Source of the DNA: an uncultured Pseudomonadota bacterium | GTDB lineage: Bacteria; UBA10199; JADFYH01 | DNA length: 36,929 nt | Direction: 5' to 3' | Assembly (NCBI GenBank): GCA_964457215.1 | Contig: CAYWGE010000001.1 | Coordinates: 1 to 36,929, forward strand | Shown here: piece after piece, positions 1-36,929 of the stretch | Layout: the number at the start of each line of letters is the position of its first letter | How positions within the stretch are numbered: position 1 is the first letter of the stretch | The notes under the pieces: generated by a model | What the model was told of the DNA's origin: nothing | What the model saw: the letters and a program-made list of their open reading frames with translations, nothing else | Database searches by the model: none | Translations under genes and position numbers: made by a program

Positions 1-852
1 GGTAATAGTACCCGCTCCCGATCGGCACACAATCAAATCGGCTTTCAAATACAAATCGTGGATATTATGGACAAAATCATACACTTCGGCCTGGATGGAT
101 TGGGTTTGATACGCTTGTTTTACTTCCTCTAAATCGGTTTTTCCCGTTTGGTGGAGAATTTTTAAGCCCGGAAAATCTTTTTTTAATAAAGGCACCGCCT
201 GAGTGACTGCTCGATTAATGGATCTGGCCCCTTGAGACCCACCCAAGACCAAAAGCGTAAACTCTTTTTCGGACTTATTTTCTTCCCCTAAACCTAAATC
301 CTTTCCCAATTCTCTGTCTAAATGAGAGGAATTCATCGAAATAAAAAAGTTCTTCCGCACCGGATTGCCGCTAAACACGGTTTTTCGGGGTTTAAAAAAC
401 TGCCGAGCATGTTCAAAACAAATAAAGATACGGTCGACAAATTTTCCTAAAATCCGGTTGGTAATCCCCGGAATAGAATTTTGCTCTAATACCGCTGTGG
501 GAATTCTCAAAAAACTCGCCATCAAGACCACCGGCCCCGATGCATAGCCCCCAATACCAAACACTAAACTGGGTTTTTCTCGGCGCAAAAGTTGAAATGA
601 TTTCAAAAGAGAAGAAGGAATTTGAAACAAGGTTTTTAAACGAAAGGCAATGCCCTTTCCTTTAAGGGGTTTCACGGGAATATATTCTAAGCGATACCCA
701 TTTTTCGGTACGATTTCTTTTTCTAAACCGTATTCCGTACCCACAAACACAATATCGGCAGGATTTAAACCCCGTTCTTGATATTCTTCCGCCAAGGCAA
801 TTCCCGTATATAAATGACCGCCCGTCCCCCCACCTGCAAACAAAATTTTCAT
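1..852 (-). CDS. murG: UDP-N-acetylglucosamine--N-acetylmuramyl-(pentapeptide) pyrophosphoryl-undecaprenol GlcNAc transferase MurG; the 3' end runs off the window
   Basis: The reverse complement of 781-852 reads MKILFAGGGTGGHLYTGIALAEEY, which contains the MurG GGTGGH motif. The frame stays open to position 1, where it reads ..CRSGAGTIT. The SD GGAGGGGAG lies 6 nt upstream on the minus strand. The ORF is missing from the track only because it has no stop in the window. Confidence 0.9.
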   Translation of the reverse strand, partial: MKILFAGGGTGGHLYTGIALAEEYQERGLNPADIVFVGTEYGLEKEIVPKNGYRLEYIPVKPLKGKGIAFRLKTLFQIPSSLLKSFQLLRREKPSLVFGIGGYASGPVVLMASFLRIPTAVLEQNSIPGITNRILGKFVDRIFICFEHARQFFKPRKTVFSGNPVRKNFFISMNSSHLDRELGKDLGLGEENKSEKEFTLLVLGGSQGARSINRAVTQAVPLLKKDFPGLKILHQTGKTDLEEVKQAYQTQSIQAEVYDFVHNIHDLYLKADLIVCRSGAGTIT

Positions 853-1022
853 AATTTACTCCCCTCCAAATTCTTTTCGACCCCGATCTTTAGCTGGAAT
901 ATTTCACGCAACTTTATCAACGCTAGACCGATATTATGCACACCCACGGCCTTAAAGGGCAGTGAAAATTTTAAAGTATTTAGAGATCAAAAGCCGCGAA
1001 TTCAGTTTTAATAAGGAATAAT

Positions 1023-2348
1023 ATGACCACCTATTTTTTTAGAAATATTGAAGTTTGTAATATTAGTGCAACCACTCTTCATCCAAACAGTAGCGAATAT
1101 CCACCCGTTTGTCAGATTCACGATATTACTATTCAACCGGGCGATACCAACACCAGACTAGACCCTGTAGATGGTATAATTATCAGCGGCTCTTCTCTGC
1201 CCGAACAACCCAGTAACCAACACACTTTTACTCGGGCCGATGCCTTGACAGCAATTACAGGATTAGGGCTCGATAACCCCGACCTTAACCGCGTAAACCT
1301 TCAAGCCGCTCTTGATTATTCTTATGTAAAAACTCATGCCGAACAAGCCATGATTTTTTTAAGCCGAAATTCTCGAAGCCAAGAAATTCTCTTATCCCTA
1401 GATCGGCGCGCAATAGTTTTTAACCGACTTTATCCAAGTCAAAGACAACATTTAGATATTCGCCCTATTTATTTTGCCCGCCCTGAAAATAATTTGGCGC
1501 TTGCCGATTCATTGGCGGTCAATTCAGCCTTAGACCTCGTCGCAGAAATTTTGAGTCATCCCACTTCTGCTGAAGATCCTTACATTCCAAGCACAGAAGA
1601 AATTTCACTTGTTTATTTTCTCCTTGAAGAAACGAAAATTTGGGCGAATGCAAATTCAAATGATTCACAACGCGAAGCCCTCTTAAATCGCCGTACTCAG
1701 CTCATGAGCCGGCTTCTTGACCAACTTTTTCGAGATCCATTTAGAGATATAGACACCTATGTTCAAGCCGCTTTGAGAGATCCGTTTTTAAGCACTGCGG
1801 GGTTGAATCAAATGATTCTTCTTCTCACTCAAATGGATTCTCCAGCTTCGGATTATCGGAGTCTGCCCAATTACGTTTCCTATAACTCTCTATGTTCTAG
1901 AAGCATCGCAATCTTAAAACAGGCTTTAGTCGCTCAACCCTTGCAACGAGCACGAGAAATTTCTGGCGCCCGCATCAATCTGGGTCAAGAACTCCGAGTC
2001 ATACCTCAAGTGCTGACTCAGCTGCGCACCGCTCTTGACCAAGCTCAAACAAACTCCTCTCAAGGAGTGGCTATACGAGCCGATCAAAAACAATTTATTC
2101 GCCTGATGTTGAATTATTGCCGAGCAAGTTTGAATGCGCTTATTAGGCGTACCGCAACTCCTGCCCGAACTTTAGATGCGGGAGCTCCTGAAATACTCGA
2201 TGCCAGCATGAGCACTGATGTTGATGCAGTTGTAGTGGATGCCATCGACTACCCTATTCAAACTCCACAACAATTATTAGGTGAGATTACTGCTCTAACA
2301 CAACGCTTAGCAGCATTTGAAACCACACGAAGCCAACCGGCTCGTTAA
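1023..2348 (+). CDS. Hypothetical 441-aa protein that is lysine-poor, Arg/Gln/Leu-rich, predicted soluble, and has no recognisable domain
   Basis: It is a long uninterrupted ORF with AAGGA 7 nt upstream of the ATG. I count 4 Lys against 35 Arg. I see no TM segment or signal peptide. It lies on the opposite strand from the surrounding dcw genes. Confidence 0.6.
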   Translation: MTTYFFRNIEVCNISATTLHPNSSEYPPVCQIHDITIQPGDTNTRLDPVDGIIISGSSLPEQPSNQHTFTRADALTAITGLGLDNPDLNRVNLQAALDYSYVKTHAEQAMIFLSRNSRSQEILLSLDRRAIVFNRLYPSQRQHLDIRPIYFARPENNLALADSLAVNSALDLVAEILSHPTSAEDPYIPSTEEISLVYFLLEETKIWANANSNDSQREALLNRRTQLMSRLLDQLFRDPFRDIDTYVQAALRDPFLSTAGLNQMILLLTQMDSPASDYRSLPNYVSYNSLCSRSIAILKQALVAQPLQRAREISGARINLGQELRVIPQVLTQLRTALDQAQTNSSQGVAIRADQKQFIRLMLNYCRASLNALIRRTATPARTLDAGAPEILDASMSTDVDAVVVDAIDYPIQTPQQLLGEITALTQRLAAFETTRSQPAR

Positions 2349-2367
2349 ACGGTATTCAGATGCAATA

Positions 2368-3477
2368 CTAATATTCCCCGGGCGACTCTTTACCCTGCGA
2401 GGTAATATTCAAGACAATCCCCATACAACTGGCCATCACGATAAGTGAGGTTCCGCCGTGGCTGATGAAGGGAAGCGGCAAACCTTTGGTGGGAAGTAGT
2501 CCCATCACCACTCCAAAGTTAATAAGCGATTGCACGGCGATCAGTGAAATAATTCCTAGAGCAAGATAAGTTCCGAATAAGTCTGGGGCACGGAGTGCGG
2601 CACGAATACCTCGGATTATCAAGATTAAGAAAATTCCGATCACAAATAAAACTCCAAACAGCCCCAACTCTTCTCCCACTACCGAAAAAATAAAATCGGT
2701 GTGCGCAGCCGGCAAATAAAAAAGCTTTTGCTTGCCTTGGCCTAATCCCATGCCCCAAATCCCCCCCCGATTAAACCCCATATAAGATTGGATAATCTGA
2801 AAACCCGTATCGCTCATATGCGTCCAAGGGTCTAAAAAAGCCAAAATACGTTGGCGGCGATAATCCACCGAGAAAATCAAAAAATAAAGGGCGGGAATAG
2901 AAACCAATACCGCGCCTGCAAGATAAGAGATACGGGTTCCACCGACAAAAAGCAAAATCATCATCACTACCCCCAAGGTAAAGGTAGTGCCCAAATCTTT
3001 TTGGAGAAGAATTAGCCCCATAATGAGTCCCGCCACTATGATGTTGGGGAGAATACCAATGGTAAATTTTTCCATCTTTTCTCGCTTTTTCGCGAGCGAG
3101 TAGGCTAAAAAAAGAATGAGGGAGAACTTAGCGAGCTCTGAAGGTTGAAATGTAAAACCCCCTAGAGCAATCCAACGGCGAGCCCCACCTGCCTTCACCC
3201 CAATGCCCGGAATCGCCACTAAGATACAAAGAAACAAACTCGCAAAAAGGAGAGGATACACCCATTTCCAATAAATGTGATAATCCACCCTCATTAAGGT
3301 AAATAAAAAACCTAAGGCAATTAAGGCAAAGACGATTTCTTTTTTAAGGTAATAGTAACTATCTTGAAAACGTTCCTGAGCGAGAATAGCGGAAGCCGAA
3401 TAAACCATCAGCACCCCAATAAAAATAAGGAGCAGCGTGCAGAGCAGAAGGCCATAATCGGTGCGACGAGTTTCCAT
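2368..3477 (-). CDS. ftsW: SEDS-family peptidoglycan glycosyltransferase FtsW
   Basis: It is a polytopic membrane protein with FtsW/RodA-like sequence (..FQPSELAKF.., ..LPTKGLPLPFISHGGTSL..). It sits directly after murD, and its start shares 1 nt with the murD stop (TAATG). Confidence 0.9.
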   Translation of the reverse strand: METRRTDYGLLLCTLLLIFIGVLMVYSASAILAQERFQDSYYYLKKEIVFALIALGFLFTLMRVDYHIYWKWVYPLLFASLFLCILVAIPGIGVKAGGARRWIALGGFTFQPSELAKFSLILFLAYSLAKKREKMEKFTIGILPNIIVAGLIMGLILLQKDLGTTFTLGVVMMILLFVGGTRISYLAGAVLVSIPALYFLIFSVDYRRQRILAFLDPWTHMSDTGFQIIQSYMGFNRGGIWGMGLGQGKQKLFYLPAAHTDFIFSVVGEELGLFGVLFVIGIFLILIIRGIRAALRAPDLFGTYLALGIISLIAVQSLINFGVVMGLLPTKGLPLPFISHGGTSLIVMASCMGIVLNITSQGKESPGEY

Positions 3478-4823
3478 TATAATTCCTTTACCTGTTTTTG
3501 GAATTCTTGTCCGCGATGTTTATAGTCTCGAAACATATCAAAACTCGAACACGCCGGCGAGAGTAAAACCACATCGCCTTTCTCAGCCAAACGTGACGCC
3601 TCTTGCACAGCAGCCTTCATTGAATTTACTTCGACAATGGGGACCGTATCTTTTAGTGCTCTGTGAATTTTTTCTTTGGCCTCCCCTAAAAGAATCAAAG
3701 CTTTCGCCTTATTTTTTACCAAGGCGCGCAACACCGAGTAGTCGCCTCCTTTATCTTTGCCACCTAAGATAAGCACCACCGGCTTTTCGAAACTAGCAAG
3801 AGACATGACCACAGCACCAACGTTAGTGCCCTTCGAATCATCATAATAATCAACTTCATTAAACTCTCTCACCCATTCGAGCCGATGGGGAAGCGCCTTA
3901 AAACTTTCTAAAGTCGATTGAATAAAAGAAGAAGATACTTTTGCGAGCTCTGCCATTGCAATGGCGGCCATCATATTTTCGATGTTATGCAAGCCTTGCA
4001 GCGAAGCTTTTTCTAACGAATAGAGCACTTCTTTTCCTGAAACTTCGGAGAAAATTTCTTTTTCACTCTTCCAAAAAATACCATTTACAGTTTGGGTGGA
4101 ACTAAACGGAATTTTTTTCGCTTGCTGAGTCTCCAGTGCTCTTAACACATGCACATCATTTGCATTATAAACTAAAAAATCCTTGGAGTTTTGATTCATC
4201 CCTATTCGAGCCTTCGCGGCCGTATATCCTTGGATATCGCCATGGCGTTCAAAATGATCATCCGTGATATTTAAAAGGGCAGCAATGTGTGGATGAAAAG
4301 TTTGAGTGGTTTCTAATTGATAACTACTCACTTCGAGCACAAACCAATCGGGATTGGGATTGCGGGCAATCATTGAAATCCAAGGTTCACCCAAATTCCC
4401 TCCTACTTCCACGCAAAGTCCTGCATTCTTAAGGATTTGTCCCACGAGCTCCGTCGTCGTGGATTTTCCATTGGTTCCTGTAATGGCAATCACAGGAGCT
4501 TTGGTAAATTGGTTGGCAAACTCCAGTTCTCCGGTAATTTCGATGTTGAAAGATGCCGCCAGGCTTATCACTGGATGTTTCAATGAAACTCCAGGGCTCA
4601 CCAGACAAAACCGGATTTCTTTCCAAGGAATAAAATGGGCATCGTCGGTGGTAAAAAATTCCACCCCTTGGTTAAACACAGCTTCCCAATTGGGACCCAT
4701 CATTTCACGGGGTAAATCATCTACGGCAAACACCCGGGCGCGTTTTTGAAGCAAAAACTCACACAAGGCATGGCCTGTTTTTCCAAGTCCAAGGACGACG
4801 ATATTTTGATTTTGGAGATCCAT
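3477..4823 (-). CDS. murD: UDP-N-acetylmuramoylalanine--D-glutamate ligase MurD
   Basis: It has an N-terminal Rossmann motif (VLGLGKTGHA) and the Mur ligase P-loop (GTNGKSTT). It occupies the canonical dcw position between mraY and ftsW. Confidence 0.92.
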   Translation of the reverse strand: MDLQNQNIVVLGLGKTGHALCEFLLQKRARVFAVDDLPREMMGPNWEAVFNQGVEFFTTDDAHFIPWKEIRFCLVSPGVSLKHPVISLAASFNIEITGELEFANQFTKAPVIAITGTNGKSTTTELVGQILKNAGLCVEVGGNLGEPWISMIARNPNPDWFVLEVSSYQLETTQTFHPHIAALLNITDDHFERHGDIQGYTAAKARIGMNQNSKDFLVYNANDVHVLRALETQQAKKIPFSSTQTVNGIFWKSEKEIFSEVSGKEVLYSLEKASLQGLHNIENMMAAIAMAELAKVSSSFIQSTLESFKALPHRLEWVREFNEVDYYDDSKGTNVGAVVMSLASFEKPVVLILGGKDKGGDYSVLRALVKNKAKALILLGEAKEKIHRALKDTVPIVEVNSMKAAVQEASRLAEKGDVVLLSPACSSFDMFRDYKHRGQEFQKQVKEL

Positions 4824-4853
4824 GATAAGATAAAAACTTTATCTCTTTCTCTT

Positions 4854-5008
4854 TAAATCAGAGTTGTGAATTTTTATTTTTCAAAGTGCCTGAGCGATCC
4901 TTAAAACATCGCCATCTAATAAAATCCGCTTCAGCGGCTTGTACCGTTGTTGGATGGCGATTCAAAACTGCGAGTTTTTGAAAAATAAAAATTCACAACT
5001 CTGATTTA
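4854..5008. repeat. Perfect 32-bp inverted repeat (4854-4885 / 4977-5008) enclosing a 91-nt core that has its own nested stems
   Basis: TAAATCAGAGTTGTGAATTTTTATTTTTCAAA and its exact reverse complement were read directly from the sequence. Inner complementary pairs are ATCGCCATC (4908-4916) with GATGGCGAT (4953-4961), and CCGC (4926-4929) with GCGG (4934-4937). The element fills the mraY-murD spacer. Confidence 0.85.
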
Positions 5009-5014
5009 TAAATC

Positions 5015-6091
5015 TCATCTCAACTTCAAAGTGGATAGCGATAAAATGGCAAGCACTAAACTAATGATCCAAAAACGTACAATGACTTTGGGCTCTGCCC
5101 ATCCTTTCAACTCAAAATGATGGTGGATGGGCGCCATTTTAAAAATACGTTTCCCCGTGAGTTGAAAAGAAGCGACTTGAGTGATAACCGATAATGCTTC
5201 GATGACGAAAATTCCTCCGACTAAAATCAAGAGGATCTCATTTTTTGTAATCACCGCAACCAGCCCCAAAGAAGCACCTAAAGCAAGAGAGCCTACATCG
5301 CCCATAAAAATTTCGGCCGGATAAGTATTAAACCATAAAAACCCAATCAAAGCTCCCATCACTGCACCGCAAAACACAGATACTTCGCCAGCTCCCGGAA
5401 TAGAAGCCACTTGAAGATAAGTCGCAATTTTTAGATTTCCTGCCACATAGGCAAAGATCGCATAAGTACCAAAGGCCATAATACTAGGCATTGCCGCCAA
5501 ACCATCGAGCCCGTCTGTTAAGTTCACGGCATTGGAAGCGCCCACAATCACGAAGGCAATAAAGGCTAAATAAAACCAACCTATATTCGGATGAAACTGT
5601 TTTAAAAAAGGAAAATGAACTTCTTGGTCAAAACCCAAATAGTTTAAAAGAATAAACCCTGCAATAAAGGCAAAAAGAAATTGGAGAAGAAGTTTGTAGC
5701 GCCCCTTTAATCCTTCATTATGTTTTCGGAGCAGTTTACGGGAATCATCAATAAAACCAATGGCTCCAAAACTAATAAAAACTCCCAGACACAACCAAAC
5801 GAGCGGATCGGTTAAACTTCCCCAAAGAAGCGTAGACACCGTAGCCGCTCCCAAAATTAAAACGCCACCCATGGTGGGAGTGCCTTTTTTACCTTGATGA
5901 CTTTGGGGGCCTTCTTCGCGAATCACCTGCCCCAGATGTTTTTCGGTAAGATATTCAATTAATTTTCGCCCAAAAAGTAGATAAATCAGCAAGCCTGTGA
6001 GCAAGGCCGCAAAAGTTCGGAAGGTGATATATTTAAAAACATTGAAAGCCTGAAAGTGTTCGTGAAGGGGATAAAGAAATTGATAAAACAT
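5015..6091 (-). CDS. mraY: Phospho-N-acetylmuramoyl-pentapeptide transferase MraY
   Basis: It has the typical MraY N-terminus (..FNVFKYITFRT..), conserved NAVNLTDGLDGLA and HHHFE motifs, and multiple TM segments. Confidence 0.95.
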   Translation of the reverse strand: MFYQFLYPLHEHFQAFNVFKYITFRTFAALLTGLLIYLLFGRKLIEYLTEKHLGQVIREEGPQSHQGKKGTPTMGGVLILGAATVSTLLWGSLTDPLVWLCLGVFISFGAIGFIDDSRKLLRKHNEGLKGRYKLLLQFLFAFIAGFILLNYLGFDQEVHFPFLKQFHPNIGWFYLAFIAFVIVGASNAVNLTDGLDGLAAMPSIMAFGTYAIFAYVAGNLKIATYLQVASIPGAGEVSVFCGAVMGALIGFLWFNTYPAEIFMGDVGSLALGASLGLVAVITKNEILLILVGGIFVIEALSVITQVASFQLTGKRIFKMAPIHHHFELKGWAEPKVIVRFWIISLVLAILSLSTLKLR

Positions 6092-6132
6092 GATTTTCCT
6101 TAAGTATAAAAAGAAAATTTATAAACCGGATT

Positions 6133-7518
6133 TCACACAGCCCCAAATTTTCCTTTAATTTTTTCTGTCACCTTTTCCATTTGAGCGCCACGCGAACCTT
6201 TTATCAACAAATATTGCGCTAAAGGGGTCCATTCCATAATTTTTCCAAGGACTTCATCTTGAGAGGTCGCTGCCACACCATGCAAAGCAGGCATCCCACC
6301 CTCTAAAGCCCCTTTCAAAACATCTTGGGCATAGGGACCCACCGCAATCAAAAATCCAATTTTATTTTTTGCAACCGATTGCCCGACCTGCCGGTGACCT
6401 TCGGAAACAAAATCCCCCAACTCTTTCATCTCACCCAATATCGCTAAACCGGGAGCTTTGCCTTTTAAACTGGCTAAAGTTTCTAAAGCTAAATCCATTG
6501 AAGAAGGGTTGGCATTATAACAATCATTCAAAATCACAATCTGATTTTTAAGCAGAATTTTTTCCATTCTCAGGGCTCGAGCCTGAAAAGTCTGTAGGCC
6601 TTTTTGAATTTCTTTGGCCTCCAAGCCCAAACCAAACCCTGCAGCAACCGCCGCCAAAACATTGCGCACCGCTGTTTTACCTAAAGCTGGGCAAGTAAAC
6701 GAATAAGCTTTCCCCAAATAACTCACCTCAAGCTCCACCCCTTTTTCGGTTAAACGAAATGCCGTGCAAGAAACATTCGCAGGGTTTTCGAGTCCAAAAG
6801 TAAAACGAAAGGCTCGGCTGGTCATTTTACAGAGATAAGGATCATCGATATTCACGAGCGCCAACGCCCCTGAAGGAAGCTTTTCGAATAATTCCCCTTC
6901 GGCACGCGCAACGCCTTCTAGATCTTTTAATTTTTCAAGGTGCTCAAACCCAATATTCGTAATCAAACCCGCCGTAGGCTCTGCAATTTCGGTGAGCCGG
7001 GCGAGCTCTCCAAAATCATTCATCCCCATTTCGATGACGGCAGCTTCGTGATTTTCTAATTTGAGCAGCATTTTAGGAACCCCAATTAAATTATTGAGGT
7101 TTCCTTCAGTCACTAAGGTTTTATAACGAGCACCCAAAACGAGGCCCGTCATATCTTTCGTAGTAGTTTTTCCGTTGCTTCCCGCGATTGCCAAAAGAGG
7201 AATTTTAAATTTTCTGCGCCAGGCATTCGCAATATCTCCGTAAGCTTTTAAAGTATCGGTAACTTCAATTAACGCGATCGACGCCGGGATATTTCCGGCC
7301 CAATGTGCTTTTTGAACAATAATTGCCAAAGGTTTTTTTGAAGTGAGCTCTTCAATAAAGCGATGCCCATCAAATTTTTCTCCAATTAAACATAAAAAAG
7401 CTTCTCCCGCTTGAAATGTGCGACTATCGGTCGAAATAGAGCGAACTATTTCATGAGAATTACCTTGAATGAGTTGCCCACGGCTTGCTTCTAAAATTTC
7501 TTGAATACTGAGTTTCAA
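6133..7518 (-). CDS. murF: UDP-N-acetylmuramoyl-tripeptide--D-alanyl-D-alanine ligase MurF
   Basis: It has the Mur ligase P-loop (GSNGKTTTKDM). It lies between murE and mraY, with a 4-nt overlap with murE. Confidence 0.9.
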   Translation of the reverse strand: MKLSIQEILEASRGQLIQGNSHEIVRSISTDSRTFQAGEAFLCLIGEKFDGHRFIEELTSKKPLAIIVQKAHWAGNIPASIALIEVTDTLKAYGDIANAWRRKFKIPLLAIAGSNGKTTTKDMTGLVLGARYKTLVTEGNLNNLIGVPKMLLKLENHEAAVIEMGMNDFGELARLTEIAEPTAGLITNIGFEHLEKLKDLEGVARAEGELFEKLPSGALALVNIDDPYLCKMTSRAFRFTFGLENPANVSCTAFRLTEKGVELEVSYLGKAYSFTCPALGKTAVRNVLAAVAAGFGLGLEAKEIQKGLQTFQARALRMEKILLKNQIVILNDCYNANPSSMDLALETLASLKGKAPGLAILGEMKELGDFVSEGHRQVGQSVAKNKIGFLIAVGPYAQDVLKGALEGGMPALHGVAATSQDEVLGKIMEWTPLAQYLLIKGSRGAQMEKVTEKIKGKFGAV

Positions 7519-9005
7519 AGAGATTTCTCCAAATATTTTTCAGCGATTTTGATATCGTTAAACGGATATTTTGCTTTGCCGACAATTTGATAATCTTCAT
7601 GGCCTTTGCCTGCAATGAGCAAAACATCCCCTTTTTGCAATCGACTCAGCGCAAATGCAATGGCCTTTTCACGATCGGGTTCTATCCAAAATTTTTTTTC
7701 ATTTTTCCAACCCGACTTTTCGAAGCCCGGCAAAATTTGATTGATAATTTCTCCAGGATCTTCGGTACGCGGATTGTCGTTGGTCACCACCGCAAAATCA
7801 GCATGCTCTGAAACTTCTTGAGCCATGAGTGGACGCTTAGTTTTATCTCGATCTCCTCCACAACCAAAAACCACACCTAAACGATTTTGTCCTTTTAACC
7901 GCGAAAGGGCTGTGGTGACTTGCTTTAAGGCATCGGGAGTATGCGCATAATCTACAAAAACAAAAACACCTTTTTCATTGACCACCCGCTCTAAGCGTCC
8001 TGGAACCTGAGAAAAATTGGTCAAAGCCTGACTCACGATAGAAAGATCAATTCCACACGCGCCCGCTACTCCAATGGCTGCTAACAAATTTTGTAGATTG
8101 TGAGTGCCGATCAAAGGACTATGAAAAGCACAAGTCCCCCAGGGAGTTTGAACGCAGACCTGAATTCCTCCCAAATTAAAATCCGCGGTAGTCGGATAAA
8201 TTTCTGCTTTATTTTCAGAAGAGAGACTAAAATAATAAAGTGCAATCTCTGAATTTGAAAAAGAAAGTTTTTTTACCCAAGGATCATCTTGATTTAAAAC
8301 CGCGAACTTCTTTTTCTTTTTACTGTGAAGGAGCAGCTCTTCAAAAAGACGTTTTTTAGCGGCAAAATATTCTTCCATTGTATGATGATAGTCGAGGTGC
8401 TCAGAACTTAAATTCGTGAAGACGGCCCCGTCAAACGAAAGTCCATCCACCCGCTTTAAGTCTAGGGCATGGGATGAAACTTCTAAGAGCGCCACCTGCA
8501 CCTTATTTTTAGAAGCTTGAGTTAAAAAAGATTGAATTTCGTAAGATTCAGGCGTGGTGTGAGAAGCGGCCTGCTCAAAACCCGAATATCTATAATTAAT
8601 TGTCCCCAATACCGCAGGAGAAAAACGGGCCTGCTTAAAAATTGCCTCTAAAAGATAGGTCAAAGTCGTTTTGCCGTTGGTTCCCGTAATACCAATCACC
8701 TTCATTTTTTCAGAAGGCTCGCCAAAAAAACGCGCGCTGATTTGGGCTAAAGCCAGGCGCGTATCAGGGACGATAATTTCAGCAGGATCCTCACTCGATT
8801 TTTTCTCGCAAAGTACTACTACGGCGCCTTTTTGAAAAGCCTGGGCAATATAATCATGGCCATCACTTGCAAAACCGCGAATGGCCACAAAAAGACAGCC
8901 CGGTTTTACTTTTCGAGAATCGTAAACTATCTCTTGGATTTCAACAGAAGCTTTCTCCGTCGAAAGAGGAATCCCCAAATCTTGCAATAAATAAGAAAGT
9001 TTCAT
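7515..9005 (-). CDS. murE: UDP-N-acetylmuramoyl-L-alanyl-D-glutamate--2,6-diaminopimelate ligase MurE
   Basis: It has the P-loop GTNGKTT and the DNPR motif (TNDNPRTEDP) that characterises meso-DAP-adding MurE enzymes. Confidence 0.92.
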   Translation of the reverse strand: MKLSYLLQDLGIPLSTEKASVEIQEIVYDSRKVKPGCLFVAIRGFASDGHDYIAQAFQKGAVVVLCEKKSSEDPAEIIVPDTRLALAQISARFFGEPSEKMKVIGITGTNGKTTLTYLLEAIFKQARFSPAVLGTINYRYSGFEQAASHTTPESYEIQSFLTQASKNKVQVALLEVSSHALDLKRVDGLSFDGAVFTNLSSEHLDYHHTMEEYFAAKKRLFEELLLHSKKKKKFAVLNQDDPWVKKLSFSNSEIALYYFSLSSENKAEIYPTTADFNLGGIQVCVQTPWGTCAFHSPLIGTHNLQNLLAAIGVAGACGIDLSIVSQALTNFSQVPGRLERVVNEKGVFVFVDYAHTPDALKQVTTALSRLKGQNRLGVVFGCGGDRDKTKRPLMAQEVSEHADFAVVTNDNPRTEDPGEIINQILPGFEKSGWKNEKKFWIEPDREKAIAFALSRLQKGDVLLIAGKGHEDYQIVGKAKYPFNDIKIAEKYLEKSL

Positions 9006-9015
9006 GATTCCACTT

Positions 9016-11076
9016 TCAGGAGGGCGGCTTGAAGGAAAGTTTTACCTCAGAGCCCCTCTTGACCCATTGTCCAGCGGGTGGATCTTGCGACACGCAAACA
9101 CCGGAGCCTTCGACCGTGACTTTTAAGTCTTCAGCTTCCCATTCTTTCAAAACCGTGCGCAAGGCTTTTCCATCACAATCGGGCAAGCGCACGTTGCCTT
9201 CAGAGTACTGAATGGGGATCGTTTCCTCAACCGAGCTCATTTCAAGCTCATTCTTTTCTGGAAGACTGGGCATGTTTGAATGATTTAATTTCTTCGCTTT
9301 CTGCGCTTGAGTTTCTGGAGTTTTTTGATCTTGCTTGGTCAAAATGGTAGGCCCTTTAGTGTAAAGAGGTTTGACTCCCATGTAAGGAAGAACTTGGCGA
9401 ACGATCTCACGGAAAGCGGGTGCAGCTACCACTCCGCCAAAATGACTTCCTTGCGGTTCATTAATCGAAACCAGAACAACAATACGAGGATCATCGGCCG
9501 GCGCGATCCCCGCAAAACTTCCAATGTATCCACTTTGAGAATAGCCTTTTTTACCCTCCACCACTTTTTGAGCGGTTCCCGTTTTTCCTGCCGTGCCATA
9601 TTCTTCGACTTGGGCAGCAGTTCCAGTTCCCCCCGGCCCTACCACTGCTTTCAACATTTCAACTAATTTTCTCGCATTGGCTTTTTGCATCACCTGACGC
9701 ACGATTTTGGGTTCATTATTCACAATGATTTTGCCATTTCCATCCTCTACCCTTTTTACAATGAAGGGCTTCATTAAATATCCTCCATTGGCAATGGCAG
9801 AATAGGCAGTGACAATTTGAATGGGAGTGACGGAAATTCCTTGACCGAAAGCGATGGTACTCATTTGCAAGGTCCCCCAATTGTGCGAAGGAGCCATAAT
9901 TCCTCGAGCCTCTCCCGGTAAATCGATGCCGGTTTTTGTCCCAAAGCCAAACGCCTCGACCGCTTTCGCAAAGGCATCTCGACCAATATACTGCGCAATT
10001 TTGAGGGAACCAATATTACTCGAAACTCGAATAATTTCCGGCAGAGTCATGGCGCCATATTTTCCATGGTCATTGATAGTAAATTTATCAATGCGGTAGG
10101 CACCACCCTCACAATTAAATTTTTGATCAAGACTGACTTTTCCACTTTCAAGAGCAGCCGCCGCGGTAATGGCTTTAAAAATACTTCCTGGTTCAAAACT
10201 ATCGGTAACCGCTCTGTTCTTTGAATATTGCGCATCAAAACTAGAGTATTGATTTGGATCAAAATCAGGATAAGAAGCCATGGCTAAGACTTCGCCGGTC
10301 TTATCATTCATTACTACTGCAATCCCACTTTTTGCCTTCGCTTGCGTCACTGCTTTCGCAAGTTCTTTTTCAGTAATGAACTGAATAGTCTTATCGAGCG
10401 TTAAAATAACTTCATGAAGACTTTCTTTTTCACCCAATAAATCCGGATTATAAGTGCGCCCATGGGCATCTTGGTCTACTATTACCGGCTGCCCACCTGA
10501 TTTAAGATAGGAATCATAAAAAAGCTCTAAACCACCCAATGCGACGGAATCCAACCCAACAGCGCCTAAGATCGTGGCCGCTAATTTTTTATTTGGATAA
10601 AATCTTTTATATTCCTTCACTAATCCCAGATGTTCTTGCTTTAGGCTTTGAACCTTTTGAGATTCTTCATCGGAAATTCGGCGTTTAATCCAAACGAATT
10701 TTTTGTCTTTACTAAAAAGTTTAGAAATTTTTTCTGCATCCATTCCTAAGATCGAAGCAAGTTGACTCGCTAAGGTAGGGGATTCTTGGAGAGCGCTGGG
10801 ATTGGCATAAAGAGAATCGACCTTAATATCCATAGCCAACTCTTCTCCATGCGTATCTAAAATATTTCCGCGCTTAGGCGCTAAAGTCACTTTTTTCTGA
10901 TATTGAGCGCCGGCCAAACGATCAAGTTTATTATTATCTGCCAAGTGGAGCATGAAAGTGCGCCCCATAATCACAGTAAAAAATAGAAAATAGGCGAGTG
11001 CAATTAATAAAATGCGACGTTTAACACGACGTTCCGAAAAAAATCGGGAAGCAACTCGAGGAGGAGTGGGTTTCAT
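9016..11076 (-). CDS. ftsI: Division transpeptidase FtsI/PBP3 (class B PBP) with a C-terminal low-complexity linker and a PASTA-like domain
   Basis: It has an N-terminal TM anchor, the transpeptidase motifs SIFK (SxxK), SSN and KTGT, and a C-terminal ~58 aa resembling PASTA (LPDCDGKALRTVLKEWEAEDLKVTVEGSGVCVSQDPPAGQWVKRGSEVKL). Confidence 0.9.
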   Translation of the reverse strand: MKPTPPRVASRFFSERRVKRRILLIALAYFLFFTVIMGRTFMLHLADNNKLDRLAGAQYQKKVTLAPKRGNILDTHGEELAMDIKVDSLYANPSALQESPTLASQLASILGMDAEKISKLFSKDKKFVWIKRRISDEESQKVQSLKQEHLGLVKEYKRFYPNKKLAATILGAVGLDSVALGGLELFYDSYLKSGGQPVIVDQDAHGRTYNPDLLGEKESLHEVILTLDKTIQFITEKELAKAVTQAKAKSGIAVVMNDKTGEVLAMASYPDFDPNQYSSFDAQYSKNRAVTDSFEPGSIFKAITAAAALESGKVSLDQKFNCEGGAYRIDKFTINDHGKYGAMTLPEIIRVSSNIGSLKIAQYIGRDAFAKAVEAFGFGTKTGIDLPGEARGIMAPSHNWGTLQMSTIAFGQGISVTPIQIVTAYSAIANGGYLMKPFIVKRVEDGNGKIIVNNEPKIVRQVMQKANARKLVEMLKAVVGPGGTGTAAQVEEYGTAGKTGTAQKVVEGKKGYSQSGYIGSFAGIAPADDPRIVVLVSINEPQGSHFGGVVAAPAFREIVRQVLPYMGVKPLYTKGPTILTKQDQKTPETQAQKAKKLNHSNMPSLPEKNELEMSSVEETIPIQYSEGNVRLPDCDGKALRTVLKEWEAEDLKVTVEGSGVCVSQDPPAGQWVKRGSEVKLSFKPPS

Positions 11077-11166
11077 GTAAATTTTTTAGAGAGTGAACGT
11101 TTAAGCCTAAAAAACTCGGTCTTGAATCAAAGTAAAGATTGGTTTTTTGGGCATGAAACGAGAATT

Positions 11167-11760
11167 TTACCTAATTTTTGGATTTCCAGCCAAACTTGCA
11201 AGTTCAGTAATATTCGTATGCTCTACTTTTGCTTGTGTCTTTTTTTGCACGGTTTTCTTTGTATTGCTAAGCTGGTTTTTAGGGGAGGTGGAAGTATTTT
11301 CGGAAATTTTCTGAGAAGATTCTTTTTTATTATTTTTTGCCTGTGCCGCTTTAATATCTTTCTTATTTTTGGGTGTTTCTTCTTTTTTAAGATCTGCCAC
11401 TTGCAGATCCGATAAAGCACTCAAAGTAAAAACCTGTTCTTTGCCAGGTAAATCCATTTGATAATTATTTTTGGCTAAAGCTTCTAAGCGAACCGGGGAT
11501 TTTAGAGTTGCCACTTCTAAGGTAAGTTTTTTGTTTTGCTCAACTAATTCTTCGCGGAGGATATTTTCACGATTGATCTCATAGCCCACATTCACAATTT
11601 GAATGCGAGACCAAATATAAAAAAGAGAGCAAAGAAAAGCTAAGAATACAAAAAAGACAATATAGGTAAATCGTCCTCGACGAAAGGAACTCGCCTTAGG
11701 CGCCACGTGACCTCGGCGAAGCTGAGAAGCGGGTATTCGAATGGATCCGGCGACATGCAT
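11167..11760 (-). CDS. ftsL: FtsL-like division protein: a bitopic coiled-coil protein with a long Lys-rich C-terminal tail
   Basis: It has a single TM segment (FTYIVFFVFLAFLCSLFYIW) followed by a heptad-like region. It lies between rsmH and ftsI, and its start shares 1 nt with the rsmH stop (start codon 11758-11760, stop codon 11760-11762). At 197 aa it is longer than a typical FtsL, and the start is uncertain. Confidence 0.7.
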   Translation of the reverse strand: MHVAGSIRIPASQLRRGHVAPKASSFRRGRFTYIVFFVFLAFLCSLFYIWSRIQIVNVGYEINRENILREELVEQNKKLTLEVATLKSPVRLEALAKNNYQMDLPGKEQVFTLSALSDLQVADLKKEETPKNKKDIKAAQAKNNKKESSQKISENTSTSPKNQLSNTKKTVQKKTQAKVEHTNITELASLAGNPKIR

Positions 11761-12653
11761 TATTTTTTCTCCATTACCCTTAATTTCGCACTGCGTGATC
11801 TGGGGTTACTATTTATTTCGTCTTCAGTGGGTAGAACAGGACGCTTTGTAATTATCTTAAAATTTTCAAATCGGCGGAAACCATGTTTAACCAATCGATC
11901 TTCAAGGGAATGAAAACTAATAATACAAACCCTTCCGCCACTTTTTAAAAATGAAAAATCTAAATTTAAAAACTTCTCAAGATGCTGAAGCTCTTGATTC
12001 ACCGCAATTCTCAAGCCCTGAAATACGCGTGTTGCGGGATGAATTCTGGAAGATCGCGCAAAACGTGCTGGAATCGCTGAGCTTACTAAACGAGCCAATT
12101 CACCCGTAGTTGAGAACGGTTGGGCACGGCGAAAAGCAATGATTTCTCGTGCAATCCGCCGTGAAAACCGTTCTTCCCCAAACTTGTAAAAGATCTCTGC
12201 TAAATCTTTTTCAGAAAACGTGTTTAAAATATCTGCTGCACTCTCTTCACCCGAATCGGGATCCATACGCATGTCTAAAGGTGCATCTTGCAAAAAACTA
12301 AATCCCCGACTTGCCTCATCGATTTGAAAACTCGAAACACCTAAATCGAGGACAATCCCATCAACTTCTTTAATCGAAAGAGACTTTAAAATCTCCGGTA
12401 TATTCGAAAAAACATCATGCACTCCATAAAACGAAACCGGATATTTTTTCAGACGTGCCGTTGTTTGCTCTAAGACTTGCGCATCTCGATCAACTCCTAC
12501 GTAAACACCCTCTCCCATGCGCCTTAGAATCGCCTCAGCATGGCCACCACCGCCCAAAGTCCCATCCACATAACAACCGCGGGGCTTTACCTGCAAAAAG
12601 TCGATCACTTCATTTAAAAGAACCGGAGTGTGGCTTAATGCCATGTTCTCCAA
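11760..12653 (-). CDS. rsmH: 16S rRNA (cytosine1402-N4)-methyltransferase RsmH (MraW)
   Basis: It reads HTPVLLNEV...DGTLGGGGHAE, the classic RsmH N-terminus and SAM motif. The start may instead be the Met 3 codons downstream (12644). Confidence 0.93.
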   Translation of the reverse strand: MENMALSHTPVLLNEVIDFLQVKPRGCYVDGTLGGGGHAEAILRRMGEGVYVGVDRDAQVLEQTTARLKKYPVSFYGVHDVFSNIPEILKSLSIKEVDGIVLDLGVSSFQIDEASRGFSFLQDAPLDMRMDPDSGEESAADILNTFSEKDLAEIFYKFGEERFSRRIAREIIAFRRAQPFSTTGELARLVSSAIPARFARSSRIHPATRVFQGLRIAVNQELQHLEKFLNLDFSFLKSGGRVCIISFHSLEDRLVKHGFRRFENFKIITKRPVLPTEDEINSNPRSRSAKLRVMEKK

Positions 12654-12988
12654 CCCGAACGGAAAGCTAAGACGGCTTCTGGTACTGTGCGAAAATTTTC
12701 AATATAATCCGCCGCTCCCATGAATTTAAAAATACTTCGGGTATAATCGCTCATGCCTGCAAATTTTAAATCCCCATGAAAGCGCTTCAGCTTAAATATT
12801 GCCTCTACTAAGGGAGGAACACTTGAATAGTGAATGTGTTCCACTTCTTTAAAATTCAGGACCATCTTGGTTTTTCGGTTTCGTAATAAAGAAAATAATG
12901 TATGCCCCACTTGTTGCATTTCTTGAGGGCCCAGCTCGCCGTTTAAATCAATGATCGCTACATCTTCATATGCTTTGAGATTCATCAT
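12635..12988 (-). CDS. STAS-domain protein (SpoIIAA/RsbV-like anti-sigma-factor antagonist fold)
   Basis: This 117-aa ORF fits the STAS pattern (..VAIIDLNGEL....MVLNFKEVEHIHYSSVPPLVEA...LKFAGMSDYTRSIF..). It is packed 2 nt after the mraZ stop and overlaps the rsmH start. Confidence 0.65.
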   Translation of the reverse strand: MMNLKAYEDVAIIDLNGELGPQEMQQVGHTLFSLLRNRKTKMVLNFKEVEHIHYSSVPPLVEAIFKLKRFHGDLKFAGMSDYTRSIFKFMGAADYIENFRTVPEAVLAFRSGWRTWH

Positions 12989-12990
12989 AA

Positions 12991-13431
12991 TTAAATTCCT
13001 AAATTCGCCAAATCCAGAGCAGATTCATTGATTTTCAAATGTGATTTTTCAAACTCTTCTGTCCAACGATTCTTCGCCCAAATTTCAATGCGCTGAACCA
13101 TTCCTACAAAAACTACTTCTCGTTCGATTCCTGCATATTCGCGTAGAGAAGGAGGAATCAGAATTCTTCCTTGTTTGTCTAAAGGACATTCCGTTGCTGC
13201 TGAAACAAATGCTCTTTGTAATGCTCTTACTTCGGGCTTAAATTGTGGAAGAGCAGCAACTTTATCTTCAATTTTTTGCCATTCGTTTACTGGATACGCC
13301 CACAAACAATGATCAAAGTTGGTCAAAATTAAACGCTCATCATAGTTGGTCGAAAGCACTTCTCGAAACTTCGAGGGAACAGAGATTCTTCCTTTCACAT
13401 CGATCGTGTTTTCGAACCTACCGCGAAACAT
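12991..13431 (-). CDS. mraZ: Transcriptional regulator MraZ
   Basis: It reads MFRGRFENTIDVKGRISVPSKFREVL and has a second SpoVT/AbrB-like half (DKQGRILIPPSLREYAGI). It is the first gene of the dcw cluster. Confidence 0.93.
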   Translation of the reverse strand: MFRGRFENTIDVKGRISVPSKFREVLSTNYDERLILTNFDHCLWAYPVNEWQKIEDKVAALPQFKPEVRALQRAFVSAATECPLDKQGRILIPPSLREYAGIEREVVFVGMVQRIEIWAKNRWTEEFEKSHLKINESALDLANLGI

Positions 13432-13583
13432 TTTGATCGGGGGGCTAGCACGCCAATCCCCCCCGCGCCCCCTTGGACTCGCTCGATCCGAATAATCGGA
13501 TCTCGCTTATTCAAAGCGTACGCAGATGAAACAGCAGCAATTTCCCCCACCTCGATTTTAAGCAGACCAATTTCTGCTTATTT

Positions 13584-13637
13584 GCCACTTTTTCCCACTT
13601 TATTGGTCAATTATCCCACTTTCACGATAAGTGTCAA
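13584..13637 (-). promoter_or_regulatory. Candidate dcw promoter with overlapping and downstream MraZ-box direct repeats
   Basis: The minus strand reads TTGACA (13637-13632), a 16-nt spacer, then GATAAT (13615-13610). The boxes are AGTGGGA (13620-13614), AAAGTGGGA (13601-13593) and AAAGTGGC (13591-13584). The last two have a 10-nt period, matching the published AAAGTG[G/T]/GTGGG MraZ operator pattern. Confidence 0.6.
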
Positions 13638-13736
13638 TAGAGGAAAAGAAAAATTCCCACCAAATAATCGAAAAAAGACGTGAGAGATTAGAGGAAGGGT
13701 TAGCTTGAATGAAAATTGCAAATGATAGATGAGGTG

Positions 13737-15755
13737 CTAACGATACAGACTGGAATAACTCCAATAATTTCGGAGCACGAGCTTCACATAGAGGTTGGTT
13801 TCAGAAAAAGGAATTTCTTCGATAAATTCATCTAAAGGTAAATTACCAAACTGGGCATTCCATTGCGGAGGGCGCCCTGGGCCCGCATTATAACCCGCAA
13901 TCATCGAGACCCAATTTCCATTAAATCTTGATAACAAAGCTGCAAGTTCTGCGGAGCCTAATTCAATATTCTTAGCTGGGTCAAACAAATCGCCCATCGA
14001 GATCCCGGCATTTTTCGCACGCGCTCGCGCTGTAGCAGGAAGAAGTTGCATGAGACCCTGCGCATTGGCCGAAGAAACGATCCAGGGTTGAAAGGCAGAT
14101 TCTTGGCGCATCAACCCTATAATCAAGTAAGGAGAAAGCGAAAATTCGCGCGAACCATGATAAACCAAACTTTTAAATGCAAAGGGGAATTGAAACGTAT
14201 TTCGGTAAGTCTCAGCCTCCGAAGAGTTCACAAAGATTGTTTTTACTTTATCCCAATAACGCTGTGCCAAAAATACTGGGAGCGAATAAGCCTCTGTCTT
14301 TTTAGAAGCTTCTAAAATTCGAAAAATATCGGACGGGTTTGACGCATTTTGCTCAAGAGAAGCGGCTAATTCATTTGTCGATTGCTTTCCCAAACCTTGT
14401 CGATAAAGCGCTTCAGCTTTCGCCCAATGATAGTTCCATGGGCTGATTTCTTTTCCTTTTTCTCGCAGAGCCGATTGAATAGAAGGTGTATTTTTGGAAT
14501 TTTTCCACTCCGAAGGAACATCGGGCGTCTCTGAAATCTCTTTGGAATTTTTTATTTTTTTGAGCGCCATGAAACCATAATAACTATAGGGGCCAGCTGT
14601 CACTGCTTGTGAAAAATAGTCAGTGGATTTTTTGTGATCGCCCTGTTTTTCAAAACTTCTACCCAACCAATACAAGCCTTTGGCTTGAGTCGGAAAATCG
14701 GTTGCCCCTTTTTGAAGGGCTTCTAAAAAAAACTGAGCTTCTTTAAAATCATCTTGCCGATACGCTTTCCAAGCCACAGCCCACAAGGCTTTATCTCTGA
14801 AATTTCCTTTTGAGTAATTTTGAGAAAACTGACGCGCTAGGTTTTTTGCTTCGGCAAAATCTCCCGAATCCAACGCCATTTTCACTAAACGAAATTGCCC
14901 TTCTTCGGCTTCTATGGATCCTGGAAATTTATTTTGAAGAGCTTGATAGGAATTTTTTGCCTGCCCTTCTTTCCCAGCCTTCTCTTCATTTTGCGCCAAT
15001 AAATAGAGCGCTTTTTTCTGAAGATCTCCGGATAAAGAATCTACCATCCCTAACTGGGCCTCTGCATCAGCATAACGCTTGAGTGTATACAGACATTCTG
15101 CCTTTTTAAGTTTGGACTCCGAATCTAGGGAGCCCGCTTCTGCATAAGCAGCAAGGGCAAGCGAACAATTCTTATTTTCTGCAAAACGGTCTGCGCGCCG
15201 AGCTAAATCTTCTGGTGAAAGATTAATTCCTAAGTTACTCAGCTGACTTTGCGCTAATTTTGCCTCATCTACAAAAGGATATTCTATAAACACTTCTTTA
15301 AAATGCTTTATAGCCGCTTCTTTCTCACCTAAGGCCTGTTCGGCTAATGCTAAAGCATAGCTAGCCTCTCCTTTTGCCACGTCATTCATTTGTGGTAAAT
15401 TTTCGTTTACCCATTTCTTTGTTCTTTCGTTTTCCCCTTTTTGCTGAAGCGCCAGGGCTAAAGCTCCACGGGCAGAGGGCGCAAAAACACTTTCGGGTTC
15501 TTCACGCAAAAGCTCCTCTAAAAGTTTAATCGACTCTTCAAGTTTCCCCTCTTCAAATAAAGAACGACCCACGGCCCAAGCATAATAATCCCAGAGCGGA
15601 TCTTTCTTCGAAGGAAGAGAATTTTTAAGTAAAGAAAGTGTGCTGGAGTAGTTTTTACTTAAAAAAGCTTCAAAGCCCAATTTCAAATCGGATTTCGCGG
15701 CAAAGGCAGAAGGAGCAAGGAGGAAGAAAACGAGAAACGAAATAATTTTTTTCAT
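13737..15755 (-). CDS. slt: Soluble lytic murein transglycosylase (Slt70-like: superhelical repeat region plus C-terminal SLT domain)
   Basis: It has a signal peptide (..LLAPSAFAAK), a long TPR-like helical region, and a C-terminal catalytic region (MRQESAFQP...GLMQLLPATA...AGYNAGPG). Confidence 0.85.
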   Translation of the reverse strand: MKKIISFLVFFLLAPSAFAAKSDLKLGFEAFLSKNYSSTLSLLKNSLPSKKDPLWDYYAWAVGRSLFEEGKLEESIKLLEELLREEPESVFAPSARGALALALQQKGENERTKKWVNENLPQMNDVAKGEASYALALAEQALGEKEAAIKHFKEVFIEYPFVDEAKLAQSQLSNLGINLSPEDLARRADRFAENKNCSLALAAYAEAGSLDSESKLKKAECLYTLKRYADAEAQLGMVDSLSGDLQKKALYLLAQNEEKAGKEGQAKNSYQALQNKFPGSIEAEEGQFRLVKMALDSGDFAEAKNLARQFSQNYSKGNFRDKALWAVAWKAYRQDDFKEAQFFLEALQKGATDFPTQAKGLYWLGRSFEKQGDHKKSTDYFSQAVTAGPYSYYGFMALKKIKNSKEISETPDVPSEWKNSKNTPSIQSALREKGKEISPWNYHWAKAEALYRQGLGKQSTNELAASLEQNASNPSDIFRILEASKKTEAYSLPVFLAQRYWDKVKTIFVNSSEAETYRNTFQFPFAFKSLVYHGSREFSLSPYLIIGLMRQESAFQPWIVSSANAQGLMQLLPATARARAKNAGISMGDLFDPAKNIELGSAELAALLSRFNGNWVSMIAGYNAGPGRPPQWNAQFGNLPLDEFIEEIPFSETNLYVKLVLRNYWSYSSLYR

Positions 15756-15820
15756 GAGTAAAAATTATTTGAATAAGAAGGTTTATTCAAGGGATATTCG
15801 CTTTTAAGGAAAATGGCCTC

Positions 15821-16414
15821 ATGAATATTCTCAGAAAATTTTTTCATTTTTTGAACCACAACAAGATCATCCTCGCCTGTTTCTTTGGCTTTATTGCATT
15901 CACTGCAATAACCGAATGGCAAATGGGCCGACTACCATTGGGGCCGGACGGAAAATTTGGCTGGTGGGATGGGAATATTTGGGGTTCTGAAAATTCTCAA
16001 CGCGTTACGGATGTTTATTCTTTCACACATTTCATCCACGGCATTCTTTTCTATGCATTTTTGTGGCTAATCGCCAAAAAGCTTCCCGTTCGGTTTCGTT
16101 TCTTGCTCGCTACTTTGCTAGAATCACTCTGGGAGATACTCGAAAATTCTTCTTTTATTATTAATCGCTACCGAGAAGTAACCATTTCTCTCGGCTATGT
16201 GGGGGATAGTATTCTGAACTCCTGCAGTGACATCGTCATGATGGCGCTGGGATTTTTATTTGCTTACCGCGCGCGTACTTGGATGAGTGTTGCGATCATC
16301 CTCCTCCTGGAAATAATTTGCCTTTTCTGGGTGAGAGACAATTTGACGCTCAATCTCGTGATGCTCATTCATCCGAGTGATGCTCTGAAAGCCTGGCAAT
16401 CGGCTGGACATTAA
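15821..16414 (+). CDS. DUF2585/UPF0314-family integral membrane protein
   Basis: This ~197-aa protein has 4-5 TM segments. The motif SENSQRVTDVYSFTHFIHGILFY resembles the family signature as I recall it. Confidence 0.6.
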   Translation: MNILRKFFHFLNHNKIILACFFGFIAFTAITEWQMGRLPLGPDGKFGWWDGNIWGSENSQRVTDVYSFTHFIHGILFYAFLWLIAKKLPVRFRFLLATLLESLWEILENSSFIINRYREVTISLGYVGDSILNSCSDIVMMALGFLFAYRARTWMSVAIILLLEIICLFWVRDNLTLNLVMLIHPSDALKAWQSAGH

Positions 16415-16438
16415 TTTTTAGTATAATCTAGCAAAAAA

Positions 16439-16467
16439 GGGGCAAAATAAAAAATTTGCCTTCTTTC
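16439..16467 (+). terminator. Possible intrinsic terminator after the DUF2585 gene
   Basis: The stem GGCAAA (16441-16446) pairs with TTTGCC (16455-16460) around an 8-nt loop and is followed by TTCTTTC. The stem is short. Confidence 0.35.
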
Positions 16468-16490
16468 ATATCTCTTGTCAAAATTCCAAA

Positions 16491-17609
16491 ATGCTTTCTT
16501 CTCAAACACTGCTTAAATTTTTCTCTTTTTTTATTTTTTTAATCCTTTTCTACCTTCCCTTTCACGCCCAAGCACAAACTTACAAAGTAGGAGTGGGAGA
16601 CGAGAACCGATTTGTCATGCGTAATGACGATGGTTCTTACACTGGCTTTGAGATTGAATTGTGGAAGGAAATCGCCAAGCAACTCAATATTCAATATGAA
16701 TTTCAAGATGTGAAACTTTTTCCAATGCTTTTAGAAGATTTAAAAACAGACAAAGTCGATTTCGGACTTTGGATGATGACGATTGATCGTGCGCGTTCCG
16801 AATATGTTCGATTTACCTACCCTTATTTTGTTTCGAGCCTTGCCATTTTAACGCCCGCAAAAGGGCACACGTTTGGAATACTCATTCGCCCAATTTTTAA
16901 ACCCATGGTGTTACGACTCATCTTAACGATTTTTATCATCATGTTCATTTTTGGAAATGTTTTGTGGGTCACTGAGCAAGGCCCTAACTCCATTATTTCA
17001 AAAAAATATTTCCCCGGAATCTTTCAGGCCATGTGGTGCACTTTTGCGATTCAAAGTACGATTGGCTTTGGTGATATCATCCCTAGGCGCTGGATTGCCC
17101 GCCTTCTCTCCATTCCTATTTGGATTTGCGGACTTTTACTCGTGGCCGTGATAACCGCTCAACTCTTAACCAATTATACAAGCGAGATCTATCATTCCCC
17201 CATTCGGGATTATCGGGATTTAAGCGGGAAAGTGGTGGCAAGTGTGGCGGGAACAAGTGCCGTCGAAACCATTGATACTTTAGGAGTCAAAAAATTGATT
17301 ACGGTGCCCCACGAAAATGATCTAGAAGCACTCTATCCTCGTCTAGAGAGCGGCGAAATTGATGCAATCGTGTTTGATTATACCTATCTCTTTGATCTGA
17401 AGGACACTCTTAAAAAGAAAGGCAAAAATCCATTTTTGGTTTCCGATCGCTTTCACCAACAATTCTACGCAATCGCCATGAACAAAAAATTGGCGGATGC
17501 CAACCCTGAACTTTTTGAAAAAATTAATTTGAAGATTTTAGAACTCAGCGACAACGGTTTTATCCATCAGCTTCATTTGAAGTGGTTTGGGAATCTAGAC
17601 ATTCAATAA
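16491..17609 (+). CDS. GluR0-like ligand-gated potassium channel: a periplasmic substrate-binding domain split by a 2-TM K+ channel pore
   Basis: It has a signal peptide, then an SBP lobe (YKVGVGDENRFVMRNDDGSYTGFEIELWKEIA..). This is followed by TM1, a pore helix and filter TIGFGD (17058-17075), TM2, and a second SBP lobe (..KVVASVAGTSAVETI..IDAIVFDY..). Confidence 0.75.
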   Translation: MLSSQTLLKFFSFFIFLILFYLPFHAQAQTYKVGVGDENRFVMRNDDGSYTGFEIELWKEIAKQLNIQYEFQDVKLFPMLLEDLKTDKVDFGLWMMTIDRARSEYVRFTYPYFVSSLAILTPAKGHTFGILIRPIFKPMVLRLILTIFIIMFIFGNVLWVTEQGPNSIISKKYFPGIFQAMWCTFAIQSTIGFGDIIPRRWIARLLSIPIWICGLLLVAVITAQLLTNYTSEIYHSPIRDYRDLSGKVVASVAGTSAVETIDTLGVKKLITVPHENDLEALYPRLESGEIDAIVFDYTYLFDLKDTLKKKGKNPFLVSDRFHQQFYAIAMNKKLADANPELFEKINLKILELSDNGFIHQLHLKWFGNLDIQ

Positions 17610-17610
17610 A

Positions 17611-18486
17611 TTAGTAAATCACTTTATTGAGCGGGTATTCTACAATACCCTCCGCACCCGCGCGCTTGAGATTCGGAATAATTTCACGCACTTTTTTCTC
17701 ATCCACAATAATTTCGACCGAAACCCAAGTGGAATCCCCTTGCTCGGAGATGGTAGGGGTATGCAAGGCAGGAAGCGTTTTTAAGATTTCTTTGAGTTTG
17801 TTTTTGGGCACATTCATCTTTAAACCGACTTTAGTTTCGGCGATGAGCGCTCCGTTAAGCATCAGGGCAATGTTTTCAATTTTTTGACGTTTCCAATTAT
17901 CTTTCCAGGCTTTTTTATTCGCAATCAAAACGGTGACCGATTCTAAAATCGATTCCACGATTTTCAAATTATTCGCGCGTAGCGAAGAGCCTGTTTCGGT
18001 GAGCTCAACAATCGCATCGGCCAAGAGCGGAGGTTTTACTTCAGTCGCCCCCCAAGAAAATTCTACTTCGGCCTTCACGCCCTGTTTTTGAAGATAGCGC
18101 CTTGTATATTGCACAAGTTCCGTCGAAACTCGCTTTCCATGCAAATCTTTCGAAGATTTAATTTTTGAATCGTTCGGAACCGCAATTACCCAGCGAATGG
18201 GGTTCAGGGTTGCTTTGGAATATTTAAGCTCGCAGACCTCCTGCACATCCGAATCATTTTCCATCACCCAATCTCGGCCGCACAAGCCCACATCTAAAAC
18301 TCCATTTTCAACATAGCGGCTCATTTCTTGCGAGCGAATCAAAAGTCCGGAGAGCTCAGGATCGTCGATACTCGGCACATACGCGCGAGACCCGAGATTA
18401 ATGCTCCAGCCCGCTTTTTTAAACAGACGAAATGTCGATTCTTGAAGCGAACCTTTTGGAATACCTATTTTTAATACTTGACTCAT
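17611..18486 (-). CDS. hisG: ATP phosphoribosyltransferase HisG (long form with C-terminal regulatory domain)
   Basis: The sequence reads [14 protein letters not shown]...[13 protein letters not shown] and has a C-terminal ~80-aa extension. I place the start at MSQVLKIG (18486) rather than the ORF-track start at 18537. Confidence 0.8.
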
Positions 18487-18515
18487 AGAAGCAACCCTTT
18501 CCATAAAGAAACACG

Positions 18516-19223
18516 ATGGAACCTTCCTCAAAAGCACAGCCCGAAACCCTTTGCAAAGATTTTTTTAGGGAGGGGCCCCTACTCCCCCCTTATACAGCTT
18601 TATTGCTCTATTTAGCAGTTCTCGCGGTATACTTGGTGGCCGGGCTATTTTTACAAACACACCTTGATCTTCTGGGCGTTTTTTTAAATCAGGTTTTTTT
18701 TCTTTTGGTCCCTTCGGCACTCGTTTCTCAAACTTTAGGCAAAAAAATCAATGATTGGCCTTATTGGGAACTGCCTAGTTTCCTACAAACTTTAGGCATT
18801 CTTGCTTTTACTTTTTTTCTTTCGTGGGTGATTGATCAATGCATTGCTTGGCAAGATCTACTTTGGCCTCCTCCCGATACTTACACAACCACCTTTCATA
18901 AGCTAATCCAGATTTCTTCAGCCCGTGAAGGAAGTCTCAAAGCATTGATTTTGGTTTTGACTCCCGCTATCTGTGAAGAAATTTTTTTTCGAGGTTTACT
19001 CCAACCCAGTTGGGTAAAACGTTTCGGAAAAACTATAGGAATTTTATTTACTTCTCTTAGTTTTGCCCTTGCCCATGGAAACCTTTTTTATCTACATTAT
19101 TATCTTATTCTTGGTTTTTATTTAGGTTGGCTTTTTAACAGAAAACGAAATCTTTGGTTTTGCGTTATCGCGCATGCCGCGAATAATGCATGGGCATTAT
19201 TTTCACAATTTTCGCCTTTTTAA
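18516..19223 (+). CDS. CPBP-family (CAAX/Abi) intramembrane metalloprotease
   Basis: It is a multi-TM protein with the motifs EEIFFRG, FALAHGN and HAANN. Confidence 0.8.
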
Positions 19224-19237
19224 AAAGAGGAGCTCTG

Positions 19238-19858
19238 ATGAATTCTAAAATAAAATCTTATCTTTTATTCATCCTTTTTTTCACGGGTTGCGGAGCCACC
19301 ACTCAAATGAAAACAGTGACACACCCCGGCATTGCTCCTCGAATTTTTACTCGAATCGCAGTTGATGTACGAAATGTCGATCAAAGTGAAAATATTTCGG
19401 CAGAATGGAGTTTTAAGAAAATTTTAGAATCCCCAGATTTACAAGTAATCGCAGCCTCGGATCTTTTTCCTTTGGGTAAAGATTATAGCCCTGAAGATCG
19501 CAAAGTGGGATTTCTTAAAAATGGCATCCAAGCCTTGCTCCTTGTGAATTTAAGAGATGTTCAACGTCGCGACGTTTATCATCCCCCCACTACCTCAACG
19601 ACTGAAGTGAAAGAAAAAGATGGCAAAACAAAAATCGTCACCAAAACCGATCCGGGTTATACGACTAGTTATTTAAATCAGAGTCAAGATTTAGGGCTAC
19701 TTGAACTCCCCGACCTGAAACCCATTTGGACCGCCTCTGCTAATACAGAAGTCGATTTAGATTGGAGCAATGAAGTTAATTTTGTGAATTCTTTAGCGAA
19801 AAAAACCTTAAGCAAATTGCGTAAAGACGGATTTGTAAAAACCCCCGAGAAGAAATAA
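19238..19858 (+). CDS. Hypothetical lipoprotein
   Basis: MNSKIKSYLLFILFFTGCGA contains the lipobox FTGC. AGAGGAG lies 6-7 nt upstream of the ATG at 19238. I saw no recognisable domain. Confidence 0.65.
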   Translation: MNSKIKSYLLFILFFTGCGATTQMKTVTHPGIAPRIFTRIAVDVRNVDQSENISAEWSFKKILESPDLQVIAASDLFPLGKDYSPEDRKVGFLKNGIQALLLVNLRDVQRRDVYHPPTTSTTEVKEKDGKTKIVTKTDPGYTTSYLNQSQDLGLLELPDLKPIWTASANTEVDLDWSNEVNFVNSLAKKTLSKLRKDGFVKTPEKK

Positions 19859-20704
19859 TTAAGCACTTTTTCGGTATTGCTCTTCTGCAAAATAAGAAGA
19901 CCGCACGAAAGGCCCACTCGCCACATGCGGAAAACCGAAGGACTTTGCAATGTGTCCAATTTCTTCAAATTCTTGAGGTGTATAAAATTTTTGAACGGCA
20001 AGGTGCTTATCACTCGGCGCTAGATATTGGCCTACCGTAAGCAAATCACAGGCTGTTTTTTCGCGTAGATCTTTTAAAGTAGAAACAATTTCTTCCCATT
20101 CTTCTCCAAGCCCCACCATAATCCCCGATTTATTGGTAAGCCCGAACTTTTTGGCCTGCTCGAGTACAAATAAAGAGCGCTCGTAATTGGCTTGAGGACG
20201 AACGGTTTTTTGCAAGCGTGGCACTGTTTCTAAATTATGATTAAGAATATCTGGCCCTGCTTCAAAGACACGGCGCAACGATTTTAACTCCCCTTTAAAA
20301 TCGGGAATCAGCACTTCTAAAACTAATTGGGGATCTCGTTTTTTGATTTCTTCGATCGTTCGCGCAAAAATTTCAGAGCCTCCATCCGGTAAATCATCCC
20401 GATCAACCGACGTAATCACGATATGCCGCAGCCCAATTTTTTCAACGGCCTTTGCAACACGCACGGGTTCTTCCCAATCAGTAACAGGAGGCTTACCTGT
20501 TTTCACCGCGCAAAAACCGCAAGAGCGGGTGCAAGTATCTCCTAAAATCATTAAGGTGGCCGAGCGATTATTCCAACATTCACCCAAATTAGGACACTTT
20601 GCTTCTTCACAAACGGTATGTAGATTCAAAGTCCGAAACATCTCTTTGAGTTCGTGGAAATTTTTTCCAGAAGGAATTTTTGCTTTGAGCCAAGAAGGTT
20701 TCAT
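19859..20704 (-). CDS. lipA: Lipoyl synthase LipA (radical SAM)
   Basis: It carries the cysteine clusters CEEAKCPNLGEC and CTRSCGFC. Its start overlaps the E2 stop by 4 nt. Confidence 0.93.
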   Translation of the reverse strand: MKPSWLKAKIPSGKNFHELKEMFRTLNLHTVCEEAKCPNLGECWNNRSATLMILGDTCTRSCGFCAVKTGKPPVTDWEEPVRVAKAVEKIGLRHIVITSVDRDDLPDGGSEIFARTIEEIKKRDPQLVLEVLIPDFKGELKSLRRVFEAGPDILNHNLETVPRLQKTVRPQANYERSLFVLEQAKKFGLTNKSGIMVGLGEEWEEIVSTLKDLREKTACDLLTVGQYLAPSDKHLAVQKFYTPQEFEEIGHIAKSFGFPHVASGPFVRSSYFAEEQYRKSA

Positions 20705-21969
20705 GAATCAATCGCCTCAAAATCGAAATGTTCTAAATTTTTCTTTACTTCTTCTAAAAATAAAATGCCATCCGCTCCATCGAGCGGACGATGATCAAAG
20801 GCTAAATCAATCGCGGCAACTTCTCGAATTCCGATTGCTTCTTCCACCACCCAAGGACGTTTTTGAATTCGGTTAATCGCCACAATTGCTACCATCGGGA
20901 GCGGAATAATCTGCAAGCAACGGTTTCCCCCAACTGCGCCAGGGTTATTGACCACAAAAGTTGCCCCGGTGAGTTCTTCCACACTTAACTTTCCCATCTT
21001 TGTTTTGGCTTCAAGCTGCGAAAGAGTCTGAGCCAAATCTCTAAATGAAAGTTTGTCGGCCTGATGAATCACAGGCGTAAACAAACCTTGAAGCGTTGCA
21101 ACCGCAACTCCCAAATTAATTTGAGAATGCTTTTGCAAATAACCTTTTCCGCCTTCTTCAATATAACTCGCATTAAAATTAGGATATTTTTTCAACGCCT
21201 CTCTCACCGCAAAAAGGAAAAAATGAAAAGGAGAGAGAGCTACTCCGTGCTCTTCGGAATAACTTTGCTTATTTTTCTGGCAATAATTCCAAATTAAATG
21301 GAAATCCACATCGACCGAACTACCCGCCGCAGGGATTTGTTCATGACTTTTCTTCATGTGTTGAGCAATGCGTTGGCGGATGGGAGAAAGAAGATTCTGC
21401 GTAGGGGTGCTGCTCGCTGCACCCTTATCGGGCGGAGCAAGCACCGCCCCTACATTTTTTAAATATTTTAAAACATCCTCTTTTGTGAGTCTCCCCCCAG
21501 GACCTGAAGCCGGAATTTGAGCTAGCTCCTCCTCCGAAAGATTATTTTCTCGCGCCAGATTGCGAATCAAAGGAGAGAGTGCGCGCGAACTGGGCGCTGC
21601 TTGCGCTTGAGTACGCACTGGTTTTTCTGGGGTTTTTTGAATTTGTTTAGAGGATGGAGTCGAGCGAACAGTAGGTGCCCCATCAGCGGGCATTCCCACT
21701 CCCAACATCAAATATCGTTCTCCATCTTCTTGGCTCACTTCAAAAAGAGCAATGGGTTTTCCCACTTCGCAAGAGCTATTCGCCTCTACCAAAATTTTTT
21801 GAAGCACACCGACAAAAGGGGATTCAAAAGTAAAAACTGCTTTTTCAGTTTCTAGTTCAACTAAAGCGTCTTTTTCCTGAACTTTTTCGCCCTCTTTTTT
21901 TAACCATTGAACCACAACTCCTTCACGAATGGTTTCACCGGGTTTGGGCATGGTGAGATAGAGTTGCAT
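20701..21969 (-). CDS. 2-oxoacid dehydrogenase E2 component (dihydrolipoamide acyltransferase, single lipoyl domain)
   Basis: It has an N-terminal lipoyl domain (..ALVELETEKAVF..), an Ala/Pro linker, a peripheral-subunit binding region (SPLIRNLARENNL) and the catalytic motif DHRPLDGA. Confidence 0.9.
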   Translation of the reverse strand: MQLYLTMPKPGETIREGVVVQWLKKEGEKVQEKDALVELETEKAVFTFESPFVGVLQKILVEANSSCEVGKPIALFEVSQEDGERYLMLGVGMPADGAPTVRSTPSSKQIQKTPEKPVRTQAQAAPSSRALSPLIRNLARENNLSEEELAQIPASGPGGRLTKEDVLKYLKNVGAVLAPPDKGAASSTPTQNLLSPIRQRIAQHMKKSHEQIPAAGSSVDVDFHLIWNYCQKNKQSYSEEHGVALSPFHFFLFAVREALKKYPNFNASYIEEGGKGYLQKHSQINLGVAVATLQGLFTPVIHQADKLSFRDLAQTLSQLEAKTKMGKLSVEELTGATFVVNNPGAVGGNRCLQIIPLPMVAIVAINRIQKRPWVVEEAIGIREVAAIDLAFDHRPLDGADGILFLEEVKKNLEHFDFEAIDS

Positions 21970-22022
21970 AATCGCTCCAGTTGAATAATTGAGTCCTTTT
22001 GAATTTCTTAAAAACCGTGAGT

Positions 22023-22997
22023 TTAATATTCCATCAACTTTCGCGCGCCGTCCAGCACATCTTTTATATTAGGGAGGTAGGCATCTTCTAAAATGGGGGA
22101 GGTTGGAATCGGGCAAAATTGGGATCCAATTCTCAGAGGCGGGGCCGCAAGGGAGTCAAACGCTTTTTCACAAATTAAACTGACTAATTCTCCCCCAATT
22201 CCCCCTCGTTTCACCGCTTCATGAAGAATGATCACCCGATTTGTTTTGCGAAAGGAGGTGAGCAACGCTTCTTCATCTAAGGGAGTAAGAGACCTTAAAT
22301 CTAAAACTTCTAAGGAGATGGACTCTTTTTCTAACTCTTTCGCCGCTGCCAAGCCCAAATGAACCATGCTTCCGTAGGTCACGAGCGTAATATCTTTTCC
22401 TTCTTTTTTAATGTCCGCTTTTCCCAGAGGAATCACATAATCTCCCGCAGGCACTTCTCCTTTAATTTCCCAATAAAGCTTTTTCTCTTCAAAATAAATG
22501 ACAGGATCCGGGTCGCGAATGGCTGCAATCAATAGTCCTTTAGCTTCGGCAGGAGTGGACGGGCATACAATTTTCAAACCGGGCACATGAAAATACCAAG
22601 CTTCTTCACATTTGGAGTGAAAATTTCCAATTCGCATACCGCCCCCATGCGGGGCACGAATGGTAAAAGGAAGCGAAGTATTAAAACGATATTTATAATT
22701 AGCGGCATAATCGACGATCTGGCTAAAAGCGGTGGTCATAAAATCGGAAAATTGAATTTCGGGAACAGGCCTTAAGCCCCGCACACAAGCGCCAATTGCT
22801 TCTCCAATAATCGCGGCTTCGGAAAGCGGTGTGTTTCGAACTCGCATTGGGCCAAATTCTTCTAATAATCCTTTGGTGATTCCAAATACACCGCCATAGG
22901 CCGCAACATCTTCCCCAAAAATATACACGCGCTCATCCTGGCGCATTTCTGTAGCCAACGCATCTCGAATTGCTTCACCGTAGGTTAAAATTGGCAT
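22023..22997 (-). CDS. 2-oxoacid dehydrogenase E1 component, beta subunit
   Basis: MPILTYGEAIRDAL.. is a typical E1-beta N-terminus and the protein has a transketolase-like pyrimidine-binding fold. The ORF track extends to 23045, but homolog-like sequence begins at the Met at 22997. Confidence 0.88.
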   Translation of the reverse strand: MPILTYGEAIRDALATEMRQDERVYIFGEDVAAYGGVFGITKGLLEEFGPMRVRNTPLSEAAIIGEAIGACVRGLRPVPEIQFSDFMTTAFSQIVDYAANYKYRFNTSLPFTIRAPHGGGMRIGNFHSKCEEAWYFHVPGLKIVCPSTPAEAKGLLIAAIRDPDPVIYFEEKKLYWEIKGEVPAGDYVIPLGKADIKKEGKDITLVTYGSMVHLGLAAAKELEKESISLEVLDLRSLTPLDEEALLTSFRKTNRVIILHEAVKRGGIGGELVSLICEKAFDSLAAPPLRIGSQFCPIPTSPILEDAYLPNIKDVLDGARKLMEY

Positions 22998-23045
22998 AGT
23001 TTTTTTCTGTAGGGGCACTGCTTGCCGTGCCCAAATTGGGCGCAC

Positions 23046-24026
23046 CTACAAATTTGTATACACACCCTTTAATAAATCTTCTGCCTTTGGCATTGGCTGA
23101 CTAGCGGCCCAAGTCGTTGCTTCGTTCATTTCTTTTTTTAACTTTTCGACTAATTTTTTTTCTTTCTCATCATTCCAAATTTTCATTTTTTCGAGACGCG
23201 CCCGCATCACGCTTAAAGGATCTTTCTTTTTCCAAAAATCTTTTTCGTCCTGAGGAATATAATTTGCGGGGTCATGCGTGCCATGTCCAGCGGCCCGGAA
23301 ACTTTTACATTCAATTAAGGTGGGCCCTCCTCCCTGACGCGCTTTATCCACGGCAGGTTTTACAGCTTCATAAACCGCAACCACATCATTACCGTCACAC
23401 ACTTTCCCATCAAAACCATAAGCTTTTGCGCGATCTGCTAAATTTTCAACCGCACTTTGTTCCCTAACCGGAGTCGAAATAGCCCAACCATTGTTATTCA
23501 GTACAAAAACAACAGGGAGTTTAAAAATCGCTGCATAGTTCATAGCCTCATGCACGCAACCTTGACTCGATGCTCCGTCTCCAAACAAAGCCATGACAAT
23601 TGATTTTTCTTTTTTATAGCGCGCGGCCCACGCCAAGCCATTCGCCACCACCAAATTTGCCCCCATGTGACTGACAAATCCTAAAATATTTTTTTTCTCA
23701 TAAGAAAAATGGATATTGGAATCTCTGCCTTGAGTCATTCCTGTTGCACGGTTAAAATATTGCGCAAAAATTTCGGCAGGAGAAACGCCGCGGATCAAAT
23801 GGAGCCCCATATCACGATGGGAAGGTGCTACCCAATCTTCGGGTTTAAGGGTTAAAGCAGCTCCTACAGAAATTGCCTCTTGACCTGTGGAGAGATAACC
23901 TTTTCCGATAATGAGGGGGCGTTCCGGATTTTGACTGTGATAAAGATAGGCAATCTGATCTTCCAAAGCACGGGTGCGATGGAGAGCATTATACATCTCG
24001 AGCAGCGTGCCTGCGTCGAGTACCAT
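23046..24026 (-). CDS. 2-oxoacid dehydrogenase E1 component, alpha subunit (TPP-dependent). The sequence does not decide among pyruvate, branched-chain and acetoin specificity
   Basis: It has the TPP-binding motif GDGASSQG...NNNGWAIS. Its size and its order ahead of E1-beta and E2 also fit. Confidence 0.88.
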   Translation of the reverse strand: MVLDAGTLLEMYNALHRTRALEDQIAYLYHSQNPERPLIIGKGYLSTGQEAISVGAALTLKPEDWVAPSHRDMGLHLIRGVSPAEIFAQYFNRATGMTQGRDSNIHFSYEKKNILGFVSHMGANLVVANGLAWAARYKKEKSIVMALFGDGASSQGCVHEAMNYAAIFKLPVVFVLNNNGWAISTPVREQSAVENLADRAKAYGFDGKVCDGNDVVAVYEAVKPAVDKARQGGGPTLIECKSFRAAGHGTHDPANYIPQDEKDFWKKKDPLSVMRARLEKMKIWNDEKEKKLVEKLKKEMNEATTWAASQPMPKAEDLLKGVYTNL

Positions 24027-24119
24027 GGTTTCCGACTCCTATTTCTGGTTTTTGCTCGCCTCTGACGGACTAACACCGCTTCCGCGTCCATGCCCTAGGG
24101 TATGCCCGGACTTGGTCAT
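24027..24119 (-). promoter_or_regulatory. Structured GC-rich 5' leader of the E1alpha operon: a single copy of the module that is repeated at 34230-34560
   Basis: The minus strand reads ATGACCAAGTCCGGGCATACCCTAGGGCATGGACGCGGAAGCGGTG...AAACCAGAAATAGGAGTCGGAAACC-ATG. It aligns with 34423-34563 at both module and tail level. The extended -10 TGTTAGAAT (24134-24126) lies just upstream. Confidence 0.6.
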
Positions 24120-24363
24120 GCACTTATTCTAACAAAAACAGTCGATTTGATTAAAGAAATATAAAAAAAGTTCTGCAAATTAATGATTTGCTTCCCTCAT
24201 TTAATTAGTTTATCTTTTTAGCCCTAAAATAGAGTTATTTCGAAGTTTTACCCTTACCTTAAGGGATTTAAAGCTGGGTCTCCTTCTATTATAGCTAACC
24301 ATATGAAAGAAGGCATTGCCTGGAAAATCTTATAAACTATTAAAATTAAAGGTTTTTCAGACA

Positions 24364-25278
24364 ATGACGACGAAAGTTAAACCCAAAGCCCTTCACTTAG
24401 GGGATACCATTGGTATTGCAGCCTCGGCCAGCCCTTTTGACGCCGAAGAGTTCGAAAAAGGTCTCAAAACTCTTCGAGAAATGGGGTTTAAGGTAAAATT
24501 TCGAGAAGATATTTTTTCGAAAAAATCCTATTTGGCGGGTACCGATCAGCGCCGTGCCCAAGAACTTCGGGAACTTTTTTTAGACTCCGAAGTGAAAGCG
24601 ATCCTTTTCGCTCGAGGCGGATATGGTACTTTAAGAATTTTACCTCTTCTAAAATCTTCAGTTCTTCAAGAAAATCCCAAAATCGTCTTAGGCTACTCCG
24701 ACATGACCAGTTTTTTGAATTTTCTCATTCAAAAATTTTCTTGGACTGTTTTTCATGGCCCGGTTGTGGCAAAGGGTTTAGGAGATACTTTTAAAGAAGA
24801 AGGAAAAAATTCTCTTCTAAAAGCCTTAACGAGTCCTCAAGCATTAGGAGAATTTTCCCAAGGAATTTCTTATCTAAAAAATGGAACCGCTCAGGGAACG
24901 TTAGTAGGCGGCTGTTTATCCATCTTGAATTCAACTCTCCAAACTCCCTTCGAAATTGAAACTGAAAACAAAATCCTTTTTCTAGAAGAAGTGAATGAGC
25001 CTCTTTATAAAATTGATCGCCTGATGACTCAATTAAAACTCGCTGGAAAATTGAGAGGCCTTAAAGGGCTTTTATTAGGAGCTTTTCGAAATTGCGGCGA
25101 AAAAACCGATCTTCAGAATCTAATTCTTGAAACTTTTGCAGATCAAGATTTGCCCATTGTCTGGGGATTTCCTTCGGGCCATGTTGAAAATATGCTCTGC
25201 TTACCTTTGGGGATAGAAGTCGGATTAAATTCCGCAAAAAATACTGTGAACTTTTTAGAGGGAGCCTTACGGACATGA
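24364..25278 (+). CDS. ldcA: Muramoyltetrapeptide LD-carboxypeptidase (peptidase S66, LdcA-like)
   Basis: The sequence reads GDTIGIAASASPF...ARGGYGTLRILP...LGYSDMTS, which includes the nucleophile Ser motif. I use the ATG at 24364 rather than the TTG at 24316. Confidence 0.82.
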   Translation: MTTKVKPKALHLGDTIGIAASASPFDAEEFEKGLKTLREMGFKVKFREDIFSKKSYLAGTDQRRAQELRELFLDSEVKAILFARGGYGTLRILPLLKSSVLQENPKIVLGYSDMTSFLNFLIQKFSWTVFHGPVVAKGLGDTFKEEGKNSLLKALTSPQALGEFSQGISYLKNGTAQGTLVGGCLSILNSTLQTPFEIETENKILFLEEVNEPLYKIDRLMTQLKLAGKLRGLKGLLLGAFRNCGEKTDLQNLILETFADQDLPIVWGFPSGHVENMLCLPLGIEVGLNSAKNTVNFLEGALRT

Positions 25279-26372
25279 GCGTTACCAAAAAAATCGATAC
25301 TGCTTTTGAAGAAGCAATCAATCAAGGTGTCTTTCCAGGAGCTGCTGTTGCCGTTGTTAAAAAAGGAAAAGTGCTCTTAAAGAAATGCTATGGAAACGCC
25401 GAAAAAATCCCCGTGGTCCGTAAAGTGGGTTTAAAGACTTATTTCGACATTGCGTCTCTTACCAAACCTTTGTGTACGGCCATACTTGCCATGATCATGA
25501 TCGAAAAAGGTAAACTCAAACTCGAGGAACCTGTAGGTACCTATTACCGACGTTACCGAAAAGAGCCCTATCTCGGAATTCAAGTCCGTCATTTAATTCA
25601 GCACACCTCAGGACTACCCGCGTACAAAGCCTATTTTGAAAAATTAGGCCCCTTACTCTTAAAAGGAGAAAGCCCAGAAAATCTGCGCAAAGAACTTTTG
25701 AGAATGATCTTAAGTGAAACTCTTGATCCAGAATGCAAGCTCGGTGTTACTCGTCTTTATAGCGATCTTGGCTATATTCTATTGGGTGATATTTTGGAGC
25801 AAATTAATGGAAAAAGTTTAGACAAATTATTTATCGAATATATTGCGAAGCCCCTAAAGCTTAATGAAACTTTTTTTATTCCATTGCCCAGCAAATCAAA
25901 ATTAAAGCGGACGGAATTTGCCTCAACTTCAAAGAGCTCCCTTCGCCGTAAAATTTTAGCGGGCGAGGTAGAAGATGAACACGCGTGGATCTTAGGAGGC
26001 GTTGCAGGACACGCAGGATTGTTCTCAACCTTACCTGATCTAATGAAGCTAACTCAAGAATTGATCAAGATCGACGAAGGGAAAAGTAAAATTCTCAAAA
26101 AAGAAACTCTTCATGCTTTCTTAGATGCTAAACCTCCTTTGGGATGGGATACTCCGAGTCCTGAGAATTCCCAAGCGGGGGATTTATTTCCAAAGAATGC
26201 TTTTGGTCACTTAGGATATACGGGCTGTTCTTTGTGGATTGATTTTAATCGAAAACTTTATGTGATTTTATTAACGAATCGGGTACACCCCTATCGTTAT
26301 AATGAAGGCATTAAACAATTTCGCCCTAAAATTCATGATTTAATTTTACAAACATTTCGCCTTATAAAATGA
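25275..26372 (+). CDS. Beta-lactamase-fold serine hydrolase (AmpH/PBP4*-/EstB-like)
   Basis: It has the SxxK motif (ASLTKP), YSD (Yxx) and a HLGYTG (KTG-like) motif. It overlaps ldcA and mpl by 4 nt on each side. Confidence 0.75.
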   Translation: MSVTKKIDTAFEEAINQGVFPGAAVAVVKKGKVLLKKCYGNAEKIPVVRKVGLKTYFDIASLTKPLCTAILAMIMIEKGKLKLEEPVGTYYRRYRKEPYLGIQVRHLIQHTSGLPAYKAYFEKLGPLLLKGESPENLRKELLRMILSETLDPECKLGVTRLYSDLGYILLGDILEQINGKSLDKLFIEYIAKPLKLNETFFIPLPSKSKLKRTEFASTSKSSLRRKILAGEVEDEHAWILGGVAGHAGLFSTLPDLMKLTQELIKIDEGKSKILKKETLHAFLDAKPPLGWDTPSPENSQAGDLFPKNAFGHLGYTGCSLWIDFNRKLYVILLTNRVHPYRYNEGIKQFRPKIHDLILQTFRLIK

Positions 26373-27778
26373 CTAAACCTCTTCATATCCATCTCATCGC
26401 CATTTGTGGAACGGCCATGGGTACTTTGGCCGGCATGCTCAAAGCAAAAGGCTTTCAAGTATCGGGAAGCGACGAAAACGTCTACCCCCCCATGAGCACC
26501 CAGCTCCAAAAATGGGGAATAGAAATTCAAAAAGGATTTAAACCTGAAAATTTAAATCCAAAACCTGATCTTGTGGTGGTCGGCAATGCTGTTTCAAAGA
26601 CTAACCCTGAAGTAATCGCCCTTTTAGAATCGGGTATTGAATATCTTTCTCTTCCTCAAACCCTTGCTCGATTTTTTCTGGAGGGTAAAAAATCTTTGGT
26701 CGTTGCGGGAACTCATGGGAAAACAACCACCACTTCTTTGCTCGCGTGGGTACTCTATGATTGTAAGTTAGATCCTAGTTTTTTGGTGGGGGGCATCCCT
26801 CAAAATTTCGATTCTTCATTTGCGCTCGGAAAAGGAAACTATTTTGTAATCGAAGGGGATGAATACGACACCGCCTTCTTCGATAAAGGCCCAAAATTTT
26901 GGCATTATCGCCCATTTCACGCTATTCTCACCGGCGTCGAATTTGATCATGCCGACATCTATAAAGACTTAGACCATGTGAAATCGGCGTTTCAAAAATT
27001 TATTGAACTTATTCCCGGGGATGGAGCGCTTTATTATTCAGCAGATAATTCTATTGCAACCGAGCTCTCCGCTTATTGCAAAGGACGAAAAATTTCCTAC
27101 GGTTTTGATTCTCGAGCAGAATTTAGAGCAGAAAAAATCGAATTTAACGCCGAAGGCGTCGAATTCGATTTTTATCAAAATTCCACCTTACTGGCTCGGT
27201 TTCATTCTCCCCTTCCAGGGCGTCATAATTTACAAAATTTATTGGGAGTTTTGGCACTTGTACTGAATTCATCTCCGGACATCAGCCTAAACCAAATTCA
27301 ACAATCTGTTTCAAAATTTAAGAGTGTAAAACGCAGACAAGAAGTAAGGGGAGTCGCAAAGGGCATCACGATCATTGATGATTTTGCCCATCATCCGACT
27401 GCAATTGCCGAAACCATTGACGCAATCAAAGCCAAATATCCAGGTCAAAAAGTCTGGGCTATTTTCGAGCCCCGCTCCAATTCGAGCAAACGCGATATTT
27501 TTCAGCACGATTTTCCAAAAGCATTAGCGCATGCCGATGAAGTCATACTCGCAAAAGTTTTTATGCCCGAAAAAGTAAAAGAAGGAAAAGTACTAGACGT
27601 ACTTCAGGTGGCTCAAGATATTGGCGCATTAAACGTTCCCACTCAAGCCGATCTTGAAGTAGAAGAAATCGTTTCGCTTCTTAAACAACGCGCCAAATCT
27701 GGTGATGTACTCCTCGTTATGAGCAATGGAGGTTTTGGGGGAATTCATCAAAAGTTGCTCACGACCTTAAGTACATAA
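26369..27778 (+). CDS. mpl: UDP-N-acetylmuramate:L-alanyl-gamma-D-glutamyl-meso-diaminopimelate ligase Mpl
   Basis: The N-terminus reads IHLIAICGTAMGTLAGMLKAKGFQVSGSDENVYPPMSTQLQKWGIE, which closely matches the Mpl signature (GSDxNVYPPMS). It also has the P-loop GTHGKTTT. Confidence 0.9.
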   Translation: MTKPLHIHLIAICGTAMGTLAGMLKAKGFQVSGSDENVYPPMSTQLQKWGIEIQKGFKPENLNPKPDLVVVGNAVSKTNPEVIALLESGIEYLSLPQTLARFFLEGKKSLVVAGTHGKTTTTSLLAWVLYDCKLDPSFLVGGIPQNFDSSFALGKGNYFVIEGDEYDTAFFDKGPKFWHYRPFHAILTGVEFDHADIYKDLDHVKSAFQKFIELIPGDGALYYSADNSIATELSAYCKGRKISYGFDSRAEFRAEKIEFNAEGVEFDFYQNSTLLARFHSPLPGRHNLQNLLGVLALVLNSSPDISLNQIQQSVSKFKSVKRRQEVRGVAKGITIIDDFAHHPTAIAETIDAIKAKYPGQKVWAIFEPRSNSSKRDIFQHDFPKALAHADEVILAKVFMPEKVKEGKVLDVLQVAQDIGALNVPTQADLEVEEIVSLLKQRAKSGDVLLVMSNGGFGGIHQKLLTTLST

Positions 27779-28051
27779 TAATCTTTCTTTTTATTCTTCC
27801 TTTCCTTGCCTCATTGCCTCGAATTTGGTTTTACTAATCCAAAACAAAGTATAACGATCTTTTTGACAGAGCATTAGGATGAGCCTTTAGGTATATAGAT
27901 AAGAATACTAGTGTTTCGTCACAGAAGTTTTAACGGGTGCAACTCGTTGAAACAATAAAAAGATGCACTTGTACCCAACTTAAAGAACCCGTGTAATTCA
28001 CTGTGGCGAGGTACAAGACTTAAGTATACCTCAAAATTAAAGGGGTAATCT

Positions 28052-31000
28052 TTGGTAAAACAAATTCGTCGAAAAATCCTAACCTTCCTCTTTTTATTCT
28101 TGGGAATCGGAAGTTTCTTAGGTGCTTTTTATTGGAGCACTCATTCCCAAAAGGGCTTTGTGCTGACCTGGGGAACGCTTGTGCGCCTTATCCCCGGAAA
28201 ATTAGAATGGGAAAGAATTGATCTCAATCTCTCGGCGGGAAATATTCGAATAAAAAATTTGCGTTATACGCTTCCTCAAGGGATTTTTTTGCTCAAGCTC
28301 AATGAGCTCAATGCAACCTTAGCTAAAACCTCTCTCTTTCGAACTCGCCTTCTTCTGGAAAATATTAAAATCAGCAATCTCATGCTCGATTTAAGCAAAC
28401 TTCCTCCTCAAAAAAAGAAAGATCAAATGCCACCTTTATTGCGGGCATTGAGTCGTCGCTTAGAAATTAAATCCGGTATTTTAGAAAATACCGAAGTTTT
28501 TCTCAAGAATGGGCATCTTTCTATTCCTACTATTGAAGTGAAGTACAAACCCACTCTATTGGAGAAAAATTTTCTCCAATTTGCGTTAAATCAGGTACAA
28601 GGCGACATCAATGCCCACTCCTTTTCAGTTCAAAAAATTTATTATGACGGAACTTTTTCTGTGCCGGACTTAATGAAAGAGGCTCTGCTGTTTCGTCAGA
28701 CTCAAGGTAAATTGGGTATTCAAGGAGCGGAATTTGGGACATTTCGCCTCTCCGATCTCCAGACTCAAGCCCGATTCGAAGGCGAAACCCTTATTTTTGA
28801 TCATGTTGCTCTAACCTTTGGCAAAACACCTCTTCTGCTCAACCTCACTTTTGCCCCCTTTAATCAACATGCGGAAGGAAAACTTTCTACACCTGGATGG
28901 GTAGAGTTTGAAGATATTCCAGGCTTTGGTGACAAGCTTGTTCGTCTCTATGATAAAATTTCTTTTGATCTCGATTTTGATATCACAGGGTTTCTCTTTA
29001 AAGAAATGGAAGGAAAATTGGCTCTTTCTCTCCATACTCAAGGAAATCAGGTGAATCCTAAAACTCCCACTCTCGATTTAAAACTTGCCTCGACTATTCA
29101 CAAAGGGAAATTCGAATTTAAAGATTTTACTGCTCATAGTGAACGATCGGATCTCGCCATTAAAGGATTCGTCGATCTTGCGGAAATGAAATTGGGGGTG
29201 GATGTTAATACCACTGGGTTTGACATTAAAACTTTAGTCACTTCCTTTTCGGAACAAGACATCCAAGGATACGCCGACGCCGTGGGAAAAATTACGGGTC
29301 CTTTGAAACAACCTGATTTGCGTTTTCAGGGAAAAGCCGTGGAAAGTGGTTATAAATTCATGCGTTTTGGAGAAAATGGCGGAGACTTTGAAATTGTGAA
29401 TGGACGTTTGCGCTACTCCGGCAAATCCCCCGAAGGAGACGACACGGTCGAGATCGTAGTGGATGACATCTTTAATGCTCAACGTCGTCATTTAAAATTA
29501 AAAACCGATTTCAATCAAATTGACGTTTCGACTTTGCTCGAGAATCCAGGAATGAAAGGAAAAGTGAGCGGGCACTACGAAATGGACAGTTTTCAATTAC
29601 GAAAATCCGGAAAACTTACCGCGAACGTCAAAGATTTTTCACTTTATCAATTCCACCTGGGCGACGTGGAGGCCGAAGGTAATTTAAATAATAATGATTT
29701 CTCTTTTCCTCTCATTACTTTCCAACCTCCTAATTATGAAAAGATAAAAATTCCTCGTGAAGCGCTGATTCATTTTGACGATGGGGGCTTTAAGTATAAA
29801 GGGAGCCTCATTGAAGGAATGGAGATCGAAGGCGCCTTAGCTTATGCTCAGAAAAATCTCCTCAAAACTTCTGCAACTTGTCACGAATGTTCTATTGCCC
29901 CTCTTTTAGCCGCCCTGGAATTTCCACCTTTAGCAGGTAAAGTGGATGGTAAAATTACAATGGAGTTGTGGATTGGAAATTTTGAAAATTCTCGCATGGA
30001 CGCAAACATCACTGCCCTAGAAGTTCCTGTAGGAGAATCCGGGATTCTTCGCCAAGCTTCCCCTCTTAAAATTACTTATCATCAAGGAGCTTTTCATTTA
30101 GATGATGTGAATATTGCATTAGGAGAAGGACGAACGACAATAAAAGGAACGTATGCCTCGGATAAACCTTTTAATCTCGAAGTATTGGGTAAACTCGATT
30201 TAAGTTTACTCCAAGCCTTCAAAGCTCAAATTCGAGAGGCATCCGGACCGGCTGATGTAAATCTTAAAATCCGCGGTACTGCTCAGAATCCAGAAATAAA
30301 TGGAAAGGTTGTTTTTGAAGGAGCCTCTCTTAACCCTCGCTTCTTAGGAAATGCTGTAGAAAATTTAAAAGGGACTTTAATCATCGAAGATAAAAAGATT
30401 TCTGCGGAAGATTTATCAGGTACCGTAGCAGAAGGAGATATTCACCTCTCTGGAAGCCTCTGGCATGAACAATTCAAAATCAATAAAGCCGATATTAAGG
30501 CCGATTTACGCGAAGTCGCTTTGAGCCAGCCTGGTGCCTATACTTTATATCTTTCCGGGAAAGTAAATCTTACAGGACAAAATCCCAACCTACTTTTGGC
30601 CGGCAATTTAGATATTACCGAAGGTCAATACACAAAGAATTTTGAGGTGAAAGATTTTATTGCAAAACCAAGCGCCACCGGAGTGGAAGGCGAAAAAGAT
30701 CAGACTTTTGAGAACCTGAAACTCGATTTAAAAATTCGAAGTCCCGGAGAACTCCAAGTTAAAAACAATGTCGCTACGATTGATCTAAAAAGTGATTTAA
30801 AAATTACAGGAACTAAATCTAAACCCATTGTCACAGGAGCTATTGAAGTATTGGACGGAAAATTTCATTACTTTCGCCTTAATTTCGAAAATGCAAAAGG
30901 CGTGATTGATTTTAGAGATCCTAACAAACCTTACCCCTATGTGAGCATTACGGCAGATAAAGCCTTTGATCGACCCACTGAGAGTGTTTTGGTCAATCTT

Positions 31001-31441
31001 CTTGTTGAAGGTTATACCGATAATTTACAGCTCTCTTTTAATTCAAATCCTCCCCTCGAGAAACAAGAAATCTTGGCCCTTGTTTTCACCGGAGCACTTC
31101 CCAATGAGCAAAAAAACATTCCCGGTGCGAATATTGCAAGCACTGTTATTGCGAGCCAACTCACGAGCGTCTTAGCGGGTCCTCTGAACGATTTTGCTCA
31201 TTTAGATATTTTCCGCTTAGAAGCCTCAGATCCGGATTCTCAAAGTCTCACTTCGTTAGTGGTCGGAAAACAAATCGGAGATCGACTTTCTTTAGAATTC
31301 AAAACAGATCTCGCAGTTCAACAAGCGGTCAGTGCTGTTCAAGCGGAATATCTTATTTTTGATAATTTTCTCCTCAAAGCCTCTCGCACGTCTTCAGCAC
31401 AATATCGACTCGAAGCGACTTTGCGATTTAAGGAATATTAA
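28052..31441 (+). CDS. tamB: TamB-like translocation and assembly module protein (DUF490/AsmA-like, inner-membrane anchored)
   Basis: This 1129-aa protein has an N-terminal TM anchor (ILTFLFLFLGIGSFLGAFYW) and a long beta-rich repetitive body. It lies immediately upstream of an Omp85 gene. It uses a TTG start with AGGGG 6 nt upstream. Confidence 0.7.
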   Translation: MVKQIRRKILTFLFLFLGIGSFLGAFYWSTHSQKGFVLTWGTLVRLIPGKLEWERIDLNLSAGNIRIKNLRYTLPQGIFLLKLNELNATLAKTSLFRTRLLLENIKISNLMLDLSKLPPQKKKDQMPPLLRALSRRLEIKSGILENTEVFLKNGHLSIPTIEVKYKPTLLEKNFLQFALNQVQGDINAHSFSVQKIYYDGTFSVPDLMKEALLFRQTQGKLGIQGAEFGTFRLSDLQTQARFEGETLIFDHVALTFGKTPLLLNLTFAPFNQHAEGKLSTPGWVEFEDIPGFGDKLVRLYDKISFDLDFDITGFLFKEMEGKLALSLHTQGNQVNPKTPTLDLKLASTIHKGKFEFKDFTAHSERSDLAIKGFVDLAEMKLGVDVNTTGFDIKTLVTSFSEQDIQGYADAVGKITGPLKQPDLRFQGKAVESGYKFMRFGENGGDFEIVNGRLRYSGKSPEGDDTVEIVVDDIFNAQRRHLKLKTDFNQIDVSTLLENPGMKGKVSGHYEMDSFQLRKSGKLTANVKDFSLYQFHLGDVEAEGNLNNNDFSFPLITFQPPNYEKIKIPREALIHFDDGGFKYKGSLIEGMEIEGALAYAQKNLLKTSATCHECSIAPLLAALEFPPLAGKVDGKITMELWIGNFENSRMDANITALEVPVGESGILRQASPLKITYHQGAFHLDDVNIALGEGRTTIKGTYASDKPFNLEVLGKLDLSLLQAFKAQIREASGPADVNLKIRGTAQNPEINGKVVFEGASLNPRFLGNAVENLKGTLIIEDKKISAEDLSGTVAEGDIHLSGSLWHEQFKINKADIKADLREVALSQPGAYTLYLSGKVNLTGQNPNLLLAGNLDITEGQYTKNFEVKDFIAKPSATGVEGEKDQTFENLKLDLKIRSPGELQVKNNVATIDLKSDLKITGTKSKPIVTGAIEVLDGKFHYFRLNFENAKGVIDFRDPNKPYPYVSITADKAFDRPTESVLVNLLVEGYTDNLQLSFNSNPPLEKQEILALVFTGALPNEQKNIPGANIASTVIASQLTSVLAGPLNDFAHLDIFRLEASDPDSQSLTSLVVGKQIGDRLSLEFKTDLAVQQAVSAVQAEYLIFDNFLLKASRTSSAQYRLEATLRFKEY

Positions 31442-31444
31442 AAG

Positions 31445-34231
31445 ATGGAGAAAGCACTCTTAAACCGTGAAACATTTCTTGCAGCGCCTCTGTCGCATGT
31501 GGCGAAACCGTTTTCTGTTGCATGCTTCATACTAACCATTTTTTTTATTCTTTCTTTTTTTAGCTCTTCGGCAAAGGCAGCAAAAATAAACCCTAATTCT
31601 AGTCCTGAAATTATCAACCAAATCGAAATTCACAATCAACTACCCAAAAAAATTCCGGATATCGAAGCAGTAATGCGTTTAAAAGTAGGGGATGTTTTTG
31701 ATCAATCGAAACTTGAAAATGCCATTGAAGATTTACGAAAATGGGGGGTTTTTAAAAATGTAGAAGTTTTGGTGAGACACGAGGGAAATAAAGTAGATTT
31801 AGATTTTCAACTTGAAGACGCCTACCTCATCAAAGATGTCGAAATTCATGGGAACTTTCCTCTATTAGAAAAAAAAATTAAACGCGCCATTTTTCTTTCG
31901 CCAGGGGATATTTACGATAGAACACGTATTCCAGAACAAGTTGATCGCCTCCTCTCCTTTTACGAAAAAGCTGGCTACAAAGGCACAGTCATTTTCATTG
32001 AAGAGAATTTAGACGAGCAAAATCATGTGGCGACTTTAGAAATTCATATCCAAAAAGGAAAAGATTATCGTGTGGGTGAAGTAGAGGTAAAAGGAAATAC
32101 AATCTTTAAAGATAGTCGAATCGCAAATAAAGTAAGCCGTGTTTTTGGTTACAGCCCGGATCGCCTTAAACAAGATATAAAAAACATTCAATCGCTCTAT
32201 CGTGATGAAGATTATCCCCGAGCCCGAGTCAAAATAGTCGACACAGAATTTGACGAACAAAAACGCAAAGTAAATTTTACTTTGGAAATTCGAGAAGGCA
32301 AACAAATCGATGTTTTATTTGAGGGGAACAAACACCAATGGAGTAAAAATCTTAAAAAAGTAGTGGATATCCCTAAGAATGGAGACACCGATGATATTGA
32401 ACTTGAACGCGCTAAAACCCAACTGATTCAACACTATAATAGTTTAGGCTACGACGAAGTAACCGTAAGCTATAAAAAACAAAAAGTAGGCGATAAAAAA
32501 ATCGTAGTTACTTTTTTTATTCAAGAAGGCCCCAAGCACACCATTAAATCGATTGATTTTGAGGGTAATAAAAACATTTCGGCAAAAAAATTACGCGAAC
32601 AAATGCAGACGCAAGAAGAGTCCTTTGAAAATCCAGCGAGCGTGTTCCTAGAAAACGTTTTTAAACAAGATTTAGAAACCATCACATCTTTTTACGAAAA
32701 AAATGGTTTTCTCGAGGCCAAAGTAGCCGATTGGAAGAAATCGCTCAATGCGACACAAGATAAATACCTCATCAATATTCAGATCAAAGAAGACAAACAA
32801 ACCTTTGTAGAATTTATAAAATTTCAAGGGCTCAAAGCTTTTAAAGAAAGTGAAATTCGAAAATTTTTATTGGTAAAAGAAAATCAACCCTATGAAACTC
32901 CAAAGCTTGAACAAGATGTAAAAGCTATTCTAATTTATTATGCAAACCATGGTTACCCCTATGCTCAAGTCAAAACCGATCTTTCTCATCCGAGTAGTGA
33001 AAAAGTAGGGGTTACTTATCAGATTGAAGAAGGCCCTTCTGCTAAAATTGGCAAAATTTTAATCGTCGGAAATTTACTTACAAAGCGCTCCGCTATTTTA
33101 AATGCACTGCGGTTCAAAGAAGGAAGCGTTTTTAATCCTCAAAAAATTTTAGAGAGTCAAACCTCGTTACGAAAATTAGGCATCTTTGATTCTCTCACTC
33201 TTGAAACTCTGGGCTTGAAAGGACAAGAATCGGTTGTTCATGTCGTTGTGCGAGTGGAAGAAAAGAAACCTGTCGAAATTGATCTAGGTTTTTCTTACGA
33301 CACTGATACCAGCTTTAAAGCGAAAATGGCTTATACCCGCCGCAATCTTTTCGGGATGGGAAAGCAATTCAACTTAAATCTTACGGGCGGCCCTCTATAC
33401 GACCGAGCGGAAGTCGACTTCACCGACCCTCGTTTTTTTGGCACAGACTGGAAACATCTCGACAGTGTATATGCCATGTATGAGAGTCGTACTTTCTTTA
33501 CAGATGTTCAACTCGGCGGCTCCGTCGGACTCTTTCGAGAACTTACTCGTCATCTTTCAATGGTCATTCGTTACGATTTAATTCGAACCGATTTTCTCGA
33601 AGAAAAAACCGATTTCTCGGAACTTCGACCCGGCACTCAAGACAACACGACAGGTAAATTAGAATATTCCGTCACATATGATCGGAGAGATAATTTTGGC
33701 GACCCACATTCCGGCTTTTACACGGTAGGACGTGTTGATTTTGGAACGCAGTTTGAAGGACTCGATGCTCATTTTTTCGAAACCGGTGCGAGCTTTGGAT
33801 ATTGGTGGTCCCCCTCGCCTATCTCGCGATTTACAATTTCAAATAGCCTTCGTTTCGCAACCGTTTTTCCTTTCTCGAAGGGAGTGAATATTCCCACTCA
33901 AGAACTTATTTTCATGGGAGGTGATGATACTGTCCGAGGATTTAGACAAGACGGCTTAAATCCTGCGGGAGGAAAAGTGGGAATTATTTACAATCTTGAA
34001 TTCATTATTCGTCTCTTCAAAGGATTTCAACTCGCAGGCTTCTTAGACAGTGGCAGCGATACCAATACGTTTGGAGAGATTGGTCCTTCTTCTTTCAGGC
34101 ACGCCGCAGGCCCCAGCATTCGTTATGCCACCCCCGTGGGACCCCTTCGAGTCGATTACGGCATTGTACTCGACCCTCAAGCTGGGGAAGATACCCAGCG
34201 TCTTCACATCAGCTTCGGCTACTTTTTCTGA
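31445..34231 (+). CDS. bamA: Omp85-family outer-membrane protein assembly factor (BamA/TamA-like, multiple POTRA repeats plus a beta-barrel)
   Basis: It has repeated POTRA-like units (IKSIDFEGNKNISAKKLREQM, IEFIKFQGLKAFKESEIRKFL, IGKILIVGNLLTKRSAILNAL). The C-terminal barrel ends in ...HISFGYFF, an aromatic beta-signal. Confidence 0.85.
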   Translation: MEKALLNRETFLAAPLSHVAKPFSVACFILTIFFILSFFSSSAKAAKINPNSSPEIINQIEIHNQLPKKIPDIEAVMRLKVGDVFDQSKLENAIEDLRKWGVFKNVEVLVRHEGNKVDLDFQLEDAYLIKDVEIHGNFPLLEKKIKRAIFLSPGDIYDRTRIPEQVDRLLSFYEKAGYKGTVIFIEENLDEQNHVATLEIHIQKGKDYRVGEVEVKGNTIFKDSRIANKVSRVFGYSPDRLKQDIKNIQSLYRDEDYPRARVKIVDTEFDEQKRKVNFTLEIREGKQIDVLFEGNKHQWSKNLKKVVDIPKNGDTDDIELERAKTQLIQHYNSLGYDEVTVSYKKQKVGDKKIVVTFFIQEGPKHTIKSIDFEGNKNISAKKLREQMQTQEESFENPASVFLENVFKQDLETITSFYEKNGFLEAKVADWKKSLNATQDKYLINIQIKEDKQTFVEFIKFQGLKAFKESEIRKFLLVKENQPYETPKLEQDVKAILIYYANHGYPYAQVKTDLSHPSSEKVGVTYQIEEGPSAKIGKILIVGNLLTKRSAILNALRFKEGSVFNPQKILESQTSLRKLGIFDSLTLETLGLKGQESVVHVVVRVEEKKPVEIDLGFSYDTDTSFKAKMAYTRRNLFGMGKQFNLNLTGGPLYDRAEVDFTDPRFFGTDWKHLDSVYAMYESRTFFTDVQLGGSVGLFRELTRHLSMVIRYDLIRTDFLEEKTDFSELRPGTQDNTTGKLEYSVTYDRRDNFGDPHSGFYTVGRVDFGTQFEGLDAHFFETGASFGYWWSPSPISRFTISNSLRFATVFPFSKGVNIPTQELIFMGGDDTVRGFRQDGLNPAGGKVGIIYNLEFIIRLFKGFQLAGFLDSGSDTNTFGEIGPSSFRHAAGPSIRYATPVGPLRVDYGIVLDPQAGEDTQRLHISFGYFF

Positions 34232-34560
34232 CCGAAGCCGGGTACACACTTCAAGTGGGTGGCTGAGGGAATGGTTGAAGACGGAGTCGTAAACCATGAC
34301 CGAGACATTGTGTATACCCGAACTCTTATCCCATACACCGTCCTCGCATATGGCTAAGGAAAGCCTTAAAAATCATAACTCATTGCCAGACTCCTTATTT
34401 TTCAGTTACAATGTGGATTCGTATGACCGAAACCGGGTATACCCTTCGGGCATGGCCGAGGAAATGGTTGCGACCGAATCCGGGTGCCCCGAAAGCTTTC
34501 GGGGCGGATGAGGAAGTGGTTGTAGCCGAAGGCGGAAACCAGAAACGAGAGTTGGAAACC
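34230..34560 (+). repeat. Tandem array of about 4 GC-rich structured modules plus a conserved tail that ends at a start codon
   Basis: The modules lie at 34230-34295, 34296-34365 (degenerate), 34423-34471 and 34472-34530. Their consensus is GACCGAA-NNCC-GGGYA-[hairpin]-GGN'N'-GAGGAARTGGTTG. The six-frame ORFs here overlap one another with no consistent frame. Confidence 0.7.
34383..34412 (+). promoter_or_regulatory. Candidate sigma70-type promoter inside the module array
   Basis: TTGCCA (34383-34388), an 18-nt spacer, then TACAAT (34407-34412). This lies 10 nt upstream of the ATGACCGAA that opens module M2. The arrangement parallels the -10 element upstream of ATGACC at the E1alpha locus. 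Confidence 0.4.
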
Positions 34561-35292
34561 ATGCAAAATTTCTTAAGAAAACTAATCCAGCCTTTAGGAA
34601 AAAGTGTTGAAAAAGTAGGGGGTTGGGTAGAAAAACGCCGAAGTAAAAAACTGAGTACTCCTACTGCGCAAGAAGGAATGAAACTTCCCCCCGAGTATAC
34701 CCTTCATGCTCTAATGCAATATTTAGAAGAACGAGAAATTCGTTCGTTAATTCCAAACCTTGCAGGTAAAAAGACACTCTGCGCATCCTGGGGTGAAAAC
34801 ACCCTTTGCAATTTACTTCGCGAAAAAAAGGCCTCTCCTTTATTAATGATGGCCCCCCAAGCCGAAGAACTGGGAGAAATTTCAGAAACTACTTCTGAAC
34901 AATTTGGATTGGTAGGAAGCTTAAAAGCCGCTCCTTTTAAAAATGATTTTTTTGACTGCTCCATTATCAGCGCTTGGAATGGTAAAAACGATCTTTCCAC
35001 TTGGGTAGGAGAACTTACTCGGATTAGCCGAGATGGTTCTAGAATGGTTTTGGTATTTACTCATCCCTATCTTCAATATCTCTCCAAAACAGTTCGAAAA
35101 ATTCCTCAAGGCCTCTCACAAAATTTTATGACTCTCCGGAGAGCCGGAATTTATGTAGAAGAAATTAAAGAAGCTTTTGTGGATGAATCTGCAAAAGAAG
35201 CTCTTTCAAATATTCCCTCGACCTCGATTGAGAATTTAAAAGGCCTGCCTCTTTTAGTTTTATTCAAAGCAATCCGCCTCAAAAGGAAATAG
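34561..35292 (+). CDS. Hypothetical protein with a class-I methyltransferase-like fold and a degenerate SAM-binding motif
   Basis: I set the start at the ATG of the conserved GGAAACC-ATG junction. Methyltransferase-like blocks are present (..KKTLCASWGEN.., FDCSIISAWNG, ELTRISRDGSRMVLVF) but there is no GxGxG motif. Confidence 0.5.
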   Translation: MQNFLRKLIQPLGKSVEKVGGWVEKRRSKKLSTPTAQEGMKLPPEYTLHALMQYLEEREIRSLIPNLAGKKTLCASWGENTLCNLLREKKASPLLMMAPQAEELGEISETTSEQFGLVGSLKAAPFKNDFFDCSIISAWNGKNDLSTWVGELTRISRDGSRMVLVFTHPYLQYLSKTVRKIPQGLSQNFMTLRRAGIYVEEIKEAFVDESAKEALSNIPSTSIENLKGLPLLVLFKAIRLKRK

Positions 35293-35294
35293 AC

Positions 35295-35768
35295 ATGCAA
35301 AAAACCTTAAGCCCAGAAGATAAATTAAAAGAACTTAAATTATACCTCACAGAACCTGCAACTCCTGAAGGAAGCTATGTGCCTGCTGTCAAAACGGGTT
35401 CCCTGCTGTTTATTAGCGGTCAACTTCCTAAAATAGGCCCTCAACTCACTTTTAAAGGAAGGTTAGGAAAAGAAGTTTCTCTCGATAATGGGCAACGTGC
35501 TGCAAAACAAGCGCTAGCAAATGCTTTGGCGGTGGTTAAAAAAGAATTAGGCTCTTTAGATAAAGTAAAAAAAATAGTGCGGATGACGGGGTTCGTGAAT
35601 AGTTACCCAGGATTTACAGATCAGGCTAAAGTAATGGACGCCGCAAGTGAAATTCTAGGACAGATATTCGGAGAAAACGGAAAACACAGCCGAGTATCCG
35701 TAGGAGTCACCGACCTCCCTTTAAACTCCCCTATTGAACTTGATTTAATTGTAGAGGTTAAACCTTAA
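35295..35768 (+). CDS. RidA/YjgF/Rut-family reactive-intermediate deaminase-like protein
   Basis: This 157-aa protein has the YjgF-fold pattern (..LLFISGQLP....VKKIVRMTGFVNS....RVSVGVTDLPLNSPIELDLIVE). It starts 2 nt after the upstream gene. Confidence 0.75.
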   Translation: MQKTLSPEDKLKELKLYLTEPATPEGSYVPAVKTGSLLFISGQLPKIGPQLTFKGRLGKEVSLDNGQRAAKQALANALAVVKKELGSLDKVKKIVRMTGFVNSYPGFTDQAKVMDAASEILGQIFGENGKHSRVSVGVTDLPLNSPIELDLIVEVKP

Positions 35769-35783
35769 GAAAGTAAAAGTCCT

Positions 35784-36164
35784 TCACCCCACCCTTTTAC
35801 TTAGCATATGTTCGATTTTTCTCACCAAAGAAGAAATGTGGAAAGGTTTCGAGACGAAATCATCTGCCCCTAACTCTAAACATCGGCGGCGATCCATCTG
35901 GGCTTCTTTCGCCGAAAGAATCAAAATAAGAGGTTTTGGGGAACTAGGAATCTCACGAATTTTCTGACAAAGTTCAAAACCGCTAATATTGGGCATCATC
36001 AAATCTAACAACAGCAAGTCGGGCCTTTCTTCTTTAAACTGCATCAGTCCTTTCTCCCCTTCTTCGGCACTGAAGATTTTGTAGCCTTTTGTTTCTAGCA
36101 TCTTAGATAAAATTCGATGAACTTGAGGATCATCATCAACAATCAAAATTTTGATAGGGGTCAT
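35784..36164 (-). CDS. Stand-alone response-regulator receiver domain (CheY-like)
   Basis: The sequence reads ILIVDDDP...DLLLLDLMMP...ILSAK...FVSKPF, and at 126 aa it has no output domain. Confidence 0.88.
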   Translation of the reverse strand: MTPIKILIVDDDPQVHRILSKMLETKGYKIFSAEEGEKGLMQFKEERPDLLLLDLMMPNISGFELCQKIREIPSSPKPLILILSAKEAQMDRRRCLELGADDFVSKPFHISSLVRKIEHMLSKRVG

Positions 36165-36585
36165 ATTTTTTTATGTCCTCCAACGCAACGCATTAAAAGC
36201 TTGACAGTCTTTTTAAAGCGGTGATAACAACAGCCCTTATTTTAAGGGGGTCTTTAATCTCTCCTTAGCTTAATTTCGATCTCTGACAACCCATCTTTAT
36301 CAATTTTTATCAACTATATAAAATACTTGAAATTATCTATAATTTTATTAAAATATTATAAAACTTTGTACATCTCTAACTAATAGCTTACTATTGTTCC
36401 ATAATAGTTTTATGATTTAAGCCCCTCATTCTACTAGGGTCAGTGAAGGGGGAGAAAGGGGGAAGTAATAGTAGTTTGATGTGGATTAATTTGGTTTTAT
36501 CGAAACAGTCCAGACTTTATTCATCAACGTCTGGCGGTTTTTAAAGTAACTTGCAATAACGTAAACAAAAAAGGAGAGGAAAAAA

Positions 36586-36929
36586 ATGAAAAAACTAGGC
36601 TTACTTGCTTTAGTGGCCACAGTCTCTTTAGTGAGCGCTGGGACACTAAACGCAGCCGATAAAAAAAGCGCCGCGGGCGGACTTGAGCTCAGCGGTAACG
36701 TAACAGTCGTTACGGGTTGGCAGAATGACAGTAAATACGTAGGCGGCCCTGGTAACACTTTCAGTGGCGTTAACGATATTGACACTGCAAACTCTGGTTT
36801 AGGTCAATTAGGTGATTTTCGTGGTATTGCAGCACCCAGCCATGACACCTTCAATTTTTACCTGGATCAAGTTGAGTTAGATATCAACAAAACCTTCGGA
36901 GAAAATATCCGAATTCGTGCAGACCTTGA
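36586..36929 (+). CDS. Putative secreted or outer-membrane (porin-like) protein; the 3' end runs off the window
   Basis: AAGGAGAGG lies 7 nt upstream of the ATG. The signal peptide is MKKLGLLALVATVSLVSAGTLNAAD, followed by a beta-strand-like alternating sequence (LELSGNVTVVTGWQND...FYLDQVELDINKTF). The frame is open to the window end. Confidence 0.5.
   Translation, partial: MKKLGLLALVATVSLVSAGTLNAADKKSAAGGLELSGNVTVVTGWQNDSKYVGGPGNTFSGVNDIDTANSGLGQLGDFRGIAAPSHDTFNFYLDQVELDINKTFGENIRIRADL

Follow-up and report, generated by a model that had tools for sequence, protein, structure and literature searches.

A dispersed, probably mobile structured element at start codons and its decayed copy upstream of an E1alpha gene

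Several families of short repeats and structured insertions are known with which the element described here can be compared. The REP, BIME and REPIN sequences are palindrome-associated elements derived from IS200/IS605 and are mobilised by Y1/HUH transposases; REPs are found chiefly 3' of genes, frequently in inverted pairs, with longer stems than those discussed below and with GTAG at the hairpin foot. The Correia elements of Neisseria carry terminal inverted repeats and a TA duplication, and the ERIC sequences of enterobacteria are long imperfect palindromes. Structured insertions in mRNA are also known from T4 gene 60 and from the mobile 'byp' insertions of Magnusiomyces mitochondria, in which the take-off and landing codons are identical. 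In Streptococcus pneumoniae, the BOX elements, like RUP and SPRITE, are small interspersed structured repeats, built in a modular fashion from boxA, boxB x n and boxC (PMC3049150). Nijveen, Matus-Garcia and van Passel described putative mobile promoters (PMPs), highly similar upstream regions found before non-homologous genes, in some cases across phyla (PMC3575422). Their definition covers positions -150 to -50, where promoter elements are presumed to lie, and most of them matched no Rfam family (PMC3575422). Additionally, the intergenic TAACTGA direct repeats of Beggiatoaceae are abundant and are proposed both to form a post-transcriptional network and to have been exchanged between distant lineages (PMC4679880).

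The present analysis concerns a module of about 70 nt that is found as four or five units in the window, which is the whole analysed stretch of 36,929 nucleotides from an uncultured Pseudomonadota bacterium (GenBank assembly GCA_964457215.1, contig CAYWGE010000001.1). Full-text searching of the literature, including searches with the element's own sequence strings, found no description of the module, and the family, which is unusual, appears to be undescribed. Like BOX, it is a short multi-copy intergenic repeat with a variable number of units (one or two of U1 and one or two of U2), has a stable predicted fold when transcribed and no coding capacity, and the mobilisation route is undefined in both. 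However, no sequence or model similarity links the two, and BOX is confined to one genus and is not fused to start codons, whereas about 73% of the module copies end exactly at an AUG, and the module is present in MAGs labelled as several phyla. With PMPs it shares the occurrence of homologous sequence directly before unrelated genes, both inside one genome and across genomes, together with an undefined mechanism of movement; unlike PMPs, its conserved block extends from +1 to the AUG and the upstream -35 and -10 sequences are not conserved. The moving unit would be a 5' UTR/start-codon cassette, not a promoter. The TAACTGA repeats differ in being arrays of a 7-nt unit that is not known to have a conserved fold, whereas the module is a 70-nt covarying structure.

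The remaining systems resemble the module in other respects. Broadly as in REP and IS200/IS605 elements, the hairpins are short and strand-specific, terminal inverted repeats are lacking, a conserved tetranucleotide seems to stand at the hairpin foot (GGAG or GTAG in the module), insertion would occur beside a short sequence without clear duplication, and tandem or mosaic arrays are formed; unlike REPs, the module points the same way as the downstream gene, whose start codon it abuts, and no RAYT/TnpA gene is linked to it in the loci covered. The Correia and ERIC elements are comparable in being transcribed intergenic repeats that affect the expression or stability of their neighbours and show presence/absence polymorphism between strains, although neither is positioned at start codons. 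Finally, the identical triplets at its two ends (AUG at nt 1-3 and at nt 69-71) recall the bypass elements, but Shine-Dalgarno-like motifs offer the module a simpler initiation route, some copies carry ACG, GCG or CUG at the 5' edge, and ribosome bypass is without support.

In the window, the module had been noticed upstream of two operons on opposite strands, one for a 2-oxoacid dehydrogenase and one for a methyltransferase-like protein and RidA, and a sequence-only reading regarded it as one leader shared by the two. At the first locus (copy A, 24027-24119, minus strand), the sequence had been given without error, with the E1alpha ATG directly after it at 24026-24024; the second locus was also described correctly, except that the head string quoted for it comprises 33 nt and ends at 34455 rather than 34450. 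Direct comparison of both loci confirmed that 14 of the last 17 positions are identical, and an independent repeat finder recovered the tails of copies A and B as a 28-nt match of 86% (I4). Within the window, GGAGTCGGAAACCATG with up to three mismatches occurs four times against 0.25 expected, a count that none of 100 shuffles reached, and the whole-unit pattern occurs four times against 0.00 expected. The similarity between the two leaders is real and far above chance, and at both operons one conserved module does reach the initiation codon. The leader is not private to them, however: the module is a generic repeat lying upstream and downstream of many unrelated genes, and at the start codons of many. 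Since the leader is a copy of a widespread repeat, it establishes no private regulatory link between the two operons.

Copy A occupies 93 nt between a -10 element and the E1alpha start codon (24024-24026; gene 23046-24026, minus strand; Pfam E1_dh, E = 1.3e-78) and is degenerate; that it is the most degenerate of the copies had been overlooked earlier. It scored 38.8 bits with model R1 under default filters and 29.4 bits with filters off (29-39 bits, against 82 for copy C and 71 for the inner module B2 of copy B). Its U1 hairpin unit (24078-24119, minus strand; AUGACC...GGAAGC) is supported by the R1 alignment and by the covariation of equivalent pairs, and pairing in the outer helix P1 is weakened, with A-C and U-G in place of stronger pairs. 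The first U2-like segment, GGUGUUAGUCCGUCAGAGGCGAGCAAAAACC (24047-24077, minus strand), is decayed, and R1 treats this stretch as an insertion, while the terminal U2-like segment, AGAAAUAGGAGUCGGAAACC (24027-24046, minus strand), aligns with the tail of copy B (I4). An AGGAG (24040-24036) situated 9 nt before the AUG provides a usable Shine-Dalgarno sequence, and the MFE fold of the copy is no more stable than those of shuffles (z = +0.76). Taken together with the family described below, the 93 nt before E1alpha are probably one decayed member of a set of dispersed repeats, each about 70 nt long.

A switch between two mutually exclusive helices had been proposed for this copy, in which GGAC would pair either with an upstream or with a downstream GUCC. 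All three tetranucleotides are present at the positions given for them, and the upstream helix, GUCC (24111-24108) with GGAC (24089-24086), lies within U1 and is real: it corresponds to the base of the family helix P2 (model pairs 9-12 with 34-37), which covaries across 69 sequences. The switch itself is without comparative support because the downstream GUCC sits in the degenerate part of copy A, namely the decayed first U2-like segment at 24047-24077; the alternative helix is not conserved, and the family consensus at this place is GGUUGGAG. As for transcription, the extended -10-like sequence TGTTAGAAT (24126-24134, minus strand) does stand 6 nt before ATGACC; lacking a -35 match, it was not recognised as a full sigma-70 site in the promoter scan. 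Judged by consensus hexamers, a -10-like element lies just upstream of both window copies, so that ATGACC is plausibly at or near the 5' end of the RNA, as had been suggested.

The other copies lie on the plus strand between bamA and the methyltransferase-like/ridA operon. Copy C (34228-34298) is a complete single module consisting of U1 and U2 (R1 82.2 bits, E about 1e-17); its nt 2-4 (TGA, 34229-34231) are the stop codon of bamA, the in-frame ORF upstream having 929 codons, and its 3' end reads GUAAACC-AUG. A decayed head-to-tail copy, copy D (ATGACCGAGAC...CAUAUGGCUAAGGAAAGCC; 34296-34366, the end being approximate), was recognised by eye and gave no significant R1 match. A sigma-70-like promoter, TTGCCA-18-TACAAT (34383-34412), is found 10 nt before the ATGACC of copy B, which extends from 34423 to 34560 and is a nested double copy with two U1 and two U2 units. 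Its outer U1 (B1, AUGACC...GGAAAU GGUU; 34423-34469) was assigned by the unit pattern and an R1 score of 18.1 bits for U1 only, and its outer U2 unit, AGAAACGAGAGUUGGAAACC (34541-34560), by sequence and I4. Nested between them is a complete inner module (B2, GCGACC...GGAAGU GGUUGUAG-CCGAAGG-CGGAAACC; 34470-34540; R1 71.2 bits over 34470-34543), and the same architecture is seen in locus L027 when compared with L036. The true start codon of the methyltransferase-like gene (34561-35292) is located at 34561-34563, since the ortholog P0122, which has 244 aa against 243 aa in the window and carries no module, begins at the equivalent ATG; the ridA-like gene follows at 35295-35768. The third full copy at 34228-34298, the decayed fourth at about 34296-34366 and the internal duplication of the second copy had escaped the sequence-only reading.

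In the sense strand, the module forms two directly abutting hairpins, U1 and U2, and the canonical element reads 5'-(A/G)UGACC-RAR-NCC-GGGU-(hairpin)-GGN'-YGM-GGRAAU, followed by GGUU-GGAG-(short GNA/GNRA hairpin)-GGAAACC-AUG. U1 (nt 1-45) contains two tandem internal loops of the G-A type and a GGGU bulge, U2 (nt 46-68) contains a symmetric GGA/GGA loop, and the fold sets nt 1 beside nt 68. Terminal inverted repeats, which a MITE (miniature inverted-repeat transposable element) would have, are absent, the head (A/G)TGACC and the tail GGAAACC(ATG) not being complementary and all helices being internal. Among 15 gap-free sequences, 99.1% of cells were paired and 10 pairs showed double-sided changes, values reached in none of 500 shuffles; among 69 distinct sequences, the paired cells amounted to 99.2%, with compensatory changes in 13 of 22 pairs, again beyond all of 500 shuffles, and against 32-49% paired in slid controls. 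In the latter set, pair 2-44 is UA in 49 sequences and CG in 20, with no exception, and pair 10-36 uses all four Watson-Crick types. Additionally, G-U/U-G pairs were counted 40 times and A-C/C-A only 3 times, which indicates folding of the sense strand. Of the 71 columns of the 15-sequence seed alignment, 38 are invariant; the invariant or near-invariant positions are G3, A4, A8, G13-G15, G38 and A43, as well as G50 and A52 in that seed alignment. A44 and U45 have two competing pairings, with the 5'-terminal AU, which covariation favours, or with the AU of the start codon, which is favoured thermodynamically.

The stems measure 3-7 bp, and GGAG precedes the U2 hairpin, with GTAG in a minority of copies. 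The U2 loop is GGA in only part of the family, the invariant GGAG stands 15 nt away from the AUG, and the Shine-Dalgarno role is not uniform across the family. A reading of the four GGA motifs of the module as CsrA-type sites was rejected because the loop and the motif at 62-64 vary, being GNA, GNRA, GUA or GAA in many copies. Likewise, the order of the conserved blocks does not fit integron attC sites (R''/R' cores), nor the hammerhead, twister, HDV-like and K-turn signatures, in agreement with the Rfam models. At gathering thresholds, Rfam 15 gave no match in the window, and at E values up to 5-10 it returned only chance matches for ten canonical copies, a 121-nt canonical copy and the stretch 34200-34600, these permissive matches being miRNA and snoRNA models on unrelated hairpins; a tRNA/tmRNA scan of the window found none. 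The module is a compact and very strongly covarying RNA structure, absent from Rfam, that stands at the initiation codons of housekeeping genes.

The spread of the family was assessed with a strict unit pattern that makes no requirement of the tail, in 39 metagenome loci and 72 genome loci, which contained about 24 and about 50 true copies, respectively, with 3-7 strict-pattern matches per MAG. Dozens of MAGs and metagenome contigs carry the module; they represent uncultured groundwater and sediment lineages labelled in public records as several phyla. Of 73 copies, 53 (about 73%) end in GGAAACC plus a start codon and an ORF, in the orientation of the gene. The genes that begin at the module end include those for GAPDH, SucC, GlyRS, L31, TatA and HisG, whose proteins, by eye, presumably start at their usual N-termini. 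Forty downstream proteins fell into 65 Pfam families, none of which was found in more than two members, and no transposase was identified among these 40 by Pfam. Copies within a MAG are more alike than copies from different MAGs (0.76 versus 0.70; 0 of 2000 permutations). In at least 10 copies, a long ORF upstream terminates in frame on the head TGA, and 37 of 43 copies have a pyrimidine at position -1. Many copies are preceded, at 6-13 nt, by recognisable -35/-10 pairs, with no conservation of sequence; in the 45 nt upstream of 43 copies, -10-like hexamers stand at variable distances, and neither a fixed-distance -10 box nor a conserved sequence was found. In distant genomes, the module precedes both an MtnA-like gene (45% identity) and a gene for a 270-aa protein of unassigned function (59%), which suggests that some copies may be old and retained. 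In a subset (JACPWU01, L099, L024 and L048), an outer stem encloses the module, no ATG adjoins it, and it can be antisense to the flanking ORFs; this subset suggests that the fold has a life independent of start codons.

The most direct evidence on the origin of the window copies comes from relatives. The closest relative, with 81-87% protein identity and from the same metagenome, has none of them, and the R1 search detected no module copy in L004-L007, L119 and L122. In L004, where E1alpha is 87% identical and syntenic, the site reads TTTTTGTTACAAT-tggtct-ATGGTACTCGAC and the gene is leaderless, whereas the window has TTTTTGTTAGAAT-aagtgc, then the 93 nt, then the same N-terminus, ATGGTACTCGAC; the -10-like element is conserved in L004 as TGTTACAAT and stands there 6 nt before the ATG. 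L005 (84% identical) shows TAAGAT, 6 nt and ATG. At the other operon, L119 (ortholog 81% identical) has 52 nt from the bamA TGA to the methyltransferase-like ATG and the same promoter, conserved as TTGCAA...TACAAT; the stretch of copies C and D, which in the window comes directly after the bamA TGA, is absent from L119, and copy B lies directly before the ATG. As judged from these comparisons, the element was shown to have been added secondarily in this lineage, exactly at the E1alpha start codon, and likewise at the methyltransferase-like start codon and at the bamA stop codon. All three filled and empty sites are consistent with insertion directly 3' of TG. Two of the filled sites have ATG on both sides, and their empty sites have a single ATG; a target-site duplication is nevertheless ambiguous, because either flanking ATG could belong to the element, and heads with GTG, CTG, ACG or GCG combined with an ATG tail also exist, which argues against a simple duplication. 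In L027 and L036, the number of units differs at one locus, and the insertion is at GGTT^GGAG, not after ATG. The GAPDH site (L097 versus L121/L122, 71-74% protein identity) has unalignable intergenic regions, the relatives having ordinary Shine-Dalgarno leaders, and R1 did find a module before an HD-domain gene in L121, a contig of a relative. The family is multi-copy and dispersed, and its presence or absence and location vary between close relatives.

The likely explanation of these data is a structured repeat, dispersed and probably mobile, that enters at start codons and carries an AUG and a Shine-Dalgarno-like sequence of its own. The element, moving itself or copied by some other route, would insert directly beside an xTG triplet, either a start codon or an ATGA/GTGA start-stop overlap; the relic xTG would stay at the 5' edge, and a new AUG would be supplied at the 3' edge. 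A resident promoter would start transcription at, or a few nt from, AUGACC, and the pairing of the first nucleotides would shield the 5' end from 5'-end-dependent decay. The GGAG and GGA motifs may serve as Shine-Dalgarno contacts, with the AUG emerging at the foot of U2, and the alternative A44/U45 pairings could tune initiation. Possibly, the element persists where it has inserted by serving as a self-sufficient cassette for translation initiation. The U2 part of copy A would have decayed to an unstructured AGGAG-N9-AUG, and this copy now probably acts as an ordinary Shine-Dalgarno leader. No mobilising gene (transposase, reverse transcriptase or other) was found in the 8-21 kb covered per locus. 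It becomes testable what a single insertion does to a leaderless gene that is thereby turned into a leadered, Shine-Dalgarno-bearing one.

The conservation of the internal loops across the labelled phyla exceeds what passive insertion would need, which points to a specific partner or a tertiary fold; should a partner act on the fold in trans, the element would amount to regulatory wiring that spreads as a mobile cassette. Also weighed was a reading, unlikely on balance, in which the module is a global cis-acting functional RNA (a riboswitch-like sensor of a general signal, a platform binding one conserved protein, a thermosensor or a small ribozyme) exerting a common translational control wherever it lands, mobility being only its means of spread. 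RNAs that bind ligands or proteins typically show such very strong covariation together with invariant or nearly invariant loop and bulge nucleotides, the core is retained in MAGs labelled as different phyla and reappears in a second architecture, a three-way junction with an outer stem, and one of the two mutually exclusive A44/U45 pairings hides the start codon. Two gene families retain the module at 45-59% protein identity, yet its presence varies between relatives at 81-87%, so that no gene can have depended on it for long, and copy A decayed without loss of its gene. Moreover, the downstream genes have no functional theme, no Rfam riboswitch or ribozyme is similar even at E up to 10, and a ligand, protein or cleavage site is not inferable from the sequence.

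It is doubtful that the module combines both properties, as a functional RNA domain that moves horizontally and has start codons as its homing sites. Homing would bring it directly beside the initiator triplet, at leaderless AUGs at transcription starts and at ATGA/GTGA overlaps in operons, and the old triplet would be kept as the first three nt of the module and placed beside the new AUG by the fold. Were this true, all genes entered would come to share one structured initiation region with a single conserved reader: a protein, a small ligand or the ribosome itself, which might for example capture the 5' AUG and then pass to the AUG downstream. Housekeeping genes would in this way make up a 'mobile regulon'.

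A further explanation, considered improbable, regards the module as a non-autonomous HUH/Y1 ssDNA transposon, in the manner of IS200/IS605 derivatives or REP/REPIN elements, inserting 3' of a short target (xTG), whose hairpins would be recognition structures for a transposase encoded elsewhere and whose folding as RNA would be incidental. The three filled-versus-empty comparisons all fit insertion 3' of TG, but L027 versus L036 places an insertion at GGTT^GGAG, and if TG were the whole target, copies should be strewn over all intergenic TGs, in either orientation; the exact location of about 73% of copies at start codons, in gene orientation, therefore needs strong extra selection or other targeting. 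Whether a repeat comes to be placed so precisely at start codons by targeting or by selection becomes testable. The lack of terminal inverted repeats and of a clear duplication, as in IS200/IS605, the strand-specific folding, the head-to-tail and nested arrays, and the covariation of the flanking dinucleotide x1x2 with an internal 'guide-like' AU/GU at 44-45 agree with such a transposon, as does the GKAG directly before the U2 hairpin (GTAG in some copies), which resembles the REP signature. On the other hand, the hairpins are short (3-7 bp) in comparison with REP or IS608 ends, and no Y1 transposase was seen in any of the loci covered (about 8 kb per locus).

Against the dispersed element favoured here, a dedicated riboregulatory leader joining the 2-oxoacid dehydrogenase and methyltransferase/ridA operons in one regulon through a GUCC/GGAC switch is very improbable: both operons have the module up to the AUG, and so does a 986-aa 2-oxoacid dehydrogenase E1-type gene in L111, but no module stands before E1alpha in L004-L007 or before the methyltransferase-like gene in L119, both orthologous sites being empty in the closest relative, the genes preceded by the family are unrelated, number dozens and span 65 Pfam families, bamA is followed by a third copy, the alternative helix lacks conservation, and the degenerate copy A folds no better than shuffles. 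Shared leaders taken as evidence of co-regulation would mislead in such cases. Equally hard to credit is that the module is coding, as a leader peptide or an N-terminal extension from the 5' AUG; from 34423 the frame stays open and in phase through to 34561, and an RNA starting with AUG would suit leaderless initiation, but the reading was rejected because the frame is not conserved, the distances from the 5' AUG to the gene AUG falling in all three frames (e.g. 61, 62, 64, 66, 68, 69, 70, 79 and 91) and the two U1 units of copy B being 47 nt apart, while the variation tracks base pairing, not codons, and the module-free ortholog is full length at 244 aa. The element causes a systematic mis-annotation of start codons, as in the public call P0121, which begins at 34423, reads through the module and gives 289 aa for the methyltransferase-like protein of 243 aa; a second example is the JGI call for the HD-domain gene in L121, which also reads through the module.

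The leader of the E1alpha operon (order E1alpha, E1beta, E2, lipoyl synthase) occupies 24119-24027 on the minus strand, exactly as quoted in the sequence-only reading, with the ATG of the E1_dh-domain gene directly after it. The second locus, at 34423-34563, precedes the gene for a protein of 243 aa, remotely homologous to proteins named as SAM-dependent methyltransferases, and then a YjgF/RidA-family gene. The tails of the two leaders were identical at 24 of 28 positions (repeat match I4), and the reported agreement of their last 17 nt at 14 positions was reproduced. In the window, the tail 16-mer with up to three mismatches occurred four times against 0.25 expected, and a whole-hairpin-unit pattern four times against 0.00 expected; thus, the similarity of the leaders is real. 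The cause originally assigned to it, a single leader common to both operons, was wrong, since the leader was shown to be one of many dispersed copies of a structured element, the module, which is found at unrelated genes.

The two leaders are both present and represent only part of the module content of the window, as fuzzy searches and a covariance model of the module (R1) revealed further copies. Copy C (34228-34298) is complete, its nt 2-4 providing the TGA stop of bamA (31445-34231) and its 3' end reading GUAAACC-AUG, and a decayed copy follows it head-to-tail at about 34296-34366. Copy B, before the methyltransferase-like gene, is double: a complete inner module (B2, 34470-34540) is flanked by the outer hairpins, U1 at 34423-34469 and U2 at 34541-34560. 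The public call for this gene, 289 aa from the module AUG at 34423, is too long because it reads through the module; the true length is 243 aa. With the covariance model run with filters off, no further module was detected in the 36.9 kb window. Copy A, before E1alpha, was the weakest (29-39 bits versus 82 for C and 71 for B2), and its minimum-free-energy fold was no more stable than shuffles (z = +0.76). It carries AGGAG nine nt before the AUG, and it appears to have lost the U2 structure and to have become an ordinary Shine-Dalgarno leader.

A strict U1-unit pattern, free of any downstream requirement, was scanned over metagenome and genome collections, and about 75 module copies were left once GC-rich coding false positives had been removed. 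The carriers were unrelated metagenomes and MAGs labelled in public records as Elusimicrobia, 'Pseudomonadota'/Deltaproteobacteria, Chlamydiae, Omnitrophota and unclassified bacteria, with 3-7 strict-pattern matches per MAG and a higher similarity between copies within one MAG than between MAGs. At the 3' end of 53 of 73 copies, GGAAACC, a start codon and an ORF were found, the ORFs encoding, among others, GAPDH, SucC, GlyRS, aspartokinase, HisG, IlvD, NadE, MtnA, L31, TatA, LpxD-like proteins and antitoxins. Forty downstream proteins, which by eye start at their usual N-termini, matched 65 Pfam families, none of them in more than two, and no transposase was among these proteins. It was shown that the module is bound to no function of the downstream genes. 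The proposed 2-oxoacid/RidA regulon is not supported, as the element is generic and stands at many unrelated genes, the very outcome that the sequence-only reading had named as refuting it. At least 10 copies provide, with the TGA at module nt 2-4, the in-frame stop of a long ORF lying upstream, and thus occupy the whole stop-to-start gap. Additionally, a locus represented by two contigs (L027 and L036) has, in one of them, one whole module more, nested between its U1 and U2.

The canonical 71-nt form is AUGACC-AAG-UCC-GGGU-[ACCCnnn-loop-nnnGGGU]-GGA-CGC-GGAAAU / GGUU-GGA-[GAC-GGA-GUC]-GGA-AACC-AUG, where the slash marks the U1/U2 border. U1 comprises helix P1 (pairs 1-45, 2-44, 5-41 and 6-40), helix P2 (9-12 with 34-37) and a terminal hairpin (17-23 with 27-33), and U2 comprises P3 (GGUU with AACC) and P4, a 3-bp stem capped by a GNA or GNRA loop. 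In 15 gap-free sequences, which were not fitted to the model, 99.1% of cells were paired, with both-sided changes at 10 pairs; in 69 distinct sequences, aligned to the model and hence biased toward the structure, 99.2% were paired against 32-49% in slid controls, and 13 of 22 pairs showed both-sided changes. Pair 2-44 was U-A in 49 sequences and C-G in 20 without exception, and all four Watson-Crick combinations occur at 10-36. G-U pairs outnumbered A-C pairs by 40 to 3, indicating that the sense strand is the folding one. The non-Watson-Crick positions were fixed or covarying (G3-A43 and A8-G38 in 69/69 each, A4-A/G42, and G7-A39 or A7-C39), which suggests that U1 holds two loops of the tandem G-A type and U2 a symmetric GGA/GGA loop. 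The GUCC/GGAC helix of the earlier proposal corresponds to P2 of the family. Nothing in the family matches the alternative helix of the proposed switch, which lies where copy A has decayed. U1 and U2 are immediately adjacent. The GGAAAU-GGUU strand has AACC opposite it on one side and, on the other, the AUGACC of the 5' terminus; in head-to-tail copies this reads continuously as AACCAUGACC. In the thermodynamic optimum, AUGGUU (44-49) pairs with AACCAU (65-70), hiding the A and U of the start codon; this is mutually exclusive with the pairing of A44 and U45 with nt 2 and 1 indicated by covariation.

The window belongs to a contig of 179 kb in JGI metagenome 3300013121, where two longer contigs carry syntenic regions with E1alpha 87% and 84% identical. 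In the 87% relative, the E1alpha upstream region is alignable as far as the -10 element and then reads TGTTACAAT-tggtct-ATGGTACTCGAC, a leaderless arrangement, versus TGTTAGAAT-aagtgc-[93 nt]-ATGGTACTCGAC in the window; the 84% relative has TAAGAT, 6 nt and ATG. The methyltransferase-like ortholog (81% identical, 244 aa) lies in a relative where the bamA TGA-to-ATG gap is 52 nt, with a matching TTGCAA...TACAAT promoter, and the window has about 135 nt extra directly after the TGA and 138 nt extra directly before the ATG. By these alignments, the module was shown to be a secondary addition at these window loci, and what the comparison yields is three independent additions in the window lineage, each at a start or stop codon. 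A contig of this lineage (L121) also carries a module before an HD-domain gene, whose ortholog in a more distant metagenome contig (L122) has none. In both E1alpha relatives (L004 and L005, 9985-10003 in each), the start lies 6 nt past the -10 hexamer; in the relative's methyltransferase-like locus (L119, 5985-6003), it lies 10 nt past TACAAT, without a Shine-Dalgarno sequence. Several window genes have a TAnnnT-like hexamer 5-8 nt before the ATG, and leaderless or near-leaderless initiation may be widespread in this lineage. A more distant relative (L006 10975-11138, L007 5181-5360) has 163 nt between E1alpha and E1beta, which abut in the window; a 59-aa ORF is called there in one contig, and R1 found no module in this gap.

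Across 43 copies, the 45 nt before the module showed no common sequence, and position -1 was a pyrimidine in 37 of them. Many copies have a recognisable -35/-10 pair whose -10 ends 6-13 nt before AUGACC, a spacing that places the RNA 5' end probably at the module or a few nt before it. The promoter is a property of the host site, not of the element.

From these observations, the element probably spreads within and between genomes, with insertion beside an xTG triplet. It probably persists at start codons because it supplies a complete initiation region (paired 5' end, GGAG and GGA motifs, AUG), whereby a leaderless or overlapping start could become leadered while the gene is kept. The first three module nt would be a relic of the original start codon, with which GTG heads, mostly found in operon-internal copies, are in agreement; ACG or GCG heads occur with a compensating G44, so the head triplet also belongs to the fold. 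Loop and bulge nucleotides are invariant across very distant carriers, suggesting a partner or a tertiary fold, as expected if the module were a functional RNA. A minority of copies, in a Chlamydiae-labelled MAG (JACPWU01: L054 5941-6040, L057, L063, L065, L071, L074, L092) and in L099, L024 and L048, are enclosed by an outer stem around the core, which in the MAG, L099 and L024 measures 9-11 bp (CTCCCCTTA...TAAGGGGAG or TTAAGGGGGAG...CTCCCCCTTAA) and forms a three-way junction; the copies of this minority adjoin no ATG and can be antisense to neighbouring ORFs, as in L054. A TG target alone would predict mostly non-start intergenic sites, whereas copies stand precisely at start codons. This precision, the invariant loops and the outer-stem variant together keep both the functional-RNA and the single-stranded DNA transposon readings alive beside that of an element persisting as an initiation region.

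No Rfam 15 model matched the module, even at E up to 10, and no description of it was found in the openly accessible full-text literature, including searches with its own sequence strings. REP or IS200-type hairpin elements are among the nearest concepts. BOX, a family of modular structured repeats (PMC3049150), and the 'putative mobile promoters' (PMC3575422) are others. Within this kind of element, the module is made new by being fused exactly to the initiation codon, by having no terminal inverted repeats and by a covarying fold conserved across phyla as publicly labelled.

Other arrangements were also observed. In L079 5172-5419 (= L010, L025), a three-unit array fills the whole gap from a 395-aa ORF, whose stop TGA lies inside ATGACC, to a response-regulator gene starting at ATGACCGAG; two of the three units are a shorter U1 subtype (AUGACCGAAGCAUUCG-CGGU-CGAAUGCGAGGAAAUGGUUG) without the NCC-GGGU part, one of them with a ~60-nt insertion. 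In L121, public gene calls extend through the module or other upstream sequence (6578-6646 and 10001-10118): the call for the HD-domain gene begins at the AUG of the module, and that for GAPDH, at 374 aa, begins at an upstream ATG, although the usual start is marked by AAGGGG-N6-ATG. A 155-bp element at window 4854-5008, unrelated to the module, has perfect 32-bp terminal inverted repeats (TAAATCAGAGTTGTGAATTTTTATTTTTCAAA ... reverse complement) around 91 nt in the gap between genes 3477-4823 and 5015-6091, and resembles a MITE or else an unusually long hairpin. At L037 2240-2353 lies a nearly perfect long hairpin of 114 nt (~36 bp), probably a repeat of another sort or a terminator-like element; its MIR8562 match, on both strands, was spurious. 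The BamA homolog (31445-34231) has seven POTRA-domain matches, five being usual in Proteobacteria, and its gene directly follows a TamB-like gene (28052-31441), a pairing kept in all relatives fetched. Finally, precomputed Pfam matches assign SBP_bac_3 (periplasmic solute-binding) and Lig_chan and Ion_trans (ion-channel) domains to a 372-aa protein (16491-17609), a predicted prokaryotic glutamate-receptor-type channel.

Follow-up and report, generated by a model that had tools for sequence, protein, structure and literature searches.

Element copies in the window

The window analysed here comprises the whole 36,929-nt stretch of contig CAYWGE010000001.1, from an uncultured Pseudomonadota bacterium. 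GC-rich repeats lie in it between an Omp85/BamA gene and a gene for a methyltransferase-like protein, and a related repeat is found at the start of a 2-oxoacid dehydrogenase E1-alpha gene. The original prediction had described these repeats as one tandem module, and they were present as described: GACCGAANNCGGG matched exactly three times in the window (34230, 34425 and 34472, all on the + strand; approximately 0.02 expected from length alone), GAGGAARTGGTTG came after each of the three occurrences, and a diverged fourth copy was located at 24117–24070 on the − strand. The internal hairpins and the helices AGCC/GGCT, ATCC/GGAT and GTCC/GGAC were found where it had placed them, and the helix AACC/GGCC of its second module was broken, as it had noted. 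The GC-richness ascribed to the whole 330-nt region held for the modules (0.50–0.60) but not for the spacer 34300–34420, which at 0.41–0.43 resembles the surroundings. Likewise, although the module is real, it is only part of the repeat unit, since each unit goes on into a tail ending on an ATG.

We found that the repeats are copies of a ~70-nt hairpin-forming mobile element and not a riboswitch. The unit, 5′-YGACC...AACCA-3′, is 68–93 nt long and therefore larger than the module described before. Its tail reads GRAG-(3–4 bp hairpin)-GRAAACCA, reaching onto an ATG, and the element strand folds as two neighbouring hairpins, the irregular stem I followed by stem II. Stem I consists of (flank R)-Y-G.A-A.R-CC-R.M-A.G, the P2 helix, a GGGY bulge and a variable P3; stem II has the form GGUU-GRA-(small hairpin)-GRA-AACC, and the terminal A after it is the A of the downstream AUG. 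Four copies were identified in the window, at 34229–34296, as a nested pair within 34424–34561, and at 24118–24026 (−).

The first copy (34229–34296, +) corresponds to the first module plus its tail and was matched by the covariance model R1 at 34226–34305 (86.1 bits, E=3e-22). The copy opens with TGA, which serves as the Omp85/BamA stop codon. Stem I occupies 34228/9–34272 and stem II 34273–34295 (GGUU-GAA-GAC GGA GUC-GUA-AACC), with the terminal A at 34296, and the MFE (minimum free energy) fold shows both hairpins. The copy is followed at 34297–34320 (+) by TGACCGAGACATTGTGTATACCC, which resembles the 5′ end of another copy, the junction reading ...AACCA|TGACC. Thus the fifth of the five modules counted originally (34297 to ~34320) is a short fragment only. 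The ATG at 34296–34298 opens a frame of only 71 codons that runs through the next copies, and it is probably not a gene.

A promoter-like sequence, TTGCCA-18 nt-TACAAT, lies at 34383–34412 (+), its −10 box ending 10 nt before A34423. The 5′ part of the outer copy, comprising stem I and GGUUG, follows at 34424–34470 (+; the second module); its P2 helix is degenerate (AACC/GGCC), and the flank base A34423 pairs with U34465. The inner copy (34471–34541, +; the third module plus tail; covariance-model match 34468–34550, 75.2 bits) lies nested in the outer copy, whose stem II it interrupts between G34470 and G34542. Its stem I includes a 20-nt palindrome and its stem II reads GGUU-GUA-GCC GAA GGC-GGA-AACC-A. 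The remainder of the outer copy, GA-AAC GAGA GUU-GGA-AACC-A, occupies 34542–34561 (+), and the outer stem II becomes canonical once the inner copy is deleted. The methyltransferase-like gene (243 aa) truly starts at 34561–34563, with A34561 as the first base of the codon; its sister protein starts MQNFLK at the equivalent ATG.

The fourth copy (24026–24118, −), an extension of the module seen originally at 24086–24111, is a 93-nt diverged element with two tails (covariance-model match 24017–24121 on the − strand, 37.6 bits, E=4e-8). It is flanked by A24119 and by the TG (24025–24024) of the E1-alpha start codon, so that A24026 is the A of the working ATG. An extended −10-like box, TGtTAGAAT (24126–24134, −), lies 6 nt upstream of A24119; it has no −35 box and hence was not called by a simple two-hexamer promoter scan.

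Fold and covariation of the element

For covariation analysis, 52 distinct copies were aligned. Standard pairs occupied 98.5% of the pair cells, compared with 35–51% when the partners were slid, and both-sided changes were seen at 13 pairs, with values reached by none of 500 shuffles. Column pair 4/63 covaried without exception, 33 copies having U-A and 19 having C-G, columns 3 and 4 having been left free by both search patterns and the partner columns limited to A/G (63) and to C/T in the genome scan or T in the metagenome scan (64). Column pair 9/58 was G.A in 34 copies and A.C in 18, again with no exceptions. Conservation is partly circular at the several conserved positions that both search patterns fixed. 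MFE folds of the copies gave both hairpins, with z-scores from −1.3 to −3.9.

Constant position, changing sequence and compensatory pairs support a selected fold, and this inference, drawn originally on the same grounds, was strongly confirmed by the 52 copies. The pairing proposed for the flanks was replaced: the GACC/GGTT closing helix, used in the first model R1, was dropped after the U-A/C-G covariation at 4/63 had fixed the register, which sets AUGACCRA opposite GMGGRARU and pairs GGUU with AACC of the tail. Most of the GGA purines, read before as single-stranded motifs, fall in tandem G.A pairs. Stem II has an invariant outer helix, GGUU/AACC, to which covariation thus lends no support and which could instead be a site for a protein or for recombination. 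Moreover, in a family that moves, covariation can stem from selection on the ability to transpose and not on RNA function, and it does not tell RNA from folded single-stranded DNA.

Among the 52 copies, the flank base was a purine in 49 and pairs with U64, and column pair 3/64 contained 20 G.U pairs, which on the other strand would give C.A. The loop of the tail hairpin varied freely (GGA, GGCA, GAGA, GAAA, GUA and GCGA), and GGAG was often found 9–20 nt upstream of the rebuilt AUG, with GAAG or GUAG in other copies. None of the K-turn, loop E/sarcin–ricin, hammerhead, hairpin, twister and HDV motifs fitted by eye, and Rfam gave nothing; a type III toxin–antitoxin (ToxI-like) array and CRISPR were ruled out on context.

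Distribution, empty sites and start codons

Using pattern scans and the covariance model, the latter a check proposed originally, we found the family in other MAGs (metagenome-assembled genomes), labelled Elusimicrobia, Chlamydiae, Omnitrophota and Delta-/Pseudomonadota, and in soil and groundwater metagenomes. By these record labels, it is multi-copy and dispersed over several phylum-level lineages. The genome and metagenome pattern scans placed copies in at least 13 MAGs and in metagenome contigs, with covariance-model scores of 45–99 bits. There were at least 4–8 copies per MAG, numbers that are lower bounds from a scan giving many chance matches in high-GC genomes. Because the metagenome pattern demanded 9 nt or more in the tail spacer, tails of 8 nt, the most common length, escaped it; only approximately 18 of its 55 matches were true members. 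No element was found in the viral contigs, plasmids and phages searched, and a literature search returned no description of it. The family seems to be restricted to uncultured lineages from groundwater and soil, a possible reason why that search found no description.

We then compared the window with a sister genome, in which the E1-alpha protein is 87% and the methyltransferase-like protein 81% identical. Both gene sites are empty of the element there and keep the same promoters: the TTGCCA–TACAAT promoter lies 10 nt before the ATG of the methyltransferase-like gene, and TGtTACAAT lies 6 nt upstream of the E1-alpha ATG. From the spacing of this box the sister E1-alpha gene is predicted to be leaderless, and by the same measure (−10 box 6–10 nt before the ATG) the target genes appear to be leaderless or near-leaderless. 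Relative to the sister, both gene-proximal copies are clean insertions between bases 1 and 2 of the start codon, the fourth copy being a clean 93-nt indel, a comparison in which gain in the window genome and precise loss in the sister are not strictly separable. The element was also absent upstream of both orthologues in three further relatives, and the covariance model gave no matches in 114 kb of relatives compared with three sites in ~57 kb of this genome. The neighbours of the copies are syntenic core chromosomal genes.

Within one MAG, near-identical copies precede unrelated genes (L061, L103 and L109), and at least seven occur in the MAG JACPWU01, whose copies lie at the centre of palindromes and not on ATGs. 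In eight nested arrays the outer stem II is canonical again once the inner unit is deleted. Nested insertion uses one fixed point in stem II of the host copy. It is this insertion of copies into others that produces the tandem A-A-B-B arrays seen here.

No terminal inverted repeats were found, the 5′ end YGACCRAG and the reverse complement of the 3′ end, TGGTTTCC, having only TG in common. Nor did a target-site duplication remain when the boundaries were set in the one way that suits every context (A|TG, G|GA and TTA|TAA). The apparent ATG...ATG repeat arises because the element starts with TG and ends with A, and a 3-nt ATG duplication was rejected, since YGACC...AACCA is the sole boundary compatible with copies that are nested, flanked by GTG or set in palindromes. 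The Y4/R63 class tracks the target class, the T-class on A|TG and the C-class elsewhere, with no single target word.

The element end is followed by TG, completing an ATG, in 28 of the 52 copies. In 24 of these the ATG opens a long ORF with a normal N-terminus, that is, 24/52 copies end in sense orientation on the start codons of unrelated genes, and the ATG is regenerated even at GTG starts (L027 and L046). Some 45% of copies have no ATG at their end, and the targets A|TG, G|GA and TTA|TAA do not follow one common rule. The downstream genes include prfB, hisG, gap (N-terminus behind the element, MARKIGINGFGRIGR), tatA, lpxD, lysC, mtnA, TetR regulators, an RHH antitoxin, an ABC ATPase, ALDH, PDH E1-alpha and tRNAs, two copies (L094 and L136) adjoining tRNA genes. 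TANNNT boxes were enriched 4–10 nt upstream of the flank base (12/33 compared with ~6 expected). The two AUGs are 62–93 nt apart in all three frames, and the frame from the 5′ AUG is not conserved. A coding repeat or leader peptide (MTE(S/T)G...) was rejected on this spacing and on the compensatory nature of the variable positions. The stop positions of the upstream frame gave no pattern that could be called significant.

Proposed mobility and leader function, and alternatives

We consider it reasonably probable that the family is a small mobile element, non-autonomous and dependent on structure, which also serves as a portable leader, and we infer from the features above how it moves and what its RNA does. 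The inserted element would be the entire 5′ UTR of the gene. Stem I would pair up the old 5′-terminal AUG and stem II would present the rebuilt one, which would keep the gene expressed while a leaderless mRNA became a structured, leadered one. Two pairings would be open to R63–U64, one with the 5′ flank and Y4 and the other with the AU of the real start codon, the two AUGs thus competing for one partner.

The lack of inverted terminal repeats and target duplication, the strand-specific G.U pairs and the extrahelical bases suggest that the element probably moves through a folded single strand, in an HUH-type or attC-type manner, also because all targets lie in unwound or hairpin DNA. PATEs are small elements derived from IS200/IS605, and REP/REPIN sequences are mobilized by Y1 HUH transposases (TnpA and RAYT). 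Our element resembles PATEs and REPs in being short, non-coding and multi-copy, in having neither terminal inverted repeats nor target-site duplication, and in its strand-specific subterminal hairpins and seamless empty sites; the pairing of its flank and first base with an internal dinucleotide recalls the guide/cleavage-site pairing of IS608. It differs from them in that its two end hairpins are unlike each other, no fixed 4–5 nt target was found and no TnpA or RAYT gene was seen by it. No transposase, recombinase or autonomous parent was found, the other genomes having been read in 8-kb pieces, and a regex search of 8 kb per locus revealed no stem I parted from stem II by a gene.

Like integron attC sites, the element conserves structure over sequence: its paired 'box' is split where a spacer is unpaired or mismatched, there are bases outside the helix (the GGGY bulge in this case), the terminal hairpin is variable, a site containing GTT (GGTTGRAG) comes after the stem, and insertion is next to a promoter. 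However, it is without the R″/R′ pair RYYYAAC/GTTRRRY, the GTTGRAG 3′ of stem I lacking a RYYYAAC partner; its flanking genes are core chromosomal, with no integrase, attI or cassette array, and it inserts inside start codons. Helitrons and IS91 also insert at A/T without duplication, have a hairpin near the 3′ end and use targets resembling their own end, but these are kilobase elements encoding Rep/Y2, with termini TC...CTRR rather than YGACC...AACCA, and we know of no Rep/Y2-type gene or short derivative of them documented here.

A more specific version of the preferred reading, which we put forward only as a tentative possibility, is a new structure-guided class that enters hairpin loops and the promoter +1/+2 junction, where the transcription bubble leaves DNA single-stranded. 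Where leaderless genes abound in a lineage, integration at that junction would mean landing inside start codons. The RNA, hiding the old AUG and rebuilding a new one, would then act as a compact platform for initiation, SD (Shine–Dalgarno)-independent or IRES-like, or be cleaved at ...AACC|AUG, which would regenerate a leaderless mRNA. If true, this would be a transposon with transcription-start specificity, of which we know none from bacteria, and a natural portable 5′ UTR.

It is possible, if doubtful, that the family is instead a dispersed repeat (REP/MITE/PATE-like) that is purely selfish and has no role at the RNA level, its hairpins serving only as transposition substrate and its start-codon copies surviving since an ATG-rebuilding insertion is harmless there and at few other places. 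Presence/absence between the sister genomes, identical copies within genomes, nested insertions, the JACPWU01 copies inside palindromes and the unconserved frame from the 5′ AUG are consistent with this. Neutral survival, however, predicts mostly intergenic copies in either orientation, whereas about half abut true starts in sense; copies preceding essential genes have at the least to be compatible with translation from a leader that is structured throughout, and the element end regenerates ATG even at GTG starts. Of the three explanations offered originally, the REP/MITE-like family comes closest, the element being dispersed, multi-copy and evidently mobile, but it is not a plain REP, for which random orientation and no association with 5′ ends had been named originally. 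REPs, likewise short, hairpin-forming, extragenic and multi-copy, are mostly found at the 3′ ends of genes or in the gaps separating them, in both orientations, whereas the element is sense-oriented at 5′ ends and start codons, with direct or nested arrays rather than inverted doublets. Classical MITEs are also multi-copy, non-coding and polymorphic for presence, but the terminal inverted repeats and target duplication are missing from the element. BOX (boxA-boxB(n)-boxC; pneumococcal), Correia/CREE (Neisseria), ERIC, MIRU (mycobacterial) and RPE (Rickettsia) are, similarly, small, structured, modular intergenic repeats of variable module number, transcribed with neighbouring genes and able to alter expression, with MIRUs extending over stop and start codons of the genes on either side. 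They differ in that Correia has inverted repeats and a TA duplication, MIRUs are tandem VNTRs and RPEs are in-frame coding inserts; to our knowledge, none abuts start codons nucleotide-exactly or prefers leaderless genes.

A host-beneficial cis-regulatory leader (a translational operator, a thermometer or the site of a global RNA-binding protein specific to the lineage) spread among genes by recombination rather than transposition is unlikely. It would account for the sense orientation at 5′ ends, for defined internal loops and an isosteric G.A/A.C exchange typical of protein- or ion-binding RNA motifs, for the alternative pairing over the AU of the start codon and, as a global regulon, for the diverse gene set. 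Against it, the element is absent at the same genes of close relatives, nested and in-palindrome copies are hard to explain as regulation, two copies adjoin tRNA genes, and no candidate protein is known.

Tandem riboswitch-like aptamers sensing a metabolite, one of the explanations offered originally, are very improbable and already contradicted. Compensatory pairs, conserved internal loops and repeated modules in a 5′ leader do recall tandem riboswitches such as that for glycine, but Rfam gave no match at the gathering score in the whole window and nothing relevant at E≤10 around either locus or a canonical copy, tabulation of the downstream genes (prfB, tatA, gap, hisG, lpxD, TetR, antitoxin and tRNA) revealed no common pathway or coherent regulon, the element is missing from the orthologous sites of the sister genome, and the tandem form results from nesting. 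Least credible is the CsrA/RsmA-type multi-GGA platform, which the several GGA triplets per unit and a subclass with a GGA tail-hairpin loop ~10 nt from the AUG had favoured, since this inconstant loop only sometimes reads GGA and the other GGAs lie within helices, those in stem I as covariation-supported G.A or C-G pairs.

If the preferred reading is true, these bacterial repeats provide a nucleotide-exact case of a family that is targeted to gene starts, or persists at these alone, and that turns leaderless genes into genes with a fully structured leader. It bears on the evolutionary interconversion of leaderless and leadered initiation, on how ribosomes start at an AUG abutting a helix, often without a canonical SD, and on the enzymes by which hairpin DNA is moved with neither inverted repeats nor duplications; the element also offers a compact, naturally tested 5′ UTR cassette. 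In annotation, it would seed false 'riboswitch' predictions and it misleads gene callers, the methyltransferase-like product here being called as 289–293 aa instead of the true 243 aa.

Unit and family of the repeat

The interval at 34230–34560 is bounded by the stop codon of an Omp85/BamA gene (31445–34231; 928 aa, with Pfam POTRA and Omp85 domains) on one side and by a methyltransferase-like gene on the other. The 36.9-kb window holds exactly three copies of the core GACCGAANNCGGG, all of them within this interval and on the plus strand, and GAGGRARTGGTTG comes after each core. A diverged copy (24118–24026, minus strand) lies upstream of the 2-oxoacid dehydrogenase E1-alpha gene (23046–24026), whose homologues carry the label 'Deltaproteobacteria bacterium' (RIFCSP/CG MAGs). 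Reading of the sequence confirmed the hairpins and covarying 4-bp helices of the original prediction at their places, and the GC-richness ascribed to the interval held for the modules (0.50–0.60) but not for the spacer between them (just 0.41–0.43). Copy 1 (34229–34296) starts with TGA, and these three bases (34229–34231) form the Omp85/BamA stop codon. Elsewhere in the window, two 32-nt arms set 91 nt apart (4854–4885/4977–5008) form a perfect inverted repeat in the intergenic region ahead of murD (dcw cluster); it is unrelated to the element. The window sequence is also contained in the 179-kb JGI contig Ga0172278_1745.

A degenerate pattern derived from the four window copies was run against the GTDB species set, with one genome for each species; it also gave chance matches in high-GC genomes, and the resulting extent of the family is a lower bound. 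Among the matches listed, clusters of true copies occurred in the Chlamydiae-labelled MAG JACPWU01 (at least seven loci), in MAGs labelled Elusimicrobia (JACQJN01, JACQJO01, CAYLZQ01 and CAYJXJ01), Omnitrophota (JACPXL01), Deltaproteobacteria (JACPFG01) and 'Pseudomonadota' (CAZWYB01, CAYLKF01, CAYYFU01, CAZKUY01 and CAYPXN01), and in an unclassified bacterium (DASUFF01). A metagenome scan added ~18 further copies from soil and groundwater contigs. The metagenome pattern also picked up an unrelated, highly conserved and probably coding sequence, catggccccagtatCCGGGGGCGGCCCGGCGAGGGCAAGGGACAGG...GGAGGAAACC, recurrent in many ocean contigs (marine and other metagenome loci L123, L132, L141, L147, L150, L151, L153–L155, L157, L160, L163 and L168).

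The flanks of these loci revealed that the predicted module, although real, was incomplete: each module runs on into a tail, GRAG-[3–4 bp hairpin]-GRAAACCA, and in most loci the two bases directly after the tail are TG. A covariance model (R1) recovered family copies at 45–99 bits, and scored the window copies at 86 bits (34226–34305), 75 bits (34468–34550) and 37.6 bits (24017–24121, minus strand). The element is a dispersed, structured and strand-specific family.

Fold and covariation

The structure was read from the covariance-model alignment of 52 distinct copies. Column 4, the base preceding GACC, was U with A63 in 33 copies and C with G63 in 19, and columns 9/58 were G with A in 34 copies and A with C in 18, both without exception. 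Both search patterns had left columns 3 and 4 free, with column 63 limited only to A/G and column 64 to C/T (genome scan) or T (metagenome scan). These covariations set the register AUGACCRA opposite GMGGRARU, in which stem I pairs in the order A-U, U-A or C-G, G.A, A.R, C-G, C-G, G.A or A.C, and A.G, followed by P2 (the NNCC/GGNN closing helix noted originally), a GGGY bulge and a variable P3. The suggestion that a GGTT flank could close a module was not borne out; it can pair instead with the AACC of the tail, giving a stem II of the form GGUU-GRA-[hairpin]-GRA-AACC.

Over the whole structure standard pairs filled 98.5% of cells, compared with 35–51% for slid partners, 13 pairs had changed on both sides and none of 500 shuffles matched the observed values, figures that come from copies related to one another and from an alignment fitted with a model that itself includes P2, P3 and the tail hairpin. 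The GGUU/AACC helix is invariant and so draws no support from covariation. Both hairpins were recovered by independent MFE folding (z-scores −1.3 to −3.9), in which stem II additionally takes in the first two bases of the start codon (A and U); R63–U64 thus has two alternative partners, the 5′ flank plus Y4 or the real AUG. The fold is sense-strand-specific, owing to the 20 G.U pairs at columns 3/64.

Sites of insertion

The sister contig Ga0172278_1437, from the same metagenome, is syntenic across the region (protein identity 81% for the methyltransferase-like product and 87% for E1-alpha), and the element is absent from both of its gene sites. At the E1-alpha site the sister reads TGtTACAAT-tggtct-ATGgtactcgac and the window TGtTAGAAT-aagtgc-A[TGACC...93 nt...AACCA]TGgtactcgac. 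At the methyltransferase-like site the sister reads TTGCAA-18-TACAAT-atgagttcct-ATGcaaaac, and the window shares this promoter-like site (34383–34412), followed by 10 nt and then A[138 nt nested elements]TGcaaaat. Presence and absence of the element between the two genomes are precise. The covariance model found no copies in 114 kb of four relatives, as against three sites in ~57 kb of the window genome. Just after the sister BamA stop codon (L173, 9946–9965) lies TGAGAAAACCATCC, which resembles the first bases (TGA) and last bases (GAAAACCA) of the element with the interior deleted; judged from this remnant-like sequence, the post-BamA site may have been occupied in the common ancestor.

Since a −10 box lies 6–10 nt before the ATG, both target genes appear to be leaderless or near-leaderless. 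Elsewhere in the family, TANNNT boxes 4–10 nt upstream of the flank base were enriched (12 of 33 occurrences, with ~6 expected). Of the 52 distinct copies, 28 end in A followed by TG, and in 24 of these a long ORF follows or the frame continues past the locus edge. The proteins so opened have ordinary N-termini and unrelated functions: GAPDH, TatA, HisG, aspartate kinase, LpxD, RF2, MtnA, TetR regulators, an RHH antitoxin, an ABC ATPase, aldehyde dehydrogenase, a response regulator and, in the window, E1-alpha. These copies abut the start codons of unrelated genes with nucleotide exactness. Copies flanked by G (L027 and L046) lie at would-be GTG starts that are now ATG. One copy (L119) precedes a leader bearing its own AGGAGG, which fits insertion at the transcription start rather than at the start codon as such. 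The RF2 gene prfB follows the copy at L007 (~7240–7322, minus strand), and the presence of this autoregulated, essential gene indicates that the element is tolerated there; 23 codons in, this prfB carries the classic CTT TGA C programmed +1 frameshift site. Two copies precede tRNA genes (L094 and L136). At L136 (18–191), reduced units of 54 nt (ATGACCGGGACATCGGAGCCGAGGAAATGGTTGGAGGGCGTTAGCCCGGAAACC), at least three of them arranged head to tail, lie ~16 nt upstream of the tRNA gene, and the L094 copy lies ~55 nt upstream of a tRNA-like sequence.

The boundary parse YGACC...AACCA fits every context examined. In eight tandem arrays from different genomes, the window included, the outer stem II regains its canonical form, GGTTG|GAG...GRAAACC, once the inner YGRCC...AACC(A/G) is cut out, which shows nested insertion at a fixed site. 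The repeats M2 and M3 of the original prediction are accordingly real but not tandem modules: 34471–34541 is nested in 34424–34470 plus 34542–34561, as deleting the inner unit restores the outer stem II. The insertions have neither inverted terminal repeats nor a target duplication, and their ATG...ATG look arises because the element starts with TG and ends with A. In JACPWU01, at least seven near-identical copies occupy the centre of the palindrome CTCCCCTTA|TAAGGGGAG, most of them upstream of genes in sense orientation. There the element sits within a second, larger repeat of C-rich/G-rich palindromes, TTAACTCCCCCAACCCCTCTT...AAGAGGGGAGAAAC CTCCCCTTA | TAAGGGGAGnTGGAGGGGTTA (L029, L034, L047, L053, L064, L067 and L104), which appears to be a REP-like family in its own right. 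Copies with U4-A63 lie mostly on A|TG and those with C4-G63 mostly nested or in palindromes, a split that hints at guide-like target recognition.

Known systems and proposed mechanism

Rfam 15 gave no match over the whole window at gathering thresholds and nothing relevant at E≤10 around both loci and a canonical family member. The element was not found in plasmids (72,556), phage records (50,697) or IMG/VR, and a full-text literature search, literal sequence included, returned no description of it. It belongs among the small structured dispersed repeats, with an unusual and testable specificity for leaderless genes, at their start codons or transcription starts. The REP/MITE-like reading came closest: in how it works the element is nearest to hairpin elements of the REP type or derived from IS200/IS605, and architecturally it is reminiscent of integron attC sites, but defining tests of classical MITEs, typical REPs and integron cassettes set it apart. 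The riboswitch and CsrA-leader readings also fail on defining tests, and the range of functions tabulated downstream rules out a pathway-specific riboswitch.

The element probably moves as a folded single strand, by an HUH-type or attC-type route, given that its targets (promoter +1/+2 junction, hairpin apex and internal loop) are all unwound DNA. Once inserted, it would constitute the entire 5′ UTR of the target gene, with the old 5′-terminal AUG sequestered by stem I and the rebuilt AUG presented by stem II, often with GGAG 9–20 nt upstream. Further RNA roles may include regulation, with the two AUGs competing for R63–U64, 5′-end stabilization or cleavage. In the minus-strand copy the second tail has decayed, leaving AGGAG free 9 nt before the AUG, and the reading frame that begins at the old AUG terminates 15 nt short of the working one.

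At the methyltransferase-like gene the old ATG (34423) shares the frame of the gene and no stop codon intervenes, which explains why public calls (34411–35292 in the window; L001 9117–9998, 293 aa; L002 6472–7341, 289 aa) give 289–293 aa rather than 243. The true product is probably the 243-aa protein from ATG 34561, since the sister orthologue has 244 aa and starts at the equivalent of this ATG; the less likely alternative is that translation from the old start does yield a protein with 46 further aa at its N terminus.
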